Source of the DNA: Shigella phage ESh2
Direction: 5' to 3' (one strand)
Sequence record: ON528716
DNA length: 39,818 nucleotides
Part shown: positions 1 to 39,818 of the stretch, in pieces
Numbering within the stretch: position 1 is the stretch's first letter
Layout of the letters: each line of letters begins with the position of its first letter
Made by a program: the position numbers and the translations under genes
The notes under the pieces: generated by a model
What the model was told of the DNA's origin: nothing
The model's input: the letters and a program-made list of their open reading frames with translations, nothing else
Databases searched by the model: none

Positions 1-151
1 GGGACGAAAGGTTACTATATAGATACTGAATGAATACTTATAGAGTGCATAAAGTCTGCATAGTGGTGTACCTAAAGTGACCTCTAAGAATGGTGATTAT
101 ATTGTATTAATATCACCTTAACTTAAAGACCAACATAAAGGGAGGAGACTC

Positions 152-301
152 ATGTTCCGCTTATTGTTGACCTTGTTGCGGCATAGAGTCACCTACCGAT
201 TTCTTATGGTACTTTGTGCTGCCCTTGGGTACGCATCTCTTACTGGAGACCTCAGTTCACTGGAGTCTACCGTTTGCTCTATACTCACTTGTAGTGATTA
301 G
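152..301 (+). CDS. 19.5: gene 19.5 small protein (49 aa), right-end gene expressed from phiOR
   Basis: ATG at 152 with SD gggaggag upstream; translation MFRLLLTLLRHRVTYRFLMVLCAALGYASLTGDLSSLESTVCSILTCSD matches T7 gp19.5 as recalled; below ORF-track size cutoff. Confidence 0.8.
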   Translation: MFRLLLTLLRHRVTYRFLMVLCAALGYASLTGDLSSLESTVCSILTCSD

Positions 302-359
302 GGTCTTCCTGACCGACTGATGGCTCACCGAGGGATTCAGCGGTATGATTGCATCACAC

Positions 360-480
360 CACTTCATCCCTATAGAGTCAAGTCCTAAGGTATACCCATA
401 AAGAGCCTCTAATGGTCTATCCGTAAGGTCTATACCTAAAGATAGGCCATCCTATCAGTGTCACCTAAAGAGGGTCTTAG
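360..480. repeat. short cctaaag/ccataaag-type repeats on the right-end side of the terminal repeat
   Basis: Repeated cctaagg, ccataaag, cctaaag motifs visible directly; T7 has analogous short repeats flanking the terminal redundancy. Confidence 0.5.
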
Positions 481-541
481 AGAGGGCCTAATGGGTTCCT
501 AGACGGTCCTTTAAAATATACCATAAAAATCTGAGTGACTA

Positions 542-712
542 TCTCACAGTGTACGGACCTAAAGTTCCCCCCATAGGGGTACCTAAAGCCCAGCCAATCA
601 CCTAAAGACAACCTTCGGTTGACCTTGAGGGTCCCTAAGGGTTGGGATTGACCCTTGGGTTTATCTTTGAGTTGGTCCTTTGGTGTTACCTTGAGTGTCT
701 CTTCTTGTCCCT
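542..712. repeat. terminal repeat (single collapsed copy) containing the physical genome left end / concatemer junction
   Basis: tctcacagtgtacggacctaaagttcccc... matches the first bases of the T7 left end; length about 160-170 bp inferred from T7, cannot be delimited from a single copy. Confidence 0.55.
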
Positions 713-714
713 AT

Positions 715-885
715 CTGTTACAGCCTCCTAAAGTATCCTCCTAAAGTCACCTCCTAACGTCCATCCTAAAGCCTACTCCTAAAGCCTACACCTAAAGACA
801 CCATCAAGTCAACGCCTATCTTAAAGTTTAAACATAAAGACCATACCTAAAGACACTACATAAAGACCATACCTAACGATGCCTT
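715..885. repeat. array of cctaaag-type heptamer repeats (left-end repeats)
   Basis: ctcctaaag, tcctcctaaag, acctcctaacg, atcctaaag, ctcctaaag, acacctaaag, cataaagaccatacctaaaga x2 seen directly. Confidence 0.7.
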
Positions 886-938
886 GTTGTTGGCCATAAA
901 GAGATACCTTAATCATAATCTTTAATCATTGTCTTTAT

Positions 939-961
939 TAATACGACTCACTATAAGGAGA
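939..961 (+). promoter_or_regulatory. T7 RNAP promoter phiOL
   Basis: taatacgactcactataaggaga, 23-bp T7 class promoter consensus with A at +1. Confidence 0.8.
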
Positions 962-1014
962 GGACACTTAAAGAAACTCAAAAGAGATTAATTTAAAATT
1001 TATCAAAAAGAGTA

Positions 1015-1043
1015 TTGACTTAAAGTCTAACCTATAGGATACT
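1015..1043 (+). promoter_or_regulatory. E. coli sigma70 early promoter A1
   Basis: TTGACT (1015-1020), 17-bp spacer, GATACT (1038-1043); matches T7 A1 as recalled. Confidence 0.8.
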
Positions 1044-1140
1044 ATGAGCCATCGAGAGGGACACGGCGAATAGCCATCATAATCGACACCGGGTCAAACG
1101 GTTAAGTAGACAGCCTGATAAGTCGTATGAAAAACAGGTA

Positions 1141-1170
1141 TTGACAACATGAAGTAACATGAAGTAAGAT
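1141..1170 (+). promoter_or_regulatory. E. coli sigma70 early promoter A2
   Basis: TTGACA (1141-1146), 18-bp spacer, TAAGAT (1165-1170). Confidence 0.75.
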
Positions 1171-1245
1171 ACACAGCGTCAACCACTGATACGGTGTCTT
1201 CTAGGCGACTTAAGCGCACCACGGCACATAAAGTGAAACAAACGG

Positions 1246-1274
1246 TTGACAACATGAAGTAAACACGGTACGAT
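1246..1274 (+). promoter_or_regulatory. E. coli sigma70 early promoter A3
   Basis: TTGACA (1246-1251), 17-bp spacer, TACGAT (1269-1274). Confidence 0.75.
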
Positions 1275-1396
1275 GTACCACATGAAACGACAGTGAGGCG
1301 CAACACTGAAACGCGCTAGGGTCTAACGAAACCTGACCGACATGCTCTTTAACAATCTGGTAAATAGCTCTTGAGTGTACCGTATAAAGCGAATAA

Positions 1397-1430
1397 CTCA
1401 AGGTCGCACTGAAAGCGTGGCCTTTATGAT
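1397..1430 (+). promoter_or_regulatory. RNase III processing hairpin (R0.3-like)
   Basis: ctcaaggtcgcactgaaagcgtggcctttatgat; member of conserved hairpin family. Confidence 0.6.
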
Positions 1431-1464
1431 ATTCACTTAACGAACTAACATGAGGTAACACCAA

Positions 1465-1923
1465 ATGATTTTCACTAAAGAGCCCGCTAACGTCTTCTAT
1501 GTACTGGTGTCAGCTTTCCGTTCCAACCTCGACGATGAGGTGAACATGAGTCGCCACCGCCACATGGTTAGTACTTTACGTGCCGCACCGGGTCTTTACG
1601 GCTCCGTTGAGTCAACCGATTTGACAGGATGCTATCGTGAGGCAATCGCAAGCGCACCGACTGAGGAAAAAACGATTCGTGTACGCTGCAAGGACAAAGA
1701 GCAGGCACTCAATGTTGCACGCTTAGCTTGTAATGAGTGGGAGCAAGATTGCGTACTGGTATACAAATCACAGACTCACACGGCTGGTCTGGTGTACGCT
1801 AAAGGTTTCAATGGGTATAAGGCCGAACGTCTGCTGGGTAGCTTCCAAGAAGTGCCTAAAGGCGCACCGCTTAAAGGCTGCTTCACGATTGATGAGTTCG
1901 GTCGCCGCTGGCAAGTACAGTAA
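1465..1923 (+). CDS. 0.3: S-adenosylmethionine lyase/hydrolase (T3-type SAMase), anti-restriction
   Basis: 152 aa; SD gaggt 8 nt upstream; MIFTKEPANVFYVLVSAFRSN... near-identical to T3 gp0.3 SAMase as recalled, unrelated to T7 Ocr. Confidence 0.85.
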   Translation: MIFTKEPANVFYVLVSAFRSNLDDEVNMSRHRHMVSTLRAAPGLYGSVESTDLTGCYREAIASAPTEEKTIRVRCKDKEQALNVARLACNEWEQDCVLVYKSQTHTAGLVYAKGFNGYKAERLLGSFQEVPKGAPLKGCFTIDEFGRRWQVQ

Positions 1924-1933
1924 GTGATAGGCC

Positions 1934-1965
1934 CAAGGTCGCTCAATACGAGTGGCCTTTATGAT
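1934..1965 (+). promoter_or_regulatory. RNase III processing hairpin
   Basis: ccaaggtcgctcaatacgagtggcctttatgat; second copy of the motif. Confidence 0.55.
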
Positions 1966-1995
1966 TATCATTTAACACGCTATAGGACTAACATC

Positions 1996-2196
1996 ATGAG
2001 TAAACTTCTGGCAACCTCTAAAATCAAAGGCCAATGCACTGTAACGCTGCGTGAGTACTATCACGGGTCAATGGGATGCACCTACGTTGTGCGCTACGGC
2101 AAACAGGTCACACATTGGGTAAACCCGATTTTAGCGCAAGAGGAGTATCAAGCCTGTGTGATACACCAAGCAACGTGTGCAGGTTGGAACGATTGA
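1996..2196 (+). CDS. hypothetical early protein (66 aa)
   Basis: In-frame ATG at 1996 downstream of RNase III hairpin within ORF 1924..2196; weak SD; position corresponds to T7 0.4-0.6 block. Confidence 0.4.
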   Translation: MSKLLATSKIKGQCTVTLREYYHGSMGCTYVVRYGKQVTHWVNPILAQEEYQACVIHQATCAGWND

Positions 2197-2226
2197 CAAC
2201 AGCCTTCAAGTCTACCAAGTGGTAAA

Positions 2227-2260
2227 CTCAAGGTCGCTCCATGCGAGTGGCCTTCATGAT
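2227..2260 (+). promoter_or_regulatory. RNase III processing hairpin
   Basis: ctcaaggtcgctccatgcgagtggccttcatgat; third tandem copy. Confidence 0.55.
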
Positions 2261-2282
2261 TATCACTTTACGTATGGGAGTA

Positions 2283-2417
2283 ATGTATATGTTTACTATC
2301 GGTCTGCTCACCGCTCTGGGTCTAGCTGTAGGCGCATCCTTCGGGAAGTCTTTGGGTGTAGCTGTAGGTGCTTACTTGGTGGCTTGTATCATTACGGGAG
2401 CACTGCGCAAATGCTGA
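2283..2417 (+). CDS. hypothetical small hydrophobic protein (44 aa)
   Basis: SD gggag then ATG 2283; [44 protein letters not shown], predicted single TM helix; below ORF-track cutoff. Confidence 0.4.
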   Translation: MYMFTIGLLTALGLAVGASFGKSLGVAVGAYLVACIITGALRKC

Positions 2418-2548
2418 AACACTACGTTATGCCTATCCACACTTCCAATGGGGCGACCGTATGCACACCTGATGGGTTCGCAATGAAACAGCGAATCGAA
2501 CGCCTTAAGCGTGAACTGCGCATCAACCGCAAGATTAACAGAATCTAA
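2411..2548 (+). CDS. hypothetical small basic protein (45 aa)
   Basis: ATG 2411 overlapping preceding stop (ATGCTGA); [45 protein letters not shown]. Confidence 0.35.
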
Positions 2549-2567
2549 CTTTTGGAGAATACATAAA

Positions 2568-3647
2568 GTGAACATTACCGACATCATGAACGCTATCGAC
2601 ACAGTCAAAGAGCTTCCAATCTGTGAACTTGATAAGCGCCAAGGTATGCTTATCGACTTACTGGTTGAGATGGTCAACAGCGAAACGTGTGATGGCGAAA
2701 TGACCGAACTAAATCAGGCACTTGAGTATCAAGATTGGTGGACTACCTTGAAGTGTCTCACGACTGACGCAGGTTTTAAGATGCTCGGTAATGGTCACTT
2801 CTCGGCTGCTTATAGTCACCCGCTGCTGCCTAATAGAGTGATTAAGGTGGGCTTTAAGAAAGAGGACTCAGGCGCTGCGTATACCGCATTCTGTCGCATG
2901 TATCAGGGTCGCGCTGGTATCCCTAACGTCTACGATGTACAGCGCCACGCTGGCTGCTATACGGTTGTACTCGATGCGCTGAACGATTGCGACCGTTACG
3001 ATAACGATGAGCATTATAAGTATGCTGAGATTGCAAGTGACATCATTGACTACAAATCAGATGAGCACGATGGGTTAACTGGATGGGATGGCGAGTTCGT
3101 CGAGACTTGCAAGTTAATCCGCAAGTTCTTTGAGGGCATCGCTTCGTTCGACATGCACAGCGGGAACATTATGTTCAGCGATGATGATACACCATACATT
3201 ACCGACCCTGTATCGTTCTCGCAGAAGAAAGACGGTGGCTCATTCAGTATCGACCCTGAGGAACTCATTAAGGAAGTCGAGGAAGTCGCACGCCAGAAAG
3301 CAATCGACCGCGCTAAGGAACGTAAAGAACGTCATGTGGGTCGATTGGAGGCACGCAGATTCAAACGTCGCAACCGCAAGGCACGTAAAGCACACAAAGC
3401 TAAGAGCGAAAGAATGCTTGCTGCGTGGCGTATGGCTGAGCGCCAAGAACGACGTAACCATGAGGTAGCTGTAGATGTACTAGGTCGAACCAATAACGCC
3501 ATGCTCTGGGTTAACATGTTAGCTGGGGACTTTAAGGCACTTGAAGAACGAGTTGCAGCGCACTGGTTTAATGCTGACCGGATGGCTATCGCTAACGGTC
3601 TTCCACTCAACATCGATAAGAAACTTGATGCAATGCTAATGGGCTGA
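2568..3647 (+). CDS. 0.7: serine/threonine protein kinase / host transcription shutoff
   Basis: 359 aa from GTG at 2568 (SD ggag 8 nt upstream); near-identical to T7 gp0.7 from [11 protein letters not shown]... onward. Confidence 0.9.
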
Positions 3648-3654
3648 TAATCTT

Positions 3655-3690
3655 ATCTTACAGGTCATCTATGGGTGGCCTGAATAGATA
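3655..3690 (+). promoter_or_regulatory. RNase III processing hairpin R1 upstream of gene 1
   Basis: caggtcatctatgggtggcctg imperfect hairpin in the 0.7-1 intergenic region. Confidence 0.45.
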
Positions 3691-3717
3691 CGATTTACTA
3701 ACCGGAAGAGGCACTAA

Positions 3718-6369
3718 ATGAACACGATTAACATCGCTAAGAACGACTTCTCTGATATCGAACTGGCTGCTATCCCGTTTAATACTCTGGCTGACCATTA
3801 CGGTGAGCGTTTAGCTCGCGAACAGTTGGCCCTTGAGCATGAGTCTTACGAAATGGGTGAAGCACGATTCCGCAAGATGTTTGAGCGTCAACTTAAAGCT
3901 GGTGAGGTTGCGGACAACGCTGCCGCTAAGCCTCTCATTACTACCCTGCTCCCCAAGATGATTGCACGCATCAACGATTGGTTTGAGGAAGTGAAAGCTA
4001 AGCGAGGCAAGCGCCCGACAGCCTTCCAGTTCCTGCAAGAAATCAAGCCGGAAGCAATAGCGTATATCACCATTAAGACAACTCTGGCTTGCCTCACAAG
4101 CGTAGACAATACAACAGTTCAGGCTGTAGCAAGTGCAATCGGTCGAGCTATTGAGGACGAGGCGCGCTTTGGTCGTATCCGTGACCTTGAAGCTAAGCAC
4201 TTCAAGAAAAATGTTGAGGAGCAACTAAACAAGCGCGTAGGGCACGTCTACAAGAAAGCATTCATGCAGGTTGTCGAAGCTGATATGCTCTCTAAGGGTC
4301 TGCTAGGTGGCGAGGCGTGGTCTTCGTGGCACAAGGAGGACTCCATTCACGTAGGTGTGCGCTGCATTGAGATGCTCATTGAGTCAACCGGAATGGTCAG
4401 CTTGCATCGTCAAAACGCAGGCGTAGTCGGGCAAGACTCTGAGACTATCGAACTCGCACCGGAATACGCTGAGGCTATCGCAACCCGTGCTGGTGCACTG
4501 GCTGGTATCTCTCCGATGTTCCAACCTTGCGTAGTTCCTCCTAAGCCTTGGACTGGTATTACTGGTGGCGGCTATTGGGCTAACGGTCGCCGTCCTCTGG
4601 CACTGGTGCGCACTCACAGTAAGAAAGCACTGATGCGCTATGAAGACGTTTACATGCCTGAGGTGTACAAAGCGATTAACATTGCGCAAAACACCGCATG
4701 GAAAATCAACAAGAAAGTCCTAGCGGTCGCCAACGTAATCACCAAGTGGAAGCACTGCCCCGTAGAGGACATCCCAGCGATTGAACGTGAAGAACTCCCG
4801 ATGAAACCGGAAGACATCGACACGAATCCTGAGGCGCTCACCGCTTGGAAACGTGCTGCTGCTGCTGTGTATCGCAAGGACAAGGCTCGCAAGTCTCGCC
4901 GTATCGGCCTTGAGTTCATGCTTGAGCAAGCCAATAAGTTCGCTAACCATAAGGCCATCTGGTTCCCTTACAACATGGACTGGCGCGGTCGTGTTTACGC
5001 TGTGTCAATGTTCAACCCGCAAGGTAACGATATGACCAAGGGTCTGCTGACGCTGGCTAAAGGTAAACCAATCGGTAAAGAAGGTTACTACTGGCTGAAA
5101 ATCCACGGTGCAAACTGTGCTGGTGTCGATAAGGTTCCGTTCCCTGAGCGTATCAAGTTCATTGAGGACAACCACGAGAACATCATGGCTTGCGCTAAGT
5201 CTCCACTGGAGAACACTTGGTGGGCTGAGCAAGATTCTCCATTCTGTTTCCTAGCGTTCTGCTTTGAGTACGCTGGGGTACAGCACCACGGATTAAGTTA
5301 CAACTGCTCTCTTCCACTGGCGTTCGATGGGTCTTGCTCTGGTATTCAGCACTTCTCCGCGATGCTCCGCGATGAGGTAGGTGGTCGTGCTGTTAACCTG
5401 CTTCCTAGTGAAACCGTTCAGGACATCTACGGGATTGTCGCTAAGAAAGTCAACGAGATTCTGCAAGCTGATGTAATCAACGGGACCGACAACGAAGTAG
5501 TAACCGTGACCGATGAGAACACTGGTGAAATCTCTGAGAAAGTCAAGCTGGGTACTAAGGCGCTGGCTGGTCAATGGCTGGCTTACGGTGTTACTCGCAG
5601 TGTGACTAAGCGTTCAGTCATGACGCTGGCTTACGGGTCCAAAGAGTTCGGCTTCCGTCAACAAGTGCTGGAGGACACCATTCAGCCAGCAATTGATTCC
5701 GGTAAGGGTCTGATGTTCACGCAACCGAATCAGGCTGCTGGATACATGGCTAAACTGATTTGGGAAGCTGTGAGCGTCACGGTGGTGGCTGCGGTTGAAG
5801 CAATGAACTGGCTCAAGTCTGCTGCTAAGCTGCTGGCTGCTGAGGTCAAAGATAAGAAGACTGGAGAGATTCTTCGCAAGCGTTGCGCTGTACATTGGGT
5901 GACTCCTGATGGGTTCCCTGTGTGGCAGGAATACAAGAAGCCTGTTCAGACTCGCTTGAACCTGATTTTCCTCGGTCAGTTCCGTCTGCAACCTACCATT
6001 AACACCAACAAGGATAGCGAGATTGACGCACACAAACAGGAGTCCGGTATCGCTCCTAACTTTGTGCATAGCCAAGACGGTAGCCACCTGCGCAAGACTG
6101 TGGTGTGGGCGCATGAGAAGTACGGAATCGAATCCTTTGCACTGATTCATGACTCCTTCGGGACCATTCCGGCTGACGCTGCTAACCTGTTCAAAGCTGT
6201 TCGCGAAACTATGGTGGACACCTATGAGTCTTGTGATGTACTGGCTGACTTCTACGACCAGTTCGCTGACCAGTTGCATGAGTCTCAATTGGACAAAATG
6301 CCAGCACTTCCGTCTAAAGGTAACTTGAACCTCCAAGACATCCTTAAGTCAGACTTCGCGTTCGCGTAA
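3718..6369 (+). CDS. 1: DNA-directed RNA polymerase (single-subunit, T7 type)
   Basis: 883 aa; near-identical to T7 RNAP (MNTINIAKNDFSDIELAAIPFNTLADHYGERLAREQ...); matches the T7-type promoters in the genome. Confidence 0.99.
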   Translation: MNTINIAKNDFSDIELAAIPFNTLADHYGERLAREQLALEHESYEMGEARFRKMFERQLKAGEVADNAAAKPLITTLLPKMIARINDWFEEVKAKRGKRPTAFQFLQEIKPEAIAYITIKTTLACLTSVDNTTVQAVASAIGRAIEDEARFGRIRDLEAKHFKKNVEEQLNKRVGHVYKKAFMQVVEADMLSKGLLGGEAWSSWHKEDSIHVGVRCIEMLIESTGMVSLHRQNAGVVGQDSETIELAPEYAEAIATRAGALAGISPMFQPCVVPPKPWTGITGGGYWANGRRPLALVRTHSKKALMRYEDVYMPEVYKAINIAQNTAWKINKKVLAVANVITKWKHCPVEDIPAIEREELPMKPEDIDTNPEALTAWKRAAAAVYRKDKARKSRRIGLEFMLEQANKFANHKAIWFPYNMDWRGRVYAVSMFNPQGNDMTKGLLTLAKGKPIGKEGYYWLKIHGANCAGVDKVPFPERIKFIEDNHENIMACAKSPLENTWWAEQDSPFCFLAFCFEYAGVQHHGLSYNCSLPLAFDGSCSGIQHFSAMLRDEVGGRAVNLLPSETVQDIYGIVAKKVNEILQADVINGTDNEVVTVTDENTGEISEKVKLGTKALAGQWLAYGVTRSVTKRSVMTLAYGSKEFGFRQQVLEDTIQPAIDSGKGLMFTQPNQAAGYMAKLIWEAVSVTVVAAVEAMNWLKSAAKLLAAEVKDKKTGEILRKRCAVHWVTPDGFPVWQEYKKPVQTRLNLIFLGQFRLQPTINTNKDSEIDAHKQESGIAPNFVHSQDGSHLRKTVVWAHEKYGIESFALIHDSFGTIPADAANLFKAVRETMVDTYESCDVLADFYDQFADQLHESQLDKMPALPSKGNLNLQDILKSDFAFA

Positions 6370-6377
6370 CGTCAAAT

Positions 6378-6400
6378 TAATACGACTCACTATAGAGGGG
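6378..6400 (+). promoter_or_regulatory. T7 RNAP promoter phi1.1A
   Basis: taatacgactcactatagagggg. Confidence 0.85.
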
Positions 6401-6408
6401 TGGGGCAA

Positions 6409-6445
6409 ACTCAAGGTCATTCGTAAGAGTGGCCTTTTATGATTG
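6409..6445 (+). promoter_or_regulatory. RNase III processing hairpin R1.1
   Basis: ctcaaggtcattcgtaagagtggccttttatgat. Confidence 0.6.
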
Positions 6446-6458
6446 ACCTTCTTCCGGT

Positions 6459-6481
6459 TAATACGACTCACTATAGGGAAG
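6459..6481 (+). promoter_or_regulatory. T7 RNAP promoter phi1.1B
   Basis: taatacgactcactatagggaag. Confidence 0.85.
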
Positions 6482-6559
6482 ACCTTAAGGTTTAACTTTA
6501 AGACCCTTAAGTGTTAATTAAAGATTTAAATTAAAGACTACTAAGAGAGGACTTTAAGT

Positions 6560-6688
6560 ATGCGTAACTTCGAAAAGATGACCAAACGTTCTAACCGTAA
6601 CGCTCATGACTTCGAGGCAACCAAAGGTCGCAAGCTGAATAAGACCAAGCGCGACCGCTCGCATAAACGTAGCTGGGAGGGTCAGTAA
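6560..6688 (+). CDS. 1.1: gene 1.1 protein (42 aa)
   Basis: SD gagagg then ATG; MRNFEKMTKRSNRNAHDFEATKGRKLNKTKRDRSHKRSWEGQ matches T7 gp1.1. Confidence 0.85.
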   Translation: MRNFEKMTKRSNRNAHDFEATKGRKLNKTKRDRSHKRSWEGQ

Positions 6689-6689
6689 G

Positions 6690-6947
6690 ATGGGACGTTT
6701 ATACAGTGGGAACTTGAATGACTTCAAGGATGCTTGCAACAGGCTCTACCAGTTAGACTTTGCTGTTATTTGTGATGAATGGTACGATGCTTACAAACGC
6801 CTTGCGTGTATGCGTCTACGCGTAGAGGACAGGGCTGGAAACCTGATTGATGCCAATACGTTCTGCCACCACGATGAAGACGTCTTGTACAATACGTGTA
6901 CTGAATGGCTGAACCGTATGTACGACCAGTTGAAGGACTGGAAGTAA
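6690..6947 (+). CDS. 1.2: inhibitor of host dGTP triphosphohydrolase
   Basis: 85 aa; MGRLYSGNL...DQLKDWK homologous to T7 gp1.2. Confidence 0.9.
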   Translation: MGRLYSGNLNDFKDACNRLYQLDFAVICDEWYDAYKRLACMRLRVEDRAGNLIDANTFCHHDEDVLYNTCTEWLNRMYDQLKDWK

Positions 6948-6967
6948 TACGACTCACTAAAGGGACA
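6945..6967 (+). promoter_or_regulatory. T7 RNAP promoter phi1.3
   Basis: taatacgactcactaaagggaca. Confidence 0.8.
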
Positions 6968-6970
6968 ATG

Positions 6971-7003
6971 CTTAAGGTCGCTCATTGAGTGGCCTTAGTC
7001 ATT
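6971..7003 (+). promoter_or_regulatory. RNase III processing hairpin R1.3
   Basis: cttaaggtcgctcattgagtggccttagtcat. Confidence 0.55.
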
Positions 7004-7025
7004 TAACCAATAGGAGATAAACATT

Positions 7026-8051
7026 ATGATGAACATTAAGACCAACCCATTCAAAGCCGTGTCTTTCGTAGAGTCTGCCATTAAGAAGGCTCTGGATAAC
7101 GCTGGGTATCTTATTGCTGACATTAAGTACGATGGTGTACGTGGGAACATCTGCGTAGACAATACTGCTAACAGTTGCTGGCTCTCTCGTGTATCTAAAA
7201 CGATTCCGGCACTGTCTTACCTTAACGGGTTCGACTCACGTTGGCAGTGTCTGCTAAAGGATGACCGCTGCTTCTACCCTGATGGCTTCATGCTGGATTG
7301 CGAACTTATGGTCAAGGGAGTGGACTTCAATACTGGCTCCGGCCTTCTGCGGACCAAGTGGTTAAACAAGAAGAACATGCAGTTCGATATTGGCGGTCCA
7401 TATGAATCGTGGGACGTGAGCATGAAGGGACTTCCTTTCGGCCTTGACCCGAACTTACTAACAGTCAAACTGTACGCTATCATCCCGCTGCACATCGTAG
7501 AGTCTGGAGAAGACTGTGATGTCATGACGTTGCTCATGCAGGAACACGTTAAGAACATGCTGCCTCTGCTACAGGAATACTTCCCCGAAATCGAATGGCA
7601 AGCGGCTGAGTCTTATGAGGTTTACGACATGGTGGAACTACAGCAACTGTACGAGAAGAAGCGTGAAGAAGGTCATGAGGGTCTCATTGTGAAAGACCCG
7701 ATGTGTATCTATAAGCGTGGTAAGAAGTCCGGCTGGTTCAAAATGAAGCCAGAGGACGAAGCTGACGGTCTCATTCAGGGTCTTGTGTGGGGAACCGAAG
7801 GTTTAGCAAATGAAGGTAAAGTAATCGGATTTGAGGTGCTTCTTGAGAGTGGTCGTGTAGTTAACGCCACAAACATCTCTCGCGCCTTAATGGATGAATT
7901 TACAACCAACGTTAAAGAGTTCGGAGATGAATACTACAACGGATGGGCTTGTCAAATCAGCTACATGGAGGAAACACCAGACGGCTCTTTGCGGCACCCA
8001 TCATTCGTAATGTTCCGTGGCACCGAGGACAACCCTCAAGAGAAAATGTAA
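7026..8051 (+). CDS. 1.3: ATP-dependent DNA ligase
   Basis: 341 aa; MMNIKTNPFKAVSFVESAIKKALDNAGYLIADIKYDGVRG (KxDG adenylation motif) matches T7 ligase; about 18 aa shorter than T7 as recalled. Confidence 0.95.
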   Translation: MMNIKTNPFKAVSFVESAIKKALDNAGYLIADIKYDGVRGNICVDNTANSCWLSRVSKTIPALSYLNGFDSRWQCLLKDDRCFYPDGFMLDCELMVKGVDFNTGSGLLRTKWLNKKNMQFDIGGPYESWDVSMKGLPFGLDPNLLTVKLYAIIPLHIVESGEDCDVMTLLMQEHVKNMLPLLQEYFPEIEWQAAESYEVYDMVELQQLYEKKREEGHEGLIVKDPMCIYKRGKKSGWFKMKPEDEADGLIQGLVWGTEGLANEGKVIGFEVLLESGRVVNATNISRALMDEFTTNVKEFGDEYYNGWACQISYMEETPDGSLRHPSFVMFRGTEDNPQEKM

Positions 8052-8056
8052 TCACT

Positions 8057-8088
8057 GGCTCACCTTCGGGTGGGCCTTTCTGCGTTTA
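8057..8088 (+). terminator. early intrinsic terminator TE (host RNAP)
   Basis: 8-bp GC-rich stem ggctcacc/ggtgggcc with ttcg loop followed by tttctgcgttt. Confidence 0.8.
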
Positions 8089-8102
8089 TAAGGAGACACT
8101 TT

Positions 8103-8258
8103 ATGTTTAAGAAGGTTGGTAAATTCCTTGCGGCTTGGGCTGTTATCCTCATATTCACATATCTTCTGGTTGTGCATCCTCCGGTAGCTTTTGTGTTTAT
8201 TGGTGGGTGCTTACTCATATCAGCGTGTATATGCGTGTGGAGTATAGTTAACTGTTAA
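8103..8258 (+). CDS. 1.4: gene 1.4 small membrane protein
   Basis: SD aggag then ATG 8103; MFKKVGKFLAAWAVILIF... matches T7 gp1.4 (51 aa). Confidence 0.8.
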   Translation: MFKKVGKFLAAWAVILIFTYLLVVHPPVAFVFIGGCLLISACICVWSIVNC

Positions 8259-8278
8259 TACGACTCACTAAAGGAGGT
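8256..8278 (+). promoter_or_regulatory. T7 RNAP promoter phi1.5
   Basis: taatacgactcactaaaggaggt. Confidence 0.8.
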
Positions 8279-8285
8279 ACACACC

Positions 8286-8375
8286 ATGATGTACTTAATG
8301 CCATTACTCATTGTCATTCTAGGATGCCTTGCGCTCCACTGTAGCGATGATGATATGCCAGATGGTCACGCCTAA
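8286..8375 (+). CDS. 1.5: gene 1.5 protein (29 aa)
   Basis: MMYLMPLLIVILGCLALHCSDDDMPDGHA matches T7 gp1.5. Confidence 0.75.
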   Translation: MMYLMPLLIVILGCLALHCSDDDMPDGHA

Positions 8376-8395
8376 TACGACTAACTAAAGGAGAC
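8373..8395 (+). promoter_or_regulatory. T7 RNAP promoter phi1.6 (variant with A at -7)
   Basis: taatacgactaactaaaggagac; C-to-A at -7 relative to consensus. Confidence 0.6.
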
Positions 8396-8400
8396 ACTAT

Positions 8401-8661
8401 ATGTTTCGACTTCATTACAACAAAAGCATTAAGAATTTCACGATTCGCCGTGCTGACCGTTCAATCGTATGTGCGAGCGAGAGCCGAGCTAAGTTACCTC
8501 TTATTGGTAACACAGTTCCTTTGGCACCGAGCGTCCACATCATTATCACCCGTGGTGACTTTGAGAAAGCAATAGACAAGAAACGTCCGGTTCTTAGTGT
8601 GGCAGTGACCCGCTTCCCGTTCGTCCGTCTGTTACTCAAACGAATCAAGGAGGTGTTCTAA
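8401..8661 (+). CDS. 1.6: gene 1.6 protein
   Basis: 86 aa; [27 protein letters not shown]... matches T7 gp1.6. Confidence 0.9.
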
Positions 8662-8997
8662 TGTCTCGTATCATGCAAAAATGTGATAGCCCTACCTACT
8701 GTGAAGCCTGTAATGGTGACGACCGCTTTCCTCATGTGGGTAAGCCTATAGTCGATAAACCACAAGATATAGAGGGTGTGCGCACTCCGAGCCACTACAT
8801 GTTGTTTGACGACATTGAGGCTATCGAAGTGATTGCCCGTTCAATGACTCGTGAGCAGTTCAAAGGGTACTGCTTAGGGAACGTCTTAAAATACAGACTA
8901 CGTGCTGGCAAGAAGTCAGAACTGGCTTACTTAGAGAAAGACCTAGCGAAAGCAGACTTCTATAAAGAACTCTTTGAGAAACATAAGGATAAATGTT

Positions 8998-9005
<8 letters not shown>
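8661..9005 (+). CDS. 1.7: gene 1.7 protein (nucleotide kinase homolog), N-terminally shortened relative to T7
   Basis: 114 aa; C-terminal part ...PSHYMLFDDIEAIEVIARSMTREQFKGYC...KHKDKCYA matches T7 gp1.7 C-terminus; T7 protein recalled as about 196 aa. Confidence 0.8.
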
Positions 9006-9359
<354 letters not shown>

Positions 9360-9362
<3 letters not shown>

Positions 9363-9382
9363 TACGACTCACTATTAGGGAG
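9360..9382 (+). promoter_or_regulatory. T7 RNAP promoter phi2.5
   Basis: taatacgactcactattagggag. Confidence 0.8.
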
Positions 9383-9431
9383 GGAAGACTCCCTTTGAGA
9401 AACCAAACGAAACCTAAAGGAGATTAACATT

Positions 9432-10130
9432 ATGGCTAAGAAGATTTTCACCTCTGCGCTGGGTACTGCTGAACCTTACGCTTACCTCTCCAAGCCGGAC
9501 TACGGTAACGAAGAGCGTGGCTTTGGGAACCCTCGCGGTGTCTACAAAGTTGACCTGACTATTCCCAACAAAGACCCGCGCTGTCAACGCATGGTCGATG
9601 AAATCGTGAAGTGTCACGAAGAGGCTTATGCTGCTGCCGTTGAGGAATACGAAGCGAATCCACCTGCTGTAGCTCGTGGTAAGAAACCGCTGAAACCGTA
9701 TGAAGGCGACATGCCATTCTTCGATAACGGTGACGGCACGACTACCTTTAAGTTCAAATGCTACGCGTCTTTCCAAGACAAGAAGACCAAAGAGACCAAG
9801 CACATCAATCTGGTTGTGGTTGACTCCAAGGGTAAGAAGATGGAAGACGTTCCGATTATCGGTGGTGGCTCTAAGCTGAAAGTCAAATACTCTCTGGTTC
9901 CGTACAAGTGGAACACTGCTGTAGGTGCAAGCGTTAAGCTGCAACTGGAATCCGTGATGCTGGTCGAACTGGCTACCTTTGGTGGCGGTGAAGACGATTG
10001 GGCTGACGAAGTTGAAGAGAACGGCTATGTTGCCTCTGGTTCTGCCAAAGCGAGCAAACCACGCGACGAAGAAAGCTGGGACGAAGACGACGAAGAGTCC
10101 GATGAAGTAGACGAAGACGGAGATTTCTAA
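9432..10130 (+). CDS. 2.5: single-stranded DNA-binding protein with acidic C-terminal tail
   Basis: 232 aa; MAKKIFTSALGTAEPYAYLSKPDYGNEERGF... ends DEDDEESDEVDEDGDF; matches T7 gp2.5. Confidence 0.97.
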   Translation: MAKKIFTSALGTAEPYAYLSKPDYGNEERGFGNPRGVYKVDLTIPNKDPRCQRMVDEIVKCHEEAYAAAVEEYEANPPAVARGKKPLKPYEGDMPFFDNGDGTTTFKFKCYASFQDKKTKETKHINLVVVDSKGKKMEDVPIIGGGSKLKVKYSLVPYKWNTAVGASVKLQLESVMLVELATFGGGEDDWADEVEENGYVASGSAKASKPRDEESWDEDDEESDEVDEDGDF

Positions 10131-10586
10131 GTGGCTGGCGCATACGCTGCGCGTGGTATCAGAAAGGTCGGGACATTCCGTTCCGGCCTAGAAGATAAGG
10201 TCTCTAAGCAGCTAGAGAGTAAAGGTATACAGTTTGACTACGAGCAGTGGAAGATTCCATACGTAGTCCCTGCGAGTAATCATACCTATTGTCCAGATTT
10301 TCTACTGCCCAATGGTATCTTTATCGAGACCAAAGGACTATGGGAAAGTGATGACCGCAAGAAGCACCTACTTATTCGCGAGCAGATGCCTGAGCTAGAT
10401 ATACGACTTGTGTTCTCAAGCTCCCGAACAAAGCTCTACAAAGGGTCTCCAACGTCCTATGCAGAATTTTGTGAAAAGCACGGCATCAAGTTTGCTGATA
10501 AGCTGATTCCAGTTGAGTGGCTCAAAGAGCCTAAACGGGAGGTGCCATTCGATAAGCTCAAACAGTCAAAAGGAGCTAAGAAGTGA
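10131..10586 (+). CDS. 3: endonuclease I (Holliday junction resolvase)
   Basis: 151 aa from GTG at 10131 immediately after the 2.5 stop; MAGAYAARGIRKVGTFRSGLEDKVSKQLESKG...PDFLLPNGIFIETKG matches T7 gp3. Confidence 0.9.
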   Translation: MAGAYAARGIRKVGTFRSGLEDKVSKQLESKGIQFDYEQWKIPYVVPASNHTYCPDFLLPNGIFIETKGLWESDDRKKHLLIREQMPELDIRLVFSSSRTKLYKGSPTSYAEFCEKHGIKFADKLIPVEWLKEPKREVPFDKLKQSKGAKK

Positions 10587-11041
10587 TTCATCCAAAACTC
10601 TTGATAGAGCCGACCGATTCCTGTATTGAATGGACAGGCGCGTTCCACAAGAACGGGTACGGAGTAATCTCTTTGAATCGCAAAGTAGCTGCCGAACTAG
10701 GAATACCTAGGGTGCAATTTGTACACAGGGCAAGCTACATGCAGCATAAAGGAACTATAGGTGATGGACTTGTTGTTCGTCACCTGTGTCACAACAGAAA
10801 GTGTTTCAACCCAGCTCACTTGGAAGTCGGCACTCAGTACGATAACTTCGAAGATAGTGTTAAGGTTGGTCGCAACAAACGTAAACTGCTTGATGAGGAC
10901 GTTAAATCAATTAGAGAGTCCACAATGAGTAACCGCAAGTTAGCCAAGCTATACGGTGTTAGCTCTACAACGATCTTCCACATCAAGCACAACAACAAGT
11001 GGAGGAATTTAAATGGCACGAGTACAATTCAAACAGCGTGA
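10583..11041 (+). CDS. HNH homing endonuclease (free-standing), inserted between genes 3 and 3.5
   Basis: 152 aa from GTG 10583 (SD aggag 7 nt upstream); motifs EWTGAFHKNGYG, HRASY, RHLCHNRKCFNPAHLEVGTQYDN; C-terminal region SNRKLAKLYGVSSTTIFHI resembles a helix-turn-helix. Confidence 0.8.
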   Translation: MIHPKLLIEPTDSCIEWTGAFHKNGYGVISLNRKVAAELGIPRVQFVHRASYMQHKGTIGDGLVVRHLCHNRKCFNPAHLEVGTQYDNFEDSVKVGRNKRKLLDEDVKSIRESTMSNRKLAKLYGVSSTTIFHIKHNNKWRNLNGTSTIQTA

Positions 11042-11468
11042 AAGCACCGATGCAATCTTCGTTCATTGCTCAGCAACAAAACCTAATATGAATTGGGGTG
11101 TACGTGAGATTCGCCAGTCTCATAAAGAGCGTGGGTTCCTAGATGTGGGATACCACTTTATCATCAAGCGCGATGGTACTGTAGAGGAAGGCCGAGATGA
11201 GATGGCTGTAGGCTCTCACGCTAAGGACTACAATCACAACTCAATCGGTGTCTGCCTTGTGGGTGGTATCGACGATAAGGGTAAGTTTGACGCTAACTTT
11301 ACGCCAGCCCAAATGCAATCCCTTCGATCACTGCTTGTCACACTGCTGGCTAAATACGAAGGCGCTGTGCTTCGCGCACATCATGATGTTGCACCTAAGG
11401 CTTGCCCATCGTTCGACCTTAAGCGTTGGTGGGAGAAGAATGAACTTGTAACTTCTGACCGTGGATAA
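11013..11468 (+). CDS. 3.5: lysozyme (N-acetylmuramoyl-L-alanine amidase) / RNAP inhibitor
   Basis: 151 aa; MARVQFKQRESTDAIFVHCSATKPN... matches T7 lysozyme; start and SD lie inside the 3' end of the HNH ORF. Confidence 0.95.
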   Translation: MARVQFKQRESTDAIFVHCSATKPNMNWGVREIRQSHKERGFLDVGYHFIIKRDGTVEEGRDEMAVGSHAKDYNHNSIGVCLVGGIDDKGKFDANFTPAQMQSLRSLLVTLLAKYEGAVLRAHHDVAPKACPSFDLKRWWEKNELVTSDRG

Positions 11469-11469
11469 T

Positions 11470-11492
11470 TAATTGAACTCACTAAAGGGAGA
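11470..11492 (+). promoter_or_regulatory. T7 RNAP promoter phi3.8
   Basis: taattgaactcactaaagggaga. Confidence 0.8.
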
Positions 11493-11512
11493 CCACAACG
11501 GTTTCCCTTTGT
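11487..11512 (+). promoter_or_regulatory. 5' leader hairpin / RNase III site R3.8
   Basis: gggagaccacaacggtttccc hairpin; same sequence recurs at the phi10 leader (22511). Confidence 0.6.
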
Positions 11513-11524
11513 TCGCAATGTTGA

Positions 11525-13285
<1,761 letters not shown>

Positions 13286-13298
<13 letters not shown>

Positions 13299-13498
13299 TT
13301 AAGAAATTAGGCCAACTGCTGGTTCGTATGTATAACGTGGAAGCCAAGCGTCTGAACGATGAGGCTCGTAAAGAGGCCACACAGTCACGCGCTCTAGCGA
13401 TTCGCTCCAACGAACTGGCTGACAGTGCATCCACTAAAGTTACCGAAGCTGCCCGTGTAGCAAACCAAGCTCAACAGCTTTCCAAATTCTTTGAGTAA
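13286..13498 (+). CDS. 4.3: gene 4.3 protein
   Basis: 70 aa; MFKLIKKLGQLLVRMYNVEAKRLNDEARKE... matches T7 gp4.3. Confidence 0.9.
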
Positions 13499-13517
13499 TC
13501 AAACAGGAGAAACCAAC

Positions 13518-13787
13518 ATGTCTAACGTAGCTGAAACTATCCGTCTATCCGATACCGCTGACCAGTGGAACCGTCGAGTCCACATCAACGTTCGCAACGG
13601 TAAGGCGACTATGGTTTACCGATGGAAGGACTCTAAGTCCTCTAAGAATCACACTCAGCGTATGACGTTGACAGATGAGCAAGCACTGCGTCTGGTCAAT
13701 GCGCTTACCAAAGCTGCCGTGACAGCAATTCATGAAGCTGGTCGCGTCAACGAAGCTATGGCTATCCTCGACAAGATTGGTAGCTAA
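13518..13787 (+). CDS. 4.5: gene 4.5 protein
   Basis: SD aggag 8 nt upstream of ATG 13518; MSNVAETIRLSDTADQWNRRVHINVRNGKATMVYRWKD... matches T7 gp4.5. Confidence 0.9.
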   Translation: MSNVAETIRLSDTADQWNRRVHINVRNGKATMVYRWKDSKSSKNHTQRMTLTDEQALRLVNALTKAAVTAIHEAGRVNEAMAILDKIGS

Positions 13788-13797
13788 GAGTGGTATA

Positions 13798-13830
13798 CTC
13801 AAGGCCGCCAAAGTGGTGGCCTTCATGAAT
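13798..13830 (+). promoter_or_regulatory. RNase III processing hairpin R4.7
   Basis: ctcaaggccgccaaagtggtggccttcatgaat. Confidence 0.6.
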
Positions 13831-13831
13831 A

Positions 13832-13854
13832 CTATTCGACTCACTATAGGAGAT
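13832..13854 (+). promoter_or_regulatory. T7 RNAP promoter phi4.7
   Basis: ctattcgactcactataggagat. Confidence 0.75.
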
Positions 13855-13860
13855 ATTACC

Positions 13861-14292
13861 ATGCGTGACCCTAAAGTTATCCAAGCAGAAATCGCTAAGT
13901 TGGAAGCTGAACTGGAGGACGTTAAGTACCATGAGGCCAAGACTCGCTCCGCTGTTCACATCTTGAAGAACTTAGGTTGGACCTGGACAAGACAGACTGG
14001 CTGGAAGAAGCCAAAGACAGTCTGGCTGGAAGAAACAGAAGTTAACAAGCTGAGCCACAATGTGTTCTATAAGGACACTATGACCCGCATCAAGGCTGGT
14101 GATTGGGTTAAGGTTGACATGGGAGTTGTTGGTGGGTAGGGCTACGTCCGCTCAGTTGGTGGCAAATATGCACAAGTGTCATACATCACAGGTGTTACTC
14201 CACGCGGTGCAATCGTTGCCGATAAGACCAGCATGATTCACACAGGTTTCTTGACAGTCGTTTCATACGAAGAGATTGTTAAGTCACGATAA
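13861..14292 (+). pseudogene. 4.7: gene 4.7 interrupted by an in-frame amber (TAG) codon at 14137-14139; truncated product 92 aa (13861..14139)
   Basis: Reading frame continues after the TAG for 50 more sense codons (GYVRSVGGKYAQVSYITGVTPRGAIVADKTSMIHTGFLTVVSYEEIVKSR) that match the T7 gp4.7 C-terminus; T7 has TAT (Tyr) where this window has TAG. Confidence 0.8.
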
Positions 14293-14311
14293 TCAAATAG
14301 GAGAAATCAAT

Positions 14312-16426
14312 ATGATCGTTTCTGACATCGAAGCTAACGCCCTCTTAGAGAGCGTCACTAAGTTCCACTGCGGGGTTATCTACGACTACTCCACCGCTGA
14401 GTACGTAAGCTACCGACCGAGTGACTTCGGTGCGTATCTGGATGCGCTGGAAGCCGAGGTTGCACGAGGCGGTCTTATTGTGTTCCACAACGGTCACAAG
14501 TATGACGTTCCTGCATTGACCAAACTGGCAAAGCTACAATTGAACCGAGAGTTCCACCTTCCTCGCGAGAACTGTATTGACACCCTAGTTCTGTCACGCT
14601 TGATTCACTCTAACCTCAAGGACACCGATATGGGTCTCCTGCGCTCAGGTAAGTTGCCGGGGAACCGCTTTGGGTCTCACGCTTTGGAGGCGTGGGGTTA
14701 TCGCTTAGGCGAGATGAAGGGTGAATACAAAGACGACTTTAAGCGTATGCTTGAAGAGCGAGGTGAAGAATACGTTGATGGAATGGAGTGGTGGAACTTC
14801 AACGAAGAGATGATGTCCTATAACGTTCAGGACGTTGTGGTCACTAAAACCCTCCTTGAGAAGCTACTCTCTGACAAACATTACTTCCCTCCTGAGATTG
14901 ACTTTACGGACGTAGGACACACTACGTTCTGGTCAGAATCCATTGAGGCCGTTGACATTGAACATCGCGCTGCATGGCTACTTGCTAAGCAAGAGCGTAA
15001 TGGGTTCCCGTTTGACACGAAAGCAATCGAAGAGTTGTACGTAGAGTTAGCTGCTCGACGCTCTGAGTTGCTACGTAAATTGACCGAAACGTTCGGCTCA
15101 TGGTATCAACCTAAGGGTGGCACTGAGATGTTCTGCCATCCACGGACAGGTAAGCCACTGCCTAAATACCCTCGCATTAAGACACCTAAAGTCGGAGGCA
15201 TCTTTAAGAAGCCTAAGAACAAGGCACAGCGAGAGGGACTAGAGCCGTGCGAACTGGATACCCGTGAGTACGTTGCTGGTGCTCCGTATACTCCGGTAGA
15301 GCACGTAGTGTTTAACCCTTCGTCTCGTGACCACATTCAGAAGAAACTTCAAGAGGCTGGATGGGTCCCGACTAAGTTCACCGATAATGGTGCTCCTGTG
15401 GTGGACGATGAGGTGCTAGAAGGAGTACGTGTAGATGACCCTGAGAAGCAGGCTGCTATCGACCTCATTAAAGAGTACTTGATGATTCAGAAGCGAATCG
15501 GACAGTCTGCTGAGGGAGACAAAGCATGGCTTCGTTATGTTGCTGAGGACGGTAAGATTCATGGTTCTGTTAATCCCAACGGCGCTGTTACTGGTCGTGC
15601 CACCCATGCTTTCCCTAACCTAGCACAGGTACCCGGTGTCCGTTCTCCTTATGGGGAGCAGTGTCGCGCTGCTTTTGGCGCTGAGCATCATTTGGATGGA
15701 CTAACTGGTAAGCCTTGGGTTCAGGCTGGCATCGACGCATCCGGTCTGGAGCTACGCTGCTTGGCCCACTTCATGGCTCGCTTTGATAACGGTGAGTATG
15801 CTCACGAGATTCTTAATGGCGACATCCACACTAAGAACCAGATTGCTGCCGAATTGCCTACCCGCGATAACGCTAAGACGTTCATCTATGGGTTCCTCTA
15901 CGGTGCTGGTGACGAGAAGATTGGACAGATTGTTGGTGCTGGTAAAGAGCGCGGTAAGGAACTCAAGAAGAAATTCCTTGAGAACACCCCAGCTATTGCA
16001 GCACTCCGTGAGTCTATCCAACAGACACTTGTGGAGTCCTCTCAGTGGGTAGCTGGTGAGCAACAAGTCAAGTGGAAACGCCGCTGGATTAAGGGTCTGG
16101 ATGGTCGTAAGGTACACGTCCGTAGTCCTCATGCTGCCTTGAATACCCTACTGCAATCTGCTGGTGCTCTCATCTGCAAACTGTGGATTATCAAGACCGA
16201 AGAGATGCTCGTAGAGAAAGGCTTGAAGCACGGCTGGGATGGGGACTTTGCGTACATGGCATGGGTGCATGACGAAATCCAAGTAGGTTGCCGTACCGAA
16301 GAGATTGCTCAGGCGGTCATTGAGACCGCACAAGAAGCAATGCGCTGGGTTGGAGACCACTGGAACTTCCGGTGTCTTCTTGATACCGAGGGTAAGATTG
16401 GTCCTAACTGGGCCGTATGTCACTGA
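14312..16426 (+). CDS. 5: DNA polymerase (family A, with 3'-5' exonuclease and thioredoxin-binding domain)
   Basis: 704 aa from ATG 14312 (SD aggag); [26 protein letters not shown]... near-identical to T7 gp5. Confidence 0.98.
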
Positions 16427-16445
16427 TTCTATAGGAGAAATTATT

Positions 16446-16745
16446 ATGGCTATGACAAAGAAATTTAAAGTATCCTTTGACGTTACCGCAAAGATGCCGT
16501 CTGACGTTCAGGCAATCTTAGAGAAAGACATACTGCACTTGTGTAAGCAGGTAGGCTCAGGTGCGATTGTCCCAGATGGTAAACAGAAGGAAATGATTGT
16601 CCAGTTCCTGACACACGGTATGGAAGGCGTGATGGCATTCGTAGTGCGTACATCATTCCGTGAGGCCATCAAGGACATGCACGAAGAGTATTCCGATAAG
16701 GACTGCTTCAAGTTATCTCCTGCAACAGTACGGGAGGTGTTCTGA
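16446..16745 (+). CDS. 5.5: gene 5.5 protein (H-NS binding)
   Basis: 99 aa; MAMTKKFKVSFDVTAKMPSDVQAILEKD... matches T7 gp5.5. Confidence 0.9.
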   Translation: MAMTKKFKVSFDVTAKMPSDVQAILEKDILHLCKQVGSGAIVPDGKQKEMIVQFLTHGMEGVMAFVVRTSFREAIKDMHEEYSDKDCFKLSPATVREVF

Positions 16746-16954
16746 TGTCTGACTACCTGAAAGTACTGCAAGCAATCAAAAGTTGCCCTAAGACTTTCCA
16801 GTCCAACTATGTGCGGAACAATGCGAGCCTCGTAGCGGAGGCCGCTTCCCGTGGTCACATCTCATGTCTGACTACGAGTGGACGTAACGGTGGCGCTTGG
16901 GAAATCACTGCTTCCGGTACTCGCTTTCTGAAACGAATGGGAGGGTGTGTCTGA
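16745..16954 (+). CDS. 5.7: gene 5.7 protein
   Basis: 69 aa; MSDYLKVLQAIKSCPKTFQSNYVRNNASLVAEAASRGH... matches T7 gp5.7. Confidence 0.9.
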   Translation: MSDYLKVLQAIKSCPKTFQSNYVRNNASLVAEAASRGHISCLTTSGRNGGAWEITASGTRFLKRMGGCV

Positions 16955-17112
16955 TGGTACGTGACACTGTAACAATTCCGCGTGATGTGTGGAACGATAT
17001 GCAGGGCTACATCGACTCTCTGGAGCGTGAGAACGATAGCCTTAAGAATCAACTGATGGAAGCTGACGAATACGTAGCGGAACTAGAGGAGAAACTTAAT
17101 GGCACTTCTTGA
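16954..17112 (+). CDS. 5.9: RecBCD inhibitor (gp5.9)
   Basis: 52 aa; MVRDTVTIPRDVWNDMQGYIDSLERENDSLKNQLMEADEYVAELEEKLNGTS; matches T7 gp5.9. Confidence 0.85.
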   Translation: MVRDTVTIPRDVWNDMQGYIDSLERENDSLKNQLMEADEYVAELEEKLNGTS

Positions 17113-18001
17113 CCTTAAACAATTCTATGAGTTACGTGAAGGTTGTGACGACAAAGGTATCCTTGTGATGGACGGTGACTGGCTGGTCTTCCAAGCGATG
17201 AGTGCCGCTGAGTTTGATGCCTCATGGGAGGAAGAGATTTGGCACCGCTGCTGTGACCACGCTAAGGCCCGTCAGATTCTTGAGGATTCCATTAAGTCCT
17301 ACGAGACACGCAAGAAGGCTTGGATAGGCGCTCCGATTGTCCTTGCGTTCACCGATAGTGTTAACTGGCGTAAAGAACTGGTTGACCCGAACTACAAGGC
17401 TAACCGTAAGGCAACTAAGAAACCTGTAGGTTACTTTGAGTTCCTTGATGCTCTCTTTGAGCGCGAAGAGTTCTATTGCATCCGTGAGCCTATGCTTGAG
17501 GGTGATGACGTTATGGGAGTTATTGCTTCCAATCCGTCTGCATTTGGTGCCCGTAAGGCTGTAATCATCTCGTGCGATAAGGACTTTAAGACCATCCCTA
17601 ACTGTGACTTCTTGTGGTGTACCACTGGTAACATCCTGACTCAGACCGAAGAGTCCGCTGACTGGTGGCACCTCTTCCAGACAATCAAAGGTGACATCAC
17701 AGATGGTTACTCAGGGATTGCCGGATGGGGTGATACCGCAGAGGACTTCTTGAATAACCCGTTCATAGTCGAGCCTAAAACGTCTGTGCTTAAGTCTGGT
17801 AAGAACAAAGGCAAAGAGGTTACTAAATGGGTTAAACGTGACCCTGAGCCTCATGAGACGCTTTGGGACTGCATTAAGTCCATTGGTGCTAAGGCCGGTA
17901 TGACCGAAGAGGATATTATCAAGCAGGGCCAGATGGCACGCATCCTGCGGTTCAACGAGTACAACTTTATCGACAAGGAGATTTACCTGTGGAGGCCGTA
18001 G
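17099..18001 (+). CDS. 6: 5'-3' exonuclease
   Basis: 300 aa; MALLDLKQFYELREGCDDKGILVMDGDWLVF... matches T7 gp6. Confidence 0.98.
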   Translation: MALLDLKQFYELREGCDDKGILVMDGDWLVFQAMSAAEFDASWEEEIWHRCCDHAKARQILEDSIKSYETRKKAWIGAPIVLAFTDSVNWRKELVDPNYKANRKATKKPVGYFEFLDALFEREEFYCIREPMLEGDDVMGVIASNPSAFGARKAVIISCDKDFKTIPNCDFLWCTTGNILTQTEESADWWHLFQTIKGDITDGYSGIAGWGDTAEDFLNNPFIVEPKTSVLKSGKNKGKEVTKWVKRDPEPHETLWDCIKSIGAKAGMTEEDIIKQGQMARILRFNEYNFIDKEIYLWRP

Positions 18002-18102
18002 CGTATATTGGCATTGGTCTTTGTGTTCTCGGAATGGGCCTCATTGCATGGGGCATTTGGGACTTAGCCAGAATAATCAAGTCGTTACACGAAACTAAGT
18101 GA
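17989..18102 (+). CDS. 6.3: gene 6.3 small protein (37 aa)
   Basis: GTG start with SD aaggag 8 nt upstream; MEAVAYIGIGLCVLGMGLIAWGIWDLARIIKSLHETK; length matches T7 gp6.3; overlaps end of gene 6. Confidence 0.5.
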   Translation: MEAVAYIGIGLCVLGMGLIAWGIWDLARIIKSLHETK

Positions 18103-18106
18103 TAAA

Positions 18107-18160
18107 CTCAAGGCCCTAAATTAATACGACTCACTATAGGGAGATAGGGGCCTTTATGGT
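18107..18160 (+). promoter_or_regulatory. RNase III hairpin R6.5 enclosing promoter phi6.5
   Basis: ctcaaggcccta ... taggggcctttatggt arms flank the promoter. Confidence 0.6.
18122..18144 (+). promoter_or_regulatory. T7 RNAP promoter phi6.5
   Basis: taatacgactcactatagggaga, exact consensus. Confidence 0.9.
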
Positions 18161-18198
18161 TATTACTTTAAGATTTAACTCTAAGAGGAATCTTTATT

Positions 18199-18453
18199 AT
18201 GCTAACACCTATTAACCATTTACTTAAGAACCCTAACGATATTCCAGACGTGCCTCGTGCAACCGCTGAGTATCTACAGGTTCGATTCAACTACGCGTAC
18301 CTCGAAGCGTCTGGTCATATAGGATTTATGCGCGCTAATGGTTGTAGTGAAGCCCACATCTTGGGTTTCATTCAAGGCCTACAGTATGCCTCTAACATCA
18401 TTGACGAGATTGAGTTACGCAAGGAACAACTAAGAGATGATGGGGAGGATTGA
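18199..18453 (+). CDS. 6.5: gene 6.5 protein
   Basis: 84 aa; [30 protein letters not shown]... matches T7 gp6.5. Confidence 0.9.
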
Positions 18454-18457
18454 CCTT

Positions 18458-18724
18458 ATGTGTTTCTCACCGAAAGTTAAAGTTCCGAAGATGGATACCA
18501 ATCAGATTCGAGCCGTTGAGCCAGCGCCACTGACACAAGAAGTGTCAAGCGTGGAGTTCGGTGGGTCTTCTGATGAGACGGATACCGAAGGCACCGAAGT
18601 GTCTGGACGCAAAGACCTAAAGGTCGAACGCGATGATTCCGTAGCGAAGTCTAAAGCCAGTGGTACTGGTTCCGCTCGTATGAAATCTTCAATCCGTAAG
18701 TCCGCATTTGGAGGCAAGAAGTGA
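18458..18724 (+). CDS. 6.7: gene 6.7 virion protein
   Basis: 88 aa from ATG 18458 (SD ggggagg); MCFSPKVKVPKMDTNQIRAVEPAPLTQE... matches T7 gp6.7. Confidence 0.85.
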   Translation: MCFSPKVKVPKMDTNQIRAVEPAPLTQEVSSVEFGGSSDETDTEGTEVSGRKDLKVERDDSVAKSKASGTGSARMKSSIRKSAFGGKK

Positions 18725-19125
18725 TGTCTGAGTTCACATGTGTGGAGGCCAAGAGTCGCTTCCGTGCAATCCGGTGGACTGTGGAACACCTTGGGTTGCC
18801 TAAAGGATTCGAAGGGCACTTTGTGGGCTACAGCCTCTACGTTGACGAAGTAATGGACATGTCTGGGTGCCGTGAAGAGTACATTCTGGACTCTACAGGA
18901 GAACATGTAGCGTACTTCGCGTGGTGCGTAAGCTGTGACATTCACCACAAAGGAGACATTCTGGATGTAACGTCCGTTGTCATTAATCCTGAGGCAGACT
19001 CTAAGGGCTTACAGCGATTCCTAGCGAAACGCTTTAAGTACCTTGCAGAACTCCACGATTGCGATTGGGTGTCCCGCTGTAAACATGAAGGCGAGACAAT
19101 GCGTGTATACTTTAAGGAGGTATAA
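18724..19125 (+). CDS. 7: gene 7 protein (host range / virion assembly)
   Basis: 133 aa; MSEFTCVEAKSRFRAIRWTVEHLGLPKGFEGHF... matches T7 gp7. Confidence 0.9.
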   Translation: MSEFTCVEAKSRFRAIRWTVEHLGLPKGFEGHFVGYSLYVDEVMDMSGCREEYILDSTGEHVAYFAWCVSCDIHHKGDILDVTSVVINPEADSKGLQRFLAKRFKYLAELHDCDWVSRCKHEGETMRVYFKEV

Positions 19126-19128
19126 GTT

Positions 19129-19449
19129 ATGGGTAAGAAAGTCAAGAAGGTAGTTAAGAAAGTAACTAAGCCCGTTGAGAAAGCCGTAAAGAAAGTTACC
19201 AAGGAAGTGACTCGTCCTATTAAACAGGTTGCTGGTGCGCTGGCGGGTGGTGCTGGTGAAGCACAAGTAGTTGAAGTTCCACAACCAACAGCTGCTGCTA
19301 CTCCTGCTGCACAAATTGTTGACGTACCTGAGAAAGAGGTTTCCACTGATGACGAAGCACAGACCGAAAGCGGACGCAAGAAAGCTCGTTCTGAAGGTAA
19401 GAAGTCCTTGAGTGTAGCCCGTAGCTCCGGTGGGGGTATAAATATATGA
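19129..19449 (+). CDS. 7.3: gene 7.3 tail-associated protein (Lys-rich N-terminus)
   Basis: 106 aa; MGKKVKKVVKKVTKPVEKAVKKVTKE... ending SVARSSGGGINI; matches T7 gp7.3 with a 7-aa PTAAATP insertion. Confidence 0.9.
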   Translation: MGKKVKKVVKKVTKPVEKAVKKVTKEVTRPIKQVAGALAGGAGEAQVVEVPQPTAAATPAAQIVDVPEKEVSTDDEAQTESGRKKARSEGKKSLSVARSSGGGINI

Positions 19450-19847
19450 CAGATTGTATCCTTCATACTGGTTGCACGACTAAAGGAGGGTACGGTCTCG
19501 TTGGTTATAAAGGTAAGACACAGCTGGCTCACAGGGTATCATACATCAAATCAAAGGGTGAGATACCGACTGGTATGGTCATAATGCATACCTGTGACAA
19601 CCCTCTGTGTATCAACCCTGAACATCTTGTAGCTGGAACTCAGCGTGATAACCGTATGGACTGTGTAACTAAAGGTAGAGCGAACGTATCCAGAGGTGAA
19701 GAGCATTATTGTGCCAAGCTCACTGAGGCCATTGTGCGTGAGATTCGTGCATCAAATTTAACCAACACTGAGTTGTCAGAAGTGTATGGCATCCATAGGA
19801 GAACCATTAGTGACGCTCGATGTGGTAAGACATGGAGACATATTTAA
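19446..19847 (+). CDS. 7.7: HNH homing endonuclease at the gene 7.7 position
   Basis: 133 aa; TKGGYGLVGYKGKTQLAHRVSY...HTCDNPLCINPEHLVAGTQRDN HNH motif; C-terminal NTELSEVYGIHRRTISD HTH-like; stop overlaps gene 8 start by 1 nt. Confidence 0.85.
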   Translation: MTDCILHTGCTTKGGYGLVGYKGKTQLAHRVSYIKSKGEIPTGMVIMHTCDNPLCINPEHLVAGTQRDNRMDCVTKGRANVSRGEEHYCAKLTEAIVREIRASNLTNTELSEVYGIHRRTISDARCGKTWRHI

Positions 19848-21457
19848 TGGCTGAGAAACGAACAGGACTTGCGGAGGATGGCGCAAAGTCTGTCTATGAG
19901 CGTTTAAAGAACGACCGCGCGCCTTATGAGACGCGTGCCCAGAATTGCGCTCAATATACCATCCCATCATTGTTCCCTAAGGACTCCGATAACGCCTCTA
20001 CAGACTACACAACTCCGTGGCAAGCTGTGGGTGCTCGGGGTCTAAACAATCTAGCATCTAAGCTCATGCTGGCCCTGTTCCCGATGCAGACTTGGATGCG
20101 ACTTACTATATCTGAATATGAAGCAAAGCAGCTACTGAGCGACCCCGATGGACTCGCTAAGGTCGATGAGGGTCTCTCAATGGTAGAGCGTATCATCATG
20201 AACTACATTGAGTCAAACAGCTACCGCGTGACTCTCTTTGAGGCTCTCAAGCAGTTAGTCGTAGCTGGTAACGTCCTGCTGTACCTACCGGAACCGGAAG
20301 GGTCAAACTACAATCCCATGAAGCTGTACCGATTGTCTTCTTATGTGGTCCAACGAGACGCATTCGGCAACGTTCTGCAAATGGTGACTCGTGACCAAAT
20401 AGCTTTCGGTGCTCTACCTGAGGACATCCGTAAGGCTGTAGAAGGTCAAGGTGGTGAGAAGAAACCTGATGAGACCATTGATGTGTACACTCACATCTAC
20501 TTGGACGAAGAGTCAGACGAATACCTCCGCTATGAAGAGGTTGAAGGTATGGAGATACAAGGCTCCGATGGGTCTTACCCTAAAGATGCTTGCCCATACA
20601 TCCCTATTCGTATGGTTCGTCTGGATGGTGAATCCTACGGTCGTTCGTACATTGAGGAATACTTAGGTGACTTACGGTCCCTTGAGAATCTCCAAGAGGC
20701 TATCGTCAAGATGTCCATGATTAGCTCTAAGGTTATCGGCTTAGTGAATCCTGCTGGTATCACCCAGCCACGCCGACTGACCAAAGCTCAGACTGGTGAC
20801 TTCGTTACGGGTCGTCCAGAAGACATCTCGTTCCTCCAACTGGAGAAGCAAGCAGACTTTACTGTAGCCAAGGCTGTCAGTGACGCTATTGAGGCTCGCC
20901 TTTCGTTTGCCTTTATGTTGAACTCTGCGGTTCAGCGCACAGGTGAACGAGTGACCGCTGAAGAGATTCGGTATGTCGCTTCTGAACTTGAAGATACTTT
21001 AGGCGGCGTCTACTCTATCCTTTCTCAAGAATTACAATTGCCTCTGGTACGAGTGCTCTTGAAGCAACTACAAGCCACGCAACAGATTCCTGAGTTACCT
21101 AAGGAAGCCGTAGAGCCAACCATTAGTACAGGTCTGGAAGCAATTGGTCGAGGACAAGACCTTGATAAGCTGGAGCGTTGTGTCGCTGCGTGGGCTGCTC
21201 TTGCTCCTATGCGTGATGACCCTGACATCAACCTTGCTATGATTAAGTTGCGCATTGCTAACGCCATCGGTATTGACACTTCTGGTATCCTTCTTACCGA
21301 AGAACAGAAGCAACAGAAGATGGCTCAACAGTCTATGCAAATGGGTATGGATAGTGGTGCTGCTGCGCTTGGTCAAGGTATGGCTGCACAGGCTACGGCT
21401 TCACCTGAGGCTATGGCTGCTGCTGCTGATTCCGTAGGTTTACAGCCGGGCATTTAA
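19847..21457 (+). CDS. 8: head-tail connector (portal) protein
   Basis: 536 aa from ATG 19847 (SD ggaga); MAEKRTGLAEDGAKSVYERLKNDRAPYETRAQ... near-identical to T7 gp8. Confidence 0.98.
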   Translation: MAEKRTGLAEDGAKSVYERLKNDRAPYETRAQNCAQYTIPSLFPKDSDNASTDYTTPWQAVGARGLNNLASKLMLALFPMQTWMRLTISEYEAKQLLSDPDGLAKVDEGLSMVERIIMNYIESNSYRVTLFEALKQLVVAGNVLLYLPEPEGSNYNPMKLYRLSSYVVQRDAFGNVLQMVTRDQIAFGALPEDIRKAVEGQGGEKKPDETIDVYTHIYLDEESDEYLRYEEVEGMEIQGSDGSYPKDACPYIPIRMVRLDGESYGRSYIEEYLGDLRSLENLQEAIVKMSMISSKVIGLVNPAGITQPRRLTKAQTGDFVTGRPEDISFLQLEKQADFTVAKAVSDAIEARLSFAFMLNSAVQRTGERVTAEEIRYVASELEDTLGGVYSILSQELQLPLVRVLLKQLQATQQIPELPKEAVEPTISTGLEAIGRGQDLDKLERCVAAWAALAPMRDDPDINLAMIKLRIANAIGIDTSGILLTEEQKQQKMAQQSMQMGMDSGAAALGQGMAAQATASPEAMAAAADSVGLQPGI

Positions 21458-21477
21458 TACGACTCACTATAGGGAGA
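21455..21477 (+). promoter_or_regulatory. T7 RNAP promoter phi9
   Basis: taatacgactcactatagggaga, exact consensus. Confidence 0.9.
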
Positions 21478-21556
21478 CCTCATCTTTGGAATGAGCGATG
21501 ACAAGAGGTTGGAGTCCTCGGTCTTCCTGTAGTTCAACTTTAAGGAGACAATAATA

Positions 21557-22480
21557 ATGGCTGAATCTAATGCAGACGTATACGCATCTTTTGGCGTGAA
21601 CTCCGCTGTGATGTCTGGTGGTTCCGTTGAGGAACATGAGCAGAATATGCTGGCTCTTGATGTTGCTGCCCGTGATGGCGATGATGCAATCGAGTTAGCG
21701 TCCGACGAAGTGGAAACAGAACGCGACCTGTATGATAACTCTGACCCATTCGGTCAAGAGGATGATGAGGGACGCATTCAGGTCCGTATTGGTGATGGCT
21801 CTGAGCCGACCGATGTGGACACTGGAGAAGAAGGCTTTGAGGGCACAGAAGGTTCCGAAGAGTTTACCCCGCTTGGCGAGACTCCAGAAGAACTGGTAGC
21901 TGCCTCTGAGCAACTTGGCGAGCACGAAGAGGGCTTCCAAGAGATGATTAACATTGCTGCCGAGCGTGGCATGAGTGTTGAGACCATTGAGGCTATCCAG
22001 CGTGAGTACGAGGAGAACGAAGAGTTGTCCGCTGAGTCCTACGCTAAGCTGGCTGAAATTGGCTACACTAAGGCTTTCATTGACTCATACATTCGTGGTC
22101 AAGAAGCTCTGGTTGAGCAGTACGTAAACAGTGTCATTGAGTACGCTGGTGGTCGTGAACGTTTTGACGCACTGTATAATCACCTTGAGACGCACAACCC
22201 TGAGGCTGCACAGTCGCTGGACAATGCGTTGACCAATCGTGACTTAGCGACCGTTAAGGCTATCATTAACTTGGCTGGTGAGTCTCGCGCTAAGGCGTTT
22301 GGTCGTAAACCAACTCGTAGCGTGACCAATCGTGCTATTCCGGCTAAACCTCAGGCTACCAAGCGTGAAGGCTTTGCGGACCGTAGCGAGATGATTAAAG
22401 CTATGAGTGACCCTCGGTATCGCACGGATGCCAATTATCGTCGTCAAGTCGAACAGAAAGTAATCGATTCGAACTTCTGA
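21557..22480 (+). CDS. 9: capsid assembly (scaffolding) protein, acidic
   Basis: 307 aa; MAESNADVYASFGVNSAVMSGGSVEEHEQNM... matches T7 gp9. Confidence 0.97.
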   Translation: MAESNADVYASFGVNSAVMSGGSVEEHEQNMLALDVAARDGDDAIELASDEVETERDLYDNSDPFGQEDDEGRIQVRIGDGSEPTDVDTGEEGFEGTEGSEEFTPLGETPEELVAASEQLGEHEEGFQEMINIAAERGMSVETIEAIQREYEENEELSAESYAKLAEIGYTKAFIDSYIRGQEALVEQYVNSVIEYAGGRERFDALYNHLETHNPEAAQSLDNALTNRDLATVKAIINLAGESRAKAFGRKPTRSVTNRAIPAKPQATKREGFADRSEMIKAMSDPRYRTDANYRRQVEQKVIDSNF

Positions 22481-22493
22481 TAGACACTGAAAT

Positions 22494-22516
22494 TAATACG
22501 ACTCACTATAGGGAGA
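22494..22516 (+). promoter_or_regulatory. T7 RNAP promoter phi10 (major capsid promoter)
   Basis: taatacgactcactatagggaga followed by leader hairpin gggagaccacaacggtttccctctagaaat and strong SD aaggaga. Confidence 0.95.
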
Positions 22517-22574
22517 CCACAACGGTTTCCCTCTAGAAATCATTATTGTTTAACTTTAAGAAGGAGACATACAT

Positions 22575-23606
22575 ATGGCTACTATGACTGGTGGACAGCA
22601 ACTGGGTACTAACCAAGGTAAAGGTGCAAGTGCTTCTGATAAACTGGCGTTGTTCTTGAAGGTGTTTGGTGGTGAAGTTCTGACTGCATTCGCGCGTACC
22701 TCTGTGACCACTTCTCGCCACATGGTCCGTTCCATCTCCAGCGGTAAATCCGCTCAGTTCCCTGTACTGGGTCGCACTCAGGCAGCTTACTTGTCTCCTG
22801 GTGAGAACCTCGATGATATTCGTAAAGACATCAAACACACCGAGAAGACCATCACCATTGATGGCCTCCTGACGGCAGACGTTCTGATTTACGACATTGA
22901 GGACGCGATGAACCACTATGACGTTCGCTCTGAGTATACCTCTCAGTTGGGTGAATCTCTGGCTATGGCTGCTGATGGTGCGGTTCTGGCTGAGATTGCT
23001 GGCCTGTGTAACTTGGCGAGCGCCTCTAATGAGAACATCGAGGGCTTAGGTACTGCTACCGTAATTGAGACCACTCAGGACAAGGCGGCACTTACCGACC
23101 AAGTTGCGCTTGGTAAGGAGATTATTGCGGCTCTGACTAAGGCTCGTGCGGCTCTGACTAAGAACTATGTTCCGGCTGCTGACCGTGTGTTCTACTGCGA
23201 CCCAGATAGCTACTCTGCGATTCTGGCAGCACTTATGCCGAACGCAGCAAACTACGCTGCTCTGATTGACCCTGAGAAGGGTTCTATCCGCAACGTTATG
23301 GGCTTTGAGGTTGTAGAAGTTCCCCACCTCACCGCTGGTGGTGCTGGCACCTCTCGTGCGGATGCTACCGGTCAGAAGCACGCCTTCCCTGCCACTAAGA
23401 GTGGTAACGACAAGGTTGCTAAGGACAACGTTATCGGCCTGTTCATGCACCGCTCTGCTGTAGGTACTGTTAAACTGCGCGACTTAGCTCTGGAGCGCGC
23501 TCGCCGTGCTAACTTCCAAGCAGACCAGATTATTGCTAAGTATGCAATGGGCCACGGTGGTCTGCGCCCAGAAGCTGCTGGTGCAGTGGTTTTCAAGGGG
23601 AAGTAA
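22575..23606 (+). CDS. 10: major capsid protein 10A
   Basis: 343 aa; MATMTGGQQLGTNQGKG...LALFLKVFGGEVLTAFARTSVTTSRHMVRS; matches T7 gp10A. Confidence 0.98.
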   Translation: MATMTGGQQLGTNQGKGASASDKLALFLKVFGGEVLTAFARTSVTTSRHMVRSISSGKSAQFPVLGRTQAAYLSPGENLDDIRKDIKHTEKTITIDGLLTADVLIYDIEDAMNHYDVRSEYTSQLGESLAMAADGAVLAEIAGLCNLASASNENIEGLGTATVIETTQDKAALTDQVALGKEIIAALTKARAALTKNYVPAADRVFYCDPDSYSAILAALMPNAANYAALIDPEKGSIRNVMGFEVVEVPHLTAGGAGTSRADATGQKHAFPATKSGNDKVAKDNVIGLFMHRSAVGTVKLRDLALERARRANFQADQIIAKYAMGHGGLRPEAAGAVVFKGK

Positions 23607-23764
23607 TGCTGGGAGTGGCCTCAACGGTCGCTGCTAGTCCCGAGGAGGAGAGTGTTACTTCAACAGAAGAAACCTTAACGCCAGCACAGAAGGCCGCACG
23701 CACCCGCGCTGCTAACAAAGCCCGAAAGGAAGCTGAGTTGGCTGCTGCCACCGCTGAGCAATAA
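22575..23764 (+). CDS. 10: minor capsid protein 10B produced by -1 ribosomal frameshift near 23588-23594
   Basis: The -1 frame downstream of g gtt ttc stays open to TAA 23762-23764 and encodes ...FQGEVMLGVASTVAASPEEESVTSTEETLTPAQKAARTRAANKARKEAELAAATAEQ, matching the T7 10B extension. Confidence 0.65.
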
Positions 23765-23773
23765 CTAGCATAA

Positions 23774-23811
23774 CCCCTTGGGGCCTCTAAACGGGTCTTG
23801 AGGGGTTTTTT
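23774..23811 (+). terminator. T7 RNAP terminator Tphi
   Basis: ccccttggggcctctaaacgggtcttgagggg hairpin followed by tttttt; matches the canonical T7 terminator. Confidence 0.95.
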
Positions 23812-23832
23812 GCTGAAAGGAGGAGGAACTAT

Positions 23833-24423
23833 ATGCGCTCTTACGATATGAACGTTGAGACTGCCGCTGAGTTATCCGCTGTGAACGACATTCTGGCATC
23901 TATCGGAGAACCTCCGGTATCGACGCTGGAAGGTGATGCTAACGCAGACGTGGCGAACGCTCGACGTATTCTCAATAAGATTAACCGACAGATTCAGTCT
24001 CGTGGCTGGACGTTCAACATTGAGGAAGGTGTAACGCTCTTACCTGATGTTTACTCCAACCTGATTGTATACAGCGATGACTATTTATCATTAATGGCTA
24101 CTTCTGGTCAATCAATCTACGTGAACCGAGGTGGCTATGTGTATGACCGAACGAGCCAGACAGACCGCTTTGATTCTGGTATTACCGTTAACATTATTCG
24201 TCTTCGGGACTACGATGAGATGCCTGAGTGCTTCCGCTACTGGATTGTCACTAAGGCTTCCCGTCAGTTCAACAACCGATTCTTTGGGGCACCAGAGGTA
24301 GAGGGTGTACTTCAAGAAGAGGAAGATGAAGCTCGACGTCTCTGTATGGAGTACGAAGTGGACTATGGTGGGTACAATATGCTTGATGGTGATGCGTTCA
24401 CTTCTGGTCTACTGACTCGCTAA
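23833..24423 (+). CDS. 11: tail tubular protein A (gatekeeper)
   Basis: 196 aa; [30 protein letters not shown]... matches T7 gp11. Confidence 0.97.
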
Positions 24424-24443
24424 TAATCAATAAGGAGGCTCTA

Positions 24444-26831
24444 ATGGCACTCATTAGCCAATCAATCAAGAACTTGAAGGGTGGTATCAGCCAACAGCCT
24501 GACATCCTTCGTTATCCAGACCAAGGGTCACGCCAAGTTAACGGTTGGTCTTCGGAGACCGAGGGCCTCCAAAAGCGTCCACCTCTGGTCTTCCTTAAGA
24601 CCCTAGGAGGAAGTGGTGACTTAGGGACAGCGCCTTACGTCCACCTGATTAACCGTGATGAAAACGAACAGTATTACGCTGTGTTCACTGGTACTGGAAT
24701 CCGTGTGTTTGACCTTGCTGGTAACGAAAAGCAGGTACGTTACCCAACTGATGGGTCCTCATACATCAACACTGCAAACCCAAGGAATGACCTGAGGATG
24801 GTCACAGTGGCTGACTACACCTTCATCGTCAACAGGAATGTCCGTGTCACGCGAAATACCAACGCAGTGAACCTCGCAGGATTTAACCCCAAGAAGGACG
24901 CATTAATCAACGTTCGTGGTGGTCAGTATGGTCGCACCCTACAGATTATGATTAACGGTGGTTTACAAGCCTCCTATCAGATTCCTGATGGTTCACAGCC
25001 AGCACACGTTAATAACACGGACGCTCAGTGGTTAGCAGAAGAGTTGGCTCGCCAGTGTAGAGCAAATGCTCCGGGATGGGCATTCAATGTTGGGCAGGGT
25101 TTTATCCACATCATAGCACCTGCTGGTCAACAGATTGATTCCCTGATGACGAAGGATGGCTATGCTGACCAGTTGATTAACCCAGTTACTCACTACGCTC
25201 AGTCATTCTCTAAGTTGCCACCTAACGCTCCTGACGGGTACATGGTGAAAATCGTAGGGGATTCTTCCAAGTCTGCTGACCAGTACTACGTTCGCTATGA
25301 CGCTACGCGTAAAGTCTGGGTTGAAACATTAGGCTGGAATGTTAACAATCAGCTTCTTTATGAAACGATGCCTCATGCACTGGTACGCGCTTCTGACGGT
25401 AACTTTGAGTTCAGGTGGATTGAGTGGAGTCCTAAAACCTGTGGTGATGACGACACAAACCCGTGGCCTTCCTTCATGGACTCCACAATAAACGATGTGT
25501 TCTTCTTCCGTAACCGTTTGGGTTTCCTTAGTGGTGAAAATATCATCCTGAGTAGAACCGCTAAGTACTTCAACTTCTACCCTGCGTCAATCGCAAACTT
25601 GAGCGACGATGACCCTATCGACGTAGCCGTGAGTACCAACCGAATCGCAATCCTTAAGTACGCCGTTCCGTTCTCTGAGGAGTTACTCATCTGGTCCGAT
25701 GAAGCACAATTTGTCCTGACTGCTTCCGGTACTCTCACGTCGAAGTCAGTTGAGTTGAACCTAACGACTCAGTTTGACGTACAGGACCGAGCGAGACCTT
25801 ATGGGATTGGTCGCAATGTCTACTTTACTAGTCCGAGGTCCAGCTTCACGTCCATCCACAAATATTACGCTGTGCAGGACGTAAGTTCCGTTAAGAACGC
25901 TGAGGACATTACAGCACACGTTCCTAACTATATCCCTAATGGTGTGTTCAGTATCTGCGGTAGTGGTACGGAAAACTTCTGTTCTGTACTATCTCATGGG
26001 GACCCAAGTAAAATCTTCATCTACAAATTCCTGTACCTGAACGAAGAGTTGAGACAACAGTCGTGGTCTCATTGGGACTTTGGGGAAAACGTGCAGGTTC
26101 TAGCTTGTCAGAGTATCAACTCAGATATGTACGTTATTCTCCGTAATGAGTTCAATACGTTCCTAGCTAAAATCTCTTTCACTAAGAACGCCATTGACTT
26201 ACGAGGCGAACCTTACCGCGCCTTTATGGACATGAAGATTAGATACACGATTCCTCGTGGCACATACAACGATGATACATACGAAACTTCCATCCACATA
26301 CCAACCGTCTATAACGCCAACTTTGGGAGGGGCAAAATCACTGTACTGGAACCTGATGGTAAGATAACCGTATTTGAGCAACCAACGTCTGGGTGGAACA
26401 GTGACCCTTGGCTGAGACTCAGTGGTAACTTAGAGGGACGAACGGTATACATCGGGTTCAACATTAACTTCGTCTATGAGTTCTCTAAGTTCCTCATCAA
26501 GCAGACTGCCGACGATGGGTCTACCTCCACGGAAGACATTGGTCGCTTGCAGTTACGCCGAGCGTGGGTTAACTACGAGGAATCTGGTACGTTCGATATT
26601 TATGTTGAGAACCAATCATCCAACTGGAAGTATACGATGGCTGGTGCACGATTAGGCTCTAACGCCCTGAGGGCTGGGAGATTGAACTTAGGGACAGGAC
26701 AATACCGTTTCCCTGTGGTGGGTAACGCCAAGTTCAATACCGTTACCATCTTGTCCGATGAGACTACCCCGCTGAACATCATTGGGTGTGGCTGGGAAGG
26801 TAACTACTTACGGAGAAGTTCCGGTATTTAA
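24444..26831 (+). CDS. 12: tail tubular protein B (nozzle)
   Basis: 795 aa; MALISQSIKNLKGGISQQPDILRYPDQGSRQVNGW... matches T7 gp12. Confidence 0.97.
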   Translation: MALISQSIKNLKGGISQQPDILRYPDQGSRQVNGWSSETEGLQKRPPLVFLKTLGGSGDLGTAPYVHLINRDENEQYYAVFTGTGIRVFDLAGNEKQVRYPTDGSSYINTANPRNDLRMVTVADYTFIVNRNVRVTRNTNAVNLAGFNPKKDALINVRGGQYGRTLQIMINGGLQASYQIPDGSQPAHVNNTDAQWLAEELARQCRANAPGWAFNVGQGFIHIIAPAGQQIDSLMTKDGYADQLINPVTHYAQSFSKLPPNAPDGYMVKIVGDSSKSADQYYVRYDATRKVWVETLGWNVNNQLLYETMPHALVRASDGNFEFRWIEWSPKTCGDDDTNPWPSFMDSTINDVFFFRNRLGFLSGENIILSRTAKYFNFYPASIANLSDDDPIDVAVSTNRIAILKYAVPFSEELLIWSDEAQFVLTASGTLTSKSVELNLTTQFDVQDRARPYGIGRNVYFTSPRSSFTSIHKYYAVQDVSSVKNAEDITAHVPNYIPNGVFSICGSGTENFCSVLSHGDPSKIFIYKFLYLNEELRQQSWSHWDFGENVQVLACQSINSDMYVILRNEFNTFLAKISFTKNAIDLRGEPYRAFMDMKIRYTIPRGTYNDDTYETSIHIPTVYNANFGRGKITVLEPDGKITVFEQPTSGWNSDPWLRLSGNLEGRTVYIGFNINFVYEFSKFLIKQTADDGSTSTEDIGRLQLRRAWVNYEESGTFDIYVENQSSNWKYTMAGARLGSNALRAGRLNLGTGQYRFPVVGNAKFNTVTILSDETTPLNIIGCGWEGNYLRRSSGI

Positions 26832-26861
26832 TTAAATGTTCTCCCTGTGGTGGATCGAATT

Positions 26862-26884
26862 TAATACGACTCACTATAGGGAGA
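26862..26884 (+). promoter_or_regulatory. T7 RNAP promoter phi13
   Basis: taatacgactcactatagggaga, exact consensus. Confidence 0.9.
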
Positions 26885-26911
26885 ACAATACGACTACGGG
26901 AGGGTTTTCTT

Positions 26912-27328
26912 ATGATGATTATAAGACCTACTAAAAGTACAGACTTTGAGGTATTCACTCCGGCTCACCATGACATTCTTGAAGCTAAGGCTGCTGGTAT
27001 TGAGCCGAGTTTCCCTGATGCTTCCGAGTGTGTCACGCTGAGCCTCTATGGGTTCCCTCTAGCCATCGGTGGCAACTGTGGGGACCAATGCTGGTTCGTT
27101 ACGAGCGACCAAGTGTGGAGACTTAGTGGAAAAGCTAAGCGAGAGTTCCGTAAGTTAATCATGGAGTATCGCGATAAGATGCTTGAGAAGTATGATACTC
27201 TTTGGAATTACGTATGGGTAGGCAATACGTCCCACATTCGTTTCCTCAAGACTATCGGTGCGGTATTCCATGAAGAGTACACACGGGATGGTCAATTTCA
27301 ATTATTCACAATCACGAAAGGAGGATAA
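26912..27328 (+). CDS. 13: internal virion / core assembly protein gp13
   Basis: 138 aa; MMIIRPTKSTDFEVFTPAHHDILEAKAAGIEPSF... matches T7 gp13. Confidence 0.95.
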   Translation: MMIIRPTKSTDFEVFTPAHHDILEAKAAGIEPSFPDASECVTLSLYGFPLAIGGNCGDQCWFVTSDQVWRLSGKAKREFRKLIMEYRDKMLEKYDTLWNYVWVGNTSHIRFLKTIGAVFHEEYTRDGQFQLFTITKGG

Positions 27329-27332
27329 CCAT

Positions 27333-27923
27333 ATGTGTTGGGCAGCCGCAATTCCTATCGCTATAGCTGGCGCTCAGGCCATCAGTGGTCAGAACACTCA
27401 GGCCAAAATGATTGCCGCTCAGACCGCTGCTGGTCGTCGTCAAGCCTTTGAACTTATGAAGCAGACGAACATCCAGAATGCTGACCTATCGCTGCAAGCT
27501 CGAAGTAAACTTGAGGAAGCGTCCTCTGAGTTGACCGCTCAGAACATGCAGAAGGTACAAGCTCTTGGGTCTATCCGAGCGGCTATCGGAGAGAGTATGC
27601 TTGAAGGTTCCTCAATGGACCGCATTAAGCGAGTCACAGAAGGACAGTTCATTCGGGAAGCCAATATGGTAACGGAGAACTATCGCCGTGACTACCAAGC
27701 AATCTTCGCACAGCAACTTGGTGGCACTCAAAGTGCTGCGAGCCAGATTAGCGAAATCTATAAGGGCGAACAGAAGCAGAAGAGTAAGCTACAGATGGTT
27801 CTGGACCCACTGGCTATCATGGGGTCTTCCGCTGCGAGTGCTTACGCAGACGGTAAGTTCGACTCTAAGCCCACAACTAAGGCACCTATTGTTGCCGCTA
27901 AAGGAACCAAGACGGGGAGGTAA
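27333..27923 (+). CDS. 14: internal virion protein B (ejectosome, gp14)
   Basis: 196 aa from ATG 27333 (SD aaaggagg); MCWAAAIPIAIAGAQAISGQN... matches T7 gp14. Confidence 0.95.
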   Translation: MCWAAAIPIAIAGAQAISGQNTQAKMIAAQTAAGRRQAFELMKQTNIQNADLSLQARSKLEEASSELTAQNMQKVQALGSIRAAIGESMLEGSSMDRIKRVTEGQFIREANMVTENYRRDYQAIFAQQLGGTQSAASQISEIYKGEQKQKSKLQMVLDPLAIMGSSAASAYADGKFDSKPTTKAPIVAAKGTKTGR

Positions 27924-27929
27924 TTAGCT

Positions 27930-30173
27930 ATGAGTAAAATTGAATCTGCCCTTCAAGCGGCACAACCGGGACTCTCTCGGTTACGCAGTGGTGCTGGCGG
28001 TATGGGCTATCGTGCAGCAACCACTCAAGCTGGACAACCAAGGTCAAGCCTATTGGACACCATTGGTCGGTTCGCTCAGGCTGGTGCTGATATGTATACA
28101 GCTAAGGAGCAACGAGCAAGGGACCTAGCTGATGAACGCTCTAACGAGATTATCCGTAAGCTGACACCTGAGCAACGCCGAGAAGCTCTCAACAATGGAA
28201 CCCTTCTGTATCAGGATGACCCATACGCTATGGAAGCACTGCGAGTCAAGACTGGTCGTAACGCTGCATACCTTGTTGACGACGAAGTTATGCAGAAGAT
28301 TAAAGAGGGTGTCTTTCGCACTCGTGAAGAGATGGAACAGTATCGCCATAGTCGTCTTCAAGAGGGCGCTAAGGCATACGCTGAGCAGTTCGGCATCGAC
28401 CCTGATGACGTTGATTATCAGCGTGGTTTCAATGGAGACATCACTGAGCGTAACATCTCCCTGTACGGTGCACATGATAACTTCTTGAGCCAACAAGCTC
28501 AGAAGGGTGCCATCATGAACAGCCGAGTGGAACTCAACGGTGTCCTCCAAGACCCTGACATGCTTCGCCGCCCAGACTCTGCGGACTTCTTTGAGAAGTA
28601 CATCGACAACGGTCTGGTTACTGGGGCAATCCCATCTGATGCTCAAGCCACACAGCTTATAAGCCAAGCGTTCAGTGATGCTTCTAGCCGTGCTGGTGGG
28701 GCTGACTTCCTGATGCGAGTAGGCGATAAGAAGGTAACTCTTAACGGTGCCACTACGACTTACCGAGAGTTGATGGGTGAAGAACAGTGGAATGCTCTCA
28801 TGGTAACAGCACAACGTTCTCAGTTTGAGAATGACGCTAAGCTGAACGAGCAGTACCGCTTGAAGATTAACTCTGCGCTGAACCAAGAGGACCCTCGTAC
28901 TGCGTGGGAGATGCTTCAAGGTATCAAGGCTGAACTCGATAAGGTTCAACCTGATGAGCAGATGACACCACAACGTGAGTGGCTAATCTCGGCACAGGAA
29001 CAAGTTCAGAACCAGATGAACGCATGGACGAAGGCTCAGGCCAAAGCTCTGGATGACTCAATGAAGTCTATGAACAAACTTGAAGTAATCGACAGGCAAT
29101 TCCAGAAGCGAATCAACGGTGAGTGGGTCTCAACGGACTTCAAGGATATGCCTACCAACGAGAACACTGGGGAGTTCAAGCATAGCGATATGGTTAACTA
29201 CGCCAATAAGAAACTCGCTGAGATTGACCGTATGGATATTCCAGATGGTGCTAAGGACGCTATGAAGTTGAAGTACCTTCAAGCTGACTCTAAGGACGGT
29301 GCATTCCGTACAGCAATCGGAACAATGGTGACTGACGCTAGTCAAGAGTGGTCTGCCGCCGTGATTAACGGTAAGTTACCAGAACGAACCCCAGCTATGG
29401 ACGCTCTGCGCAGAATCCGAAATGCTGACCCTCAGTTGATTGCTGCATTATACCCAGACCAAGCTGAGTTATTCCTGACTATGGACATGATGGACAGACA
29501 AGGTATTGACCCTCAGGTTATTCTTGACGCTGACCGACTGACTGCCAAACGTTCCAAAGAGCAACGCTTCGAGGACGATAAAGCATTCGAGTCTGCACTG
29601 AATAGCTCTACGGCTCCTGAGATTGCCCGTATGCCAGCGTCACTTCGTGAATCTGCGCGTAAGATTTATGACTCCGTTAAGTACCGCTCAGGTAACGAAA
29701 GCATGGCTATGGAGCAGATGACCAAGTTCCTTAAGGAATCTACCTACACGTTCACTGGTGACGATGTTGATGGTGATACCGTTGGTGTAATTCCGAAGAA
29801 CATGATGCAAGTCAACTCTGACCCGAAATCGTGGGAGCAAGGCCGTGATATTCTGGAGGAAGCACGTAAGGGAATCATTGCGAGCAACCCTTGGATAACC
29901 AATAAGCAACTGACCATGTATTCACAAGGTGACTCCATTTACCTTATGGACACCACTGGTCAAGTCCGAGTCCGATACGACAAAGAGTTACTCTCGAAGG
30001 TCTGGAGTGAGAACCAGAAGAAACTCGAAGAGAAAGCTCGTGAGAAGGCTCTGGCTGATGTTAACAAGCGAGCACCTATAGTTGCCGCTACGAAGGCCCG
30101 TGAAGCTGCTGCTAAACGCGTCCGAGAGAAACGTAAACAGACTCCTAAGTTCATCTACGGACGTAAGGAGTAA
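27930..30173 (+). CDS. 15: internal virion protein C (ejectosome, gp15)
   Basis: 747 aa; MSKIESALQAAQPGLSRLRSGAGGMGYRAATTQ... matches T7 gp15. Confidence 0.97.
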   Translation: MSKIESALQAAQPGLSRLRSGAGGMGYRAATTQAGQPRSSLLDTIGRFAQAGADMYTAKEQRARDLADERSNEIIRKLTPEQRREALNNGTLLYQDDPYAMEALRVKTGRNAAYLVDDEVMQKIKEGVFRTREEMEQYRHSRLQEGAKAYAEQFGIDPDDVDYQRGFNGDITERNISLYGAHDNFLSQQAQKGAIMNSRVELNGVLQDPDMLRRPDSADFFEKYIDNGLVTGAIPSDAQATQLISQAFSDASSRAGGADFLMRVGDKKVTLNGATTTYRELMGEEQWNALMVTAQRSQFENDAKLNEQYRLKINSALNQEDPRTAWEMLQGIKAELDKVQPDEQMTPQREWLISAQEQVQNQMNAWTKAQAKALDDSMKSMNKLEVIDRQFQKRINGEWVSTDFKDMPTNENTGEFKHSDMVNYANKKLAEIDRMDIPDGAKDAMKLKYLQADSKDGAFRTAIGTMVTDASQEWSAAVINGKLPERTPAMDALRRIRNADPQLIAALYPDQAELFLTMDMMDRQGIDPQVILDADRLTAKRSKEQRFEDDKAFESALNSSTAPEIARMPASLRESARKIYDSVKYRSGNESMAMEQMTKFLKESTYTFTGDDVDGDTVGVIPKNMMQVNSDPKSWEQGRDILEEARKGIIASNPWITNKQLTMYSQGDSIYLMDTTGQVRVRYDKELLSKVWSENQKKLEEKAREKALADVNKRAPIVAATKAREAAAKRVREKRKQTPKFIYGRKE

Positions 30174-30199
30174 CTAAAGGCTACATAAGGAGGCCCTAA

Positions 30200-30616
30200 A
30201 TGAGTATCGTGGAGCGCATTAGGAATGATTCAATTGTTGATGACAATGGTTGTTGGCTCCCTAAGAGACCAATCAAAGGTTATCGTCACATTAGGATTGA
30301 TGGTGTGCTCCAACGTGCTCACAGGGTGATAGTGGGTGCTGGGAAGGATGACGTTGTATTACACCTGTGTGATGTACCCAGTTGTTGTAACCCTGAGCAT
30401 CTCCGAATAGGCACTCAATCAGACAACATGGTTGACATGCAATCTAAGCATAGACATCCGGGACGTAAATTGAGTGACGAGGATGTAATCTACATACTAA
30501 ACTCTGATGCCTCAGGCTATAGTCTAGCCAAGAAATTCAAAGTAACCAAAGAAGTAATCTATAGAATACGAAAAGGAGAGTACTATGGGCGTTTACGACA
30601 AGTCGAAACCAAGTGA
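30200..30616 (+). CDS. HNH homing endonuclease inserted between genes 15 and 16
   Basis: 138 aa; SD taaggagg; DDNGCWLPKRPIKGYRHI...AHRVIV...HLCDVPSCCNPEHLRIGTQSDN HNH motif; C-terminal SGYSLAKKFKVTKEVIYRIRKG HTH-like; 3' end overlaps gene 16 start by 32 nt. Confidence 0.85.
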   Translation: MSIVERIRNDSIVDDNGCWLPKRPIKGYRHIRIDGVLQRAHRVIVGAGKDDVVLHLCDVPSCCNPEHLRIGTQSDNMVDMQSKHRHPGRKLSDEDVIYILNSDASGYSLAKKFKVTKEVIYRIRKGEYYGRLRQVETK

Positions 30617-33600
30617 GTATGATGGCCTCTTCCAGAAAGCGGCAGATGCTAACGGAGTGTCTTATGACCTTTTACGTAAAGTCGCTTGGACAGAATCACG
30701 ATTTGTACCTACAGCAAAATCTAAGACTGGACCATTAGGCATGATGCAATTAACCAAGGCAACCGCTAAGGCCCTTGGCCTGCGAGTTACCGATGGTCCA
30801 GACGACGACCGACTGAACCCTGAGTTAGCCATCAATGCTGCCGCTAAGCACCTTGCAGGTCTGGTGAGTAAATTCGATGGTGACGAACTTAAAGCTGCCC
30901 TTGCGTACAACCAAGGCGAGGGACGCTTGGGTAATCCACAACTTGAGGCGTACTCCAAGGGAGACTTTGCGTCCATCTCTGAGGAAGGACGTAATTACCT
31001 GCGTAACCTTCTGGATGTCGCTAAGTCACCGATGGCTGGACAATTGGAAACCTTTGGAGGTATCACCCCAAAGGGTAAAGGCATTCCGGCTGATATTGGA
31101 TTGGCTGGAATCGGTCATAGTCAGAAAGTAACACAGGAACTTCCTGAGTCCACAAGTTTTGACGTTAAGGGTATCGAACAGGAGGCTCCGGCGAAACCAT
31201 TCGCCAAGGACTTTTGGGAGACCCACGGAGAAACGCTTGATGAATACAACAGCCGTTCAACCTTCTTCGGATTCAAAAATGCTGCCGAAGCTGAACTCTC
31301 CAACTCAGTAGCTGGGATGGCCTTCCGTGCTGGTCGTCTAGATAATGGTTTTGATGTGTTTAAAGACACCATTACGCCGACTCGCTGGAACTCTCACATT
31401 TGGACTCCAGAAGAGCTAGAGAAGATTCGAACCGAGGTTAAGAACCCTGCGTACATCAACGTGGTAACTGGCGGTTCCCCTGAGAATCTTGACGACCTCA
31501 TTAAGCTGGCTAACGAGAACTTTGAGAAGGACTCACGCGCTGCTGAGGCCGGTCTTGGGGCTAAGCTAAGTGCTGGCGTTATCGGTGCTGGTGTGGACCC
31601 TCTCAGCTATGTACCTATGGTTGGGGTTACGGGTAAGGGCTTTAAGTTAATCAATAAGGCTCTTGTAGTTGGTGCCGAAAGTGCAGCACTTAACGTAGCC
31701 TCCGAAGGTCTCCGTACCTCCGTAGCTGGTGGTGACGCTGACTATGCTGGTGCGGCTTTAGGTGGCTTTGTGTTTGGTGCTGGTATGTCAGCAATCAGTG
31801 ACGCTATTGCTGCTGGACTGAAACGTAGTAAACCAGAAGCCGAGTTCGACAATGAATTCATCGGTCCTATGATGCGAATGGAAGCCCGTGAGACAGCACG
31901 CAACGCCAACTCTGCGGACCTCTCTCGGATGAACACTGAGAACATGAAGTTTGAAGGTGAGTATAACGGAGTACCTTATGAGGACTTACCGACCGAGAAA
32001 GGTGCCGTGGTGTTACACGATGGCTCCATTCTAAGTGCAAGTAACCCAATCAACCCTAAGACTCTCAAAGAGTTCTCAGAGGTTGACCCTGAGAAGGCTG
32101 CGCGAGGAATCAAACTGGCTGGGTTCACCGAGATTGGCTTGAAGACCTTGGGGTCTGACGATGCTGACATCCGTAGAGTGGCTATCGACCTCGTTCGCTC
32201 TCCTACTGGTATGCAGTCTGGTGCCTCCGGTAAGTTCGGTGCAACAGCTTCTGACATCCATGAGAGACTTCATGGTACTGACCAGCGTACTTATAATGAC
32301 TTGTATAAAGCAATGTCTGACGCTATGAAAGACCCTGAGTTCTCTACTGGCGGCGCTAAGATGTCCCGTGAAGAAACTCGCTACACTATCTACCGTAGAG
32401 CGGCACTAGCTATTGAGCGTCCAGAACTCCAGAAGGCACTCACTCCGTCTGAGAGAATCGTTATGGACATCATTAAGCGTCACTTTGACACCAAGCGTGA
32501 ACTCATGGAGAATCCCGCAATCTTCGGTAATACGAAGGCTGTGAGTATCTTCCCTGAGAGTCATCATAAGGGAACCTACGTTCCTCATGTATATGACCGA
32601 CACGCTAAGGCGCTGATGATTCAACGCTATGGTGCCGAAGGTTTACAGGAAGGGATTGCTCGTTCGTGGATGAACAGCTACGTCTCCAGACCTGAGGTCA
32701 AGGCGAGAGTCGATGAGATGCTTAAGGAAGTACACGGGGTGAAGGAAGTAACGCCAGAGATGGTAGAGAAGTACGCTATGGATAAGGCTTACGGTATCTC
32801 CCACTCAGACCAGTTCACCAACAGTTCCATAATCGAAGAGAACATTGAGGGCTTAGTAGGTATTGAGAACAACTCATTCCTTGAGGCACGTAACTTGTTT
32901 GATTCGGACCTATCCATCACTATGCCAGACGGACAGCAATTCTCAGTGAACGACCTAAGGGACTTCGATATGTTCCGCATCATGCCAGCGTATGACCGCC
33001 GTATCAACGGTGACATCGCAATCATGGGGTCTACTGGGAAAACCACTAAGGAACTTAAGGATGAGATTTTGGCTCTTAAGGTGAAAGCTGAGGGGGACGG
33101 GAAGAAGACTGGCGAGGTTCATGCTCTTATGGATACCGTTAAGATTCTTACTGGTCGCGCTCGACGTAATAACGACACTGTGTGGGAAACCTCACTGCGT
33201 TCCATCAATGACCTAGGGTTCTTCGCTAAGAACGCCTACATGGGTGCTCAGAACCTTACCGAGATTGCTGGGATGATTGCCACTGGTAACGTTCGTGCTC
33301 TCGGTCACGGTATACCAATTCTGCGTGATACACTCTACAAGTCTAAACCAGTTTCCGCTAAGGAACTCAAGGAACTCCATGCGTCTCTGTTCGGGAAGGA
33401 GGTGGACCAGTTGATTCGCCCTAAACGTGCTGACATTGTACAGCGCCTAAGGGAAGCGACTGATACCGGACCTGCTGTATCGAACATCGTAGGGACCTTG
33501 AAGTATACCACACAGGAACTGGCTGCTCGCTCTCCGTGGACTAAGCTGCTGAACGGAACCACTAACTACCTTCTGGATGCTGCGCGTCAAGGCATGCTTG

Positions 33601-34541
33601 GGGATGTTATTAGTGCCACCCTAACGGGTAAGGCTACCCGCTGGGAGAAAGAAGGATTCCTTCGTGGTGCCTCCGTAACTCCTGAGCAGATGGCTGGCAT
33701 CAAGTCTCTCATCAAGGAACATATGGTACGTGGTGAGGACGGGAAGTTTACCGTCAAGGACAAGCAAGCGTTCTCTATGGACCCACGGGCTATGGACTTA
33801 TGGCGACTGGCTGACAAGGTAGCTGATGAGGCAATTCTGCGTCCGCATAAGGTGTCCTTACAGGATTCCCATGCGTTCGGAGCATTAGGTAAGATGGTAA
33901 TGCAGTTTAAGTCTTTCACTATCAAGTCCCTTAACTCTAAGTTCCTGCGAACCTTCTATGATGGATACAAGAACAACCGAGCGATTGACGCTGCGCTGAG
34001 TATCATCACCTCTATGGGTCTCGCTGGTGGTTTCTATGCTATGGCTGCACACGTCAAAGCATACGCTCTGCCTAAGGAGAAACGTAAGGAGTACTTGGAG
34101 CGTGCACTGGACCCAACCATGATTGCCCACGCTGCGTTATCTCGTAGTTCTCACTTTGGTGCTCCTTTGGCTATGGTTGACCTAGTTGGCGGTGTTTTAG
34201 GGTTCGAGTCCTCCAAGATGGCTCGCTCTACGATTCTACCTAAGGACACCATGAAGGAACGTGACCCAAACAAACCGTACACCTCTATAGAGGTAATGGG
34301 TGCTATGGGTTCAAACATGCTGGAGCAGATGCCTTCTGCTGGCTTTGTGGCTAACGTAGGTGCTACCCTAATGAATGCTTCTGGTGTGGTCAACTCACCT
34401 AACAAAGCAACCGAGCAGGACTTCATGACTGGCTTAATGAACTCTACCAAAGAGTTAGTACCTAACGACCCTCTTACTCAACAGCTTGTGGTTAAGATTT
34501 ATGAGGCCAATGGTGTTAACTTGAAGGAGCGTCGGAAATAA
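30585..34541 (+). CDS. 16: internal virion protein D (ejectosome, gp16) with N-terminal lytic transglycosylase domain
   Basis: 1318 aa; MGVYDKSKPSEYDGLFQKAADANGVSYDLLRKVAWTESRF...; matches T7 gp16. Confidence 0.98.
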   Translation: MGVYDKSKPSEYDGLFQKAADANGVSYDLLRKVAWTESRFVPTAKSKTGPLGMMQLTKATAKALGLRVTDGPDDDRLNPELAINAAAKHLAGLVSKFDGDELKAALAYNQGEGRLGNPQLEAYSKGDFASISEEGRNYLRNLLDVAKSPMAGQLETFGGITPKGKGIPADIGLAGIGHSQKVTQELPESTSFDVKGIEQEAPAKPFAKDFWETHGETLDEYNSRSTFFGFKNAAEAELSNSVAGMAFRAGRLDNGFDVFKDTITPTRWNSHIWTPEELEKIRTEVKNPAYINVVTGGSPENLDDLIKLANENFEKDSRAAEAGLGAKLSAGVIGAGVDPLSYVPMVGVTGKGFKLINKALVVGAESAALNVASEGLRTSVAGGDADYAGAALGGFVFGAGMSAISDAIAAGLKRSKPEAEFDNEFIGPMMRMEARETARNANSADLSRMNTENMKFEGEYNGVPYEDLPTEKGAVVLHDGSILSASNPINPKTLKEFSEVDPEKAARGIKLAGFTEIGLKTLGSDDADIRRVAIDLVRSPTGMQSGASGKFGATASDIHERLHGTDQRTYNDLYKAMSDAMKDPEFSTGGAKMSREETRYTIYRRAALAIERPELQKALTPSERIVMDIIKRHFDTKRELMENPAIFGNTKAVSIFPESHHKGTYVPHVYDRHAKALMIQRYGAEGLQEGIARSWMNSYVSRPEVKARVDEMLKEVHGVKEVTPEMVEKYAMDKAYGISHSDQFTNSSIIEENIEGLVGIENNSFLEARNLFDSDLSITMPDGQQFSVNDLRDFDMFRIMPAYDRRINGDIAIMGSTGKTTKELKDEILALKVKAEGDGKKTGEVHALMDTVKILTGRARRNNDTVWETSLRSINDLGFFAKNAYMGAQNLTEIAGMIATGNVRALGHGIPILRDTLYKSKPVSAKELKELHASLFGKEVDQLIRPKRADIVQRLREATDTGPAVSNIVGTLKYTTQELAARSPWTKLLNGTTNYLLDAARQGMLGDVISATLTGKATRWEKEGFLRGASVTPEQMAGIKSLIKEHMVRGEDGKFTVKDKQAFSMDPRAMDLWRLADKVADEAILRPHKVSLQDSHAFGALGKMVMQFKSFTIKSLNSKFLRTFYDGYKNNRAIDAALSIITSMGLAGGFYAMAAHVKAYALPKEKRKEYLERALDPTMIAHAALSRSSHFGAPLAMVDLVGGVLGFESSKMARSTILPKDTMKERDPNKPYTSIEVMGAMGSNMLEQMPSAGFVANVGATLMNASGVVNSPNKATEQDFMTGLMNSTKELVPNDPLTQQLVVKIYEANGVNLKERRK

Positions 34542-34561
34542 TACGACTCACTATAGGGAGA
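34539..34561 (+). promoter_or_regulatory. T7 RNAP promoter phi17
   Basis: taatacgactcactatagggaga, exact consensus. Confidence 0.9.
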
Positions 34562-34613
34562 GGTGGAAGAATCTTCTCCCTGTAGTCTCTTAGATTTACT
34601 TTAAGGAGGTCAA

Positions 34614-36311
34614 ATGGCTAACGTAATTAAAACCGTTTTGACTTACCAGTTAGATGGCTCCAATCGTGATTTTAATATCCGGTTTGAGTATCTAGCCCGT
34701 AAGTTCGTAGTGGTAACTCTTATTGGGGTAGACCGTAAGGTCCTTACGATTAATACAGACTACCGTTTTGCTACTCGCACCACTATCTCATTGACCAAGG
34801 CTTGGGGACCAGCGGATGGCTACACTACCATCGAGTTACGTCGAGTAACCTCCACGACCGACCGATTGGTTGATTTTACGGACGGCTCAATCCTCCGCGC
34901 GTATGACCTTAACGTCGCTCAGATTCAAACGATGCACGTAGCGGAAGAGGCCCGTGACCTAACTGCCGATACTATCGGTGTCAACAACGATGGTCACTTG
35001 GATGCGCGTGGTCGTCGAATTGTGAACCTAGCGAACGCTGTGGATGACCGTGATGCTGTTCCGTTTGGTCAACTTAAGACCATGAACCAGAACTCATGGC
35101 AAGCTCGTAATGAAGCCTTACAGTTCCGCAATGAGGCTGAGACTTTCCGTAACCAAGCGGAGGGCTTTAAGAATGAGTCCAGCACGAACGCAACGAATAC
35201 CAATCAATGGCGCATTGAGGCTGAGGGGTTCCGTAATGAGGCTGAACAGTTCAAGAACACTGCGACACAACAGGCTACCGCTGCTGGGAACTCTGCTGCT
35301 GCTGCTCACCAATCGGAGATTAACGCCGAGAACTCAGCGACTGACTCTGCTAGCTCTGCTCATTTAGCAGAACAGCAAGCTGACCGTGCTGAGCGCGAAG
35401 CAGACAAGTTGGGTAACTGGAATGCTCTTGCTGGAGCTATTGACCATGTTGACGGTACTCGTGTGTTCTGGAAAGGCGAGCAACATTCTGATGGCAGACT
35501 ATATCTAACCACTAATGGATTCGATATTGGGCAGTATCAACAGTTCTTTGGTGGTGTTACTAACCGTTATTCAGTAATGGAGTGGGGTGATAAGTACGGC
35601 TGGCATTTGTACTCGGAGCGTCAAACCGAGGGTGGTACGACAACATTGAACCTTCGAGGACATATGACAGCAAATGGTAACGTCCGCGCTGCTGGTAACT
35701 CCTATACGAATAACCTCTTTGAGATGGACCGAGAGCAGCATTGGCCCGGTCGTGGTGCGTTTGCGAACCAGTATGCGGACAGGGCTGCACCATTTACCAA
35801 GACTGGTCGTTATCAGGCACCTAACGGGTACTCAGAGTATTATCCTATTGTTAAAGCCTATGTTGAAACACAAGGTTACGGGTATGGTACGGTTGCTACC
35901 TTCGGTATGCTAACCTCTGGAGGTGGTAGGTTTGCTAATGGGTGTGTCCACGTTATTGGGGATAATGGTGTTAATGGTCTCTGGCAGTTCGACCCTAACA
36001 CTGGTGGTTTCCTATCACGCGGAGATGTACATGTTGGAGATGGCGGTGTCGTCTACCAGAACGGTGACATATATGGTACGGTGTGGGGTGGTCGGCCTAT
36101 TTCACAGTGGTTAGGGGACCAGACCGTAAACCACATTGCTATGGGTGGTGTTAACTTTGCTCAGCTATGGAATAGTTACGGTATAGGAGATGGTGGTGGT
36201 AAGGTGATCACAGGAATCACCAACAGTAACGCTGATGCGCTAGTCGATGGATGCCAGTGGCGAGTAATGCAGTATGTCCGCAACAACGGACAGTGTTTCA
36301 ATATTTATTAA
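34614..36311 (+). CDS. 17: tail fibre protein; T7-like N-terminal and shaft region (aa 1 to about 326), divergent C-terminal receptor-binding region (aa about 327-565)
   Basis: 565 aa; MANVIKTVLTYQLDGSNRDFNIRFEYLARKF... matches T7 gp17 through ...GGVTNRYSVMEWGD, then diverges into a Gly-rich sequence unlike the T7 tip domain as recalled. Confidence 0.95.
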   Translation: MANVIKTVLTYQLDGSNRDFNIRFEYLARKFVVVTLIGVDRKVLTINTDYRFATRTTISLTKAWGPADGYTTIELRRVTSTTDRLVDFTDGSILRAYDLNVAQIQTMHVAEEARDLTADTIGVNNDGHLDARGRRIVNLANAVDDRDAVPFGQLKTMNQNSWQARNEALQFRNEAETFRNQAEGFKNESSTNATNTNQWRIEAEGFRNEAEQFKNTATQQATAAGNSAAAAHQSEINAENSATDSASSAHLAEQQADRAEREADKLGNWNALAGAIDHVDGTRVFWKGEQHSDGRLYLTTNGFDIGQYQQFFGGVTNRYSVMEWGDKYGWHLYSERQTEGGTTTLNLRGHMTANGNVRAAGNSYTNNLFEMDREQHWPGRGAFANQYADRAAPFTKTGRYQAPNGYSEYYPIVKAYVETQGYGYGTVATFGMLTSGGGRFANGCVHVIGDNGVNGLWQFDPNTGGFLSRGDVHVGDGGVVYQNGDIYGTVWGGRPISQWLGDQTVNHIAMGGVNFAQLWNSYGIGDGGGKVITGITNSNADALVDGCQWRVMQYVRNNGQCFNIY

Positions 36312-36326
36312 TAGGAGGAGTATGGT

Positions 36327-36932
36327 ATGGGAACTTTACGTCACTATAAGAACTTCGTAAACTATGTACCAGAGCGTACCAAAGATAATGCAGACCTTCT
36401 AGACCACGGCGTTGGCTTCTCAAAGGACGAGAATGGGAATGACTGGTATGAACTGCGTAATACATTCCGTGAGGATACATGGAAACTTGTCTATGCCAAA
36501 GACGGTTCTGTAATTCAGTGTGAACAGGATGTTCAGGAGTTAGCCGTTCAGGGTTCTGCTGGTGTGGTTGAACTTGAGGAAATCCCTGCTGAATACTCTC
36601 GGTATAATATGATGCAGTGGTGGTGGGACGGCGAGAAGCTCACTTGGTATCCAAGATACTTTGAGAACCAGAAGGCTCGTCTAATCTCTATGGCCTCCAA
36701 GAAGATTGAGCAGTATGCTGACTTTATGGCGCTTGGGGAGGAGGGGCTAGAAGGCATCTTAAATGCGTGGCGAGCCTATCGCCTTGCTGTATATAAAGTG
36801 GACCTAAGTGTTCTGCCTTTCTATGACTGGCCTGAGAAGCCTGAGGACTTATTAACAACAACACACAAGGAAAGACGTGTAGTCCACGGAAGGACTCTTA
36901 CAAGGAGGACACGTGCTGTCTTTAGATTTTAA
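36327..36932 (+). CDS. putative tail-fibre assembly chaperone (lambda Tfa-like)
   Basis: 201 aa; SD aggagg 8 nt upstream of ATG; C-terminal signature NAWRAYRLAVYKVDLSVLPFYDWPEKPED resembles the W..YR..L..VD.S..P..WP..P motif of Tfa-family proteins; no gene at this position in T7. Confidence 0.65.
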   Translation: MGTLRHYKNFVNYVPERTKDNADLLDHGVGFSKDENGNDWYELRNTFREDTWKLVYAKDGSVIQCEQDVQELAVQGSAGVVELEEIPAEYSRYNMMQWWWDGEKLTWYPRYFENQKARLISMASKKIEQYADFMALGEEGLEGILNAWRAYRLAVYKVDLSVLPFYDWPEKPEDLLTTTHKERRVVHGRTLTRRTRAVFRF

Positions 36933-37116
36933 CAACGAGGTAGTTAAGGCTGCTCCGATTGTAGGGACGGGTGTAGCCGATGGTGCTGCCAGACTCTTTT
37001 GGGGACTTTCATTAAACGAGTGGTTCTACGTTGCCGCTATCGCCTATACAGTGGTTCAGATTGGTGCCAAGGTAGTCGATAAGATGATTGACTGGAAGAA
37101 AGCCAATAAGGAGTGA
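36913..37116 (+). CDS. 17.5: holin (class II)
   Basis: 67 aa; MLSLDFNNEVVKAAPIVGTGVADGAARLFWGLSLNEWFYVAAIAYTVVQIGAKVVDKMIDWKKANKE matches T7 gp17.5. Confidence 0.95.
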   Translation: MLSLDFNNEVVKAAPIVGTGVADGAARLFWGLSLNEWFYVAAIAYTVVQIGAKVVDKMIDWKKANKE

Positions 37117-37121
37117 TACGT

Positions 37122-37391
37122 ATGGAAAAGGATAAAAGCCTTATTACATTCTTAGAGATGTTGGACACTGCGATGGCTCAGCGTATGCTTGCGGACCTTT
37201 CGGACCCTGAGCGTCGTTCCCCACAACTCTACAACGCCATCAACAAACTGTTAGACCGCCACAAGTTCCAGATTGGTAAGTTGCAGCCGGATGTTCACAT
37301 CTTGGGCGGCCTTGCTGGTGCTCTTGAAGAGTACAAAGAGAAAGTAGGTGATAACGGTCTTACGGATGACGATATTTACACTTTACAGTGA
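37122..37391 (+). CDS. 18: terminase small subunit
   Basis: 89 aa from ATG 37122; MEKDKSLITFLEMLDTAMAQRMLADLSDPERRSPQLYNAINKLL... matches T7 gp18. Confidence 0.95.
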   Translation: MEKDKSLITFLEMLDTAMAQRMLADLSDPERRSPQLYNAINKLLDRHKFQIGKLQPDVHILGGLAGALEEYKEKVGDNGLTDDDIYTLQ

Positions 37392-37395
37392 TATA

Positions 37396-37428
37396 CTCAA
37401 GGCCACTACCTATAGTGGTCTTTATGGA
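37396..37428 (+). promoter_or_regulatory. RNase III processing hairpin R18.5
   Basis: ctcaaggccactacctatagtggtctttatggat. Confidence 0.6.
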
Positions 37429-37485
37429 TGTCATTGTCTACACGAGATGCTCCTACGTGAAATCTGAAAGTTAACGGGAGGCATT

Positions 37486-37929
37486 ATGCTGGAATTTTTA
37501 CGTAAGCTAATCCCTTGGGTTCTAGCTGGGATGCTATTCGGATGGGGATGGCACCTTGGGTCAGACTCAATGGACGCTAAATGGAAACAGGAGGTACAGA
37601 ATGAGTACGTTAAGAGAGTTGAGGCTACGGCGAGCACTCAAAGAGCAATCAATGAAATATCGGCTAAGTATCAAGAAGACCTTGCCGCGCTGGAGGGGAG
37701 CACTGATAGGATTATTTCTGATTTGCGTAGCGACAATAAGCGGTTGCGCGTCAGAGTCAAAACTACCGGAACCTCCGATGGTCAGTGTGGATTCGAGCCT
37801 GATGGTAGAGCCGAACTTGACGACCGAGATGCTAAGCGTATTCTCGCAGTGACCCAGAAGGGTGACGCATGGATTCGTGCGTTACAGGATACTATTCGTG
37901 AACTACAACGTAAGCAGGAAATCAAGTAA
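37486..37929 (+). CDS. 18.5: i-spanin (Rz-like)
   Basis: 147 aa; MLEFLRKLIPWVLAGMLFGWGWHLGSDSMDAKWKQE... N-terminal TM; matches T7 gp18.5. Confidence 0.95.
   Translation: MLEFLRKLIPWVLAGMLFGWGWHLGSDSMDAKWKQEVQNEYVKRVEATASTQRAINEISAKYQEDLAALEGSTDRIISDLRSDNKRLRVRVKTTGTSDGQCGFEPDGRAELDDRDAKRILAVTQKGDAWIRALQDTIRELQRKQEIK
37601..37852 (+). CDS. 18.7: o-spanin (Rz1-like lipoprotein) embedded in the +1 frame of 18.5
   Basis: 83 aa from ATG 37601 (SD ggagg); MSTLRELRLRRALKEQSMKYRLSIKKTLPRWRGALIGLFLICVATISGCASE... lipobox ISGC; matches T7 gp18.7. Confidence 0.85.
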   Translation: MSTLRELRLRRALKEQSMKYRLSIKKTLPRWRGALIGLFLICVATISGCASESKLPEPPMVSVDSSLMVEPNLTTEMLSVFSQ

Positions 37930-37938
37930 GGAGGCAAT

Positions 37939-39699
37939 GTGTCTACTCAAGCCAATCGTAATGCGCTCGTAGTGGCGCAACTGAAAGGAGACTTCGTGGC
38001 GTTCCTGTTCGTCTTATGGAAGGCGTTAAACCTTCCGGTGCCCACTAAGTGTCAGATTGACATGGCTAAGGTGCTGGCGAATGGGGACAACAAGAAGTTC
38101 ATCCTACAGGCTTTCCGTGGTATCGGTAAGTCGTTCATCACATGTGCGTTCGTTGTGTGGTCCTTATGGAGAGACCCTCAGTTGAAGATACTTATCGTAT
38201 CAGCCTCTAAGGAACGTGCAGACGCTAACTCCATCTTTATTAAGAACATCATTGACCTGCTGCCGTTCCTCGCTGAGTTAAAGCCAAGACCCGGACAGCG
38301 TGACTCTGTAATCAGCTTTGACGTTGGCCCAGCTAAGCCTGACCACTCTCCTAGTGTAAAATCGGTAGGTATCACTGGTCAGTTAACTGGTAGTCGTGCT
38401 GACATTATCATTGCGGATGACGTTGAGATTCCGTCTAACAGTGCGACTATGGGTGCCCGTGAGAAGCTATGGACTCTTGTTCAGGAGTTCGCTGCGTTAC
38501 TTAAACCGCTGCCGTCCTCTCGCGTTATCTACCTTGGTACGCCTCAGACAGAGATGACTCTCTATAAGGAACTTGAGGATAACCGTGGGTATACCACTAT
38601 CATCTGGCCTGCTCTGTACCCAAGGACGCGTGAAGAGAACCTCTATTACTCACAGCGTCTTGCTCCTATGTTACGCGCTGAGTACGATGAGAACCCTGAG
38701 GCACTAGCTGGGACTCCAACAGACCCTGTGCGCTTCGACCGTGATGACCTCCGTGAACGTGAGTTGGAATACGGTAAGGCTGGCTTCACATTACAGTTCA
38801 TGCTTAACCCGAACCTTAGTGATGCCGAGAAGTACCCTCTGAGGCTCCGTGACGCTATCGTAGCGGCCTTAGACTTAGAGAAGGCACCAATGCACTATCA
38901 GTGGCTTCCGAACCGTCAGAACATCATTGAGGACCTTCCTAACGTTGGCCTTAAGGGTGATGACCTTCATACGTATCACGATTGCTCCAACAACTCCGGT
39001 CAGTACCAACAGAAGATTCTGGTCATTGACCCCAGTGGTCGCGGTAAGGACGAAACAGGTTACGCTGTGTTGTACACCCTGAACGGTTACATCTACCTTA
39101 TGGAAGCTGGAGGTTTCCGTGATGGTTACTCCGATAAGACCCTTGAGTTGCTCGCTAAGAAAGCCAAGCAGTGGGGAGTCCAGACGGTTGTCTACGAGAG
39201 TAACTTCGGTGACGGTATGTTTGGTAAGGTGTTCAGTCCTATCCTCCTTAAACACCACAACTGTGCGATGGAAGAGATTCGCGCTCGTGGTATGAAAGAG
39301 ATGCGTATTTGTGATACCCTTGAGCCAGTCATGCAAACTCACCGCCTTGTCATTCGTGATGAGGTCATTAGGGCCGACTACCAGTCCGCTCGTGACGTAG
39401 ACGGTAAGCATGACGTTAAGTACTCGCTGTTCTACCAGATGACCCGTATCACTCGTGAGAAAGGCGCTCTGGCTCATGATGACCGATTGGATGCCCTTGC
39501 GTTAGGCATTGAGTATCTCCGCGAGTCCATGCAGTTGGATTCAGTTAAGGTCGAAGGTGAAGTACTTGCTGACTTCCTTGAGGAGCACATGATGCGTCCT
39601 ACAGTGTCTGCTGCCCACATCATTGAGATGTCTGTGGGAGGAGTTGATGTGTACTCTGAGGACGATGAGGGTTACGGTACGTCTTTCATTGAGTGGTGA
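37939..39699 (+). CDS. 19: terminase large subunit (DNA maturase B)
   Basis: 586 aa from GTG 37939 (SD aaggagg); [33 protein letters not shown]... Walker A-like GIGKS; matches T7 gp19. Confidence 0.98.
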
Positions 39700-39792
39700 T
39701 TTATGCAGTTGGAGTGAATAAGGATTCATTATTGCCAAGGAAGGCACTTTTTGTACGATTACTTTAGAATCAGTAAGTTAGGCCCTCAAAAT

Positions 39793-39815
39793 TAATACGA
39801 CTCACTATAGGGAGA
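39793..39815 (+). promoter_or_regulatory. T7 RNAP promoter phiOR (right-end promoter; its transcript continues across the window boundary into position 1)
   Basis: taatacgactcactatagggaga; window end ...gggagagga joins window start gggacgaaagg... to recreate the T7 phiOR leader. Confidence 0.9.
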
Positions 39816-39818
39816 GGA

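Follow-up and report, generated by a model that had tools for sequence, protein, structure and literature searches.

A predicted T3/phiYeO3-12-type SAM lyase in place of Ocr as gene 0.3 of a Teseptimavirus

Which anti-restriction protein does a T7-like phage encode as its gene 0.3? A genus-level answer comes from the BASEL study, according to which Ocr is the protein of Teseptimavirus phages and a SAM-degrading enzyme that of every other genus of the Studiervirinae (PMC8594841). The genome of Shigella phage ESh2 (ON528716) brings this rule into question: the original prediction, made from its DNA alone, placed a T3-type SAM-cleaving enzyme, and not Ocr, at gene 0.3 of an otherwise T7-type genome. 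The SAM lyase (SAMase) family, its mechanism, and the mosaicism of the T7 group are already established, and T3 itself is a known recombinant. We analyzed the whole 39,818-bp stretch of DNA, hereafter the window, which is a whole phage genome in a circularly permuted record. It is ~92–93% identical to T7 DNA over most of its length, and its best database relatives are Teseptimaviruses. Positions 1–541 correspond to the right-end region of T7, with gene 19.5 at 152–301, and from 542 the T7 left end follows. Only one copy of the terminal repeat (~542–712) is present in the record, so the true linear genome should exceed 39,818 bp by ~170 bp.

Gene 0.3 of the window is an intact open reading frame of 152 codons (Table 1). 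Its product matched the Pfam family PF23780 (S-AdoMet_lyase) over profile positions 1–132 of 133 (E=2.9e-43), scoring 147.4 bits where the curated cutoff of the family is 28, and it matched PHROG 2226 with E=8e-54. Among all PDB chains, the sole real match was T3 SAMase (7OCK/8BB1), which aligned end to end with 144 of 152 residues identical (E=1e-96). By contrast, BLASTP of the window SAMase against T7 Ocr gave no alignment even at E≤100. A tblastn search of the whole window with T7 Ocr returned two 10-residue chance matches only (E>7), indicating that Ocr is absent. Because there is no Ocr gene anywhere in the window, the SAMase gene replaces Ocr and is not an addition to it. A T3-type SAMase at gene 0.3 had thus been correctly predicted, and the comparison with T3 gp0.3 and T7 Ocr came out on the side of the T3 enzyme. 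The sequence GAGGT lies 8–12 nt 5′ of the gene 0.3 start codon and also precedes the internal start. We looked for a compositional anomaly of gene 0.3 by GC content and found none, the values being 0.508 for the gene, 0.485 for the genome, and 0.511 for the RNA polymerase (RNAP) gene.

What the protein would do can be judged from its T3 counterpart. T3 SAMase is a lyase that yields methylthioadenosine (MTA) and homoserine lactone (eLife PMC7877911). SAM is positioned by E68 and Q94, the E68Q/Q94A double mutant is inactive, and D95 also belongs to the active site (bioRxiv 10.1101/2023.02.27.530186; eLife PMC7877911). The same protein binds E. coli MetK by way of two elements, the N-terminal tail (I2, T4, and K5) and the beta4-beta5 loop (Q103-T104-H105); SAM synthesis is inhibited through this binding, which is specific to the host's MetK, and both the lyase and the MetK activities serve to defeat BREX (bioRxiv 10.1101/2023.02.27.530186). 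Type I restriction-modification (R-M) is disabled by the loss of SAM (bioRxiv 10.1101/2023.02.27.530186; review PMC12707154).

The window SAMase has E67, E68, Q94, and D95 (T3 numbering) all in place, and it is identical to T3 SAMase at every one of the MetK contacts I2, T4, K5, Q103, T104, and H105. The gene differs from that of T3 by 34 nt and 8 amino acids (C23D, S62A, V71I, A79E, I115F, D116N, P124L, and Q137K, from T3 to window), and all eight substitutions lie outside the catalytic and MetK-contact residues. It differs from the phiYeO3-12 gene by 24 nt and 6 amino acids (V71I, A79E, I115F, D116N, P124L, and Q137K, from phiYeO3-12 to window). Given its 95% identity to the characterized T3 enzyme, we infer that the window SAMase converts SAM to 5′-methylthioadenosine and homoserine lactone. 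SAM depletion coupled with MetK inhibition is predicted because the functional residues are conserved, and this dual mechanism is very probably the one by which gene 0.3 of the window acts. The protein would bind host MetK and block SAM resynthesis. SAM-dependent defenses, including type I R-M (e.g., EcoKI) and BREX, would be deprived of their cofactor, and the removal of SAM would keep the phage DNA unmethylated. The set of defenses that the enzyme is expected to overcome follows from its homology with T3 gp0.3.

Might the window SAMase have lost or changed its function, either binding MetK only or persisting as a decaying passenger, with anti-restriction coming from something else? Its six amino acid changes relative to phiYeO3-12 exceed the 0–2 differences found among the Teetrevirus alleles that we compared, and the nonsynonymous share is likewise above that seen among those alleles. 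Lyase activity is moreover not strictly required, as a catalytically dead T3 SAMase retains partial anti-BREX activity via MetK (bioRxiv 10.1101/2023.02.27.530186). However, the residues whose importance was shown by mutagenesis are intact, the frame is full length, and the internal start, from which T3 obtains its 0.3B protein, is kept. The codon differences from phiYeO3-12 comprise 17 synonymous and 6 nonsynonymous changes, a ratio that fits purifying selection on gene 0.3, and Ocr, the other known anti-restriction gene, was not found in the window. We therefore consider loss or change of function improbable and favor a functional SAM lyase of the T3/phiYeO3-12 type, acting in place of Ocr as gene 0.3 of a Teseptimavirus.

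The remainder of the genome is T7-type, also as predicted. The RNAP encoded by gene 1 differs from that of T7 at 12 of 883 residues and keeps R746, N748, R756, and Q758; T3 RNAP has D at the N748 position, and gene 1 shares ~77% DNA identity with the T3 RNAP gene. The predicted number of T7 promoters, 17, was recovered exactly: all are of the T7 type (GACTCACTA core), lie on the + strand, and occupy the positions expected from T7, whereas a scan of the window with the T3 promoter consensus, allowing up to 3 mismatches, gave 0 matches. The position aligned to phiOL in T3 and phiYeO3-12 reads ACCCTCACTA. The 17th promoter, phi1.6, was found only by a scan allowing ≤7 mismatches to the 23-base T7 consensus. 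Because of the A at -7, phi1.6 departs from the otherwise invariant CTCACTA core, and the promoter may be weakened. Thirteen segments collinear with T7 cover most of the window, mostly at ~88–94% DNA identity, with three of them lower, at ~74–85%.

Table 1. Positions of gene 0.3, its flanking signals, and T7-type features in the window
Feature	Position	Strand	Basis or remark
T7-type promoter phiOL, TAATACGACTCACTATAAGGAGA	939..961	+	one mismatch to T7 consensus; 5′ of early operon
Host sigma-70 early promoter A1, T7-type	1015-1043	+	consensus scan
Host sigma-70 early promoter A2, T7-type	1141-1170	+	consensus scan
Host sigma-70 early promoter A3, T7-type	1246-1274	+	consensus scan
Left crossover interval, T7-type upstream / T3-type downstream	1364..1379	+	multiple alignment
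R0.3 RNase III hairpin (putative), T3/phiYeO3-12 allele	1387..1438	+	-16.2 kcal/mol, z=-3.7
Gene 0.3, SAM lyase (SAMase), 152 aa	1465..1923	+	ATG-to-TAA ORF (start ATG 1465, stop TAA 1923)
Internal in-frame start, 0.3B form, codon 28	1546	+	GAGGTG in front
R0.45 RNase III hairpin (putative)	1921..1974	+	-23.1 kcal/mol, z=-4.9; annotated R0.45 in phiYeO3-12
Gene 0.45, 66 aa	1996..2196	+	PHROG 6500, E=7e-44
R0.5 RNase III hairpin (putative)	2218..2267	+	-21 kcal/mol, z=-4.5
Gene 1, T7-type RNA polymerase, 883 aa	3718..6369	+	871/883 identical to T7 RNAP
phi1.6 promoter, TAATACGACTAACTAAAGGAGAC	8373-8395	+	A for C at -7; 6 mismatches to consensus

We delimited the foreign DNA by BLAST, multiple alignments, and a 50-nt sliding identity track, using T7, 3A_8767, and KKE5P as T7-type references and T3, phiYeO3-12, and MegaDucksbill as T3-type references. 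Only T3-type sequence was found in a tract of ~550 bp (~1379–1925) that is bounded by the R0.3 and R0.45 hairpins and set in the T7-type backbone, confirming that the early region is mosaic. At the left boundary, the diagnostic bases switch within ATAGCTCTTGAGTG, a stretch common to both lineages that lies immediately 5′ of R0.3. The sliding identity at 1300–1349 was 100% to 3A_8767 versus 88% to the T3-type genomes, and at 1400–1449 it was 100% to phiYeO3-12/T3 versus 72–76% to the T7-type genomes. From 1465 to ~1920, the window aligned to T3-type genomes only. The R0.3 hairpin carries the T3/phiYeO3-12 allele and, from this alignment, appears to have been co-transferred with gene 0.3.

The right boundary lies at R0.45, where homology to the Ocr-bearing phages 3A_8767 and KKE5P returns at ~1919–1950. 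Gene 0.45, which follows, was 92–98% identical to KKE5P (T7-type) and 92–100% identical to MegaDucksbill (T3-type), and a Pfam search of it gave no match. It is a small conserved early gene of Teetrevirus phages and of many Ocr-bearing Teseptimavirus phages, and in both groups it always lies between RNase III hairpins. Homology to T7 itself returns at 2197. From ~2200, at R0.5, only T7-type genomes aligned, and the genes after R0.5 (0.5, 0.6A, and 0.7) are T7-type. In 3A_8767 and KKE5P, the gene order is Ocr-0.4-R0.45-0.45-R0.5-0.5, and the window differs from them only between R0.3 and R0.45. A single cassette thus separates the genomes, R0.3 plus SAMase in the window versus R0.3 plus ocr plus 0.4 in 3A_8767/KKE5P. 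Measured against T7, the novel stretch spans 1468–2196; it reaches 2196 because T7 lacks gene 0.45.

The signals around gene 0.3 bear on whether a gene from one lineage would be expressed in the other. The early promoters A1–A3 have 9–10 of 12 consensus matches and align with the annotated A1–A3 of T7, and the region that contains them (1015..1274) is 94–100% identical to T7 and 3A_8767. The R0.3 hairpin aligns with the annotated stem-loops of T3 (822–875) and phiYeO3-12 (956–1009). A fold of R0.3 over 1362–1440 was also considered and dropped (z only -1.5), the correct hairpin being that in Table 1. Because an Rfam scan of 800–4000 at E≤1 returned no family, the RNase III sites have only their folds and their alignment with annotated T3/phiYeO3-12 features to support them. 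By comparison with the T3/phiYeO3-12 annotation, gene 0.3 is the first class I gene, 3′ of A1–A3 and R0.3. It would be the first gene into the cell, where host RNA polymerase would transcribe it from A1–A3 and RNase III would cut out a monocistronic gene 0.3 mRNA at R0.3 and R0.45. Since it is the host polymerase that would transcribe gene 0.3, the T7 specificity of the phage polymerase should have no effect on its expression. Both lineages share the promoters, the processing sites, and the ribosome-binding site, which should make the SAMase cassette plug-and-play regardless of phage RNAP specificity.

We then asked how often a SAMase accompanies a T7-type polymerase. A composite SAMase+RNAP query was run against a phage collection of 50,697 records. 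Approximately 175 records matched it at ≥90% identity and were taken as the T7-type-polymerase set; among these, a SAMase was found only in two other Teseptimaviruses, Escherichia phage AV103 (OR352934) and Yersinia phage vB_Yep_15 (PV596791). Both have an RNAP 98% identical to that of T7 and carry the SAMase at the gene 0.3 slot. The SAMase alleles of the window, AV103, and vB_Yep_15 differ by 32–46 nt. One of these two earlier GenBank cases is annotated as a SAM hydrolase; the SAMase of vB_Yep_15 is annotated as a hypothetical protein only, and the paper on AV103 says nothing about its SAMase.

None of the 7 metagenome loci and 20 IMG/VR loci that we inspected had an RNAP >95% identical to that of T7 near the SAMase; these loci comprised only Teetrevirus, Berlin-type, and more distant contexts. 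Berlin-type phages, including Kvp1, carry a SAMase, alone or with Ocr. A SAMase together with an Ocr-like gene was found in locus L016, whose RNAP has 90% protein identity to that of T7, and in phage Ebrios, whose RNAP gene resembles that of T7 far less at the DNA level. Tandems of Ocr and SAMase, in one order or the other, occur in some Berlin-type genomes. Among the Studiervirinae in general, Ocr precedes SAMase at 1075–1943 of L018 (IMG/VR and metagenome contigs), and SAMase precedes Ocr at 5001–5835 of L019 and in L030 and L032 (IMG/VR and metagenome contigs) as well as in AV103. Studiervirinae with both genes side by side stack both anti-restriction strategies. The gene 0.3 slot is evidently a hot spot for the shuffling of anti-restriction genes. 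The window genome breaks the BASEL genus rule that Teseptimavirus phages carry Ocr, a rare situation but one with precedents.

A mosaic of this kind could in principle be produced by assembly, if T7-like and T3-like phages in one sample had contributed reads that were joined at shared sequence. Both junctions do lie where the two lineages have the same or almost the same sequence, and the record, being circularly permuted with a collapsed terminal repeat, has the style of a short-read assembly. Junctions in lineage-shared sequence are, however, expected for true recombination and for an assembly chimera alike. The SAMase allele matches no known phage, its best database match being 95.2% at the nucleotide level, to Klebsiella/Citrobacter Teetreviruses and phiYeO3-12, and its divergence from its nearest relatives is about that of the backbone from its own (roughly 92–93% identity). 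In a cluster look-up, the exact protein came up on one NCBI contig only, the window itself. Within the tract, a clean single cassette, neither the reading frames nor the processing sites are disrupted. The window architecture also recurs in the independently sequenced vB_Yep_15, and AV103 has the SAMase as well. We judge a chimera very improbable.

A real exchange between lineages is the reading that we prefer. The gene 0.3 allele nests inside the Teetrevirus clade. The T3 type was predicted correctly, but T3 does not hold the nearest allele: those of phiYeO3-12 and of Klebsiella Teetreviruses are nearer. Gene 0.3 is ~95% identical to Teetrevirus alleles at the nucleotide level versus ~77% DNA identity of the RNAP gene to that of T3, which argues for recent transfer between lineages. 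Homologous recombination with a Teetrevirus-type phage would have brought the SAMase into a Teseptimavirus genome through crossovers in the conserved leader/RNase III-site sequence on both sides of the gene 0.3 slot, and the SAMase gene would have displaced an Ocr+0.4 cassette. The reverse history, with a SAMase as the ancestral occupant of the slot in this Teseptimavirus lineage and a later arrival of Ocr in T7 and its relatives, could draw on the presence of a SAMase in the gene 0.3 slot of most Studiervirinae genera (PMC8594841) and on the existence of SAMase and Ocr tandems in either order, but it is the least probable of the alternatives, given an allele that falls among the Teetrevirus alleles despite the RNAP divergence from T3 and a SAMase in only 2 of the ~175 records of the T7-type-polymerase set.

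How many times such transfer into Teseptimavirus phages took place was addressed with a neighbor-joining (NJ) tree. The three T7-type alleles (window, AV103, and vB_Yep_15) were never monophyletic (0 of 200 bootstraps), and the vB_Yep_15 SAMase nested with phiYeO3-12-like alleles. The window and AV103 alleles share E79, the lineage switch falls at one and the same conserved stretch in the two genomes, and the alleles paired in 22% of bootstraps; an initial count of three independent acquisitions was softened on these grounds. At least two independent acquisitions of a SAMase by Teseptimavirus phages are defensible from the tree.

Other parts of the window also depart from T7. The tail fiber gene (565 aa, within 34614–36932) encodes a T7-type N-terminal domain (PF03906), and its C-terminal part (~235 aa, from about nt 35605) matches neither T7 nor T3. 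A separate tail-fiber assembly chaperone gene (36327–36932; PF02413, PHROG 136) follows it. The best DNA match of this region was Shigella phage ESh6 (86.7%), and the chaperone part resembles those of EmilieLinder/Bas103 and Cedecea phage Yanou. The divergent fiber suggests a host receptor different from that of T7. HNH homing-endonuclease frames (PF13392) are located at 10583–11041, between genes 3 and 3.5, where T7 has nothing, and at 19446–19847, at the gene 7.7 position, where the DNA is unrelated to T7 gene 7.7. No match to T7 genes 2.8 and 5.3 was found in the window. The endonuclease I gene, gene 3 (PF05367; 10131–10586), has ~74% DNA identity to T7, compared with ~92% for its neighbors, and appears to be another exchanged module. 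Approximately 250 bp of T7 (1766–2021, the 0.6B extension region) are absent at window 2540–2570, and the alignment places the start of gene 0.7 at a GTG codon at 2568, preceded by GGAG; the T7 gene has ATG there.

For a phage, exchanging Ocr for a SAMase might carry a benefit beyond restriction itself. The PARIS abortive-infection system is triggered by Ocr (PMC9122126), and we found no equivalent trigger by SAMase in the literature examined. It is conceivable, though we think it rather unlikely, that the gene 0.3 slot of the T7 group is a recombination cassette site with conserved RNase III hairpins on its flanks, in which Ocr and SAMase have been repeatedly exchanged or stacked, and that the swap from Ocr to SAMase was selected, with R-M/BREX evasion being kept and the PARIS trigger lost. 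If this were true, the window phage or vB_Yep_15 and the Ocr-bearing KKE5P/3A_8767 would form naturally isogenic-like pairs, a test bed for how the choice of anti-defense shapes host range. Phages with SAMase instead of Ocr should differ in their response to SAM-dependent defenses and would, by inference, evade PARIS where it is triggered by Ocr.

The window genome corrects the genus-level rule of the BASEL study, Ocr in Teseptimavirus and SAMase in the rest. With this rule broken, the choice of T7-like phages for therapy or biocontrol cannot rely on taxonomy for their anti-defense content. The R0.3-to-R0.45 cassette indicates that conserved RNA-processing sites can act as homology arms for early-gene swaps, and the same logic could be used to engineer T7-family phages. 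The gain is incremental because the gene and its mechanism are already well characterized.

Among known systems, vB_Yep_15 shares with the window the SAMase+0.45 layout without Ocr, but it has a T7-type R0.3 hairpin, and its left junction lies ~50 nt further downstream. Unlike the window, AV103 has retained Ocr, whose gene immediately follows that of the SAMase (L001, 1156–2069). In phiYeO3-12, the order SAMase-R0.45-0.45 is the same, window 1244–2192 aligned to it at 91.8%, and its allele is the nearest to that of the window among those compared base by base; its early genes 0.6 and 0.7, its RNAP, and its promoters are Teetrevirus-type, whereas those of the window are T7-type. T3 gp0.3 (UniProt P07693; PDB 7OCK, 8BB1) has the same length of 152 aa, the same slot, the same internal start at codon 28, the same type of upstream RNase III site, and identical catalytic and MetK-contact residues, but it is accompanied by T3-type RNA polymerase and promoters, in contrast to the T7-type polymerase and promoters of the window. 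T7 Ocr, like the window SAMase, is encoded by the first early gene in a context of host promoters and RNase III processing, and the two proteins would serve the same end, the defeat of type I restriction and BREX. They have no sequence similarity, and their strategies differ, with Ocr sequestering the enzyme by DNA mimicry and SAMase destroying the cofactor.

Follow-up and report, generated by a model that had tools for sequence, protein, structure and literature searches.

Six genes of Shigella phage ESh2 (0.7, 3, 3.3, 6.3, 17.5 and 19) very probably begin translation at GUG, led by a Shine–Dalgarno (SD) sequence, in the manner of ordinary bacterial genes. This reading is drawn from sequence comparison across the whole 39,818-nucleotide stretch of record ON528716, termed the window below. 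The six genes lie in the window as follows.

2568–3647, plus strand: gene 0.7 (protein kinase / host shut-off), GTG at 2568–2570, 359-aa ORF
10131–10586, plus strand: gene 3 (endonuclease I), GTG at 10131–10133, 151-aa ORF
10583–11041, plus strand: gene 3.3 (HNH homing-endonuclease-like), GTG at 10583–10585, 152-aa ORF
17989–18102, plus strand: gene 6.3 (hydrophobic protein), GTG at 17989–17991, 37-aa ORF
36913–37116, plus strand: gene 17.5 (holin), GTG at 36913–36915
37939–39699, plus strand: gene 19 (large terminase), GTG at 37939–37941, 586-aa ORF

All six GTGs are preceded by an SD core, GGAG or GGAGG: GGAG at 2554–2557 (gene 0.7), 10119–10122 (gene 3), 10572–10575 (gene 3.3) and 17977–17980 (gene 6.3), GGAGG at 36904–36908 (gene 17.5), and a core at 37930 for gene 19. 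Aligned SD spacing is 9, 7, 6, 7, 4 and 4 nt for genes 0.7, 3, 3.3, 6.3, 17.5 and 19, the same range (4–9 nt) as in the ATG genes (n = 46). Contiguous matches of these SD sequences to TAAGGAGGT span 4–8 nt, and anti-SD duplex energies at the GTG starts run from -6.4 to -12.1 kcal/mol. The preliminary description of this DNA had named five of the sites (2568, 10131, 10583, 17989 and 37939) as GTGs with a well-spaced SD, and all five are present, spaced at 4–9 nt; its list was incomplete, omitting the holin gene 17.5 at 36913. In genes 3, 3.3, 6.3 and 19, no other start codon lies between the upstream in-frame stop and the GTG. Moreover, T7 proteins align from residue 1 at the GTG positions (from residue 2 for gene 3) in tblastn searches. 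An ORF 5ʹ position, SD spacing and homologues that vary only among start codons characterize a canonical SD-led GUG site, and on the sequence level the six sites are of this kind.

The window is a complete, circularly permuted Teseptimavirus (T7-like) genome, approximately 92% identical to T7, as its collinear T7 gene set and high identity demonstrate. A megablast search with its first 25 kb matched 968 phage records, the best of them Teseptimavirus genomes at 91–93% identity; T7 itself is 92.5% identical over 87% of that segment, and window position 542 is the counterpart of T7 position 1. When T7 CDS products were queried by tblastn, 51 of 56 found a place in the window, nearly all of them collinear, with identities of 62–100% among the collinear matches. 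The same searches found T7 genes 0.3 (ocr), 0.4, 2.8, 3.8 and 5.3 absent from the window, the 2.8 and 7.7 queries matching only HNH paralogues. The differences from T7 are mosaic, and they include three HNH genes in the window (10583–11041, 19446–19847 and 30200–30616). In place of T7 gene 0.3 (ocr) stands a T3-type S-adenosylmethionine (SAM) lyase gene (1465–1923; PF23780, E = 2.9e-43). The T7 match of tail fibre gene 17 (34614–36311) is limited to residues 1–366, the C-terminus being non-T7, and downstream of gene 17 lies a tail-fibre assembly gene (201 aa, Caudo_TAP; ORF201, 36327–36932) that T7 does not have. Gene 4.7 (13861–14289) carries an in-frame stop at codon 93 (14137–14139), a tyrosine codon in T7, and homology to T7 gp4.7 goes on past it; the stop reflects a sequencing error or, alternatively, a nonsense mutation in a gene that is not essential.

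Comparison of start codons among relatives argues for initiation at the GTGs. IMG/VR loci around homologues of genes 0.7, 3, 6 and 19 were fetched, and the codon at the homologous position was read in each. At the gene 0.7 position, 8 of 79 IMG/VR relatives have GTG and 71 have ATG. The gene 3 position holds GTG in 15 and ATG in 13 of 29 relatives, one alignment ending short of the start; the gene 6.3 position holds GTG in 16 and ATG in 57 of 73; and the gene 17.5 position holds GTG in 3 and ATG in 67. Gene 19 has GTG in most close relatives, ATG in L247, L253 and the group L261–L270, and TTG in L318. For gene 3.3, GTG is found in phiA1122, Yanou, KFSA9 and JacobBurckhardt and ATG in SALSA and P151, while KpV767 and Rambo have an ATG within one codon of the homologous position. 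In alignments that extend in register to the start, the other valine codons, GTA, GTC and GTT, never occur at the homologous position. In a few gene 19 relatives (e.g., L243, L248 and L251), a different N-terminus is encoded from an upstream ATG, and the aligned codon is internal (GTA or ACA). A position that holds only ATG, GTG or TTG in relatives thus behaves as an initiation codon. The preliminary description had called the starts homology-supported, and this is borne out by the T7 proteins and the Pfam models Phage_endo_I and DUF5516, which align from the N-terminus, and by relatives that have only start codons at these positions.

The motif alone is no evidence for these starts. GGAG-N4-10-GTG is not enriched, with 49 occurrences in the window (both strands) vs 37.6 +/- 6.7 in shuffles, 7 of 100 of which reach 49. 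Support for the six sites therefore comes from ORF context and homology and not from the co-occurrence of an SD core and a GTG. Folding of the six 70-nt initiation regions in a search for regulatory hairpins yielded none more stable than shuffled sequence (z from +0.25 to +1.84).

One or more of the genes might instead start at a downstream in-frame ATG or TTG, the GTG being merely internal or untranslated. Such codons do exist: ATG 2586 in gene 0.7, TTG 10601 or ATG 10739 in gene 3.3, ATG 18034 in gene 6.3 and ATG 38062 in gene 19, the four ATGs being the first in frame in their genes. ATG 2586, six codons past the GTG of gene 0.7, encodes a Met7 that is kept in most close relatives, which fits a downstream start; in L013, however, this residue is threonine, and in the more distant relatives shown (L015–L020) it is glutamine. 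Nor is any of the candidates preceded by an SD core in the right window, and relatives have ATG exactly at the GTG position. Initiation at 18034 would leave 22 aa of gene 6.3, with 15 of 37 residues lost, and initiation at 38062 would cost gene 19 a stretch of 41 residues with 99% conservation relative to T7. For gene 3 no alternative exists, its first 80 codons containing no other ATG, GTG or TTG. A downstream start is accordingly very unlikely, and initiation at the GTGs is preferred.

Of the six SD sites, that of gene 0.7 is the weakest: its core has 4 bases and its spacer is the longest (10 nt, for an aligned spacing of 9), exceeding those of genes 2.5 and 1.3 by one base. T7 gp0.7 aligns over residues 1–359 from exactly 2568, at 91% identity (tblastn), and the T7 gene has ATG at the codon homologous to the ESh2 GTG. 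Despite this identity to T7 gp0.7, the gene 0.7 protein has no Pfam match at E < 0.01. The longest ORF for the gene extends further upstream, to another in-frame codon.

2511–2513, plus strand: upstream in-frame GTG, rejected as the start of gene 0.7

If gene 0.7 began there, a 378-aa protein would be made from a frame overlapping gene 0.6, and the ORF is indeed open back to 2511. The 2511 codon, however, has no SD upstream and lies inside the 0.6A-like ORF at 2411–2548, so that the extension is another frame of that gene. The stretch from 2511 to 2568 cannot be aligned in frame among relatives: it differs through indels of non-triplet length, and T7-type relatives have unrelated sequence there. 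All homologues begin at the codon equivalent to 2568. In an alignment of 14 sequences around the 0.7 start, non-triplet indels are found upstream, and the sequence is free of indels and highly conserved from the R-T-G codon on; against the GTG, two relatives (L009 and L011) have an in-frame ATG two codons 5ʹ of their 0.7 GTG. A start at 2511 is thus extremely improbable, leaving GTG 2568 as the start of gene 0.7. The preliminary description had given this upstream codon as an ATG, which is mistaken, since the codon is GTG, and had correctly observed that the ORF from 2511 overlaps the preceding small ORF, which is the 0.6A-like one. Because 2511 is itself a GTG, the example illustrates longest-ORF overshoot and not an artefact of calling ATG only.

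Because a single A/G difference separates the two states, and because ATG is found in most relatives for genes 0.7 and 17.5, the GTGs could also be taken for sequencing or assembly errors, or for recent mutations of ATG without biological meaning. Against this, GTG recurs in independently sequenced genomes, in 8 for gene 0.7, 15 for gene 3, 16 for gene 6.3 and at least 11 for gene 19. The 8 relatives with the GTG type of gene 0.7 all fall among 13 close Teseptimavirus relatives, and their GTG is always linked to a TGGAGAA-type upstream region, whereas AAGGACACA, or a close variant of it, stands upstream in the ATG members of the 13. Error or meaningless recent mutation is hardly credible given this recurrence and the association with a distinct SD haplotype, and the six GTGs are better read as genuine starts.

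The remaining genes meet their upstream neighbors closely. The GTG of gene 3 directly adjoins the TAA of gene 2.5 (TAAGTG), which places an in-frame stop immediately upstream, and residues 1–150 of its product correspond to positions 1–149 of the Pfam Phage_endo_I model. ATG forms of gene 3 in relatives have TAA-ATG or overlapping TAATG junctions. Gene 6.3 starts within the final 13 nt of gene 6, at a position identical to the GTG annotated for T7 6.3, and the Pfam model DUF5516 aligns to its residues 1–37. In the relatives printed in the alignment, the 6.3 ORF is 35–41 aa long except in L162, L172 and L176, where it has 25–27 aa; 6.3 is therefore not under uniform constraint. The A/G difference at its start is synonymous in the gene 6 frame (CTA/CTG, both Leu). 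Gene 17.5 starts within the final 20 nt of ORF201, and its GGAGG ends four bases before the GTG; T7 gp17.5 aligns over residues 1–67 at 92.5% identity (tblastn), and T7 likewise has GTG there. The SD of gene 19, TAAGGAGG (37927–37934), includes the gene 18.5 stop codon, and an in-frame stop for gene 19 lies at 37927. T7 gp19 aligns over residues 1–586 at 99% identity (tblastn), with GTG at the same codon in T7.

The GTG starts are genuine and conventional, and records of T7 and related phages carry them already. In the curated entry for T7 (V01146 / NC_001604), GTG is given for 2.8, 6.3, 7.7, 17.5, 19 and 19.2, or 6 of 57 annotated starts, a frequency similar to that in ESh2; T7 and ESh2 share their gene order, and for 6.3, 17.5 and 19, the GTGs stand at identical positions, in near-identical SD contexts. 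In Yersinia phage phiA1122 (AY247822), which has no gene 0.7, GTG is annotated for 3, 3.3, 6.3, 7.7, 19 and 19.2, and in Escherichia phage JacobBurckhardt (MZ501078, BASEL) for 0.7, 3, 3.3, 6.3 and 19. Like ESh2, both have gene 3 as TAA-GTG after 2.5 and gene 3.3 as a GTGA overlap, and the context of gene 0.7 in JacobBurckhardt, GGAGAATACATAAA-GTG, is the same as in ESh2. DNA identity to ESh2 in the gene 3.3 region is 99% for JacobBurckhardt and 92.7% for phiA1122. Unlike ESh2, both phages start holin gene 17.5 with ATG. The RefSeq genomes 3A_8767 and CICC 80001 have gene 0.7 annotated at GTG. Published annotation of T7-like phages has routinely allowed ATG, GTG, CTG and TTG (PMC4283147). A literature search for experimentally determined N-termini of T7 proteins with GTG starts found nothing directly relevant. 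The preliminary description had warned that automated ATG-only calling would misplace or miss such genes; a caller of this kind would indeed truncate them, but the practical concern is not borne out, as public records already use these GTGs.

Two further GTGs in the window were considered as starts and set aside. The first directly follows the SAM lyase stop and served as a negative control.

1924–1926, plus strand: GTG after the SAM lyase stop, rejected as a start

As a seventh GTG start, it would open a 90-codon ORF; it has no SD and lies within a repeat resembling an RNase III site, and ATG 1996, with an AGGA core, is likely the credible start there. The RNase III-site-like sequence (AAGGTCGCTC...GTGGCCTT.ATGATTATCA) is present in two copies, at 1924–1995 and at about 2230–2282, the duplicate sitting upstream of gene 0.5. 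A GTG start annotated in JacobBurckhardt in a similar context may be the same kind of overshoot. The second is gene 19.2 (38585–38707), annotated in T7 with a GTG (38585 in the window) and nested in gene 19. It was not counted, because its frame is broken here after 40 codons, which argues against a functional 19.2 gene.

In E. coli, GUG is the start codon of approximately 14% of genes and initiates at 10–100% of the AUG rate, and the N-terminal residue has been confirmed to be methionine (10.1101/063800). With GTG starts in 6 of 52 genes (11.5%), ESh2 does not differ from this 14% (binomial p = 0.84), and its non-AUG initiation, likewise SD-led with GUG read by the initiator tRNA, shows nothing distinctive in comparison with the E. 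coli type. SD-led initiation at GUG by fMet-tRNA is a standard mechanism. At the six sites, the 3ʹ end of the 16S rRNA would pair with GGAG or GGAGG 4–10 nt upstream and so position the 30S subunit, and the initiator fMet-tRNA would read GUG by first-position wobble, so the proteins would start with methionine and not valine. We infer that initiation at the six GTGs proceeds at a somewhat lower rate than at AUG.

The position of the GTGs relative to upstream genes suggests how a weaker codon might be accommodated. Measured from the upstream stop codon, the GTG starts lie at -20 to +19 nt (median -2) and the ATG starts at a median of +20 nt (n = 6 vs 43; one-sided Mann-Whitney p = 0.018), a post hoc trend over six sites in a genome with little space between most of its genes. 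As each of the six GTGs has an upstream stop no more than 20 nt away, they are probably fed by ribosomes from the upstream genes. In such translational coupling, ribosomes ending the upstream gene would feed the nearby GTG start, offsetting the weaker codon and making it tolerable. A weaker start would also suit proteins made in low amounts, such as a homing endonuclease, a terminase, a holin or a small membrane peptide.

The GTG-initiated gene 3.3 belongs to a class of genes found at initiation sites in more than one place. Its GTG overlaps the gene 3 TGA (GTGA), with an in-frame stop at 10577, and at its 3ʹ end it runs past the start of gene 3.5 (11013). The preliminary description had called it an HNH gene with a GTG start; the start is retained, and its identity can be sharpened to gene 3.3 of phiA1122, whose gp3.3 is 97% identical. 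The protein matches HNH_3 (PF13392) at 40.7 bits (cutoff 24.8) and PF05551 at 28 (cutoff 27). Of 50,697 phage records, 18 have the gene, at coverage of at least 80%, at the 3/3.5 junction; T7 lacks it, as well as the HNH gene that ESh2 has between genes 15 and 16. By its predicted HNH domain and its sporadic presence at a fixed junction of otherwise collinear genomes, ESh2 3.3 is one of the homing-endonuclease-like genes of the T7 group, along with phiA1122 gp3.3 and T7 gp7.7 and gp2.8.

In three cases, the start region of an HNH gene and that of a neighboring gene differ between ESh2 and T7 in a corresponding way. The T7 HNH gene 2.8 starts at the same TAA-GTG that starts gene 3 in ESh2, while T7 gene 3 starts from a separate SD and a different ATG inside the 3ʹ end of 2.8; in pairwise alignment with T7, ESh2 gene 3 is homologous again only from about codon 9. 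ESh2 gene 3.3 has its SD within the 3ʹ end of gene 3, where the SD of 3.5 lies in T7, and 3.5 is supplied with a new SD by 3.3. At 30200–30616, the HNH gene begins with the SD and ATG of T7 gene 16, with 100% identity through the ATG in pairwise alignment. After this ATG comes an insertion of approximately 385 nt relative to T7, and gene 16 receives a new SD and an ATG at 30585, with an altered N-terminus. This gene has no close relative among the 50,697 phage records; its best matches, in six Klebsiella phages, are 67–68% identical over 51–63% of its length, and in phi1_146022, the one Klebsiella match examined, the homologue occupies the same 15/16 junction. Neither phiA1122 nor JacobBurckhardt has an HNH gene there.

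The three cases fit insertion of homing-endonuclease genes at start codons, together with co-converted flanks. An inserting HNH gene would take over the SD and start codon of the resident gene and would supply a replacement SD, start codon and altered N-terminal coding sequence for the gene it displaces. The broader proposition that GTG starts in T7-group phages are confined to coupled positions, and that HNH genes spread by inserting exactly at initiation codons, is unlikely.

For ESh2, the consequence of the six GTG starts is one of annotation quality only: genes 0.7, 3, 3.3, 6.3, 17.5 and 19 should start at GTG, and the longest-ORF starts at 2511 and 1924 are unsuitable for annotation. They bring no new biology, since the curated T7 record (V01146) already has GUG initiation for phages of the T7 group and current database entries repeat it. 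The apparent capture of initiation sites by homing-endonuclease genes is a modest lead for research on phage mobile elements and, if it were a general rule, would predict the insertion sites of HNH elements and the determinants of immunity to their cleavage.

Follow-up and report, generated by a model that had tools for sequence, protein, structure and literature searches.

A C-to-A substitution at -7 in the φ1.6 promoter homologue of a T7-like Shigella phage, and its probable effect on promoter activity

Promoter recognition and class II promoters in T7

R746 of T7 RNA polymerase (RNAP) is said to contact the template-strand G opposite C-7 of the promoter in the structure of Cheetham et al. 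1999. The specificity loop of the polymerase reads promoter positions -11 to -7 through R746, N748, R756 and Q758 (PMC5937735; PMC11880802). In the in vitro data of Komura et al. 2018, which cover 7,847 barcoded T7 promoter variants, C-9, T-8 and C-7 were retained in >98% of the variants with >1% activity (PMC5937735). Substitutions at -9 to -7 are likewise credited with <5% activity by Imburgio et al. 2000, as cited in PMC5937735. In file S2 of that paper, the wild-type T7 promoter has a mean RNA/DNA ratio of 169 ± 19 and the C-7A template (TAATACGACTAACTATAGG) a ratio of 0.054. The C-7A promoter thus retains ~0.03% of wild-type activity, a value derived from one barcode (55 RNA reads / 1,015 DNA reads) in the consensus -2T context with T7 RNAP. 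A template with T-2A (TAATACGACTCACTAAAGG), the change that is natural in φ1.6, gave ratios of 138-161 in the same file.

When T7 carrying a re-targeted RNAP was subjected to experimental evolution, only 5/16 promoters changed; φ1.5 adapted in 4/4 lines and φ1.6 in none (PMC6171733). Simulation parameters place each class II promoter, φ1.6 included, at 0.01 of φ10 strength (PMC6938266). The only terminator of T7 RNAP annotated in the T7 genome is Tφ, after gene 10.

The φ1.6 homologue and its genome

The window, that is, the whole stretch of 39,818 nucleotides analysed here, does not come from T7 but from a distinct Teseptimavirus, whose genome it presents in circularly permuted form. Its closest deposited genomes (AV103 and JacobBurckhardt) are ~92-93% identical over 25 kb, and identity over the φ1.6 region is 91.6% with T7 and 95.3% with phage 64795_ec1. 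The φOR homologue lies at the extreme right end of the window (39793-39815) and φOL at 939; the physical genome ends and the terminal repeat would therefore be internal to the window, among its first several hundred bases, not at its ends.

Scanning the window for 23-mers with no more than seven mismatches to the 23-bp T7 consensus returned 17 plus-strand promoter sites, one per T7 promoter position. These pair 1:1 with φOL, φ1.1A, φ1.1B, φ1.3, φ1.5, φ1.6, φ2.5, φ3.8, φ4c, φ4.3, φ4.7, φ6.5, φ9, φ10, φ13, φ17 and φOR of T7 (V01146). The φ1.6 homologue, a class II promoter spanning -17 to +6, occupies 8373-8395 on the plus strand and reads TAATACGACTAACTAAAGGAGAC, with -17 at 8373, A-7 at 8383 and +1 at the G at 8390. 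Like T7 φ1.6 (V01146 position 7895), it is located between genes 1.5 and 1.6, has its +1 117 nt from that of φ1.5, and shares bases with both the stop codon of gene 1.5 and the Shine-Dalgarno sequence of gene 1.6. Gene 1.5 (29 aa; 8286..8375, +) ends in a TAA that forms promoter positions -17 to -15, and the -7 base is non-coding. Gene 1.6 (86 aa; 8401..8661, +) is intact and follows immediately, its Shine-Dalgarno overlapping +1 to +4 and its ATG at +12. Both the gene order, with gene 1.5 and φ1.5 upstream and gene 1.6 directly downstream, and the 23-bp match (22/23 bases) identify the site as the φ1.6 orthologue.

The sole mismatch to the annotated T7 φ1.6 in this 23-bp pairwise comparison is a C>A at -7, where T7 φ1.6 and all relatives examined have C. 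Within the core C-9, T-8, C-7, A-6 that the specificity loop reads in a functional promoter, the site therefore departs at one base. The other 16 of the 17 T7-type promoters in the window all have C at -7. Their differences from T7 lie in the initiation region or are shifts to consensus (φOL -11A>G, φ1.1A -17C>T and φ1.3 -5G>C), and the change in φ1.6 is the only binding-domain move away from consensus among all promoters of the window. The initial annotation, which reported a C-to-A change at -7 of 'phi1.6' and C at -7 in every other T7-type promoter of the window, was correct on both counts, and the reference T7 φ1.6, which it had named as a possible carrier of the same base, has C. The name holds for the promoter position, but the element belongs to a T7 relative, as the homologue of φ1.6, and not to T7 itself.

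The polymerase that would read this promoter is encoded in the same genome. Gene 1 (3718..6369, +) specifies a single-subunit phage RNAP of 883 aa, 871/883 of them identical to T7 RNAP (~99%). Its specificity loop is of the T7 type, keeping R746, N748, R756 and Q758, and differs from that of T7 by I743V and M750I only. No phage record contained an identical 70-aa segment of the RNAP loop.

Downstream of the promoter, genes 1.6, 1.7, 1.8 and 2 are all open. The gene 1.6 product is 91-97% identical to those of 15 IMG/VR relatives and 79% identical to that of a sixteenth. Gene 1.7 (nucleotide kinase family; 8661..9005, +) is a short allele with a Berlinvirus-like N-terminus, encoding 114 aa where T7 gp1.7 has 196. 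Its N-terminal part (~8664-8792) is without nucleotide similarity to T7 or 64795_ec1. The match is instead with Berlinvirus phage BP12A, at 93% aa across the full length and 87.8% nucleotides across 8605-9005. Together these findings point to a probable mosaic or recombination junction where genes 1.6 and 1.7 meet. The gene 1.8 homologue (8998..9165, +) is intact when its translation is compared with T7 gp1.8, and gene 2 (host RNAP inhibitor; 9168..9362, +) encodes a protein identical to T7 gp2.

Conservation at -7 and the weighing of explanations

At -7, φ1.6 has C in both T7 and 64795_ec1, and the same base stands in the φ1.6 homologues of 16/16 gp1.6-encoding IMG/VR loci (...GACTCACTA... 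upstream of gene 1.6), among them loci in which a replacement has occurred upstream of the promoter. Across the fetched relatives, -7 is C in 187/187 distinct promoter-like sites, with T-8, A-6 and A-3 equally invariant; this count carries some ascertainment bias, many loci having been fetched by a C-7-containing pattern, and the fetched loci reach well past the seeding matches. The complementary scan for a base other than C at -7, TAATACGACT[A/G/T]ACTAWAGG, gave 0 matches in IMG/VR viral contigs vs 109 stretches with C. The exact 23-mer with the A variant was absent from viral contigs, and a 27-mer with the A variant was absent from metagenome and genome contigs. In blastn searches of 50,697 phage records, an 81-nt query (8345-8425) had a best match of 79/81, the best of 178 records, and a 38-nt query (-17 to +21) had a best full-length match of 37/38 among 174 covering records. 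Some T7 lines evolved in the laboratory have an extra mismatch over the 81 nt; in the two examined, it is the coding sequence of gene 1.5 that changed and not the promoter. Such strict conservation of C-7 at φ1.6 in all relatives examined suggests that the promoter is normally under purifying selection; its loss may therefore carry some cost and not be fully neutral.

The change is identical to the C-7A of the engineered T7 point mutants at -9 to -7 (Imburgio 2000; Komura 2018, PMC5937735). Those mutants are synthetic templates in a class III consensus context transcribed by T7 RNAP, whereas the allele in the window is natural, belongs to a related phage and stands in a class II promoter (A at -2, GGAGAC start). 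Because the RNAP loop is of the T7 type and the 16 other promoters keep C-7, we consider the φ1.6 homologue very probably inactive, a relic of a promoter, in a reading that carries T7 RNAP data on a consensus promoter over to a related sequence and polymerase. The initial annotation had taken positions -7 to -11 to be read by the RNAP specificity loop, in agreement with the published work (PMC5937735; PMC11880802), and had called the promoter likely weakened or inactive, a view that the ~0.03% activity of C-7A (PMC5937735, file S2) and the retained T7-type loop support.

Substantial activity would be kept if the polymerase, with I743V and M750I in its specificity loop, tolerated A at -7. I743V, which none of the closest Teseptimavirus relatives has, lies three residues away from R746, and this lends the idea some appeal. 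However, C-7 is retained in all 16 other promoters, R746 is unchanged, and M750I is common to relatives with a normal φ1.6. Berlinvirus-type polymerases normally have V743, with no link to a non-C base at -7, and V743 and I750 occur together in IMG/VR contig 651703085, whose φ1.6 homologue has C at -7. A coarse promoter pattern run over the Berlinvirus loci returned mostly chance matches, and these were left out of the evidence on their promoters. We rejected co-variation of polymerase and promoter because V743 is common in Berlinvirus-type polymerases and because of contig 651703085, and regard a tolerant polymerase as very unlikely. Still more improbable, to the point of being negligible, is that the -7 base acts on translation of gene 1.6 from read-through mRNA and not on transcription. 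The base precedes the gene 1.6 Shine-Dalgarno by 5 nt, but the predicted minimum free energy (MFE) and the predicted unpaired probability from Shine-Dalgarno to ATG are essentially equal for A and C in three contexts (mean unpaired probability 0.508-0.515 vs 0.510-0.513, respectively). With predicted accessibility of the ribosome-binding site unchanged, a translational or RNA-structure role was rejected.

Sequencing or assembly error at 8383, with C as the true base and a normal promoter, also has to be weighed. The altered position is invariant in every relative examined and the A variant was found nowhere else; moreover, exact look-ups of gp1.6 and gp1.7 found neither protein on record in another assembly, so the base is without corroboration from any independent assembly. 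Yet the genome is ~7-8% divergent from its closest relatives and private substitutions are plentiful. A second one, a T>C at -18 (8372, +), was seen in the alignment; it is synonymous (GCT>GCC) in the last sense codon of gene 1.5. Consensus substitution errors would generally be far rarer than real differences at such divergence, and a real change would be tolerable at a site that is non-coding in a promoter that is redundant. Because the genome has so many private differences, one of them only 11 nt away, a real substitution is much more likely than an error, which we hold to be unlikely. A real substitution could in turn be adaptive, silencing of φ1.6 having been selected, for example, to lower 1.6-1.8 expression, to remove interference between promoters 117 nt apart, or once a foreign 1.7 allele had been acquired just downstream. 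The mosaic, Berlinvirus-like N-terminus of gene 1.7 begins ~270 nt downstream, and φ1.3 and φOL are nearer consensus than in T7, so the promoter balance of this lineage differs. On the other hand, the change is in one genome only and has not recurred, silencing one of five equivalent promoters would lower read-through modestly (~1/5), and the present evidence looks the same under selection and drift. An adaptive origin thus seems improbable to us.

Read-through and the loss of a redundant promoter

The promoters upstream of the site are intact. The φ1.5 homologue (8256..8278, +; +1 at 8273) is identical to T7 φ1.5 over -17 to +6, and the φ1.1A homologue (6378..6400, +), a probable upstream source of read-through, and the φ1.1B homologue (6459..6481, +) both have an intact core. 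The φ1.3 homologue (6945..6967, +) has the consensus C at -5 where T7 has G. As the φOL homologue (939-961; G at -11 vs A in T7) is likewise nearer consensus than in T7, both are predicted from sequence to be stronger than their T7 counterparts, and the balance of early and class II promoters would therefore differ from that of T7. A simple terminator scan of 7900-9500 detected no terminator-like site, and no host σ70 promoter was detected in the same interval. A homologue of the host early terminator TE is expected near 8083, as estimated from the T7 coordinate offset.

Because T7 RNAP has no annotated terminator before Tφ, genes 1.6-1.8 would be served by φ1.1A, φ1.1B and φ1.3 as well as by φ1.5. 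The earlier proposal that transcription of 1.6-1.8 depends on φ1.5 read-through was thus sound as to read-through but too narrow as to its source, φ1.1A, φ1.1B and φ1.3 being intact too. Given the equal-strength class II parameters (PMC6938266), read-through transcription would be expected to fall by ~1/5 when one of the five promoters ahead of gene 1.6 is lost. The pattern seen in T7 with a re-targeted RNAP (PMC6171733) fits redundancy of φ1.6 with φ1.5: there, many non-functional promoters were tolerated, and it was φ1.5, not φ1.6, that came under strong selection. In that system the polymerase had been changed, in the laboratory, whereas the phage described here has a normal polymerase and one changed promoter.

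Taken together, we think it likely that a real C>A at -7 inactivated the φ1.6-equivalent class II promoter, that read-through keeps the downstream genes transcribed, and that the loss was near-neutral. In T7-type promoters the specificity loop of the polymerase reads the base pair at -7 in the major groove, and the change from G:C to T:A would remove the contact of R746 to the template-strand G. With this contact lost, binding and initiation by the phage polymerase at a useful rate would not be expected at φ1.6. Genes 1.6, 1.7, 1.8 and those downstream would instead be transcribed by read-through from φ1.5, φ1.3, φ1.1A and φ1.1B. With four intact promoters upstream, loss of φ1.6 would therefore be nearly neutral and would reflect the redundancy of class II promoters, and since these promoters are redundant, its functional consequence should be small. 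A bolder statement, that a knockout at a position invariant elsewhere has become naturally fixed here and shows φ1.6 to be dispensable in the wild or, less likely, that the polymerase tolerates A-7, we regard as quite unlikely.

To conclude, the site at 8373-8395 is a T7 class II promoter orthologue with a previously unrecorded natural substitution at an otherwise invariant position, one that almost certainly inactivates it; unless tested, the site should not carry the annotation of an active promoter. Provided that the base is real, it represents the natural loss of one tandem, redundant class II promoter in a T7-like phage, in agreement with laboratory evidence that T7 grows with many of its promoters non-functional. 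It calls for no new mechanism; for promoter turnover in the Teseptimaviruses it is one further, small data point.

Follow-up and report, generated by a model that had tools for sequence, protein, structure and literature searches.

Gene 3.3 of a T7-like Shigella phage, a probable free-standing HNH homing endonuclease at the gene 3/3.5 junction

Why should a T7-like phage carry a small HNH gene wedged between its endonuclease I and lysozyme genes, a junction that is empty in T7 itself, and does this gene stand in place of the T7 genes 2.8 and 3.8, which are missing from the same region? The window analysed here, the whole 39,818-nucleotide stretch of Shigella phage ESh2 (record ON528716), represents the complete genome of a T7-like phage in the genus Teseptimavirus and aligns with T7 over nearly its full length at 85-94% identity, in a circularly permuted order (window 1-712 corresponds to T7 39238-39937, and window 542-1467 to T7 1-927). 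Its nearest records in the phage collection, AV103, JacobBurckhardt and Yanou, are about 92-93% identical to it. The best explanation of the locus, which we regard as very probable, is that the gene, 3.3, is a free-standing homing endonuclease (HE) that cuts or nicks the empty 3/3.5 junction of co-infecting relatives and is copied into it by recombinational repair.

Anatomy of the gene 3.3 locus

Gene 3.3 occupies 10583-11041 on the plus strand, with GTG as its start codon and a product of 152 aa. It is flanked on the left by gene 3 (endonuclease I, 10131-10586, plus strand, GTG start, 73.8% nucleotide identity to T7 gene 3) and on the right by gene 3.5 (lysozyme/amidase, 11013-11468, plus strand, ATG at 11013). 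Both junctions are as the initial annotation had described them. At the left the GTG (10583-10585) sits on the gene 3 stop codon TGA (10584-10586), forming a GTGA at 10583-10586 through which gene 3.3 is translationally coupled to gene 3, and at the right the reading frame shares its last 29 nt with gene 3.5, this plus-strand segment (11013-11041) encoding tail residues 144-152. Among orthologues this overlap with gene 3.5 ranges from 1 to 38 nt.

Comparison with phages lacking the insertion reveals how the translation signals have been rewired. The plus-strand start region of gene 3.3 (10570-10586) comprises AAGGAG (10570-10575), a 7-nt spacer and the GTG, and alignment with LNA7, AV103 and T7 identifies this AAGGAG as the Shine-Dalgarno sequence of gene 3.5 in HE-less phages. 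A replacement GGAGG (11001-11005), again with a 7-nt spacer before the gene 3.5 ATG (11001-11015 overall, plus strand), sits within the 3'-terminal part of the HE ORF and is missing at HE-less junctions. Gene 3.3 takes over the gene 3.5 Shine-Dalgarno of HE-less phages and supplies a substitute for gene 3.5. In the HE-less genomes the gene 3 stop and gene 3.5 start overlap as TAATG, and the junction shared by LNA7, AV103 and T7 reads GGAGGAAAGAAATAATGGC (in its longer form ...AAAGGAGGAAAGAAATAATGGC...); the occupied junction in the window reads ...AAAGGAGCTAAGAAGTGATTC, followed by approximately 430 nt and then GTGGAGGAATTTAAATGGC....

Transcription of the locus follows from its promoters. The T7-type phi2.5 promoter (9360-9382, plus strand, TAATACGACTCACTATTAGGGAG) drives the 2.5-3-3.3-3.5 transcription unit, and there is no T7-type promoter core from there to 11470, where phi3.8 begins (11470-11492, plus strand, TAATTGAACTCACTAAAGGGAGA). 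As no core lies between phi2.5 and phi3.8, gene 3.3 is expressed with the class II DNA-metabolism genes; it has no promoter of its own and is part of the phi2.5 class II transcript. A scan of 9000-12000 for sigma-70 promoters and terminators found sites no more numerous than in shuffled sequence.

The positions occupied in T7 by genes 2.8 and 3.8 are indeed vacant, as had been proposed. The last nucleotide of gene 2.5 is 10130 and gene 3 follows directly from 10131, leaving the 2.8 position empty, and gene 4 starts 47 nt beyond phi3.8, at 11540, with no gene 3.8 between them; in the T7 alignment, the T7 blocks 9861-10277 (gene 2.8), 11214-11585 (gene 3.8) and 16469-16833 (gene 5.3) have no counterpart in the window. 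The accompanying suggestion that gene 3.3 is present instead of 2.8 and 3.8 was overstated. Most close HE-less relatives also lack both genes, as is seen from their matches, which span about 2174 nt, and from the genes listed for AV103. Gene 3.3 coexists with a 3.8 gene in Yersinia phage phiA1122 and in Klebsiella phage SH-Kp 152410. This co-carriage indicates that the 2.8, 3.3 and 3.8 sites vary independently, and a loss of 2.8/3.8 tied to the gain of 3.3 is ruled out by AV103, in which all three are absent, and by the two phages that have 3.3 and 3.8 together. The gene is, as claimed, the second HNH gene of this genome: another HNH_3 endonuclease gene occupies the T7 7.7 position (19446-19847, plus strand, 133 aa, Pfam HNH_3 E 2e-12), and its product is a paralogue with 36% aa identity to gp3.3 and 47% to T7 gp7.7. 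The GC content of the insert is 44.4% (44.5% for the 7.7-position gene) against 48.5% for the genome, a difference in keeping with recent mobility, although it puts the insert only in the lowest 8% of windows, which weakens this sign.

Domains, conserved residues and selection

The gp3.3 protein scores 40.7 bits against the Pfam HNH_3 family (PF13392, cut-off 24.8, E 1.8e-10) over residues 46-88, encoded by 10718-10846 on the plus strand and containing H67, C69, C74, N76, H79 and N88; it also matches PHROG 59 (HNH endonuclease, E 2.3e-30), and its dN/dS is 0.04 against phiA1122, 0.09 against Yanou and 0.05 against Rambo. The HNH_3 score, the PHROG match and the low dN/dS argue that this is a real, intact gene and no chance ORF. 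The low ratio spans the whole length of the protein, nuclease core included, and indicates strong purifying selection. Such selection, maintained across four genera, is greater than would be predicted for a purely selfish element passing through gain, decay and loss, and to this extent it weighs against the homing endonuclease reading.

Residues 66-88 of gp3.3 read RHLCHNRKCFNPAHLEVGTQYDN and include a loop of the type known from I-PpoI (H-x-C-x4-C-x-N-P-x-H-L...N). In an alignment of 33 homologues the invariant residues are C14, Y26, H48, H67, C69, C74, N76, P77, H79, L80 and N88, and both the catalytic His (H67) and the metal-binding Asn (N88) are kept, aligning with I-PpoI H98 and N119. The Pfam zf-His_Me_endon family is also matched, at 28.0 bits against a cut-off of 27. 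Several sub-threshold Pfam helix-turn-helix matches fall in residues 101-138, where the AlphaFold2 (AF2) model places three helices (104-112, 117-124 and 128-135) in a predicted C-terminal helix-turn-helix (residues 104-135, 10892-10987, plus strand). This model, with a mean pLDDT of 86, has a beta-rich N-terminal part, a beta-beta-alpha core and the three C-terminal helices, while pLDDT drops below 50 in residues 145-152, encoded by the gene 3.5 overlap, and the tail (residues 144-152) is probably unstructured. A Foldseek search of viral models returned 149 HNH proteins at E<=1e-3, T7 gp7.7 among them. Taken from these profiles and the model, gp3.3 appears to be a two-module enzyme, with a zinc-stabilised HNH/His-Me finger core, a putative nuclease, joined to a C-terminal helix-turn-helix.

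Distribution, mobility and the case for homing

In four genera of the Studiervirinae, orthologues of gp3.3 with 64-100% aa identity have their genes between those for endonuclease I and lysozyme. The carriers in Teseptimavirus are the phiA1122 group, the Cedecea phage Yanou, Rambo, KFSA9 and Yep_15, and in other genera they are Berlinvirus P151, the Serratia phage SALSA (Teetrevirus) and many Klebsiella phages of the genus Przondovirus. The synteny comparison called for by the initial annotation shows that the arrangement is far from universal: the uninterrupted gene 3/3.5 junction has matches in 176 phage records, against only 18 that contain at least 80% of the HE region as DNA and 57 with a gp3.3 orthologue of at least 60% aa identity; the wider family has matches in 1403 phage records. 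By these counts the carriers are a minority of the genomes, and gene 3.3 is best described as an ordinary mobile-gene polymorphism with a fixed site and sporadic occupancy.

The segment around the gene is also the least diverged part of the genome in comparisons with two other carriers. The 700 nt centred on the HE differ from JacobBurckhardt at 6 positions (genome median 46), the smallest number among 1205 windows, and from PGX1 at 4 positions (genome median 63), the smallest number among 1086 windows; over aligned sequence the two genomes are 92.2% and 88.9% identical to the window, respectively. These least-diverged blocks point to recent transfer of the HE with short flanks, and they support the earlier proposal of intron-less HE turnover at a site other than the one used in T7. 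In the Serratia phage SALSA the HE is 64% identical to that of the window, while gp2.5, gp3 and gp3.5 are 83-85% identical. Such traces, together with a gene 3.5 flank allele confined to carriers (described below), are expected of homing with co-conversion; ordinary recombination in mosaic phages could also leave low-divergence blocks, a point that tells against the homing endonuclease reading.

Where the enzyme would act can be narrowed by comparing the sequences beside the insertion. To its right, the 5' block of gene 3.5 (11013-11140, plus strand) is divergent from HE-less phages: 30-33 of 129 nt differ in the first 43 codons, mostly synonymously, as opposed to only 18-24 of 324 nt in the next 108 codons, and at an identity of at least 90% this block is found in only 11 records, all of them HE carriers. 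The possibility that these 128 nt are a recoded target always travelling with the HE is weakened by three carriers. In Yanou the HE lies beside a gene 3.5 start of the HE-less type (0/20 and 2/50 mismatches to LNA7 after the ATG), and its gene 3 is nearly identical to the one in HE-less AV103 except in roughly the last 200 nt (5, 4, 1 and 7 mismatches per 50 nt); in Rambo and Yep_15, as judged by block identity, the HE is likewise followed by a different gene 3.5 allele. The other alleles in these three phages make it more likely that the recognition site spans the junction itself. Just left of the insert, at GGAG[GA]AAGAA[A]T[A]A, all examined carriers differ from HE-less genomes. The simplest reading of these alignments, and the more likely one, is that the insertion has split a recognition site lying across the gene 3/3.5 junction; the long divergent gene 3.5 block would then be a co-converted remnant and no obligatory immunity allele.

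The homing endonuclease reading is established as regards the integrity of the gene, its domains and catalytic residues, its expression context, its fixed site and sporadic occupancy, and the recent shared ancestry of the block. From these we infer cleavage, its target, biased inheritance and the chemistry, be it double-strand cutting or nicking. When a carrier infects a cell together with a T7-like phage whose junction is uninterrupted, gp3.3 would nick or cut at or beside that junction, and the phage recombination machinery would mend the break from the HE-carrying genome, copying in the 430-nt gene together with short flanks. Carriers would themselves be protected, their site being split by the insertion and the bases beside it being different.

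Three other accounts of the gene have to be weighed against homing. The patchy distribution would also arise if gene 3.3 were ancestral, inherited vertically and now immobile, having been repeatedly lost by deletion, and this view can draw on the identical site in four genera and on HE divergence, which from phage to phage broadly follows the divergence of gp2.5, gp3 and gp3.5. However, it does not account for an HE block that is the least diverged in the genome against two carriers whose backbones have fallen to 92% and 89% identity, nor for an HE in SALSA that has diverged well beyond its flanks, and the HE-less junctions, with their TAATG overlap, are seamless and carry no deletion scars; we consider such a history improbable. 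Still harder to sustain is the idea that gp3.3 is an inactive remnant, or purely a DNA-binding helix-turn-helix regulator with no nuclease role. The C-terminal helix-turn-helix is confidently predicted, and non-catalytic effects of phage HEs exist (10.1101/2025.09.07.674715), but all the catalytic and zinc-binding residues are invariant in the 33 homologues, the ORF is intact, and dN/dS is low over the full length including the nuclease core, so that we give this idea hardly any credence.

The account that deserves most attention beside homing, and which can coexist with it, is that the endonuclease has been domesticated or put to dual use, its retention owing mainly to a benefit to the phage, for example through interference competition, in which it would cut rival T7-like phages, or through the blunting of a host defence, possibly without catalysis. 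It is favoured by the low dN/dS (0.04-0.09) and the full-length orthologues in four genera, by the paralogy of gp2.8 and gp7.7 with gp3.3, and by a 2025 preprint (10.1101/2025.09.07.674715) reporting that catalytically dead T7 gp3.8 attenuates the GAPS4 defence and that, in the presence of GAPS4, wild-type T7 outcompetes T7 lacking 2.8, 7.7 and 3.8. However, that work concerns other T7 endonucleases, with gp3.3 outside its scope, and the effects of 2.8 and 7.7 are pooled there with those of 3.8, which is unrelated in sequence; moreover, most close relatives do well without gene 3.3. We therefore hold domestication or dual use to be a possible but rather unlikely main explanation. Equally tentative is the claim that conservation of gene 3.3 over four genera reflects selection for a phage-level benefit and not mere selfishness; candidates for that benefit are that gp3.3 may knock out co-infecting HE-less phages at the essential 3/3.5 junction, or may dampen a break-sensing defence such as GAPS4.

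The gene carries little weight as a discovery, since it already has a name and several phage records describe it as a homing endonuclease. Its value lies in offering a clean natural polymorphism of the homing type in the best-understood phage system, at a locus that is seamless when empty, occupied in a minority of genomes and precisely rewired in its expression signals when filled, and in which genomes otherwise 89-92% identical have shared no segment more recently than the HE block. Because JacobBurckhardt, a member of the BASEL collection, encodes an identical protein, homing and competition against T7 are directly measurable.

Relation to known endonucleases

The best solved relative of gp3.3 by both profile and fold is I-HmuI of Bacillus phage SPO1 (PDB 1U3E). 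The profile alignment (E 5.4e-6, query 36-158, chain 34-163) takes in the nuclease core and the C-terminal helix-turn-helix at 18% identity. In the Foldseek ranking of PDB structures I-HmuI comes first and I-PpoI next, with E-values that are weak (0.02-0.05) and count against the homing endonuclease reading: the I-HmuI chain 1u3e_M has a probability of 0.96, but an E-value of 0.022, a TM-score of 0.41 and an rmsd of 11.3 Å, and the orientation of the domains probably differs between the two proteins. I-HmuI lacks the Cys/His zinc loop of gp3.3. It is encoded within an intron and nicks one strand, whereas gene 3.3 is free-standing and lies outside any group I intron, between the intact genes 3 and 3.5 and overlapping both.

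The zinc loop has its counterpart in I-PpoI (PDB 1A73/1CZ0), on which the catalytic and first zinc-site motif of gp3.3 can be superimposed. In the profile search H67-L-C69-H-N-R-K-C74-F-N-P-A-H79-L...N88 of gp3.3 matches H98-L-C100-H-N-T-R-C105-H-N-P-L-H110-L...N119 of I-PpoI, residues to which we assign the roles of general base, first zinc site and metal ligand. The likeness is limited to approximately 48 residues, and the DNA-binding parts are unlike. I-PpoI, a eukaryotic intron-encoded dimer, has a second Cys3-His zinc site C-terminal to its catalytic Asn; gp3.3 has no cysteine after C74, so that this second site is absent and membership of the His-Cys box family is ruled out. Nor is gp3.3 assigned to the IPA-HNH class of Barth et al. 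(2023, PMC10448857), in which HNH is combined with AP2, as the Pfam scan found no AP2 domain in it.

Within the T7 group the gene is already known and ordinary, having been named in GenBank since the phiA1122 record, and by sequence the ORF at 10583-11041 corresponds to this previously named gene 3.3. Its product is 96.7% identical over 152 aa to phiA1122 protein 3.3 (AAP20512.1) and 100% identical to bas65_0025 of JacobBurckhardt (BASEL Bas65), and PGX1 is 99.4% identical to the window in DNA across the locus. The phiA1122 protein and its orthologues bas65_0025, PGX1 WGL32415.1 and SH-Kp 152410 gp16, all of 152 aa and 96.7-100% identical, represent the same gene, with the same overlap of the GTG and the gene 3 stop, the same 29-nt overlap with gene 3.5 and the same position between endonuclease I and lysozyme. 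The records of phiA1122 and Klebsiella phage SH-Kp 152410 (RefSeq) call it "protein 3.3", and those of JacobBurckhardt and PGX1 a putative homing endonuclease. The window differs from phiA1122 in lacking the gene 3.8 that phiA1122 keeps, and across the genome backbone its identity to the best records reaches only about 92%.

A literature search on genes 3.3, 2.8 and 7.7 yielded only the GAPS4 preprint, and no biochemical study or cleavage data for their products appeared in the papers searched. In BLASTP searches gp3.3 matches T7 gp2.8 (38.6%, E 4e-24) and T7 gp7.7 (39.9%, E 4e-33), and at E<=10 there is no match to gp3.8 of T7 or phiA1122 and none to gp5.3. The initial annotation had proposed aligning gp3.3 with T7 gp3.8, gp5.3 and gp7.7 and had allowed for a displaced gp3.8 orthologue; this is ruled out, BLASTP finding no similarity. 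T7 gp3.8, encoded in the same early/middle region, is likewise a putative homing endonuclease of the HNH class, but it has no detectable similarity to gp3.3 and occupies another site (3.5|4), empty in the window. T7 gp7.7 and gp2.8, in contrast, belong to the family of gp3.3 and have its architecture, with an HNH_3 core, a CxNxxCxNPxHL loop and a C-terminal helix-turn-helix, and they are situated at other junctions, 7.3|8 and 2.5|3 respectively, while 3|3.5 is empty in T7. The BLASTP matches to gp2.8 and gp7.7, and not to gp3.8, indicate that the 2.8/7.7 family has in gp3.3 a third paralogue, which occupies a third junction. A pattern already described in phages is that HE genes lie beside essential genes and at the borders of exchanged segments (Barth et al. 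2023, PMC10448857).

Gene 3 and its two insertion sites

Gene 3, encoding endonuclease I (10131-10586, plus strand), is only 73.8% identical to its T7 counterpart at the nucleotide level, whereas most aligned blocks of the window and T7 are 85-94% identical. Among close relatives it falls into at least three allele classes, with breakpoints lying within the gene, and both of the junctions at which endonuclease genes are inserted, 2.5|3 and 3|3.5, border it.

Carriers of gene 3.3 among the relatives

Gene 3.3, the free-standing HNH_3 endonuclease gene between gene 3 and the lysozyme gene 3.5, is carried by the close relatives PGX1 and JacobBurckhardt. The record of Escherichia phage PGX1 (OQ703770.1) spans 37,009 bp, its RNA polymerase is annotated as a CDS of 90 nt only (3121-3210) and its gene 3.5 annotation is shortened (7830-8165); over the 3' half of gene 3.5 and the downstream spacer (window 11250-11499) it shows 26-50 mismatches per 50 nt against the window. 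This record may come from an engineered phage or from a variant that arose by deletion. JacobBurckhardt encodes a further putative homing endonuclease (record 10709-11200), its gene overlapping that of DNA ligase at the latter's end, a position at which the window has no ORF, and BLASTP of this protein against gp3.3 returned insignificant matches only (E 1.2 and 3.9).

In the Serratia phage SALSA, a Teetrevirus, the gene 3.3 orthologue (record 1518-1952) bears no annotation beyond 'hypothetical protein', and the genes flanking it are 83-85% identical to their window counterparts. Judged by eye, its sequence looks nearer to the protein of the Berlinvirus P151 than to the Teseptimavirus proteins, a likeness that hints at transfer between genera.

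The 7.7 and 5.3 positions

A paralogue of gene 3.3 occupies the T7 7.7 position (19446-19847, plus strand), and its HNH_3 product has only 47% amino acid identity to T7 gp7.7. Window 19445-19825 forms a gap in the DNA alignment to T7, with flanks about 92-93% identical on either side. At the 7.7 site the window and T7 carry distinct alleles belonging to one family. T7 gene 5.3 is missing from the window at 16427-16429, leaving T7 16469-16833 without a counterpart, and gene 5.5 lies almost immediately 3' of the DNA polymerase gene.

Genome map and early region compared with T7

The window map is a circular permutation of that of T7: positions 39238-39937 at the right end of T7 match window 1-712, and positions 1-927 at its left end match window 542-1467, so that the terminal repeat is present once, as 542-712. 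The early stretches 1467-2197, at the 0.3 position, and 8663-8792, at the 1.7 position, have no counterpart in the alignment to T7. The gene 1.6 homologue (8401-8661, plus strand; E 1.5e-22) matches PF06726, named 'Bladder cancer-related protein BC10', a strange name for a T7 early protein. At the 1.7 position, where T7 has a 196-aa nucleotide kinase, the window instead encodes a 114-aa DUF3310 protein (8661-9005, plus strand; PF11753, E 1.4e-23). The 0.3 position, occupied in T7 by the Ocr anti-restriction gene, here carries an S-adenosylmethionine lyase gene (1465-1923, plus strand; PF23780, E 2.9e-43), whose product resembles that of phage T3 gene 0.3.

Follow-up and report, generated by a model that had tools for sequence, protein, structure and literature searches.

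The question raised by this locus is why gene 4.7 of a T7-like phage ends at an amber codon when its reading frame stays open for 50 codons more. It is found in a DNA of 39,818 nucleotides from Shigella phage ESh2 (sequence record ON528716), the whole of which we call the window. A sequence-only reading had proposed either a natural pseudogenisation of a nonessential gene or an amber allele read through in a suppressor host. We favour the first. In this wild T7-like phage the accessory gene 4.7 has probably lost its function through a recent nonsense mutation of natural origin, and the stop is most likely an ordinary natural knock-out with no new mechanism behind it.

The gene 4.7 locus

The window contains the genome of a T7-like phage (Teseptimavirus). 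Over positions 9000–19000 it is about 93–94% identical to each of the phages YpsP-G, JacobBurckhardt and phiA1122; the phage collection has no record identical to it. Gene 4.7 keeps the position typical of its family, after gene 4.5 and the phi4.7 promoter and directly before gene 5; the T7 annotation places phi4.7 at the matching position. The features of the locus are the following:

13832–13854, plus strand: T7-type promoter phi4.7, ctattCGACTCACTATAGGagat, with +1 at about 13849; identical to T7 across the stretch in the alignment
13861–14136, plus strand: codons 1–92 of gene 4.7, the part expected to be translated, with ATG at 13861; predicted N-terminal helix, hairpin, linker and first strand of the C-terminal domain
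14137–14139, plus strand: amber codon TAG, codon 93; TAT (Tyr) in the closest relatives, TAC in T7
14140–14292, plus strand: remnant of gene 4.7, presumably untranslated, with 50 codons and TAA (14290–14292); predicted strands 2–6 and terminal helix of an SH3-like domain
14299–14314, plus strand: Shine-Dalgarno sequence AGGAG and ATG (at 14312) of gene 5, the DNA polymerase, which thus has its own ribosome-binding site

Since gene 5 has a ribosome-binding site of its own, it is unaffected by the stop in gene 4.7. Residues 1–704 of gp5 are intact and 98% identical to T7.

Translation of 13861–14292 gives 92 residues (MRDPKVIQ...DMGVVGG), a stop, 50 more residues (GYVRSVGGKYAQ...EEIVKSR) and TAA, so that the in-frame amber codon interrupting the gene is confirmed. 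A tblastn search with T7 gp4.7 aligns its residues 1–135 across the stop (E = 2.7e-81), with this one stop in the alignment. The match of the downstream frame to the T7 C-terminus had already been seen; it amounts to 48 of the 50 residues, the two differences being S>G and N>S. An alignment which spans the stop and is so well conserved beyond it indicates homology, not a chance open frame. The family profile phrog_4023 also covers residues 1–142 of the read-through translation (E = 8.7e-55).

The sense codon which was lost is not quite the one first proposed. T7 had been said to have TAT at this place, but its codon is TAC, as in 13a and phiA1122; among these named phages TAT is present in 64795_ec1 only. 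It is the nearest relatives of the window, two metagenome scaffolds described below (L021 and L022), which have TAT, in the context GGG TAT GGC. Relative to them the change in the window is T>G at 14139. The in-frame TAG is one base removed from the sense codon of the close relatives, as is found in amber point mutations. The predicted product sizes, 92 against about 143 amino acids, are correct. The read-through product is longer than the 135 residues of T7 gp4.7 by reason of 24 extra bases upstream of the stop, a feature absent from the earlier reading.

The read-through translation shares about 90% identity with T7 gp4.7 (PF26857; PHROG 4023; 135 amino acids), which is encoded at the same position and behind the same phi4.7 promoter. 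It differs by the TAG at codon 93, an insertion of eight residues in the linker and the substitutions K67N, D70Y and H76R.

Intact relatives

In a large protein collection we have found two intact proteins of 143 amino acids, P0001 (97% identical) and P0002 (95%). The same search returned the window's own 92-residue gene 4.7 product, as an NCBI entry (P0025). All 79 hits carry the precomputed family PF26857 (Phage_T7_4_7). The stop is absent from 77 of the 79 protein clusters. P0001 is encoded on the ENA metagenome scaffolds L021, of 40 kb, and L022; P0002 is encoded on the Logan contig L023. Both alleles share with the window a 25-nt duplication, the loss of one nucleotide and the same 50 C-terminal codons. 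Unlike the window, both read TAT at codon 93 and retain the ancestral residues K67, D70 and H76. Beyond the stop the DNA of P0001 does not differ from the window, and over 14140–14565 the window and L021 are the same. The remnant thus shows no decay and the stop is recent.

The comparison with relatives which had been suggested as a check thus supports the proposal: besides TAT in the closest relatives, all 39 fetched loci with a gene 4.7 homologue have an intact open reading frame, with 132–159 amino acids. Genomic neighbourhoods reached through the window proteins gp4.3, gp2.5, gp5.5, gp6.5 and gp5.9 also gave only relatives with an intact gene 4.7, and contig look-ups through gp4.5, gp7.3 and gp1.2 returned no record. 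Neither the TAG allele nor the duplication junction, each searched as an exact DNA pattern, had a match in IMG/VR or in the JGI metagenomes. A looser pattern, with any stop at codon 93, had none in the GTDB genomes or in IMG/VR. Its single match in JGI (L050) was rejected: it is an unrelated open reading frame of 234 amino acids which happens to end in MGVVGG.

An insertion older than the stop

The extra bases upstream of the stop derive from a tandem repeat:

13989–14038, plus strand: direct tandem repeat of 25 nt, copies 13989–14013 and 14014–14038, 84% identical

This repeat was missed by Tandem Repeats Finder and was found by a separate repeat search. Combined with a missing C, it amounts to a net gain of 24 nt, eight codons in frame (KTVWLEET), over T7. 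In the second copy the codons are read in another frame, and the original frame is regained by the loss of the C; a duplication of 25 nt alone would, as read from the sequence, meet a TAA almost at once. The insertion implies either a frameshift followed by restoration of the frame or a single complex event. As L021, L022 and L023 have it in their intact alleles, it must have arisen before the stop. None of the 50,697 GenBank phage records searched covers this stretch. Another change of length is seen in some wild relatives (L034, at 10003–10482, L035, L037 and L043): their gene 4.7 codes for 159 amino acids, with about 72 nt duplicated internally where the C-terminal barrel begins. With alleles that span 132 to 159 amino acids, gene 4.7 is a small gene unusually prone to length changes.

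What the truncation removes

We have obtained an AlphaFold (AF2) model for the intact allele P0001, using 63 homologues; its mean pLDDT is 78. It has a helix at residues 4–37, a hairpin at 41–49, a disordered linker of low confidence at 54–67, a confident SH3-like beta-domain at 82–133 and a helix at 136–142. The insertion (residues 52–59) overlaps the linker. Codon 93 falls in the second strand, so that according to the model five of the six strands of the C-terminal barrel are lost. Among the residues lost are the best conserved ones in the C-terminal part of the family: of the 63 relatives, 59 have Y95, 63 have V96 and 62 have R97. The uninterrupted frame with an N-terminal helix and a C-terminal barrel which characterizes the family is broken in the window by the TAG at codon 93.

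The course of events which we propose starts with the transversion T>G at 14139, which would have changed Tyr93 (TAT) into amber. The phi4.7 promoter is intact; its transcripts should still be translated from the ATG at 13861, and the ribosome would terminate at codon 93. The 92-residue product would keep the N-terminal helix, the hairpin and the linker, with only the first strand of the SH3-like barrel. Such a product, without the domain which holds the Y95-V96-R97 motif, is most likely inactive or unstable; its non-function we infer from the predicted structure.

We have rejected re-initiation downstream of the stop. The candidate is an in-frame GTG at 14176, which would give 38 amino acids and only part of the barrel; the nearest Shine-Dalgarno-like sequence, GGTGG, lies 13 nt upstream of it.

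The function of gp4.7 is unknown (PMC12798971), and the literature searched gave neither a function nor a link to defence. A profile search of solved structures with gp4.7 had no match. A local Pfam match to HicA_toxin was discarded as sub-threshold (E = 0.18, with 12 bits where the cut-off is 27).

Probable relaxed constraint in the window

From 14000 to 14565 the window and L021 have only four differences, all of them in gene 4.7. One is the stop itself (14139); the other three are specific to the window and all non-synonymous, as found in the alignments with relatives:

14061, plus strand: G>T, K67N
14068, plus strand: G>T, D70Y
14087, plus strand: A>G, H76R

Residue 70 is Asp in 57 of the 63 relatives and Tyr in none. 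Three additional non-synonymous changes just upstream of the stop, one of them at a nearly invariant Asp, suggest a relaxed constraint. Counting over the whole gene, 4.7 has six non-synonymous and two synonymous changes against 93 and 487 in 17 other genes (Fisher p = 4e-4), a comparison which has only eight codon differences on the side of gene 4.7. On these small numbers purifying selection is relaxed in comparison with the neighbouring genes, as in a pseudogene, and the substitution pattern points to relaxed constraint on gene 4.7 in the lineage of the window. Natural pseudogenisation, one of the two possibilities raised at first, is thus better supported than read-through, by the excess of non-synonymous change, by D70Y and by the destruction of the C-terminal domain.

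Gene 4.7 can be lost

Gene 4.7 has been described as nonessential, and for T7 this has been shown. In heat-adapted T7, deletions over genes 4.5–4.7 were fixed in parallel (PMC8923235); the gene could also be removed by CRISPR-based genome reduction (PMC9825161) and by multiplex engineering (PMC12153263). T7 P82, an evolved line which is viable, has lost one nucleotide at codon 4 of gene 4.7. The gene is therefore dispensable in T7, as shown by the literature and by P82, and by analogy it should be so in the phage of the window. Together with the alignments, these cases uphold the view of a single-base nonsense change in a nonessential gene. The laboratory knock-outs (the P82 frameshift, the 4.5–4.7 deletions and the engineered deletions) resemble the window in that the gene is lost and the phage is viable. 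They differ in being deletions or frameshifts obtained in the laboratory, whereas the window has a nonsense point mutation in a wild-type-like isolate.

The phage would tolerate the loss because gene 4.7 is probably dispensable in it too and gene 5 has its own ribosome-binding site; we infer that the allele is neutral or nearly neutral. On the other hand, gene 4.7 is conserved and intact in nearly all wild relatives, which implies that it has some importance in nature, so a null allele may be costly.

The main consequence is for annotation: the 92-residue open reading frame should be flagged in annotation as a truncated gene 4.7, and the next 150 nt should be given as a gene remnant, not as intergenic DNA. 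The window also provides a natural data point: gene 4.7 can be lost outside the laboratory, though it is conserved in nearly all T7-like phages.

Alternative explanations

Suppression of the amber codon during growth on a host with an amber suppressor, such as a laboratory E. coli K-12 with supE44 or supF, with partial read-through to the 143-residue protein, was the second possibility raised at first; we consider it unlikely. Classical T7 amber mutants, like the window, have a sense codon changed to TAG by one base. They are conditional-lethal mutants in essential genes, selected after mutagenesis and grown on suppressor hosts. The window has instead the sole amber of its genome, in a dispensable gene, in a phage about 93% identical to T7. 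A single step leads from Tyr to amber, and with supF the original Tyr would be put back, which restores the wild-type residue; however, no suppressor tRNA is encoded in the window. The 150 nt downstream of the stop are undamaged, as suppression predicts, but this is also expected if the mutation is recent: about two changes would be expected there, as estimated from the changes in the window lineage upstream of the stop, and to see none has a chance of about 0.1. The extra non-synonymous changes, with D70Y at a nearly invariant site, suggest instead that the whole gene is unconstrained.

The loss of the SH3-like domain could itself have been selected, for example as an escape from a host defence which senses this domain, with a functional 92-residue fragment. 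This we find rather improbable. It has to be considered in view of two other truncated alleles. The first, P0080, is the second member of the 90% cluster of the window product and is found on Logan contigs of up to 40064 bases. It also has 92 amino acids, the insertion and the same ...DMGVVGG end, but differs from the window product in six residues: E19D, R29S, A31D, N67K, Y70D and R76N. To judge from its protein sequence, it comes from another phage, in which a stop follows the same codon. The second (L060, positions 397–639, from Logan SRR27143232; protein P0044) has a 1-nt deletion in a GGG run about 15 nt upstream of the TAG site, which produces a frameshift and a product of 80 amino acids. 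As it lies in a G run on a short contig of 1 kb, this deletion may be an error.

The truncations found thus all keep the N-terminal 80–92 residues, and in the family no part is better conserved than the N-terminus. Furthermore, T115A, a change in the C-terminal domain of gp4.7, was enriched in evolving T7 populations (PMC12798971). Such a clustering is not predicted by random decay. On the other hand, it comprises two or three events noticed post hoc, too few to carry weight. The substitutions D70Y in the window and A31D in P0080 replace nearly invariant or invariant residues of the N-terminal part (position 31 is the same in 63 of 63 relatives), the opposite of what a maintained fragment would show; A31D fits a fragment which is no longer constrained. 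No defence has been linked to gp4.7 in the literature searched. We therefore give little credence to a stop at codon 93 which circulates or recurs, shedding the SH3-like domain and keeping the N-terminal helix, under selection by a domain-sensing bacterial defence or for the N-terminal module alone. Should the truncation prove to be shared or to recur, it could be used to study the role of the SH3-like domain in natural hosts.

An error of sequencing or assembly, with T as the true base at 14139 and gene 4.7 intact, is in our opinion very unlikely. The difference from the nearest relatives is a single base, the TAG allele is not found in IMG/VR, the JGI metagenomes or the GTDB genomes, and the window looks like an unpolished assembly, circularly permuted with respect to T7. 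Indeed gene 19.5 is found at 152–298 (within 1–300) and gene 19 ends at 39696 (39696–39818 being the other end of the window), so the assembly has not been rotated to its true ends and terminal repeats. However, some 50 other genes are intact, without stops or frameshifts, and substitution errors in a consensus are rare. When all T7 proteins are compared with the window, an in-frame stop is seen in no real gene but 4.7, which argues against a generally error-prone assembly. P0080, assembled separately by Logan, ends at the same residue and differs at six positions. That each of the three nearby changes is non-synonymous is easier to explain by biology than by noise.

Finally, reassignment of the stop codon or programmed recoding, with TAG read as sense, has practically no probability: apart from the open frame after the stop it has nothing in its favour, no other real gene of the window has an in-frame TAG, a search for tRNA genes in the window found none, and the relatives have a plain Tyr codon, with the stop absent from all 39 fetched loci, whereas programmed read-through would show a stop conserved among relatives and an extension maintained by selection.

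Other features of the window

Some further differences from T7 have been found in the window. T7 genes 0.3, 0.4, 3.8, 4.1 and 5.3 have no detectable homologue in it. Gene 1.7 (8661–9005) matches only residues 96–196 of T7 gp1.7, with an open reading frame of 114 amino acids; by this comparison its N-terminal half is missing or replaced. A stretch at 38585–38836 matches T7 19.2, a doubtful open reading frame nested inside gene 19, and has one in-frame stop, which suggests that 19.2 is not a conserved gene.

Three homologues of the HNH homing endonucleases gp2.8 and gp7.7 of T7 are found at 30206–30601, 10613–11011 and 19452–19844. One of them lies between genes 15 and 16, a place without such a gene in T7. 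The tail fibre (34614–36900) is matched by T7 gp17 over residues 1–366 only, with 84% identity; its distal, receptor-binding part is unrelated to that of T7, and about 1.2 kb lie between the end of the gp17 match and gene 17.5. Such a divergent distal fibre suggests a different host range.

Follow-up and report, generated by a model that had tools for sequence, protein, structure and literature searches.

T7 carries a small gene, 5.3, between its DNA polymerase gene (gene 5) and gene 5.5, where Shigella phage ESh2 has only 19 nucleotides; genes 2.8 and 3.8 of T7 are likewise missing from their positions. The question raised by this locus is whether ESh2 has lost the three genes or whether they are optional insertions that it does not carry. 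The window, i.e. the whole 39,818-nt stretch of DNA analysed, is a complete, circularly permuted T7-like genome, as judged by BLASTN against T7 (V01146.1), which aligns at 92.2% nucleotide identity over 91% of it. The gene order from 0.7 to 19.5 is that of T7; membership in Teseptimavirus was judged by this collinearity and by high nucleotide identity to T7. When ESh2 9000-20000 was compared with 50,697 phage records by megablast, only T7-group phages were returned, with Teseptimavirus records scoring best and none more than 95% identical. ESh2 is thus a Teseptimavirus-type genome with a set of free-standing nuclease cassettes unlike that of T7. ESh2 1-712 corresponds to T7 39238-39937 and ESh2 542-1467 to T7 1-927; the terminal repeat is thus present once, at about 542-712, and the physical genome ends are located inside the sequence rather than at its edges.

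The unoccupied gene 5/5.5 site spans 16427-16445 (+ strand). Gene 5 (14312-16426, + strand) was located by TBLASTN with T7 gp5, with 98% amino acid identity over 704 residues; gp5 aligns to 14312-16423 and the TGA stop codon is at 16424-16426. The open reading frame as listed starts with a TTG at 14276, and the ATG equivalent to that of T7 is at 14312. Gene 5.5, encoding a homologue of the H-NS-binding protein (16446-16745, + strand), starts with the ATG at 16446 and matches T7 gp5.5 at 92% over 99 residues. The spacer between the two genes, TTCTATAGGAGAAATTATT, contains the ribosome-binding site of gene 5.5, with its Shine-Dalgarno sequence, and nothing else. In the BLASTN alignment, the 5.3 cassette of T7 (16468-16834) is placed at ESh2 16427-16429.

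The other two junctions are equally compact. At the gene 2.5/3 junction (10128-10133, + strand), the TAA stop codon of 2.5 (10128-10130) abuts the GTG start codon of gene 3 (10131), and T7 gene 2.8 begins at the same TAAGTG at which ESh2 gene 3 starts (T7 9860-10278 against ESh2 10134-10155). The gene 3.5/4A interval (11469-11539, + strand) is 71 nt long and consists of promoter phi3.8 (TAATTGAACTCACTAAAGGGAGA, 11470-11492) and the gene 4 ribosome-binding site, followed by the gene 4A ATG at 11540; in T7, gene 3.8 is located here (T7 11213-11586 against ESh2 11520-11555). The initial annotation had placed the end of gene 5 at 16426 and the start of gene 5.5 at 16446, had described the 2.5/3 and phi3.8/4 pairs as contiguous and had placed small T7 genes at all three positions. 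All these coordinates hold, and the T7 annotation agrees. The alignments at the three junctions show neither direct repeats on the flanks nor anything else that would indicate a deletion mechanism.

Whole-genome BLASTN alignment with T7, one of the checks that had been proposed, breaks exactly over T7 genes 2.8, 3.8 and 5.3. Being a matter of presence or absence, the pattern raises no question of chance. TBLASTN matches of the three T7 proteins had been named as what would refute the absence. None is found for gp3.8 and gp5.3 (best E 1.1), but for gp2.8 this test is positive: it matches ESh2 at 30206-30601 (46% identity, E 1e-30), 19455-19829 (E 9e-22) and 10613-10987 (E 9e-21). These matches are paralogous HNH genes at other sites; gene 2.8 is absent from its own position. 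Because the best gp5.3 match has an E value of 1.1, the gap at its site is only 19 nt and collinearity accounts for the remaining stretches, ESh2 contains no member of the gp5.3 family (PDDEXK_5; phrog_5018).

The other ESh2 stretches that do not align with T7 are an S-adenosylmethionine lyase gene with a small neighbouring reading frame, a short gene 1.7, and a new gp17 tip with the reading frame following it. At 1465-2196, ESh2 has reading frames of 152 and 90 amino acids instead of T7 genes 0.3 (Ocr) and 0.4. The first product matches Pfam S-AdoMet_lyase at 147 bits, and we take it to be a T3-type gene 0.3 product; the second belongs to phrog_6500. Gene 1.7 (8661-9005) encodes 114 amino acids versus 196 in T7, with the DUF3310 domain kept and the N-terminal part missing or divergent. 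The C-terminal third of the tail fibre protein gp17 is unrelated to that of T7 (region 35604-36932), and an additional 201-residue reading frame follows it (36327-36932), matching Caudo_TAP and the phrog_136 tail-fibre assembly proteins. The latter is 92% identical at the amino acid level to reading frames of PGX1 and ESh6 annotated as a 175-residue "tail fiber protein", and runs about 26 codons further than annotated there, overlapping the holin start at 36913.

Two observations concern the region just before the 5/5.5 site. Gene 4.7 (13861-14289) has an in-frame TAG at 14137-14139, at the position of Tyr85 (TAC) of T7, and a 24-bp imperfect tandem duplication near 14014-14037; its predicted product is 92 residues long versus about 143, and the 50 codons past the TAG are still at least 90% T7-like. 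In the DNA polymerase gene, about 250 bp (14750-15000) are 94% identical to T7, phiA1122, ESh6 and UFV01 and only 78-82% to PGX1 and JacobBurckhardt, so this stretch appears to be a mosaic boundary inside an essential gene.

What kind of genes T7 carries at the three positions was assessed with Pfam, using gathering cutoffs of 24.8 bits for HNH_3 and 26.1 bits for PDDEXK_5. The HNH_3 scores are 26.1 bits for gp2.8, 56 for gp3.8 and 49.8 for gp7.7. Genes 3.8 and 5.3 had both been taken to be HNH-like. This is right for 3.8 (HNH_3, E 3e-15) and wrong for 5.3: T7 gp5.3 matches PDDEXK_5 at 42.1 bits and not a single HNH model, and is thus a PD-(D/E)XK protein. The mistake probably stems from T3, in which an HNH protein goes by the name 5.3. 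T3 gp5.3 matches HNH_3 at 68 bits and is not homologous to its T7 namesake, and its PGX1 counterpart is also an HNH_3 protein. Two unrelated proteins encoded at one site hence share the name "gene 5.3", PDDEXK_5 in T7 (16483-16839) and HNH_3 in T3 (6669-6974) and PGX1 (13139-13444), a distinction that is useful for annotation.

Three HNH genes are present in ESh2 itself. Their products score 40.7 (10583-11041), 47.0 (19446-19847) and 29.1 bits (30200-30616) against HNH_3, the last barely above the 24.8-bit cutoff, and all match phrog_59, "HNH endonuclease", with E values of 1e-19 to 2e-30. An HNH profile built from 15 such proteins was used to search all stop-to-stop segments of at least 30 residues. 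It found exactly these three genes in ESh2 and exactly 2.8, 3.8 and 7.7 in T7; no further HNH gene was detected in overlapping or antisense frames among the 630 ESh2 segments, the next best match having an E value above 0.1. The equal number that had been proposed for the two phages is therefore correct, at three each. The accompanying idea that the genes occupy different sites is correct only in part, as both phages have an HNH gene at 7.3/8, the two alleles being 47% identical, and the other sites differ.

An alignment of eight proteins shows invariant His41, His55, Cys57, Cys62, Asn64, His67 and Asn76 (numbering of the protein encoded between genes 15 and 16), and the reading frames are uninterrupted. 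The three ESh2 proteins also share a conserved C-terminal region, where helix-turn-helix-type Pfam matches stay below the cutoff. By BLASTP, all three belong to the gp2.8/gp7.7 subgroup and not to the gp3.8 type. Their genes are self-contained intergenic reading frames beside conserved genes, outside introns and inteins, with flanks collinear with T7. On sequence grounds, they can be assigned to the free-standing HNH_3-type homing endonuclease genes of T7-like phages. A preprint in which genes 2.8, 3.8 and 7.7 of T7 were deleted ("T7 delta-3HE") likewise treats them as three homing endonucleases (10.1101/2025.09.07.674715).

The first ESh2 gene, "3.3" (10583-11041, + strand), encodes 152 residues (HNH_3 E 1.8e-10; phrog_59) and is located between genes 3 and 3.5, with overlaps of 4 nt at the stop of gene 3 and 29 nt at the start of gene 3.5. 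Its nucleotide identity is 98.7-98.9% to PGX1 and JacobBurckhardt and 89.7% to the "protein 3.3" gene of phiA1122. It is linked to gene 3, encoding endonuclease I (10131-10586, + strand), which is about 74-76% identical to T7 at the nucleotide level and 96-99% to PGX1 and JacobBurckhardt. With 74% identity to T7, gene 3 was considered as a possible novel gene; this was rejected, as the close matches in PGX1 and JacobBurckhardt show the allele to be a known one. In a sliding profile, gene 3 and the 3.3 cassette are together 96-99.6% identical to these two phages, versus 89-92% genome-wide, and about 76% identical to T7.

The second gene, at the 7.7 site (19446-19847, + strand), was located by TBLASTN and encodes 133 residues (HNH_3 E 2e-12) with 47% amino acid identity to T7 gp7.7. 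This allele is shared only with ESh6 (96% nucleotide identity) and pO111 (94%), and the surrounding 7.3-7.7 tract is 96% identical to ESh6 in the sliding profile.

The third gene lies between genes 15 and 16 (30200-30616, + strand) and encodes 138 residues (HNH_3, 29.1 bits), the closest T7 protein being gp2.8 (46%). Its start codon is the ATG, with the same ribosome-binding site before it, at which gene 16 begins in T7 and the other genomes compared, six in all. At the 3' end it extends 32 nt into gene 16, which thereby acquires a new ribosome-binding site and has its first codons recoded. When its flanks are compared with the six-genome panel, no co-conversion tract is obvious, which speaks against the homing explanation. 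At the nucleotide level, megablast found no match to the gene in 50,697 phage records, all 180 matching records covering the flanks only, and an exact-pattern scan of IMG/VR found no match to the junction between gene 15 and the HNH gene. A protein-pattern scan of IMG/VR returned only distant HNH relatives, 28-50% identical over most of the protein, on unrelated contigs. The nearest annotated relatives are HNH genes of Klebsiella T7-like phages at the gene 15/16 site (55-59% amino acid identity).

Closer relatives are found in assemblies, as unnamed proteins. A 99%-identical protein is present at the same site in Logan assemblies, and an 8.6-kb Logan contig (DRR596577) is 93.6% identical at the nucleotide level to ESh2 26612-34882, with the same order of gene 15, HNH gene and gene 16; relatives with 70-80% amino acid identity occupy this site in more distant T7-like contigs (Logan/ENA assemblies). 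The 15/16 boundary is thus an established cassette site, the ESh2 gene being new only among deposited coliphage-type genomes. The DRR596577 contig also has an additional 65-residue reading frame of the Endonuclease_7 family between genes 13 and 14 (contig positions 835-1032), where ESh2 has no insert, so that 13/14 is a further site at which nuclease genes vary.

To place the three junctions among T7 relatives, we compared ESh2 with five of them in full (phiA1122, JacobBurckhardt, ESh6, UFV01 and PGX1), with T7 and with part of T3. The 19-nt spacer between genes 5 and 5.5 is identical in phiA1122, JacobBurckhardt, ESh6 and UFV01, and the exact 29-nt junction is present in 11 IMG/VR T7-like contigs of 32-40 kb. 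Between genes 2.5 and 3 the gap is 0 nt in all six non-T7 phages of the comparison, T3 thus lacking 2.8 as well; only T7 has an interval there, of 400 nt and holding gene 2.8. JacobBurckhardt has the 71-nt 3.5/4A interval with a single base difference, and a 401-bp query across the 3.5/4 junction gave single-piece, insert-free matches in Pila, ESh1, UFV01, N30, HZ2R8, EG1 and others. Across the phage collection, many natural relatives match the ESh2 junction queries in this way. Sequences at least 95% identical to gp5.3, in turn, occur only in T7 records (57 of 100 matches in the whole phage collection), and more distant homologues are scattered over a few Klebsiella, Salmonella and Escherichia phages.

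Like ESh2, JacobBurckhardt and UFV01 lack 2.8, 3.8 and 5.3 together. The unoccupied alleles at the three sites are the majority state among T7 relatives, and T7 is the exception for genes 2.8 and 5.3. The impression that ESh2 deviates from T7 is accurate insofar as three genes are absent, but within the genus it is usual for these junctions to be unoccupied. When occupied, the same site may hold different genes: the 5/5.5 site contains a PD-(D/E)XK gene in T7 and an HNH gene in T3 and PGX1, and the 3.5/4 site contains 3.8 in T7 and phiA1122 and another HNH gene in ESh6. Seven genomes have seven different sets of cassettes. The ESh2 pattern is therefore ordinary: the optional, selfish nuclease cassettes absent from it are absent from most T7 relatives as well, and it has three others at different sites.

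The cassettes have a recurring architecture. Junction sequences show that they sit at, or overlap, the point where translation of the next gene starts. In the case of T7 gene 2.8 and of the ESh2 HNH gene between 15 and 16, the cassette takes over the ribosome-binding site and start codon of that gene. Its 3' end then reaches 20-32 nt into the downstream gene, for which it contains a new ribosome-binding site. Beside 2.8, 3.8 and the 15/16 HNH gene, the first codons of the downstream gene are altered, so that occupied and unoccupied genomes differ. Gene 3 starts with MAGYGAKG in occupied and MAGAYAARG in unoccupied genomes, gene 4A starts with MDNSHDSDSV in one state and with another ten-residue sequence in the other, and gene 16 starts with MGVYDKSKPS in ESh2 and MDKYDKNVPS in cassette-free genomes. 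The recoded starts of genes 3, 4A and 16 are consistent with protection of the target site.

Free-standing homing endonucleases of phages cut the cassette-free allele, and repair copies the cassette and its flanks. By analogy, in a mixed infection a nuclease of this kind would cut the cassette-free allele of a relative, and repair from the cassette-bearing genome would copy cassette and flanks across. Such homing would produce a sporadic, site-specific distribution and local patches of unusual identity around cassettes. The junction architecture, the recoded starts and the identity patches described above fit this established model. Where phages have exchanged genetic material, nuclease genes have been reported at the boundaries (PMC10448857), and the features of ESh2 agree with this. 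Very probably, T7 genes 2.8 and 3.8 (HNH) and 5.3 (PD-(D/E)XK) are optional, self-contained insertions, presumably mobile by homing, for which ESh2 has the unoccupied alleles, its own cassettes being at three other sites. The history of the three sites is one of two: either they were never invaded, or cassettes were lost through recombination with an unoccupied allele.

Secondary loss, in which an ancestor had 2.8, 3.8 and 5.3 and these were deleted as dispensable, is the alternative that comes closest, and we consider it improbable. Loss is possible: in several laboratory T7 records the 5/5.5 junction query aligns without a break over about 300-345 bp, and no 5.3 is annotated beneath. However, with the same 319-bp query these records are 85.5-85.9% identical to the ESh2 junction, versus 93.1% for standard T7. 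The ESh2 junctions are, base for base, those of several divergent natural isolates, and the 2.5/3 arrangement is the same even in T3, which belongs to a different genus. Unrelated cassettes at the same sites in different phages suggest instead that a conserved unoccupied site has received insertions more than once, and precise loss by recombination with an unoccupied allele amounts to the optional-insertion reading preferred here.

A second alternative is functional compensation: selection, for instance for an anti-defence role, would maintain about three HNH proteins, so that three were lost and three gained elsewhere. The count of three in both ESh2 and T7 suits it, as does the report that catalytically dead T7 gp3.8 hinders the defence system GAPS4, and the construction of T7 without 2.8, 3.8 and 7.7 as a test for a competitive effect (10.1101/2025.09.07.674715). 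Yet the number of HNH-type genes among the five relatives ranges from one to four (UFV01 one, JacobBurckhardt two, PGX1 and ESh6 three each, phiA1122 four, the latter including 6383-6853, which falls below the Pfam HNH cutoff and was counted on its RefSeq annotation alone). The fourth nuclease cassette of T7, 5.3, has no counterpart in ESh2, and with such small numbers an equal count is often expected by chance. We thus see no evident meaning in the equal count, and rate compensation as very improbable. The same preprint suggests that T7 homing endonucleases also blunt GAPS4 defence, so a purely selfish view of them may be incomplete (10.1101/2025.09.07.674715). That the genes were dropped by misassembly or misannotation is next to inconceivable: circular permutation and a single terminal repeat copy are typical of assembler output, but isolates sequenced independently, and IMG/VR contigs, have these three junctions in identical form, and the reading frames on both sides of them are intact in ESh2.

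The unoccupied junctions of ESh2 are natural candidate targets of T7 gp2.8, gp3.8 and gp5.3. More tentatively, the HNH gene at 30200-30616 might be an active homing element that has newly entered coliphage-type T7 relatives, cutting the conserved cassette-free 15/16 junction of T7, phiA1122 and similar phages, with the recoded gene 16 start conferring self-immunity; we regard this as possible but somewhat doubtful. If true, the element would drag the adjacent internal-virion-protein genes into competitors in mixed infection. On the whole, ESh2 is one more case of the patchwork of homing-endonuclease cassettes for which T7-like phages are already well known. It confirms that the gene content of T7 relatives varies mainly through small nuclease cassettes and that T7 is atypical for 2.8 and 5.3. 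The one mildly new item is the HNH gene between genes 15 and 16 in a coliphage-type backbone, providing an example of a site annotated so far mainly in Klebsiella phages.

Among known systems, T7 (V01146.1) shares with ESh2 the collinear backbone, the number of HNH_3 genes (three) and the presence of an HNH gene at 7.3/8. It differs in having 2.8, 3.8 and 5.3, the last a PD-(D/E)XK gene with no ESh2 homologue, in lacking the HNH genes at 3.3 and 15/16, and in its 7.7 allele, which is 47% identical. Yersinia phage phiA1122 (NC_004777.1) is like ESh2 in lacking 2.8 and 5.3, with the same junction sequences, and in carrying an HNH "protein 3.3" between genes 3 and 3.5 (97% amino acid identity). 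Unlike ESh2, it keeps a T7-type 3.8 (100% amino acid identity) and a T7-type 7.7 (99%), has one more gene annotated as HNH-type, located in the 1.7 region, and has no 15/16 cassette.

For the 15/16 cassette, the comparison is with Klebsiella T7-like phages such as BUCT-3589 (OP256047.1), SH-Kp 152410 (NC_047908.1) and NK20. Judging from the record names, these are a different phage group with a different host, and their HNH genes have no similarity to that of ESh2 at the nucleotide level. All the same, they have an HNH gene upstream of gene 16, corresponding to the ESh2 site at 30200-30616. The matches are of the same length class, are 55-59% identical at the amino acid level and extend into what is annotated as gene 16, for an internal virion protein with an endolysin domain.

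Phage JacobBurckhardt (BASEL Bas65, MZ501078.1), with a genome identity of 92% over the 90% that aligns, differs from ESh2 in having Ocr instead of the S-adenosylmethionine lyase, in lacking the 7.7 gene and the 15/16 HNH gene, and in having an extra HNH gene (10709-11200) that follows the ligase gene. The 3.3 HNH gene is common to both phages, 100% identical at the amino acid and 98.9% at the nucleotide level, as are the 2.5/3, 3.5/4A (apart from one base) and 5/5.5 junctions, from which the three T7 genes are absent together.

Follow-up and report, generated by a model that had tools for sequence, protein, structure and literature searches.

The three HNH genes in the genome of Shigella phage ESh2 most probably, with a likelihood of roughly 80%, represent separate, intact and free-standing homing endonuclease genes (HEGs) of the HNH_3/His-Me-finger family that have been acquired independently of each other, whereby their nuclease activity, targets and mobility are predicted by analogy to known systems. 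This reading is built on observations made in the present study, namely the assignment to the family, the shared architecture, catalytic residues that are intact, purifying selection, the polymorphic presence or absence of the genes, the anatomy of the junctions and the phylogeny. The three genes differ in their novelty: HEG-1 has already been annotated in other phages (as 3.3), HEG-2 is a rare allele of the known 7.7 slot, and HEG-3 is new to Teseptimavirus among the deposited genomes.

The set of HNH genes in the window

The window, i.e. the whole stretch of DNA that was analyzed (39,818 bp), represents the complete genome of a T7-like phage (Studiervirinae, Teseptimavirus) in circularly permuted form. 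It shares about 93% nucleotide identity with phiA1122, YpsP-G, ESh6 and PGX1 in a core segment of 13 kb, its gene order is the usual one for T7-like phages (genes 1, 2.5, 3, 3.5, 4, 5, 6, 8 to 17 and 19, all on the plus strand), and consensus T7 promoters are found at the expected places. The three ORFs that the initial annotation had placed at 10583-11041, 19446-19847 and 30200-30616 were confirmed at these positions and code for products of 152, 133 and 138 amino acids, here called HEG-1, HEG-2 and HEG-3 (Table 1). They are intergenic ORFs flanked by intact genes and do not lie within a group I intron; HEG-1 is situated upstream of the lysozyme gene 3.5, HEG-2 upstream of the portal gene 8 and HEG-3 upstream of gene 16 encoding an internal virion protein. 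When a six-frame translation of the window was searched with a profile made from the three proteins, no further family member was obtained. Genes of the T7 types 2.8, 3.8 and 5.3 were not found in the window, and the Pfam scan of ten other small window ORFs revealed no nuclease. The GC content of the HEGs (43-44.5%) is below that of the genome (48.5%), and their GC3 is also lower than that of the genome and of the core genes. The dN/dS values in comparison to close orthologues range from 0.04 to 0.23, which indicates purifying selection on the whole ORFs, i.e. the three genes are maintained rather than decaying.

The presence of three such genes in a 40-kb genome had been regarded as a high load, a view that does not hold when relatives are considered. 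T7 contains two family members (2.8 and 7.7) plus the HNH gene 3.8, hence, a load of three is normal. These T7 genes have been deleted together as 'three homing endonucleases' in the GAPS4 preprint (bioRxiv 10.1101/2025.09.07.674715). Gene 2.8 of T7 is missing from the window, where the 3/3.5 and 15/16 junctions are occupied instead. Four HNH ORFs exist in pO111, and several Przondoviruses showed three places each in tblastn searches. Family-wide, matches were obtained in 1,100 of 50,697 phage records and in more than 525 IMG/VR stretches. The set is ordinary for this phage group, and its description chiefly corrects 'hypothetical protein' labels, which are attached to the orthologues of HEG-2 in both ESh6 and pO111.

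Table 1. Positions of the HEGs, their domains and the adjoining junction elements in the window
Feature	Position	Strand	Basis
HEG-1, 152-aa HNH_3 endonuclease, between gene 3 (endonuclease I) and gene 3.5 (lysozyme/amidase)	10583..11041	+	40.7 bits; phiA1122 orthology
HEG-1 His-Me-finger core HLCHNRKCFNPAHLEVGTQYDN (H67 ... N88)	10781..10846	+	regex; spacing as I-PpoI H98...N119 (HMMER)
HEG-1 C-terminal HTH-like region (aa ~103-137)	10889..10993	+	sub-threshold Pfam; colinear alignment with modelled HTH of HEG-2 and HEG-3
GGAGGA Shine-Dalgarno for gene 3.5 inside HEG-1 3' end (codons W-R-N)	11001..11006	+	junction alignment
Locally diverged gene 3.5 5' end; candidate co-converted/target-immunity tract	11013..11130	+	sliding identity profile, alignment
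HEG-2, 133-aa HNH_3 endonuclease, gene 7.7 slot between gene 7.3 and portal gene 8	19446..19847	+	47.0 bits
HEG-2 His-Me-finger core HTCDNPLCINPEHLVAGTQRDN (H48 ... N69)	19587..19652	+	regex
HEG-2 three-helix HTH domain (aa 94-126)	19725..19823	+	model
GGAG Shine-Dalgarno for gene 8 inside HEG-2 3' end (codons W-R)	19834..19837	+	junction alignment
HEG-3, 138-aa HNH_3 endonuclease, between genes 15 and 16	30200..30616	+	29.1 bits; junction alignment
HEG-3 His-Me-finger core HLCDVPSCCNPEHLRIGTQSDN (H55 ... N76)	30362..30427	+	regex
HEG-3 three-helix HTH domain (aa 93-124)	30476..30571	+	AF2 helices
AAGGAG Shine-Dalgarno for relocated gene 16 start, from HEG-3 K-G-E codons	30573..30578	+	junction alignment
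Re-coded gene 16 5' end	30585..30644	+	identity profile, alignment

Protein family, catalytic core and fold

All three proteins scored above the gathering cut-off of the Pfam family HNH_3 (PF13392; 24.8 bits, individual scores in Table 1). They also matched the zinc-loop model zf-His_Me_endon (PF05551) and, over nearly their full length, phrog_59 'HNH endonuclease' with E-values from 1e-19 to 2e-30. Pairwise BLASTP comparisons among HEG-1, HEG-2 and HEG-3 gave 33-39% identity (E 5e-14 to 7e-27) in alignments that are colinear across both domains. Together with the structure models, these matches bear out the earlier proposal of one shared family with an N-terminal nuclease and a C-terminal helix-turn-helix (HTH). 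The motif that had been read by eye proved essentially right, apart from VHR for AHR in HEG-1 and CDV for CDN in HEG-3, where Val replaces the common Asn. The T7 proteins gp2.8 and gp7.7, HNH_3-type putative homing endonucleases assigned to phrog_59, belong to the same family and have the same full-length architecture; gp2.8 is 46% identical to HEG-3, and gp7.7 is only 47% identical to HEG-2 despite the same slot.

The signature H-x-C-x4-C-x4-H-x8-N is found at residues 67-88 of HEG-1, 48-69 of HEG-2 and 55-76 of HEG-3, each time accompanied by one upstream Cys. Invariance was checked with homologues drawn from a large protein database: C4, H48, C50, C55, H60 and N69 of HEG-2 are invariant across 43 homologues, and the same applies to C18, H55, C57, C62, H67 and N76 of HEG-3 across 37. 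In the profile search against solved structures I-PpoI ranked first and I-HmuI fifth, and in the HMMER alignment the His and Asn of the HEGs fall with identical spacing on H98 and N119 of I-PpoI. The N-terminal domain is predicted to be a beta-beta-alpha-metal nuclease with a structural Cys...Cys-x4-Cys-x4-His zinc site, a general-base His and a metal-binding Asn.

I-PpoI, an enzyme of the His-Cys box type, is the best sequence match among solved structures and shares the first zinc site as well as the active-site spacing with the HEGs; however, the match is limited to the active-site/zinc-loop core and ends at residue 119. I-PpoI contains a second Cys/His zinc motif and a dimer-forming C-terminal region after the catalytic Asn, whereas the HEGs are devoid of the second motif and the dimerizing C-terminus and have a linker and the HTH instead. 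The domain order of the HEGs resembles that of I-HmuI (PDB 1U3E), the HNH nicking enzyme of Bacillus phage SPO1, in which the nuclease is also followed by a C-terminal HTH. However, I-HmuI is intron-encoded and comprises 174 amino acids, whereas the window HEGs are smaller and free-standing and, like I-PpoI, display the Cys/His zinc-loop signature (PF05551).

The model of HEG-2 (pLDDT 91.2) displays a beta-beta-alpha nuclease that extends to around residue 76, followed by a linker of lower confidence and by helices at residues 94-102, 107-114 and 118-126. The AF2 model of HEG-3 (pLDDT 89.8) has the same layout with helices at 93-101, 106-113 and 117-124, and the beta-beta-alpha-metal fold is present in both models. 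Foldseek comparison of the HEG-3 model with the PDB returned weak E-values only (at least 0.04), the top matches again being I-HmuI and I-PpoI. At the level of Pfam, the HTH was matched solely below threshold, by HTH_psq, HTH_23 and HTH_7 at residues 101-137 of HEG-1. It is proposed that this C-terminal HTH domain would be responsible for site recognition in each HEG.

Occupied and empty insertion sites

The 3/3.5 slot is empty in T7 and ESh6, where the TAA of gene 3 overlaps the ATG of gene 3.5. In the window, the GTG start of HEG-1 overlaps the stop codon of gene 3 (GTGA) and is only 3 nt away from the empty-site position of the gene 3.5 ATG, while gene 3.5 begins at 11013. HEG-1 at a nucleotide identity of at least 80% was detected in 14 phage records. 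The identity to the same-slot genes amounts to 93.9-99.8% in phiA1122, the YpP/YpsP phages (including YpP-Y), PGX1 and JacobBurckhardt, and to 82.7-91.1% in Yanou, vB_Yep_15 and Rambo. The product of phiA1122 gene 3.3 ('protein 3.3' or HNH endonuclease) is the HEG-1 orthologue, and its gene occupies the same slot with an identical position in relation to genes 3 and 3.5; there is no substantive difference between the two (93.9% nucleotide identity, 4 amino acid differences, dN/dS 0.04). The first ~120 nt of gene 3.5 show ~70-85% nucleotide identity to the HEG-less T7, ESh6 and pO111, compared with 85-97% for most of the remaining flank. Nearly all of gene 3 upstream of HEG-1 (about 400-480 nt) is diverged to 70-83% as well, so that the diverged tract around HEG-1 could be due to ordinary mosaicism instead of co-conversion. 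Scans for sigma-70 promoters and terminators around HEG-1 remained at chance level.

The 7.7 slot occurs in three states among the Teseptimaviruses. The T7-type allele is present in about 110 records, mostly T7 isolates and phages of Yersinia pestis; the slot is empty in N30, CQ615, SYGE1 and 3A_8767; and the window-type allele is present in two other records, ESh6 and pO111, which together with one IMG/VR contig provide the only close DNA relatives of HEG-2. The ATG of HEG-2 overlaps the stop codon of gene 7.3 (ATGA), and its own stop codon overlaps the ATG of gene 8 (TAATG). The most likely start of the latter gene is 19847, in agreement with T7, ESh6 and pO111, the in-frame ATG at 19832 being an alternative. 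Compared with T7 7.7, HEG-2 represents a divergent allele with a different 5' junction. The T7-type allele begins behind the Shine-Dalgarno sequence (SD) that serves gene 8 in the empty site of N30, the one genome used for this comparison, whereas HEG-2 has lost this original SD and is translationally coupled to the stop codon of gene 7.3. The last ~30 nt of the window-type and T7-type alleles differ by one base, and both carry GGAG for gene 8.

At the 15/16 junction, the ATG of HEG-3 (30200) is located exactly where gene 16 starts in ESh6, i.e. as in HEG-less relatives. HEG-3 uses the SD of gene 16, TAAGGAGG at 30186-30193, and the start of gene 16 is shifted to 30585. Identity to ESh6 amounts to 72% over the initial 60 nt of gene 16 versus 93-100% further out, and residues 1-12 of gp16 read MGVYDKSKPSEY in the window versus MDKYDKNVPSDY. 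None of the 175 Teseptimavirus records covering the gene 15/16 junction contained the insertion of about 385 bp. A protein with 99% identity to HEG-3 is encoded on a T7-like Logan contig (L076) with the order gp13-gp14-gp15-HNH-gp16-gp17. Further relatives at 70-80% were found in a large protein collection, and those looked up (P0003 and P0006) are situated between gp15 and gp16. IMG/VR contained no relative above about 50% identity, and close ones came only from Logan and ENA assemblies. Among named relatives, the closest ones (58% identity) are the HNH genes that Klebsiella Przondoviruses carry at this junction. One of them, LOCUS47 of the KP32-like phage vB_Kpl_K48PH164C1, comes from a different phage genus, is 58% identical to HEG-3 and groups with it in a joint clade at 100% bootstrap. 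Its slot is the same and its junctions are built alike: the SD behind gene 15 is used, and AAAGGAGA plus an ATG for gene 16 are embedded in the gene, which is the same SD arrangement as in HEG-3.

Start-codon takeover and the proposed mechanism

The overlap with the start of the next gene, which had been noticed for all three HEGs, was verified and amounts to 29 nt for gene 3.5, 1 nt for gene 8 (if it starts at 19847) and 32 nt for gene 16. In all three slots the HEG starts at, or within about 20 nt of, the original start codon of the downstream gene, and HEG-1, HEG-2 and HEG-3 each encode a replacement SD in their terminal codons. The same start-codon takeover applies to T7 gene 2.8, which starts exactly at the position of the gene 3 GTG in the empty 2.8 slot of the window, so that this anatomy was present in four of the four slots examined. 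No T7-promoter match is situated immediately upstream of HEG-1, HEG-2 or HEG-3.

HEG-1 and HEG-3 take over the ribosome-binding site of the downstream gene, and since the HEGs encode a replacement SD in their 3' ends, the essential downstream gene would still be expressed. According to the mechanism proposed here, during co-infection with a relative that has an empty slot, the HEG enzyme may nick or cut near the start of the downstream gene, as can be assumed by analogy to T4 MobE and I-HmuI. Repair from the HEG-carrying genome would then copy the HEG together with a short flanking tract into the relative, and the sequence differences observed locally at the 5' ends of genes 16 and 3.5 would shield the carrier allele. 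In this regard, T4 MobE is a free-standing HNH enzyme, encoded by a promoterless gene, that introduces nicks into the 5' region of the neighboring gene of a phage without the HEG, and the allele of the carrier is polymorphic there and thereby protected (PMC2790892). The layout of its gene, promoterless and directly upstream of a conserved gene, is also seen for the window HEGs, as is the local polymorphism. However, MobE belongs to another HNH subfamily with another DNA-binding domain, and its activity has been mapped experimentally, whereas that of the window HEGs is predicted. Apart from the GAPS4 preprint, the literature searched did not deal with phiA1122 gene 3.3, nor did it contain experiments on cleavage or homing by the products of T7 genes 2.8 and 7.7.

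It is rather doubtful that start-codon takeover is a general insertion rule of this HEG family in the Studiervirinae, according to which the HEG would land on the initiation site of an essential gene, use its SD and start position, and carry a replacement SD that is dual-coded in the conserved C-terminal codons (K-G-E/R or W-R) as well as a re-coded 5' end of the host gene. Under such a rule, the enzymes would be directed at the SD/start regions of essential genes, the loss of a HEG would be costly for the phage, and HEG-3 would represent a recent cross-genus cassette transfer into a Teseptimavirus. The repeated anatomy leads to concrete predictions of target sites and is the sole point possibly worth following up.

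Origin of the three genes

The relationships among the HEGs were analyzed with 109 distinct full-length family members from the window, T7, ESh6, pO111, two Przondoviruses, IMG/VR and metagenome contigs, whose neighboring genes were classified with window-derived markers. The phylogeny is a neighbor-joining distance tree from about 140 columns with 100 bootstraps, in which deep branches are poorly supported. For each window HEG, between 21 and 101 of the 109 family members, all from other phages, are closer than the copies in its own genome, and none of the 100 bootstrap replicates united any pair or the trio of HEG-1, HEG-2 and HEG-3 as a clade. T7 gp2.8 and gp7.7 are also each closer to one of the window copies than the window copies are to one another. 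The clade of the 15/16 slot, which comprises Teseptimavirus-like and Przondovirus genomes, received 100% bootstrap support, or 62% with the divergent cp26 copy, and the window-type 7.7 group and the 3.3 group received 100% each; the values for the 7.7-slot clade and the 2.8-slot clade were 9% and 0%, respectively. The three genes have no nucleotide similarity to each other (46-48% when aligned, BLASTN E > 0.2), and the repeat search in the window returned only T7 promoters and early-region hairpins. Moreover, all three slots are empty in close relatives and occupied in other genomes.

The closer foreign members, the missing clade and the missing DNA similarity therefore point to separate acquisition instead of intragenomic spread. 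The initial annotation had offered both origins and had suggested alignment and phylogeny for checking them; of the two, only repeated acquisition is retained, since the comparison placed foreign members closer to each HEG than its supposed siblings. The results support the notion that the HEGs are old, locus-specific lineages, and, as far as sequence can do so, they rule out a recent spread within the genome. The copies represent separate acquisitions with no within-genome expansion. Among deposited genomes, a HEG at the 15/16 junction had no precedent in the T7 genus, and by this HEG one locus-specific mobile lineage would link Teseptimavirus and Przondovirus.

Alternative explanations

A recent duplication, in which one HEG was copied to two further sites within the phage lineage, would fit with the presence of one family with one architecture in a single 40-kb genome, but it is very improbable given the pairwise protein identity of only 33-39%, the missing nucleotide similarity and the tree, in which no bootstrap replicate pairs the HEGs, each of them clusters with same-slot genes of other phages and dozens of foreign members are closer. 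A more serious, though not favored, possibility is that the genes are kept for the benefit of the phage, either by interference competition with co-infecting relatives or by attenuating defenses that sense DNA breaks via DNA binding; such a role would be compatible with homing. The strong purifying selection (dN/dS 0.04-0.23) would be in line with it, but active homing by itself likewise keeps dN/dS low. It has been reported that catalytically dead T7 gp3.8 and a HEG of a BASEL phage attenuate the GAPS4 defense, and that T7 without the genes 2.8, 7.7 and 3.8 grows slower on GAPS4 hosts (bioRxiv 10.1101/2025.09.07.674715). However, the reported effect is mild in the phage context, T7 gp2.8 and gp7.7 were deleted only jointly with 3.8, and each of the three slots is empty in many successful relatives.

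It is improbable that the proteins are nuclease-dead remnants that now act as HTH-containing DNA-binding or regulatory proteins or serve merely to couple translation to the downstream gene. In favor of this view, the HTH domain shows good conservation, deletion could be costly because the 3' ends of the HEGs hold the downstream SDs, and HEG-3 has CDV in place of CDN, but none of the three proteins has lost the general-base His, the metal-binding Asn, the upstream Cys or any of the three His/Cys zinc ligands, these residues are invariant in the family, and purifying selection extends over the entire ORF. A function as terminase accessory factors in DNA packaging appears hardly credible. HNH proteins of the HK97 gp74 type are known from other phages, but no HEG adjoins the terminase genes (gp18/gp19 at about 37.1-39.7 kb), the slots are empty in close viable relatives, and, as is typical of homing enzymes, the HEGs possess an HTH domain for site recognition; the identity as terminase cofactors was rejected on the basis of gene position and dispensability in relatives.

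The anatomy of these junctions is also of importance for the engineering of T7-like phages. Because SDs are embedded in the 3' ends of the HEGs, a naive HEG deletion would strip the ribosome-binding sites of genes 3.5, 8 and 16.

Dual coding at the 3' ends of the homing endonuclease genes

The C-terminal W-R or K-G-E/R residues that are conserved in the HEG family, to which the three HNH homing endonuclease genes HEG-1, HEG-2 and HEG-3 belong, are encoded by GGAG-containing codons, and the same codons provide the essential gene that follows with its Shine-Dalgarno sequence. Since the same codons specify conserved residues and a ribosome binding site, part of the protein conservation at the HEG C-termini may stem from this dual coding.

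The complement of such nucleases differs among related phages. In T7, the phi3.8 promoter stands ahead of the HNH gene 3.8, whereas in the window the corresponding class-II-type promoter variant is followed next by gene 4 and gene 3.8 is missing; hence, the 3.8 slot is empty. The relatives ESh6 and pO111 contain extra HNH ORFs that are missing from the window, and the one interrupting the DNA polymerase gene of pO111 resembles an intron. One more small nuclease insertion, an Endonuclease_7 ORF without counterpart in the window, was observed in L076, a T7-like Logan contig with a protein 99% identical to HEG-3.

Table. Positions of the features in the window and in related sequences
Feature	Sequence	Position	Remark
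Gene 19.5 homologue	window	152-301	
phiOL-like promoter	window	939-961	
Repeats of ~43 nt, CAAGGTCGC...GTGGCCTTTATGAT	window	1399-1441, 1934-1976, 2229-2271	early region, 3 copies
T3-type S-adenosylmethionine lyase	window	1465-1923	gene 0.3 slot; PF23780, E 3e-43
HEG 3' stretches with dual-use GGAG codons	window	10988-11012, 19822-19846, 30560-30584	
Class-II-type T7 promoter variant AATTAATTGAACTCACTAAAGGGAGACC	window	11467-11508	directly 3' of gene 3.5
Tail-fibre gene 17	window	34614-36311	
Caudo_TAP tail-fibre assembly ORF	window	36327-36932	201 aa, immediately downstream of gene 17; PF02413, E 2.4e-9
phiOR-like promoter	window	39793-39815	window start just past it
Region of the DNA polymerase gene split by an HNH ORF	pO111 (L003)	23770-26485	
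HNH-only ORF	ESh6 (L002)	4463-4906	after terminase gene 19
HNH-only ORF	pO111 (L003)	729-1172	after terminase gene 19
Endonuclease_7 ORF	L076	835-1032	65 aa, between gp13 and gp14; PF02945

Genome ends, early region and tail-fibre genes

The window sequence represents a linear T7-type genome in circularly permuted form. Given the order of the phiOR-like promoter, the gene 19.5 homologue and the phiOL-like promoter, the real termini including the terminal repeat must be placed inside its first ~900 nt. The gene 0.3 slot, occupied by Ocr in T7, encodes an S-adenosylmethionine lyase instead, and the early region is therefore mosaic compared to T7 and ESh6. The three repeats found there are probably RNase III processing hairpins comparable to R0.3, R0.5 and R0.7 of T7. 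Finally, the Caudo_TAP ORF adjoining gene 17 is missing in T7, which suggests an exchanged receptor-binding module that brings along its own chaperone.

Follow-up and report, generated by a model that had tools for sequence, protein, structure and literature searches.

The capsid gene of Shigella phage ESh2 very probably carries a T7-type programmed −1 frameshift that makes proteins 10A and 10B

Is the 52-codon open reading frame that follows the major capsid gene of Shigella phage ESh2 a gene in its own right, or does it encode the C-terminus of a minor capsid protein 10B that would be made, as in T7, by programmed −1 ribosomal frameshifting? The window, i.e. the whole stretch of DNA analyzed, is a T7-like, genome-length contig of 39,818 bp, across which the T7 promoter core occurs 13 times. 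The phage records nearest to its first 25 kb are AV103, JacobBurckhardt, ESh6 and Yanou, with about 92–93% identity over about 91% of the length, and by these sequence comparisons the phage is a new relative of T7. Gene 10A occupies positions 22575–23606 (all the features described here lie on the + strand); it encodes the 343-residue major capsid protein in the zero frame and ends with the TAA stop codon at 23604–23606. Its product matches the Pfam family PF21703 (Gp10A-like, E=8e-113) as well as the T7 capsid protein 10A chains present in the PDB (E=4e-203), and the gene, flanked by genes 9 and 11, is the orthologue of the one encoding T7 gp10A. Upstream of it, a T7-type class III promoter equivalent to phi10, which would drive the gene 10 mRNA, was read in the sequence as TAATACGACTCACTATAGGGAGA and by pattern match at 22494 (22494–22516); the T7 record annotates phi10 at the matching position.

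Since the frame is set by position 22575, the sequence GGTTTTC at 23588–23594 is read as G_GTT_TTC, comprising the third base of Val338 followed by Val339 and Phe340. It constitutes, in the 10A register, a slippery heptamer of the X_XXY_YYZ type, G_GUU_UUC, the proposed site of a tandem −1 slip. Three codons, AAG GGG AAG (9 nt), separate this heptamer from the 10A stop codon, in agreement with the original prediction, which had placed it directly upstream of the stop. The −1 frame is devoid of stop codons from 23540 to 23761 and closes with the TAA at 23762–23764, a run of 74 codons; it extends 53 codons beyond the 10A stop, which is the extension originally predicted when codons are counted from that stop. 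A slip on the heptamer would have 56 codons read in the −1 frame before the TAA (23594–23764, with C23594 read twice), giving a 10B-specific tail, QGEVMLGVASTVAASPEEESVTSTEETLTPAQKAARTRAANKARKEAELAAATAEQ, which runs from QGEVMLGV to AATAEQ and consists of QGEV plus 52 residues; the latter, encoded by 23606–23764, are identical to the peptide quoted in the original prediction. The predicted 10B protein, join(22575..23594, 23594..23764), contains residues 1–340 of 10A followed by the tail, i.e. 396 residues and 41.5 kDa, versus 343 residues and 36.1 kDa for 10A.

In the mechanism that we propose, most ribosomes would read G_GUU_UUC, then AAG GGG AAG, and stop at the TAA at 23604–23606, thereby producing the major capsid protein 10A. 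A minority would slip back by one base at the moment when the P site contains tRNA-Val paired with GUU and the A site contains tRNA-Phe paired with UUC; the slipped tRNAs would re-pair with GGU and UUU, respectively, and decoding would resume from the CAA at 23594 and proceed in the −1 frame to the TAA at 23762–23764, giving the minor capsid protein 10B. As a counterpoint, the P-site re-pairing from GUU to GGU is imperfect, involving two of the three positions. Note that a review cites the G_GU of T7 gene 10 as a variant form of the X_XX part of the tandem-slip motif, G_GU U_UUC being the shift site (Atkins et al. 2016, PMC5009743). It is from T7, Kvp1 and other relatives that we infer a slip on this very heptamer in ESh2, with an efficiency of the order of 10%.

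How much of this can be read from the ESh2 sequence taken singly? The heptamer GGTTTTC is not enriched in the window (three copies versus 4.6 expected), so that no single-sequence feature is decisive. The chance of a 56-codon open frame is about 0.07 in random sequence; with the density of −1-frame stops found inside 10A (34 in 343 codons, the longest gap being 30 codons), it falls to p ~0.003, and to p ~4e-4 for the 74-codon run. What makes the case is that heptamer, register, position and open frame occur together and are conserved in relatives. Known cases of slippage by the RNA polymerase instead of the ribosome require runs much longer than four bases; the T run of the heptamer has only four, and transcriptional slippage was set aside for this reason.

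The closest characterized counterpart of this arrangement is T7 gene 10 (Dunn and Studier 1983; Condron, Atkins and Gesteland 1991), an orthologous capsid gene with the same heptamer in the same register and the same net extension of 53 codons. The T7 record describes 10B as a joined CDS (295..1490 of the T7 locus, L001), and the 10A and 10B coordinates that we computed for T7 reproduce both ends. As originally predicted, the ESh2 extension matches the T7 10B tail: 52 of 56 residues and 164 of 171 DNA positions are identical. The two genes differ in that (i) 10A has 345 codons in T7 versus 343 in ESh2; (ii) the codons between the heptamer and the 10A stop are AAA GTG GAG in T7 versus AAG GGG AAG in ESh2, with the consequence that the tail begins with QGEV instead of QSGV and that a G_GGG run is created; (iii) at two more tail positions, A is replaced by E and E by K. 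The similarity continues downstream, where a terminator-type stem (23772–23807) and its T run start 7 nt past the tail stop. This element (23772–23811), identified by a terminator scan, coincides with the Tphi transcription terminator annotated in the T7 record, and the 50 nt that follow the tail stop are identical to those of T7 at all 50 positions; the claim that the tail ends right at the Tphi hairpin is therefore accurate. Altogether, as judged by sequence, the gene, the heptamer, the frame geometry, the tail and the terminator are all orthologous to those of T7 gene 10, and we consider it highly probable that the window carries the orthologue of the T7 gene 10 programmed −1 ribosomal frameshift that makes 10A and 10B.

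The tail itself is bipartite. Its first half is acidic and Ser/Thr-rich, with a charge of about −6, and its second half, a basic, Ala-rich C-terminal stretch (AQKAARTRAANKARKEAELAAATAEQ), has a pI of 10.3. The tail matches PHROG 12582, labeled 'head protein', with E=2e-27. Among solved structures, no PDB capsid entry covers it, the matches corresponding to engineered or vector-derived tags.

If the heptamer is used for frameshifting, it should be visible as such in related capsid genes. We assembled a set of 85 capsid loci, comprising 80 loci from IMG/VR, the records of T7, 13a, ESh6 and Yanou, and the window. The heptamer is GGTTTTC in 77 loci, A/CGTTTTC in three and the T3-type CCCAAAG in five; N_GTT_TTC is thus found in phase in 80 of the 85 capsid genes, and in every locus the heptamer, whichever its type, is in phase and located 2–5 codons ahead of the 10A stop. 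It is identical in T7, 13a, ESh6 and Yanou. The phage 13a record carries a note reading 'slippery sequence'. When 78 distinct 10A genes are aligned by codon, Val339 is the sole column, among 17 conserved Val columns, in which the third base is invariant (GTT); the third base varies in each of the other 16, and overall Val usage in the alignment is spread over GTT (617), GTG (289), GTC (275) and GTA (144). Furthermore, the base preceding GTTTTC is a G in 77 of the 80 loci that have a heptamer of this type. The TTC codon of Phe340 is also invariant, which adds little since six of the nine Phe columns are. The conservation of the Val339 codon and of the preceding G indicates that the slippery sequence is maintained at the nucleotide level, and the alignment in this way shows a heptamer under nucleotide-level selection.

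Two groups of relatives place this result in a broader frame. The 10B proteins of Kluyvera phage Kvp1 and Yersinia phage phiA1122 depend on the same type of heptamer, with a frameshift at a poly-U/Phe site, and the Kvp1 fusion was proved by mass spectrometry, which located the shift at TTTTCA (PMC2579914). The tails of the Kvp1-like loci of our set (L046 and L080) end in the same LTPxQKAARTRAANKA motif as that of ESh2, but Kvp1-type tails are 45–48 residues long, contain a different linker and lack Met. T3 and phiYeO3-12, too, lengthen the C-terminus of their orthologous capsid protein by means of a −1 frameshift close to the 3′ end of its gene (PMC2579914). There, however, the shift takes place at a lysine codon, with a C_CCA_AAG heptamer (L022, L024, L025, L027 and L028 in our set), and the tail is unrelated, with 84–94 residues and a Pfam Big_2 Ig-like domain (E=2.5e-10).

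The region downstream of the heptamer is likewise constrained. The −1 frame is open beyond the 10A stop in all 85 loci, for 38–93 codons in 84 of them, and the +1 frame closes after 2–17 codons. Among the 17 distinct sequences of the T7 group, the variable sites located past the 10A overlap are distributed 15/9/30 over positions 1/2/3 of the −1-frame codons (chi-square p=0.0015). For the tail, pN is lower than pS in each of the 16 sequence pairs that include the window; the pN/pS ratio is mostly 0.07–0.4, higher values being obtained only in comparisons with just 2–7 substitutions per class, and that of the 10A body is 0.08–0.33. This pattern of substitutions shows a tail that evolves as a protein-coding sequence in the −1 frame, under purifying selection. 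The original prediction had argued that the conservation of the shifted frame in a diverged relative supports programmed frameshifting: the selection that we detect on heptamer and tail with the help of the 84 related loci strengthens the argument, but 'diverged' was an overstatement, the gene 10 region being 93% identical to T7 at the nucleotide level and 99.1% identical to Shigella phage ESh6.

We now return to our opening question. In the ESh6 and Yanou records the tail appears as a CDS of its own, with 52 residues, and gene calls of this kind are the basis of PHROG 12582, a family of 52 positions. The ORF at 23606–23764 could be a separate gene translated from its own ATG, either by termination–reinitiation or by means of the G-rich, Shine-Dalgarno-like AAGGGG, in which case its product would not be fused to the capsid protein. 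Its putative start, the ATG at 23606, shares a base with the 10A stop codon (TAATG) and is invariant in the 17 T7-group sequences, and the AAGGGGAAG stretch at 23595–23603, about 5 nt from this ATG, is predicted to pair with the anti-Shine-Dalgarno sequence at −6.2 kcal/mol. However, an independent ORF has no need of a heptamer conserved at synonymous positions, the ATG is in part a by-product of the overlap with the TAA stop, and the stand-alone annotations are automatic gene calls, as a RASTtk note indicates. A motif, LTP[AQ]QKAA(R/I)TRA.NKA, is common to the tails of 41 loci whose linkers are otherwise different, and 17 of these loci contain no ATG upstream of the motif in the open −1 frame, so that in these phages the tail can be reached only from the capsid frame, which argues against a stand-alone 52-residue gene; on the whole set, 34 of the 85 tails contain no Met at all. 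Finally, 10B is annotated and reported as a frameshift fusion in T7, and mass spectrometry demonstrated the Kvp1 fusion (PMC2579914). We therefore consider a separate gene without capsid fusion very improbable. The TAATG overlap and the G-rich stretch make some independent translation of the tail conceivable, and some reinitiation at the tail ATG may occur in ESh2 on top of the frameshift.

Granting that the tail is fused to the capsid protein, does the shift take place on the heptamer? As the −1 frame is open from 23540 onward, a −1 shift at any of the last 21 10A codons would give a protein of the size of 10B. In particular, AAG GGG, present in ESh2 and its closest relatives, allows a perfect GGG-to-GGG re-pairing one base back. 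The shift might thus involve a P-site tRNA-Gly on G_GGG (23597–23600), or occur elsewhere within 23540–23604; in the former case the junction would read ...VVFKGEVMLG..., instead of ...VVFQGEVMLG... for a slip on the heptamer. The G run is, however, not conserved: T7 has AAA GTG, and two other loci have AAG ACG (L006) and GCG GCG (L009) at this position. By contrast, almost all loci have the heptamer, which does not vary at its synonymous sites, and the shift of both T7 and Kvp1 has been placed on the U-rich site (PMC5009743, PMC2579914). A shift away from the heptamer consequently seems to us very unlikely, and a tandem slip on G_GUU_UUC is retained as the probable source of 10B.

Efficient slippage on this heptamer apparently depends on its surroundings. 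Wild-type T7 makes about 10% 10B, and the proportion drops below 1% if GGTTTTC is transplanted by itself ahead of foreign sequence (Slootweg et al. 2006, PMC1635266). Native 3′ sequence is probably needed for stimulation in ESh2, be it the distant Tphi region, a local hairpin or both. In E. coli dnaX and IS911-type cassettes, which also feature an X_XXY_YYZ tandem-slip heptamer used by bacterial ribosomes (PMC5009743), the heptamer is preceded by an evident Shine-Dalgarno-like element and followed, 5–6 nt 3′ of it, by a stem-loop. A search for a Shine-Dalgarno-like element some 10 nt 5′ of the ESh2 heptamer gave nothing convincing, the best candidate being GGUG at 23577–23580 (−5.1 kcal/mol with the anti-Shine-Dalgarno sequence), which sits within conserved Ala-Gly codons. 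On the 3′ side, in ESh2, structure is predicted only, with a hairpin 13 nt downstream of the heptamer. Unlike in dnaX/IS911, the stimulator reported for T7 is about 180–220 nt away, in the terminator: according to a passage of a review, the terminator CCCC, over 200 nt 3′ of the T7 shift site, is involved in the frameshift through a long-range effect that the passage describes as unexplained (PMC5009743, citing Condron et al. 1991). ESh2 has the same CCCC as T7, at 23774–23777 inside the terminator, 180 nt after the heptamer. Pairing of this CCCC with a G run near the shift site was considered and found no consistent support, G runs of at least four bases being absent from several T7-group sequences (L006, L009, L010 and L011).

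The candidate local hairpin, at 23608–23638, has a predicted free energy of −17.6 kcal/mol and came up in all the folding contexts that we tried. Adding an outer helix (23600–23607 with 23654–23661) gives a 62-nt predicted structure (23600–23661, −24.4 kcal/mol) whose 5′ end lies 5 nt past the heptamer and which encloses the 10A stop codon; this outer helix is context-dependent, appearing in some foldings only. In 15 distinct T7-group sequences, the pairing of the hairpin is kept in 97.6% of cells, and six pairs change on one side, from GU to AU. A covariation test on the same 15 sequences yielded no double compensatory change, and shuffled sequences performed no differently. As regards folding energy, the 80 nt past the heptamer are at the 4.5th percentile of the windows taken from 10A, i.e. 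more stable than 95.5% of them, and in several other lineages no sampled 10A window folds as well as they do; such unusual stability is not seen in the 44-residue-tail and T3-like lineages. We also searched the different lineages for the architecture predicted in ESh2, defined as an outer helix of at least 5 bp that starts 3–9 nt past the heptamer and spans at least 35 nt. It was found at 5 of 62 target sites versus 9.6% of control positions, and the outer helix was consequently rejected as a common architecture, despite the low folding energy in many lineages. We thus regard it as possible, albeit rather doubtful, that the RNA directly 3′ of the heptamer (the 23608–23638 hairpin, possibly extended to 23600–23661) acts as a local stimulator alongside Tphi, perhaps recurring across T7-like lineages with unrelated tails.

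The fact that the bare heptamer shifts so poorly out of context (PMC1635266) also bears on whether the ESh2 frameshift matters at all, as it would fit an open −1 frame that is merely a relic of a T7-like ancestor, frameshifting being negligible or without function in this phage. In one relative (L071), the tail is cut to 19 residues, which implies that it is dispensable in at least some lineages, and another (L012) carries a 7-codon deletion. In T7 itself, Condron et al. (1991) reportedly found 10B dispensable. Against such a relic stand the purifying selection exerted on the tail in the −1 frame and the maintenance of the heptamer at synonymous sites. In addition, the frame is open in every locus, with 38 codons or more in all but one of the 85, across several genera, and ESh2 and T7 are 100% identical over the terminator region that has been implicated in stimulation. 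An inactive or functionless relic appears exceedingly improbable to us.

In conclusion, the ESh2 feature is the orthologue of a characterized textbook case; it is already known as a type and not novel, holds no conceptual surprise, and its value lies in annotation rather than in discovery. For the 52-codon ORF, the appropriate annotation is that of the C-terminal part of 10B reached by frameshifting, join(22575..23594, 23594..23764), and not that of a separate 'hypothetical' or 'major capsid' gene, unlike in the closest records, ESh6 and Yanou. A local stimulator next to the heptamer, if real, would help account for the reliance of frameshifting in T7 gene 10 on 3′ sequence, a long-standing puzzle. 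From an engineering viewpoint, the 10B tail is a natural display site, as exploited in T7Select-type systems. For the family as a whole, the comparative picture is that of a G_GUU_UUC heptamer that is near-universal in T7-like capsid genes and held at its synonymous sites, followed by a tail that is modular.

In the closest public records, Shigella phage ESh6 and phage Yanou, the 10B tail is annotated as a separate CDS of 52 amino acids (positions 1327–1485 in both capsid loci) bearing the product name 'major capsid protein' or 'hypothetical protein', and its counterpart in the window spans 23606–23764. PHROG 12582, a family of 52 positions, was made from such stand-alone calls. The separate CDS in ESh6 and Yanou is probably a mis-annotated frameshift product. 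Tail-like sequences were also found in the PDB, where about 20 unrelated chains (8rcx_A, 4iqz_A and others) end in ...AANKARKEAELAAATAEQ or bear an acidified copy of the tail, the matches covering residues 15–56 of the predicted 10B tail (window 23636–23761). These sequences look like vector-derived tags and not like homologues, presumably read-through or solubility tags originating from the T7 10B C-terminus in pET-type vectors.

The region comprising the tail and the terminator (23594–23811) is close to T7: synonymous divergence (pS) is 0.049 in the tail versus 0.197 in the 10A body, i.e. about four times lower, and the terminator is identical at 50 of 50 positions. This could reflect either an added constraint at the RNA level or recent recombination. 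Compared to the IMG/VR locus L014, the contrast between tail and 10A body runs in the opposite direction, which fits with mosaicism. Further downstream, the ribosome-binding region of gene 11 (23816–23832) is 3 nt longer than in T7 (AAAGGAGGAGGAACTATATG versus AAAGGAGGAACTATATG) owing to an insertion that is also present in ESh6, Yanou and another IMG/VR locus, L011.

As to the genome itself, the contig lacks a terminal direct repeat (positions 1–200 and 39619–39818) and its end falls within a T7-type promoter (TAATACGACTCACTATAGGGAGAGGA at 39793). The window contains 13 promoter cores in total. The nearest genomes are only ~92–93% identical across ~91% of its first 25 kb. The contig probably represents a new species-level Teseptimavirus whose genome was assembled in permuted or trimmed form.

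Across T7-like phages (80 IMG/VR loci, L005–L084), the heptamer G_GTT_TTC (window 23588–23594) opens, in phase, at least four distinct tails (e.g. L030 from position 2214 onward, L026 and L046): a T7-type tail of 55–58 residues, a Kvp1-type tail of 45–48 residues, a third type of 44 residues and a β-rich tail of 96 residues. The latter belongs to PHROG 7473, of unknown function, gave no Pfam match above the cut-off and lies on contigs that look Klebsiella-phage-like. T3-like loci, such as L025, use the heptamer CCCAAAG instead, with a Big_2 Ig-like tail. Since a single heptamer precedes several different tails, the shift site is conserved and the tail is modular. In two relatives, the tail is itself altered: a stop codon shortens it to 19 residues in L071, and seven codons are deleted within its conserved basic motif in L012. 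Judging from these two sequences, the 10B tail is dispensable, or at least tolerant to change, in some lineages.

Follow-up and report, generated by a model that had tools for sequence, protein, structure and literature searches.

The window (the whole 39,818-nt stretch of Shigella phage ESh2 DNA that was analysed, record ON528716) carries between genes 15 and 16 an ORF that is very probably a free-standing homing endonuclease gene (HEG) of HNH_3 type, belonging to the T7 gp2.8-like family and seated at the start codon of gene 16. Profile matches in Pfam and PHROG, together with a low dN/dS, point to a real gene as opposed to a chance ORF. An element of this sort would be an ordinary kind of selfish phage gene. 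For the 138-aa protein itself we infer nuclease activity and homing.

Genomic setting of the HNH gene

The window amounts to an essentially complete genome of a T7-like phage (Teseptimavirus) and shares about 92–93% identity with T7, AV103, ESh6 and their relatives. Genes 15 and 16 are both full length on either side of the HNH ORF, and gene 15 is about 93–96% identical to gene 15 of the T7 group. An earlier note on this DNA had described an ORF of 138 aa with an HNH motif at 30200..30616, lying between two genes that are adjacent in T7; both statements were borne out, the T7 genes being separated by a 26-nt spacer. The same note had reported that the last 32 nt of the ORF overlap the start of gene 16 and contain the gene 16 SD. 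The overlap is as described (30585-30616), but the SD (AAGGAG, 30573-30578) is located just upstream of it, still within the ORF. Coordinates of all features are collected in Table 1.

Table 1. Features of the 15/16 junction and related features elsewhere in the window
Feature	Position	Strand	Remarks
Second gp2.8-like HNH_3 ORF	10583-11041	+	HNH_3 E = 2e-10, weak HTH_psq match
Third HNH_3 ORF	19446-19847	+	E = 2e-12; after gene 7.3, into gene 8 start
T7-type class III promoter, perfect, phi13 position	26862..26884	+	Nearest upstream of HEG
Gene 15 (internal core / ejectosome protein, 747 aa)	27930..30173	+	Upstream flank, intact despite insertion
TAAGGAGG, 6-nt spacer and ATG	30186..30202	+	Gene 16 SD/start in T7; HNH gene SD/start here
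HNH (His-Me finger) endonuclease ORF	30200..30616	+	ATG start, 138 aa; profile matches, dN/dS
Insertion relative to T7-group genomes, 385 bp	30203..30587	+	Junction alignment with T7
HNH / beta-beta-alpha-metal motif HLCDVPSCCNPEHLRIGTQSDN	30362..30427	+	Residues 55-76
C-terminal three-helix HTH-type domain	30476..30571	+	Residues 93-124
New gene 16 initiation cassette (SD AAGGAG, 6-nt spacer, ATG)	30573..30587	+	Read from sequence
Gene 16 (internal core, lytic transglycosylase domain, 1318 aa)	30585..34541	+	Essential downstream gene, length unchanged
HEG 3' end / gene 16 5' end overlap	30585..30616	+	32 nt
Diverged tract, gene 16 5' end	30585..30665	+	30-nt bins vs ESh6

Anatomy of the insertion and translation signals

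A 2401-nt junction query was covered over 2016 nt, in two pieces and at 83% coverage, in the best 60 of 203 T7-group records, and these records therefore have a clean 385-bp gap at the position of the HNH gene. Because an ATG is found at both ends, the insertion can equally well be placed at 30200-30584. On the left side the alignment of the window with T7 and ESh6 shows no difference from the gene 15 stop across the intergenic TAAGGAGG to the end of the ATG, from which it follows that the HEG uses the T7-type SD and start codon of gene 16. The start of the HNH gene thus has the appearance of start-codon capture, with the former SD and ATG of gene 16 taken over by the newcomer.

Gene 16 itself has been given a new SD and ATG, encoded in the HEG codons R-K-G-E-Y-Y-G (cgaAAAGGAGAGtactATGgg). 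Because these C-terminal codons spell out both signals, expression of the downstream gene is kept, in agreement with the claim of the earlier note that it had been preserved. The first 14 codons of gene 16 encode MGVYDKSKPSEYDG in the window vs MDKYDKNVPSDYDG in T7, while the total length of the gene is the same. In most relatives the HEG ends in RLR followed by TAA, with this stop placed inside the gene 16 codons GAT-AAG so that the two genes overlap by 17 nt. The window has GAC in place of GAT, a change that is synonymous in gene 16; because of it the ancestral HEG stop is lost and the ORF continues for a further five codons (15 nt) to a TGA, giving the longer overlap. Similar C-terminal extensions are present in the metagenomic relatives P0002, P0004, P0005 and P0007. 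The GC content of the insert is 42.9%, that of the genome 48.5% and that of genes 15 and 16 about 50%.

No T7-type promoter match was found between the promoter at the phi13 position and that at the phi17 position (34539), nor was any terminator-like site found around the HEG. The phi13-position promoter is the presumed source of the HEG-carrying transcript, and the HEG would be a passenger on the late class III transcript. A sigma-70-like match at 30595-30623 was considered as a promoter of its own and rejected, such matches being no more frequent than in shuffled sequence (1 found, mean 1.3). Between 29800 and 31000 no Rfam family gave a match at E <= 1, and the RNA structure around the gene 16 start was nothing unusual (z = 0.28).

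Protein family, predicted fold and selection

The protein scored 29.1 bits against Pfam HNH_3 (PF13392; cut-off 24.8, E = 7e-7) and just under the cut-off for zf-His_Me_endon (25.3 vs 27). Three PHROG HNH endonuclease families (59, 6254 and 1872) were matched with E values of 1e-18 to 1e-19. Residues of the catalytic and zinc type, namely H55, C57, D58, C62, C63, N64, H67 and N76, are invariant in nine homologues. An AlphaFold model was built from a nine-sequence alignment (best pLDDT 78.9, the other four models near 55) and starts with beta structure in its N-terminal region, followed by a beta-beta-alpha unit (two strands, 52-55 and 68-71, and a helix, 73-82), a low-confidence linker and a three-helix bundle at residues 93-124. 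This HTH-type bundle is the presumed DNA-recognition module. When the model was searched with Foldseek, the top PDB match was I-HmuI (E = 0.017, probability 0.89, 141 columns) and the next was I-PpoI, both with modest scores. As such, the HNH core and the C-terminal HTH-like segment that had been read from the letters hold up as predictions, in the form of a beta-beta-alpha core and a three-helix bundle. A search of solved structures by sequence returned only chance matches to HIV protease (E ~0.03), which were discarded.

Among homologues dN/dS is about 0.07-0.11 over the whole ORF, as taken from pairs whose synonymous sites are not saturated. Between clades the synonymous sites are saturated, and amino-acid identity is still 45-80%. 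These values indicate that the ORF is under purifying selection (dN/dS ~0.1), which would be equally compatible with a domesticated nuclease.

Distribution of the gene and its relatives

Searches were made in a phage collection from which the window's own genome was absent. The earlier note had proposed a BLAST search of the junction against the T7 group for endonuclease-minus alleles, and had named a conserved gene at this place in most T7-group genomes as the finding that would speak against it. Endonuclease-minus alleles were found, the best 60 of the 203 records all having the 385-bp gap, and the element is carried by none of the 203; no close protein homologue is present in the collection, where nothing is more than 62% identical to the HNH ORF. 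By DNA the same element was not found in any sequenced phage, the only similarity being about 67% identity over 190-240 nt to HNH genes of Klebsiella phages.

The nearest relatives are found in Klebsiella Przondovirus and in one Raoultella phage. They share 44-59% amino-acid identity with the window protein, lie between gp15 and gp16 with a 3' end that overlaps gp16, and are annotated as 'HNH endonuclease', 'endonuclease' or 'hypothetical protein'. With a junction query taken from a phage that carries such a relative, 72 of 869 phage records were occupied, and those inspected among the matches were Klebsiella Przondovirus throughout; the unoccupied records, at 78% coverage, correspond to exact absence. 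In a database of 5.8 billion proteins only eight relatives of at least 50% identity were obtained, and the ones that could be placed (99%, 79% and 70% identical) were all between gp15 and gp16. IMG/VR yielded only three relatives, of Przondovirus type and 56-57% identical. The window's own clade (at least 68% identity) is absent from IMG/VR and turned up in no more than a few contigs from Logan and ENA. All family members of at least 56% identity with readable context are at the 15/16 junction. Paralogues about 39% identical are of the T7 gene 2.8 type and located at the 2.5/3 junction, and IMG/VR has one of about 33% identity before gene 8.

The earlier note had remarked that a homing site in the ejectosome operon was not familiar for T7. 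This stands for the T7-group records, from which the gene is absent, but not for the wider subfamily, where the junction is already occupied in some 72 phage records. The 15/16 site therefore appears to be new for the T7 genus as sampled and not for the subfamily around it. A literature search turned up neither a description nor a test of a HEG at the 15/16 junction, and no experimental characterisation of the Przondovirus gp15/gp16 HNH genes. Papers on Przondovirus and the paper on the T3 relative Sxt1 mention extra HNH genes merely as presence/absence differences. PMC13600099 (Sextaphag phages) was considered as a source on the junction HEG and set aside, as it concerns other phages.

The diverged tract at the 5' end of gene 16

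Phage ESh6, about 96% identical to the window in the junction region, served as the empty-site comparison genome. Over the 60 nt that precede the HEG ATG the two phages do not differ. In the first 90 nt of gene 16 the number of identical positions per 30-nt bin is 19, 24 and 26, and beyond these bins it is about 29. Some 20 substitutions fall within the first 81 nt, and past the first few recoded codons they are mostly synonymous. A comparable tract is seen in Przondovirus, where gene 16 alleles were compared by gapped alignment, the HEG+ alleles having one extra codon. Between HEG+ and HEG- alleles 17-21, 26-29 and 20-25 of 30 positions match in successive bins and about 29 of 30 after that, vs 29-30 of 30 in the same bins for pairs of HEG- alleles.

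Divergence at nt 1-32 of gene 16 could reflect the overlapping HEG frame instead of immunity. That frame does not force the further changes, most of them synonymous, between nt 33 and about nt 81. We consider that the tract may be a form of the homing site that has been co-converted or is immune to cleavage, and we infer that the recognition or cleavage site of empty alleles lies within the first ~80 bp of gene 16, a conserved stretch that encodes the start of the transglycosylase region.

The extra codon of Przondovirus was followed in individual loci (L012/L013 nt 902-920 vs L001 3386-3406). Phages that lack the HEG have a gp16 that begins MSYDK, vs MSGYDK or MSGYNK in the carriers L001 and L002 and MSTYNK in L003. 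Because the extra codon comes from the overlapping R-L-R/Q codons, the HEG rewrites the N-terminus of gp16, an essential virion protein, in these phages.

Movement between phage backbones

Three metagenomic contigs (L006, L007 and L008) contain a HEG that is 97-100% identical in DNA to the copy in the window, and in all three it is accompanied by the window's diverged gene 16 tract. The remainder of these contigs is not equally close to the window. L006 is about 94% identical to it throughout. In L007, gene 15 has about 75-85% identity to the window, and its identity to that of any sequenced phage is about 82%. Gene 15 of L008 is closest to those of Yersinia phage vB_YenP_WX2 and phage EG1; here the comparison was made by BLAST, as identities binned from MAFFT alignments looked artificially low. 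Near-identical copies of the HEG in different backbones imply recent transfer. One site per clade, sporadic occupancy and the presence of the same gene in diverged backbones together make up the comparative signature of a site-specific mobile HEG.

Proposed mechanism and alternative explanations

Free-standing HEGs of phages act on an allele that lacks the HEG, which is cleaved, after which recombinational repair co-converts the flanking markers; such genes cluster beside essential genes (PMC10448857). Applied to the window, this would mean that the HEG, with no promoter of its own, is transcribed late together with genes 13-16 by the phage RNA polymerase and translated from the former strong SD and ATG of gene 16. 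During co-infection with a T7-like phage that lacks the HEG, the protein would bind through its C-terminal HTH, and its single HNH active site would nick or cut the empty allele within about the first 80 bp of gene 16. The recombination and repair machinery of T7 would then repair the damage with the HEG+ genome as template, whereby the recipient would acquire the 385-bp gene along with a short tract downstream of it. The carrier allele would be protected, both by the splitting of the site by the insertion and by the ~20 substitutions that gene 16 carries in its first 81 nt. Monomeric HNH enzymes of the I-HmuI type are nickases. Because I-PfoP3I of a T7-like cyanophage is also a nickase (PMC3428280), a nick that is made into a break at the replication fork would be as likely as a direct double-strand break.

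The reading as a free-standing HEG, already proposed in the earlier note, is supported by the insertion, the spread of the gene, the flank, the selection and the predicted fold. What does not carry over is the note's use of the overlap and SD arrangement as a hallmark of such an element, that arrangement being the norm for HNH genes of the T7 family. An unlikely alternative is that the gene is a domesticated or multi-purpose HNH nuclease kept for the benefit of the phage and not for homing, with possible roles in the cleavage of DNA from competing T7-like phages (marker exclusion), in host DNA degradation or in anti-defence. Roles of this kind have been speculated for T7-like HNH genes (PMC8861465, PMC12295037), and both the strong purifying selection and the intactness of the ORF and its catalytic residues in all relatives would suit them. 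However, the gene is dispensable, as none of the 203 closest T7-group records has it and about 90% of Studiervirinae junctions lack it. Each clade of the family is strictly found at one site, and the same gene occurs in diverged backbones, as expected of a site-specific mobile element. Exclusion of competitors, moreover, would be a by-product of homing and as such is no true alternative to it.

It is more improbable still that the gene is a decaying or inactive remnant whose ORF persists merely because its 3' end bears the SD and start of gene 16. The loss of the ancestral stop, which left the ORF five codons longer, could be taken as decay, and of the ORF the phage strictly needs no more than the ~15 nt that precede the gene 16 ATG. 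Yet the low dN/dS of about 0.1 extends across the entire ORF and not the 3' end alone, amino-acid identity remains at 45-80% in spite of saturated synonymous sites, and the catalytic and zinc-type residues are invariant. No frameshift or internal stop was present in any of the nine loci, and DNA copies that are 97-100% identical in different backbones imply recent transfer. Hardly any weight is given to a packaging factor that works with terminase in the manner of HK97 gp74, or to an intron- or intein-encoded endonuclease. In cos phages a packaging role does belong to HNH proteins near the terminase genes (cited in PMC8861465), but packaging of the T7 type needs no HNH factor and the gene is missing in 203 relatives. 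No Rfam intron model is matched, and the ORF is intergenic, has its own start and stop and is not in frame with a host protein. Position and distribution thus effectively refute this last pair of explanations.

Possible start-codon invasion by the gp2.8-like family

The free-standing HEG of the window may be one case of a more general design. We regard it as evenly balanced whether the gp2.8-like HNH family is adapted to start-codon invasion, in which the SD and start of the target are captured and a portable cassette of SD, spacer and ATG is carried in the C-terminus. This cassette may restart the displaced essential gene and rewrite its first 2-4 codons. The family has a conserved C-terminal peptide, I-R-K-G-E/R-x-Y/H-V/G-R-L-R, and the same peptide and cassette are found before two unrelated genes, gene 3 in T7 and gene 16 in the window and in Przondovirus. 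The sequence AAAGG(A/G)AG and the ATG are kept at synonymous positions in all nine loci examined and in T7 gene 2.8. All copies examined encode the Lys of the cassette by AAA and its Gly by GGA or GGG, although synonymous sites elsewhere are saturated. Alleles with the HEG start M-x-G-Y (MAGY in T7 gp3, MSGY in Przondovirus gp16), while those without it start otherwise (MSYDK in Przondovirus gp16, V-A-G-A-Y in gp3 of the window). If general, the design would explain how one small HEG family spreads from one essential gene to another, at their 5' ends, and causes no polar effects. The slightly new point is the C-terminus of the family as a portable SD and ATG cassette that is common to T7 gene 2.8.

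Other HNH genes, empty sites and record irregularities

Two further HNH_3 ORFs are present in the window (Table 1), and both likewise overlap the genes downstream of them. The second is flanked by gene 3 (endonuclease I) at 10131-10586 and gene 3.5 (amidase) at 11013-11468 and overlaps the start of gene 3.5 by 29 nt. Because genes 3 and 3.5 of T7 abut at 10706 with nothing between them, this ORF looks like another HEG insertion. The third has the position of T7 gene 7.7. Gene 8 is listed with a start at 19832, probably an in-frame ATG further upstream; its T7-like start, MAEKRTG, begins at a TAATG at ~19847.

Homologues of T7 genes 2.8, 3.8 and 5.3 were not found in the window by tblastn (sites 10090-10150, 11468-11540 and 16426-17099). 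Gene 3 of the window starts at a GTG immediately after the gene 2.5 stop (TTCTAAGTGGCTGGC), and this GTG is the one used by gene 2.8 in T7. The window is therefore a natural empty site for T7 gene 2.8. The window and T7 would thus mirror each other in two members of one HEG family, each being empty where the other is occupied.

Two irregularities concern records and not the HEG. A perfect 23-nt T7 promoter consensus is located at 39793-39815, 3 nt from the end of the window, and a copy with one mismatch at 939-961. By the T7 map one would expect terminal repeats here, and the record may have been cut or permuted. The record MT350293.1, named 'Enterococcus phage EFA-2', is a T7-like genome of 39.9 kb that is 95% identical to the window across genes 15-16. 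Probably its host, Enterococcus faecalis, was mislabelled or the phage is a coliphage present as a contaminant.

Significance

A HEG clade tied to the 15/16 junction circulates among Studiervirinae, in Klebsiella Przondovirus, T7-like coliphages and a few uncultured relatives, and the T7 genus gains one further, putative, occupied homing site. T7 is a natural empty-site recipient, with an identical upstream flank and a surrounding region that is about 93% identical. The pair of window and T7 would let homing, the length of co-conversion tracts and nick- versus break-induced recombination be measured in the best-understood phage recombination system, and each phage is a reciprocal control for the other, T7 having gene 2.8 and lacking the 15/16 HEG and the window the opposite. 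For phage engineering, an insert of about 0.4 kb is tolerated immediately upstream of gene 16 given the SD and ATG cassette. HEGs of the window type could bias the inheritance of markers in crosses or cocktails of T7-like phages. The main value is a tractable natural homing pair with T7, and possibly a general design of start-codon capture with an SD/ATG cassette.

Comparison with known systems

The HNH genes between gp15 and gp16 of Przondovirus (for example SH-Kp 152410 HOS61_gp40, vB_Kpl_K48PH164C1 LOCUS47 and RAD13_0030) resemble that of the window in family (44-59% amino-acid identity), in site and in size (133-135 aa). They share the C-terminal IRKGE-x-Y-V-RL(R/Q), the codons of which give the SD and ATG of gene 16, as well as the sporadic distribution and the diverged 5' tract of gene 16. 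However, they belong to another genus and host, the window being a Teseptimavirus about 93% identical to T7, and DNA identity is just ~67% over part of the gene. The overlap with gene 16 is 17 nt in Przondovirus vs 32 nt in the window, where the embedded TAA has been lost.

The closest paralogue in T7 is the product of gene 2.8 (NP_041971, of HNH_3 type and annotated 'endonuclease'), with 46% identity over its full length (E = 1e-35). Gene 2.8 starts directly after the gene 2.5 stop at the GTG that starts gene 3 in the window, and the C-terminus of its product, IRKGRRHGRLRR, is encoded by codons that also provide gene 3 with its SD AAAGGGAGG and its ATG; the two genes overlap by 20 nt. Unlike the HEG of the window it is located at the 2.5/3 junction and presumably has another target. 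We know of no demonstration of homing by T7 gp2.8. T7 gene 3.8 overlaps gene 4A by 26 nt in the same layout. Taken with the other two HNH_3 genes of the window, these cases show that the overlap and SD arrangement is standard for HNH genes of the T7 family.

Among solved structures the His-Me finger homing endonucleases I-HmuI (PDB 1U3E) and I-PpoI (PDB 1A73) are the best matches of the model, with which they share the beta-beta-alpha-metal core. I-HmuI, like the model, combines an HNH core and a C-terminal HTH DNA-binding domain in one extended monomer. The two enzymes are intron-encoded, whereas the HEG of the window is free-standing and intergenic, and at 14-21% sequence identity neither is matched by sequence alone. 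A known free-standing HNH gene of ~400 bp that precedes gene 19 in another T7-like phage is placed at another site and in another genus. HEG+ and HEG- genomes have been seen for that gene, both of them in a single lysate, and its 3' end, like that of the HEG in the window, holds the start codon of the essential gene downstream.
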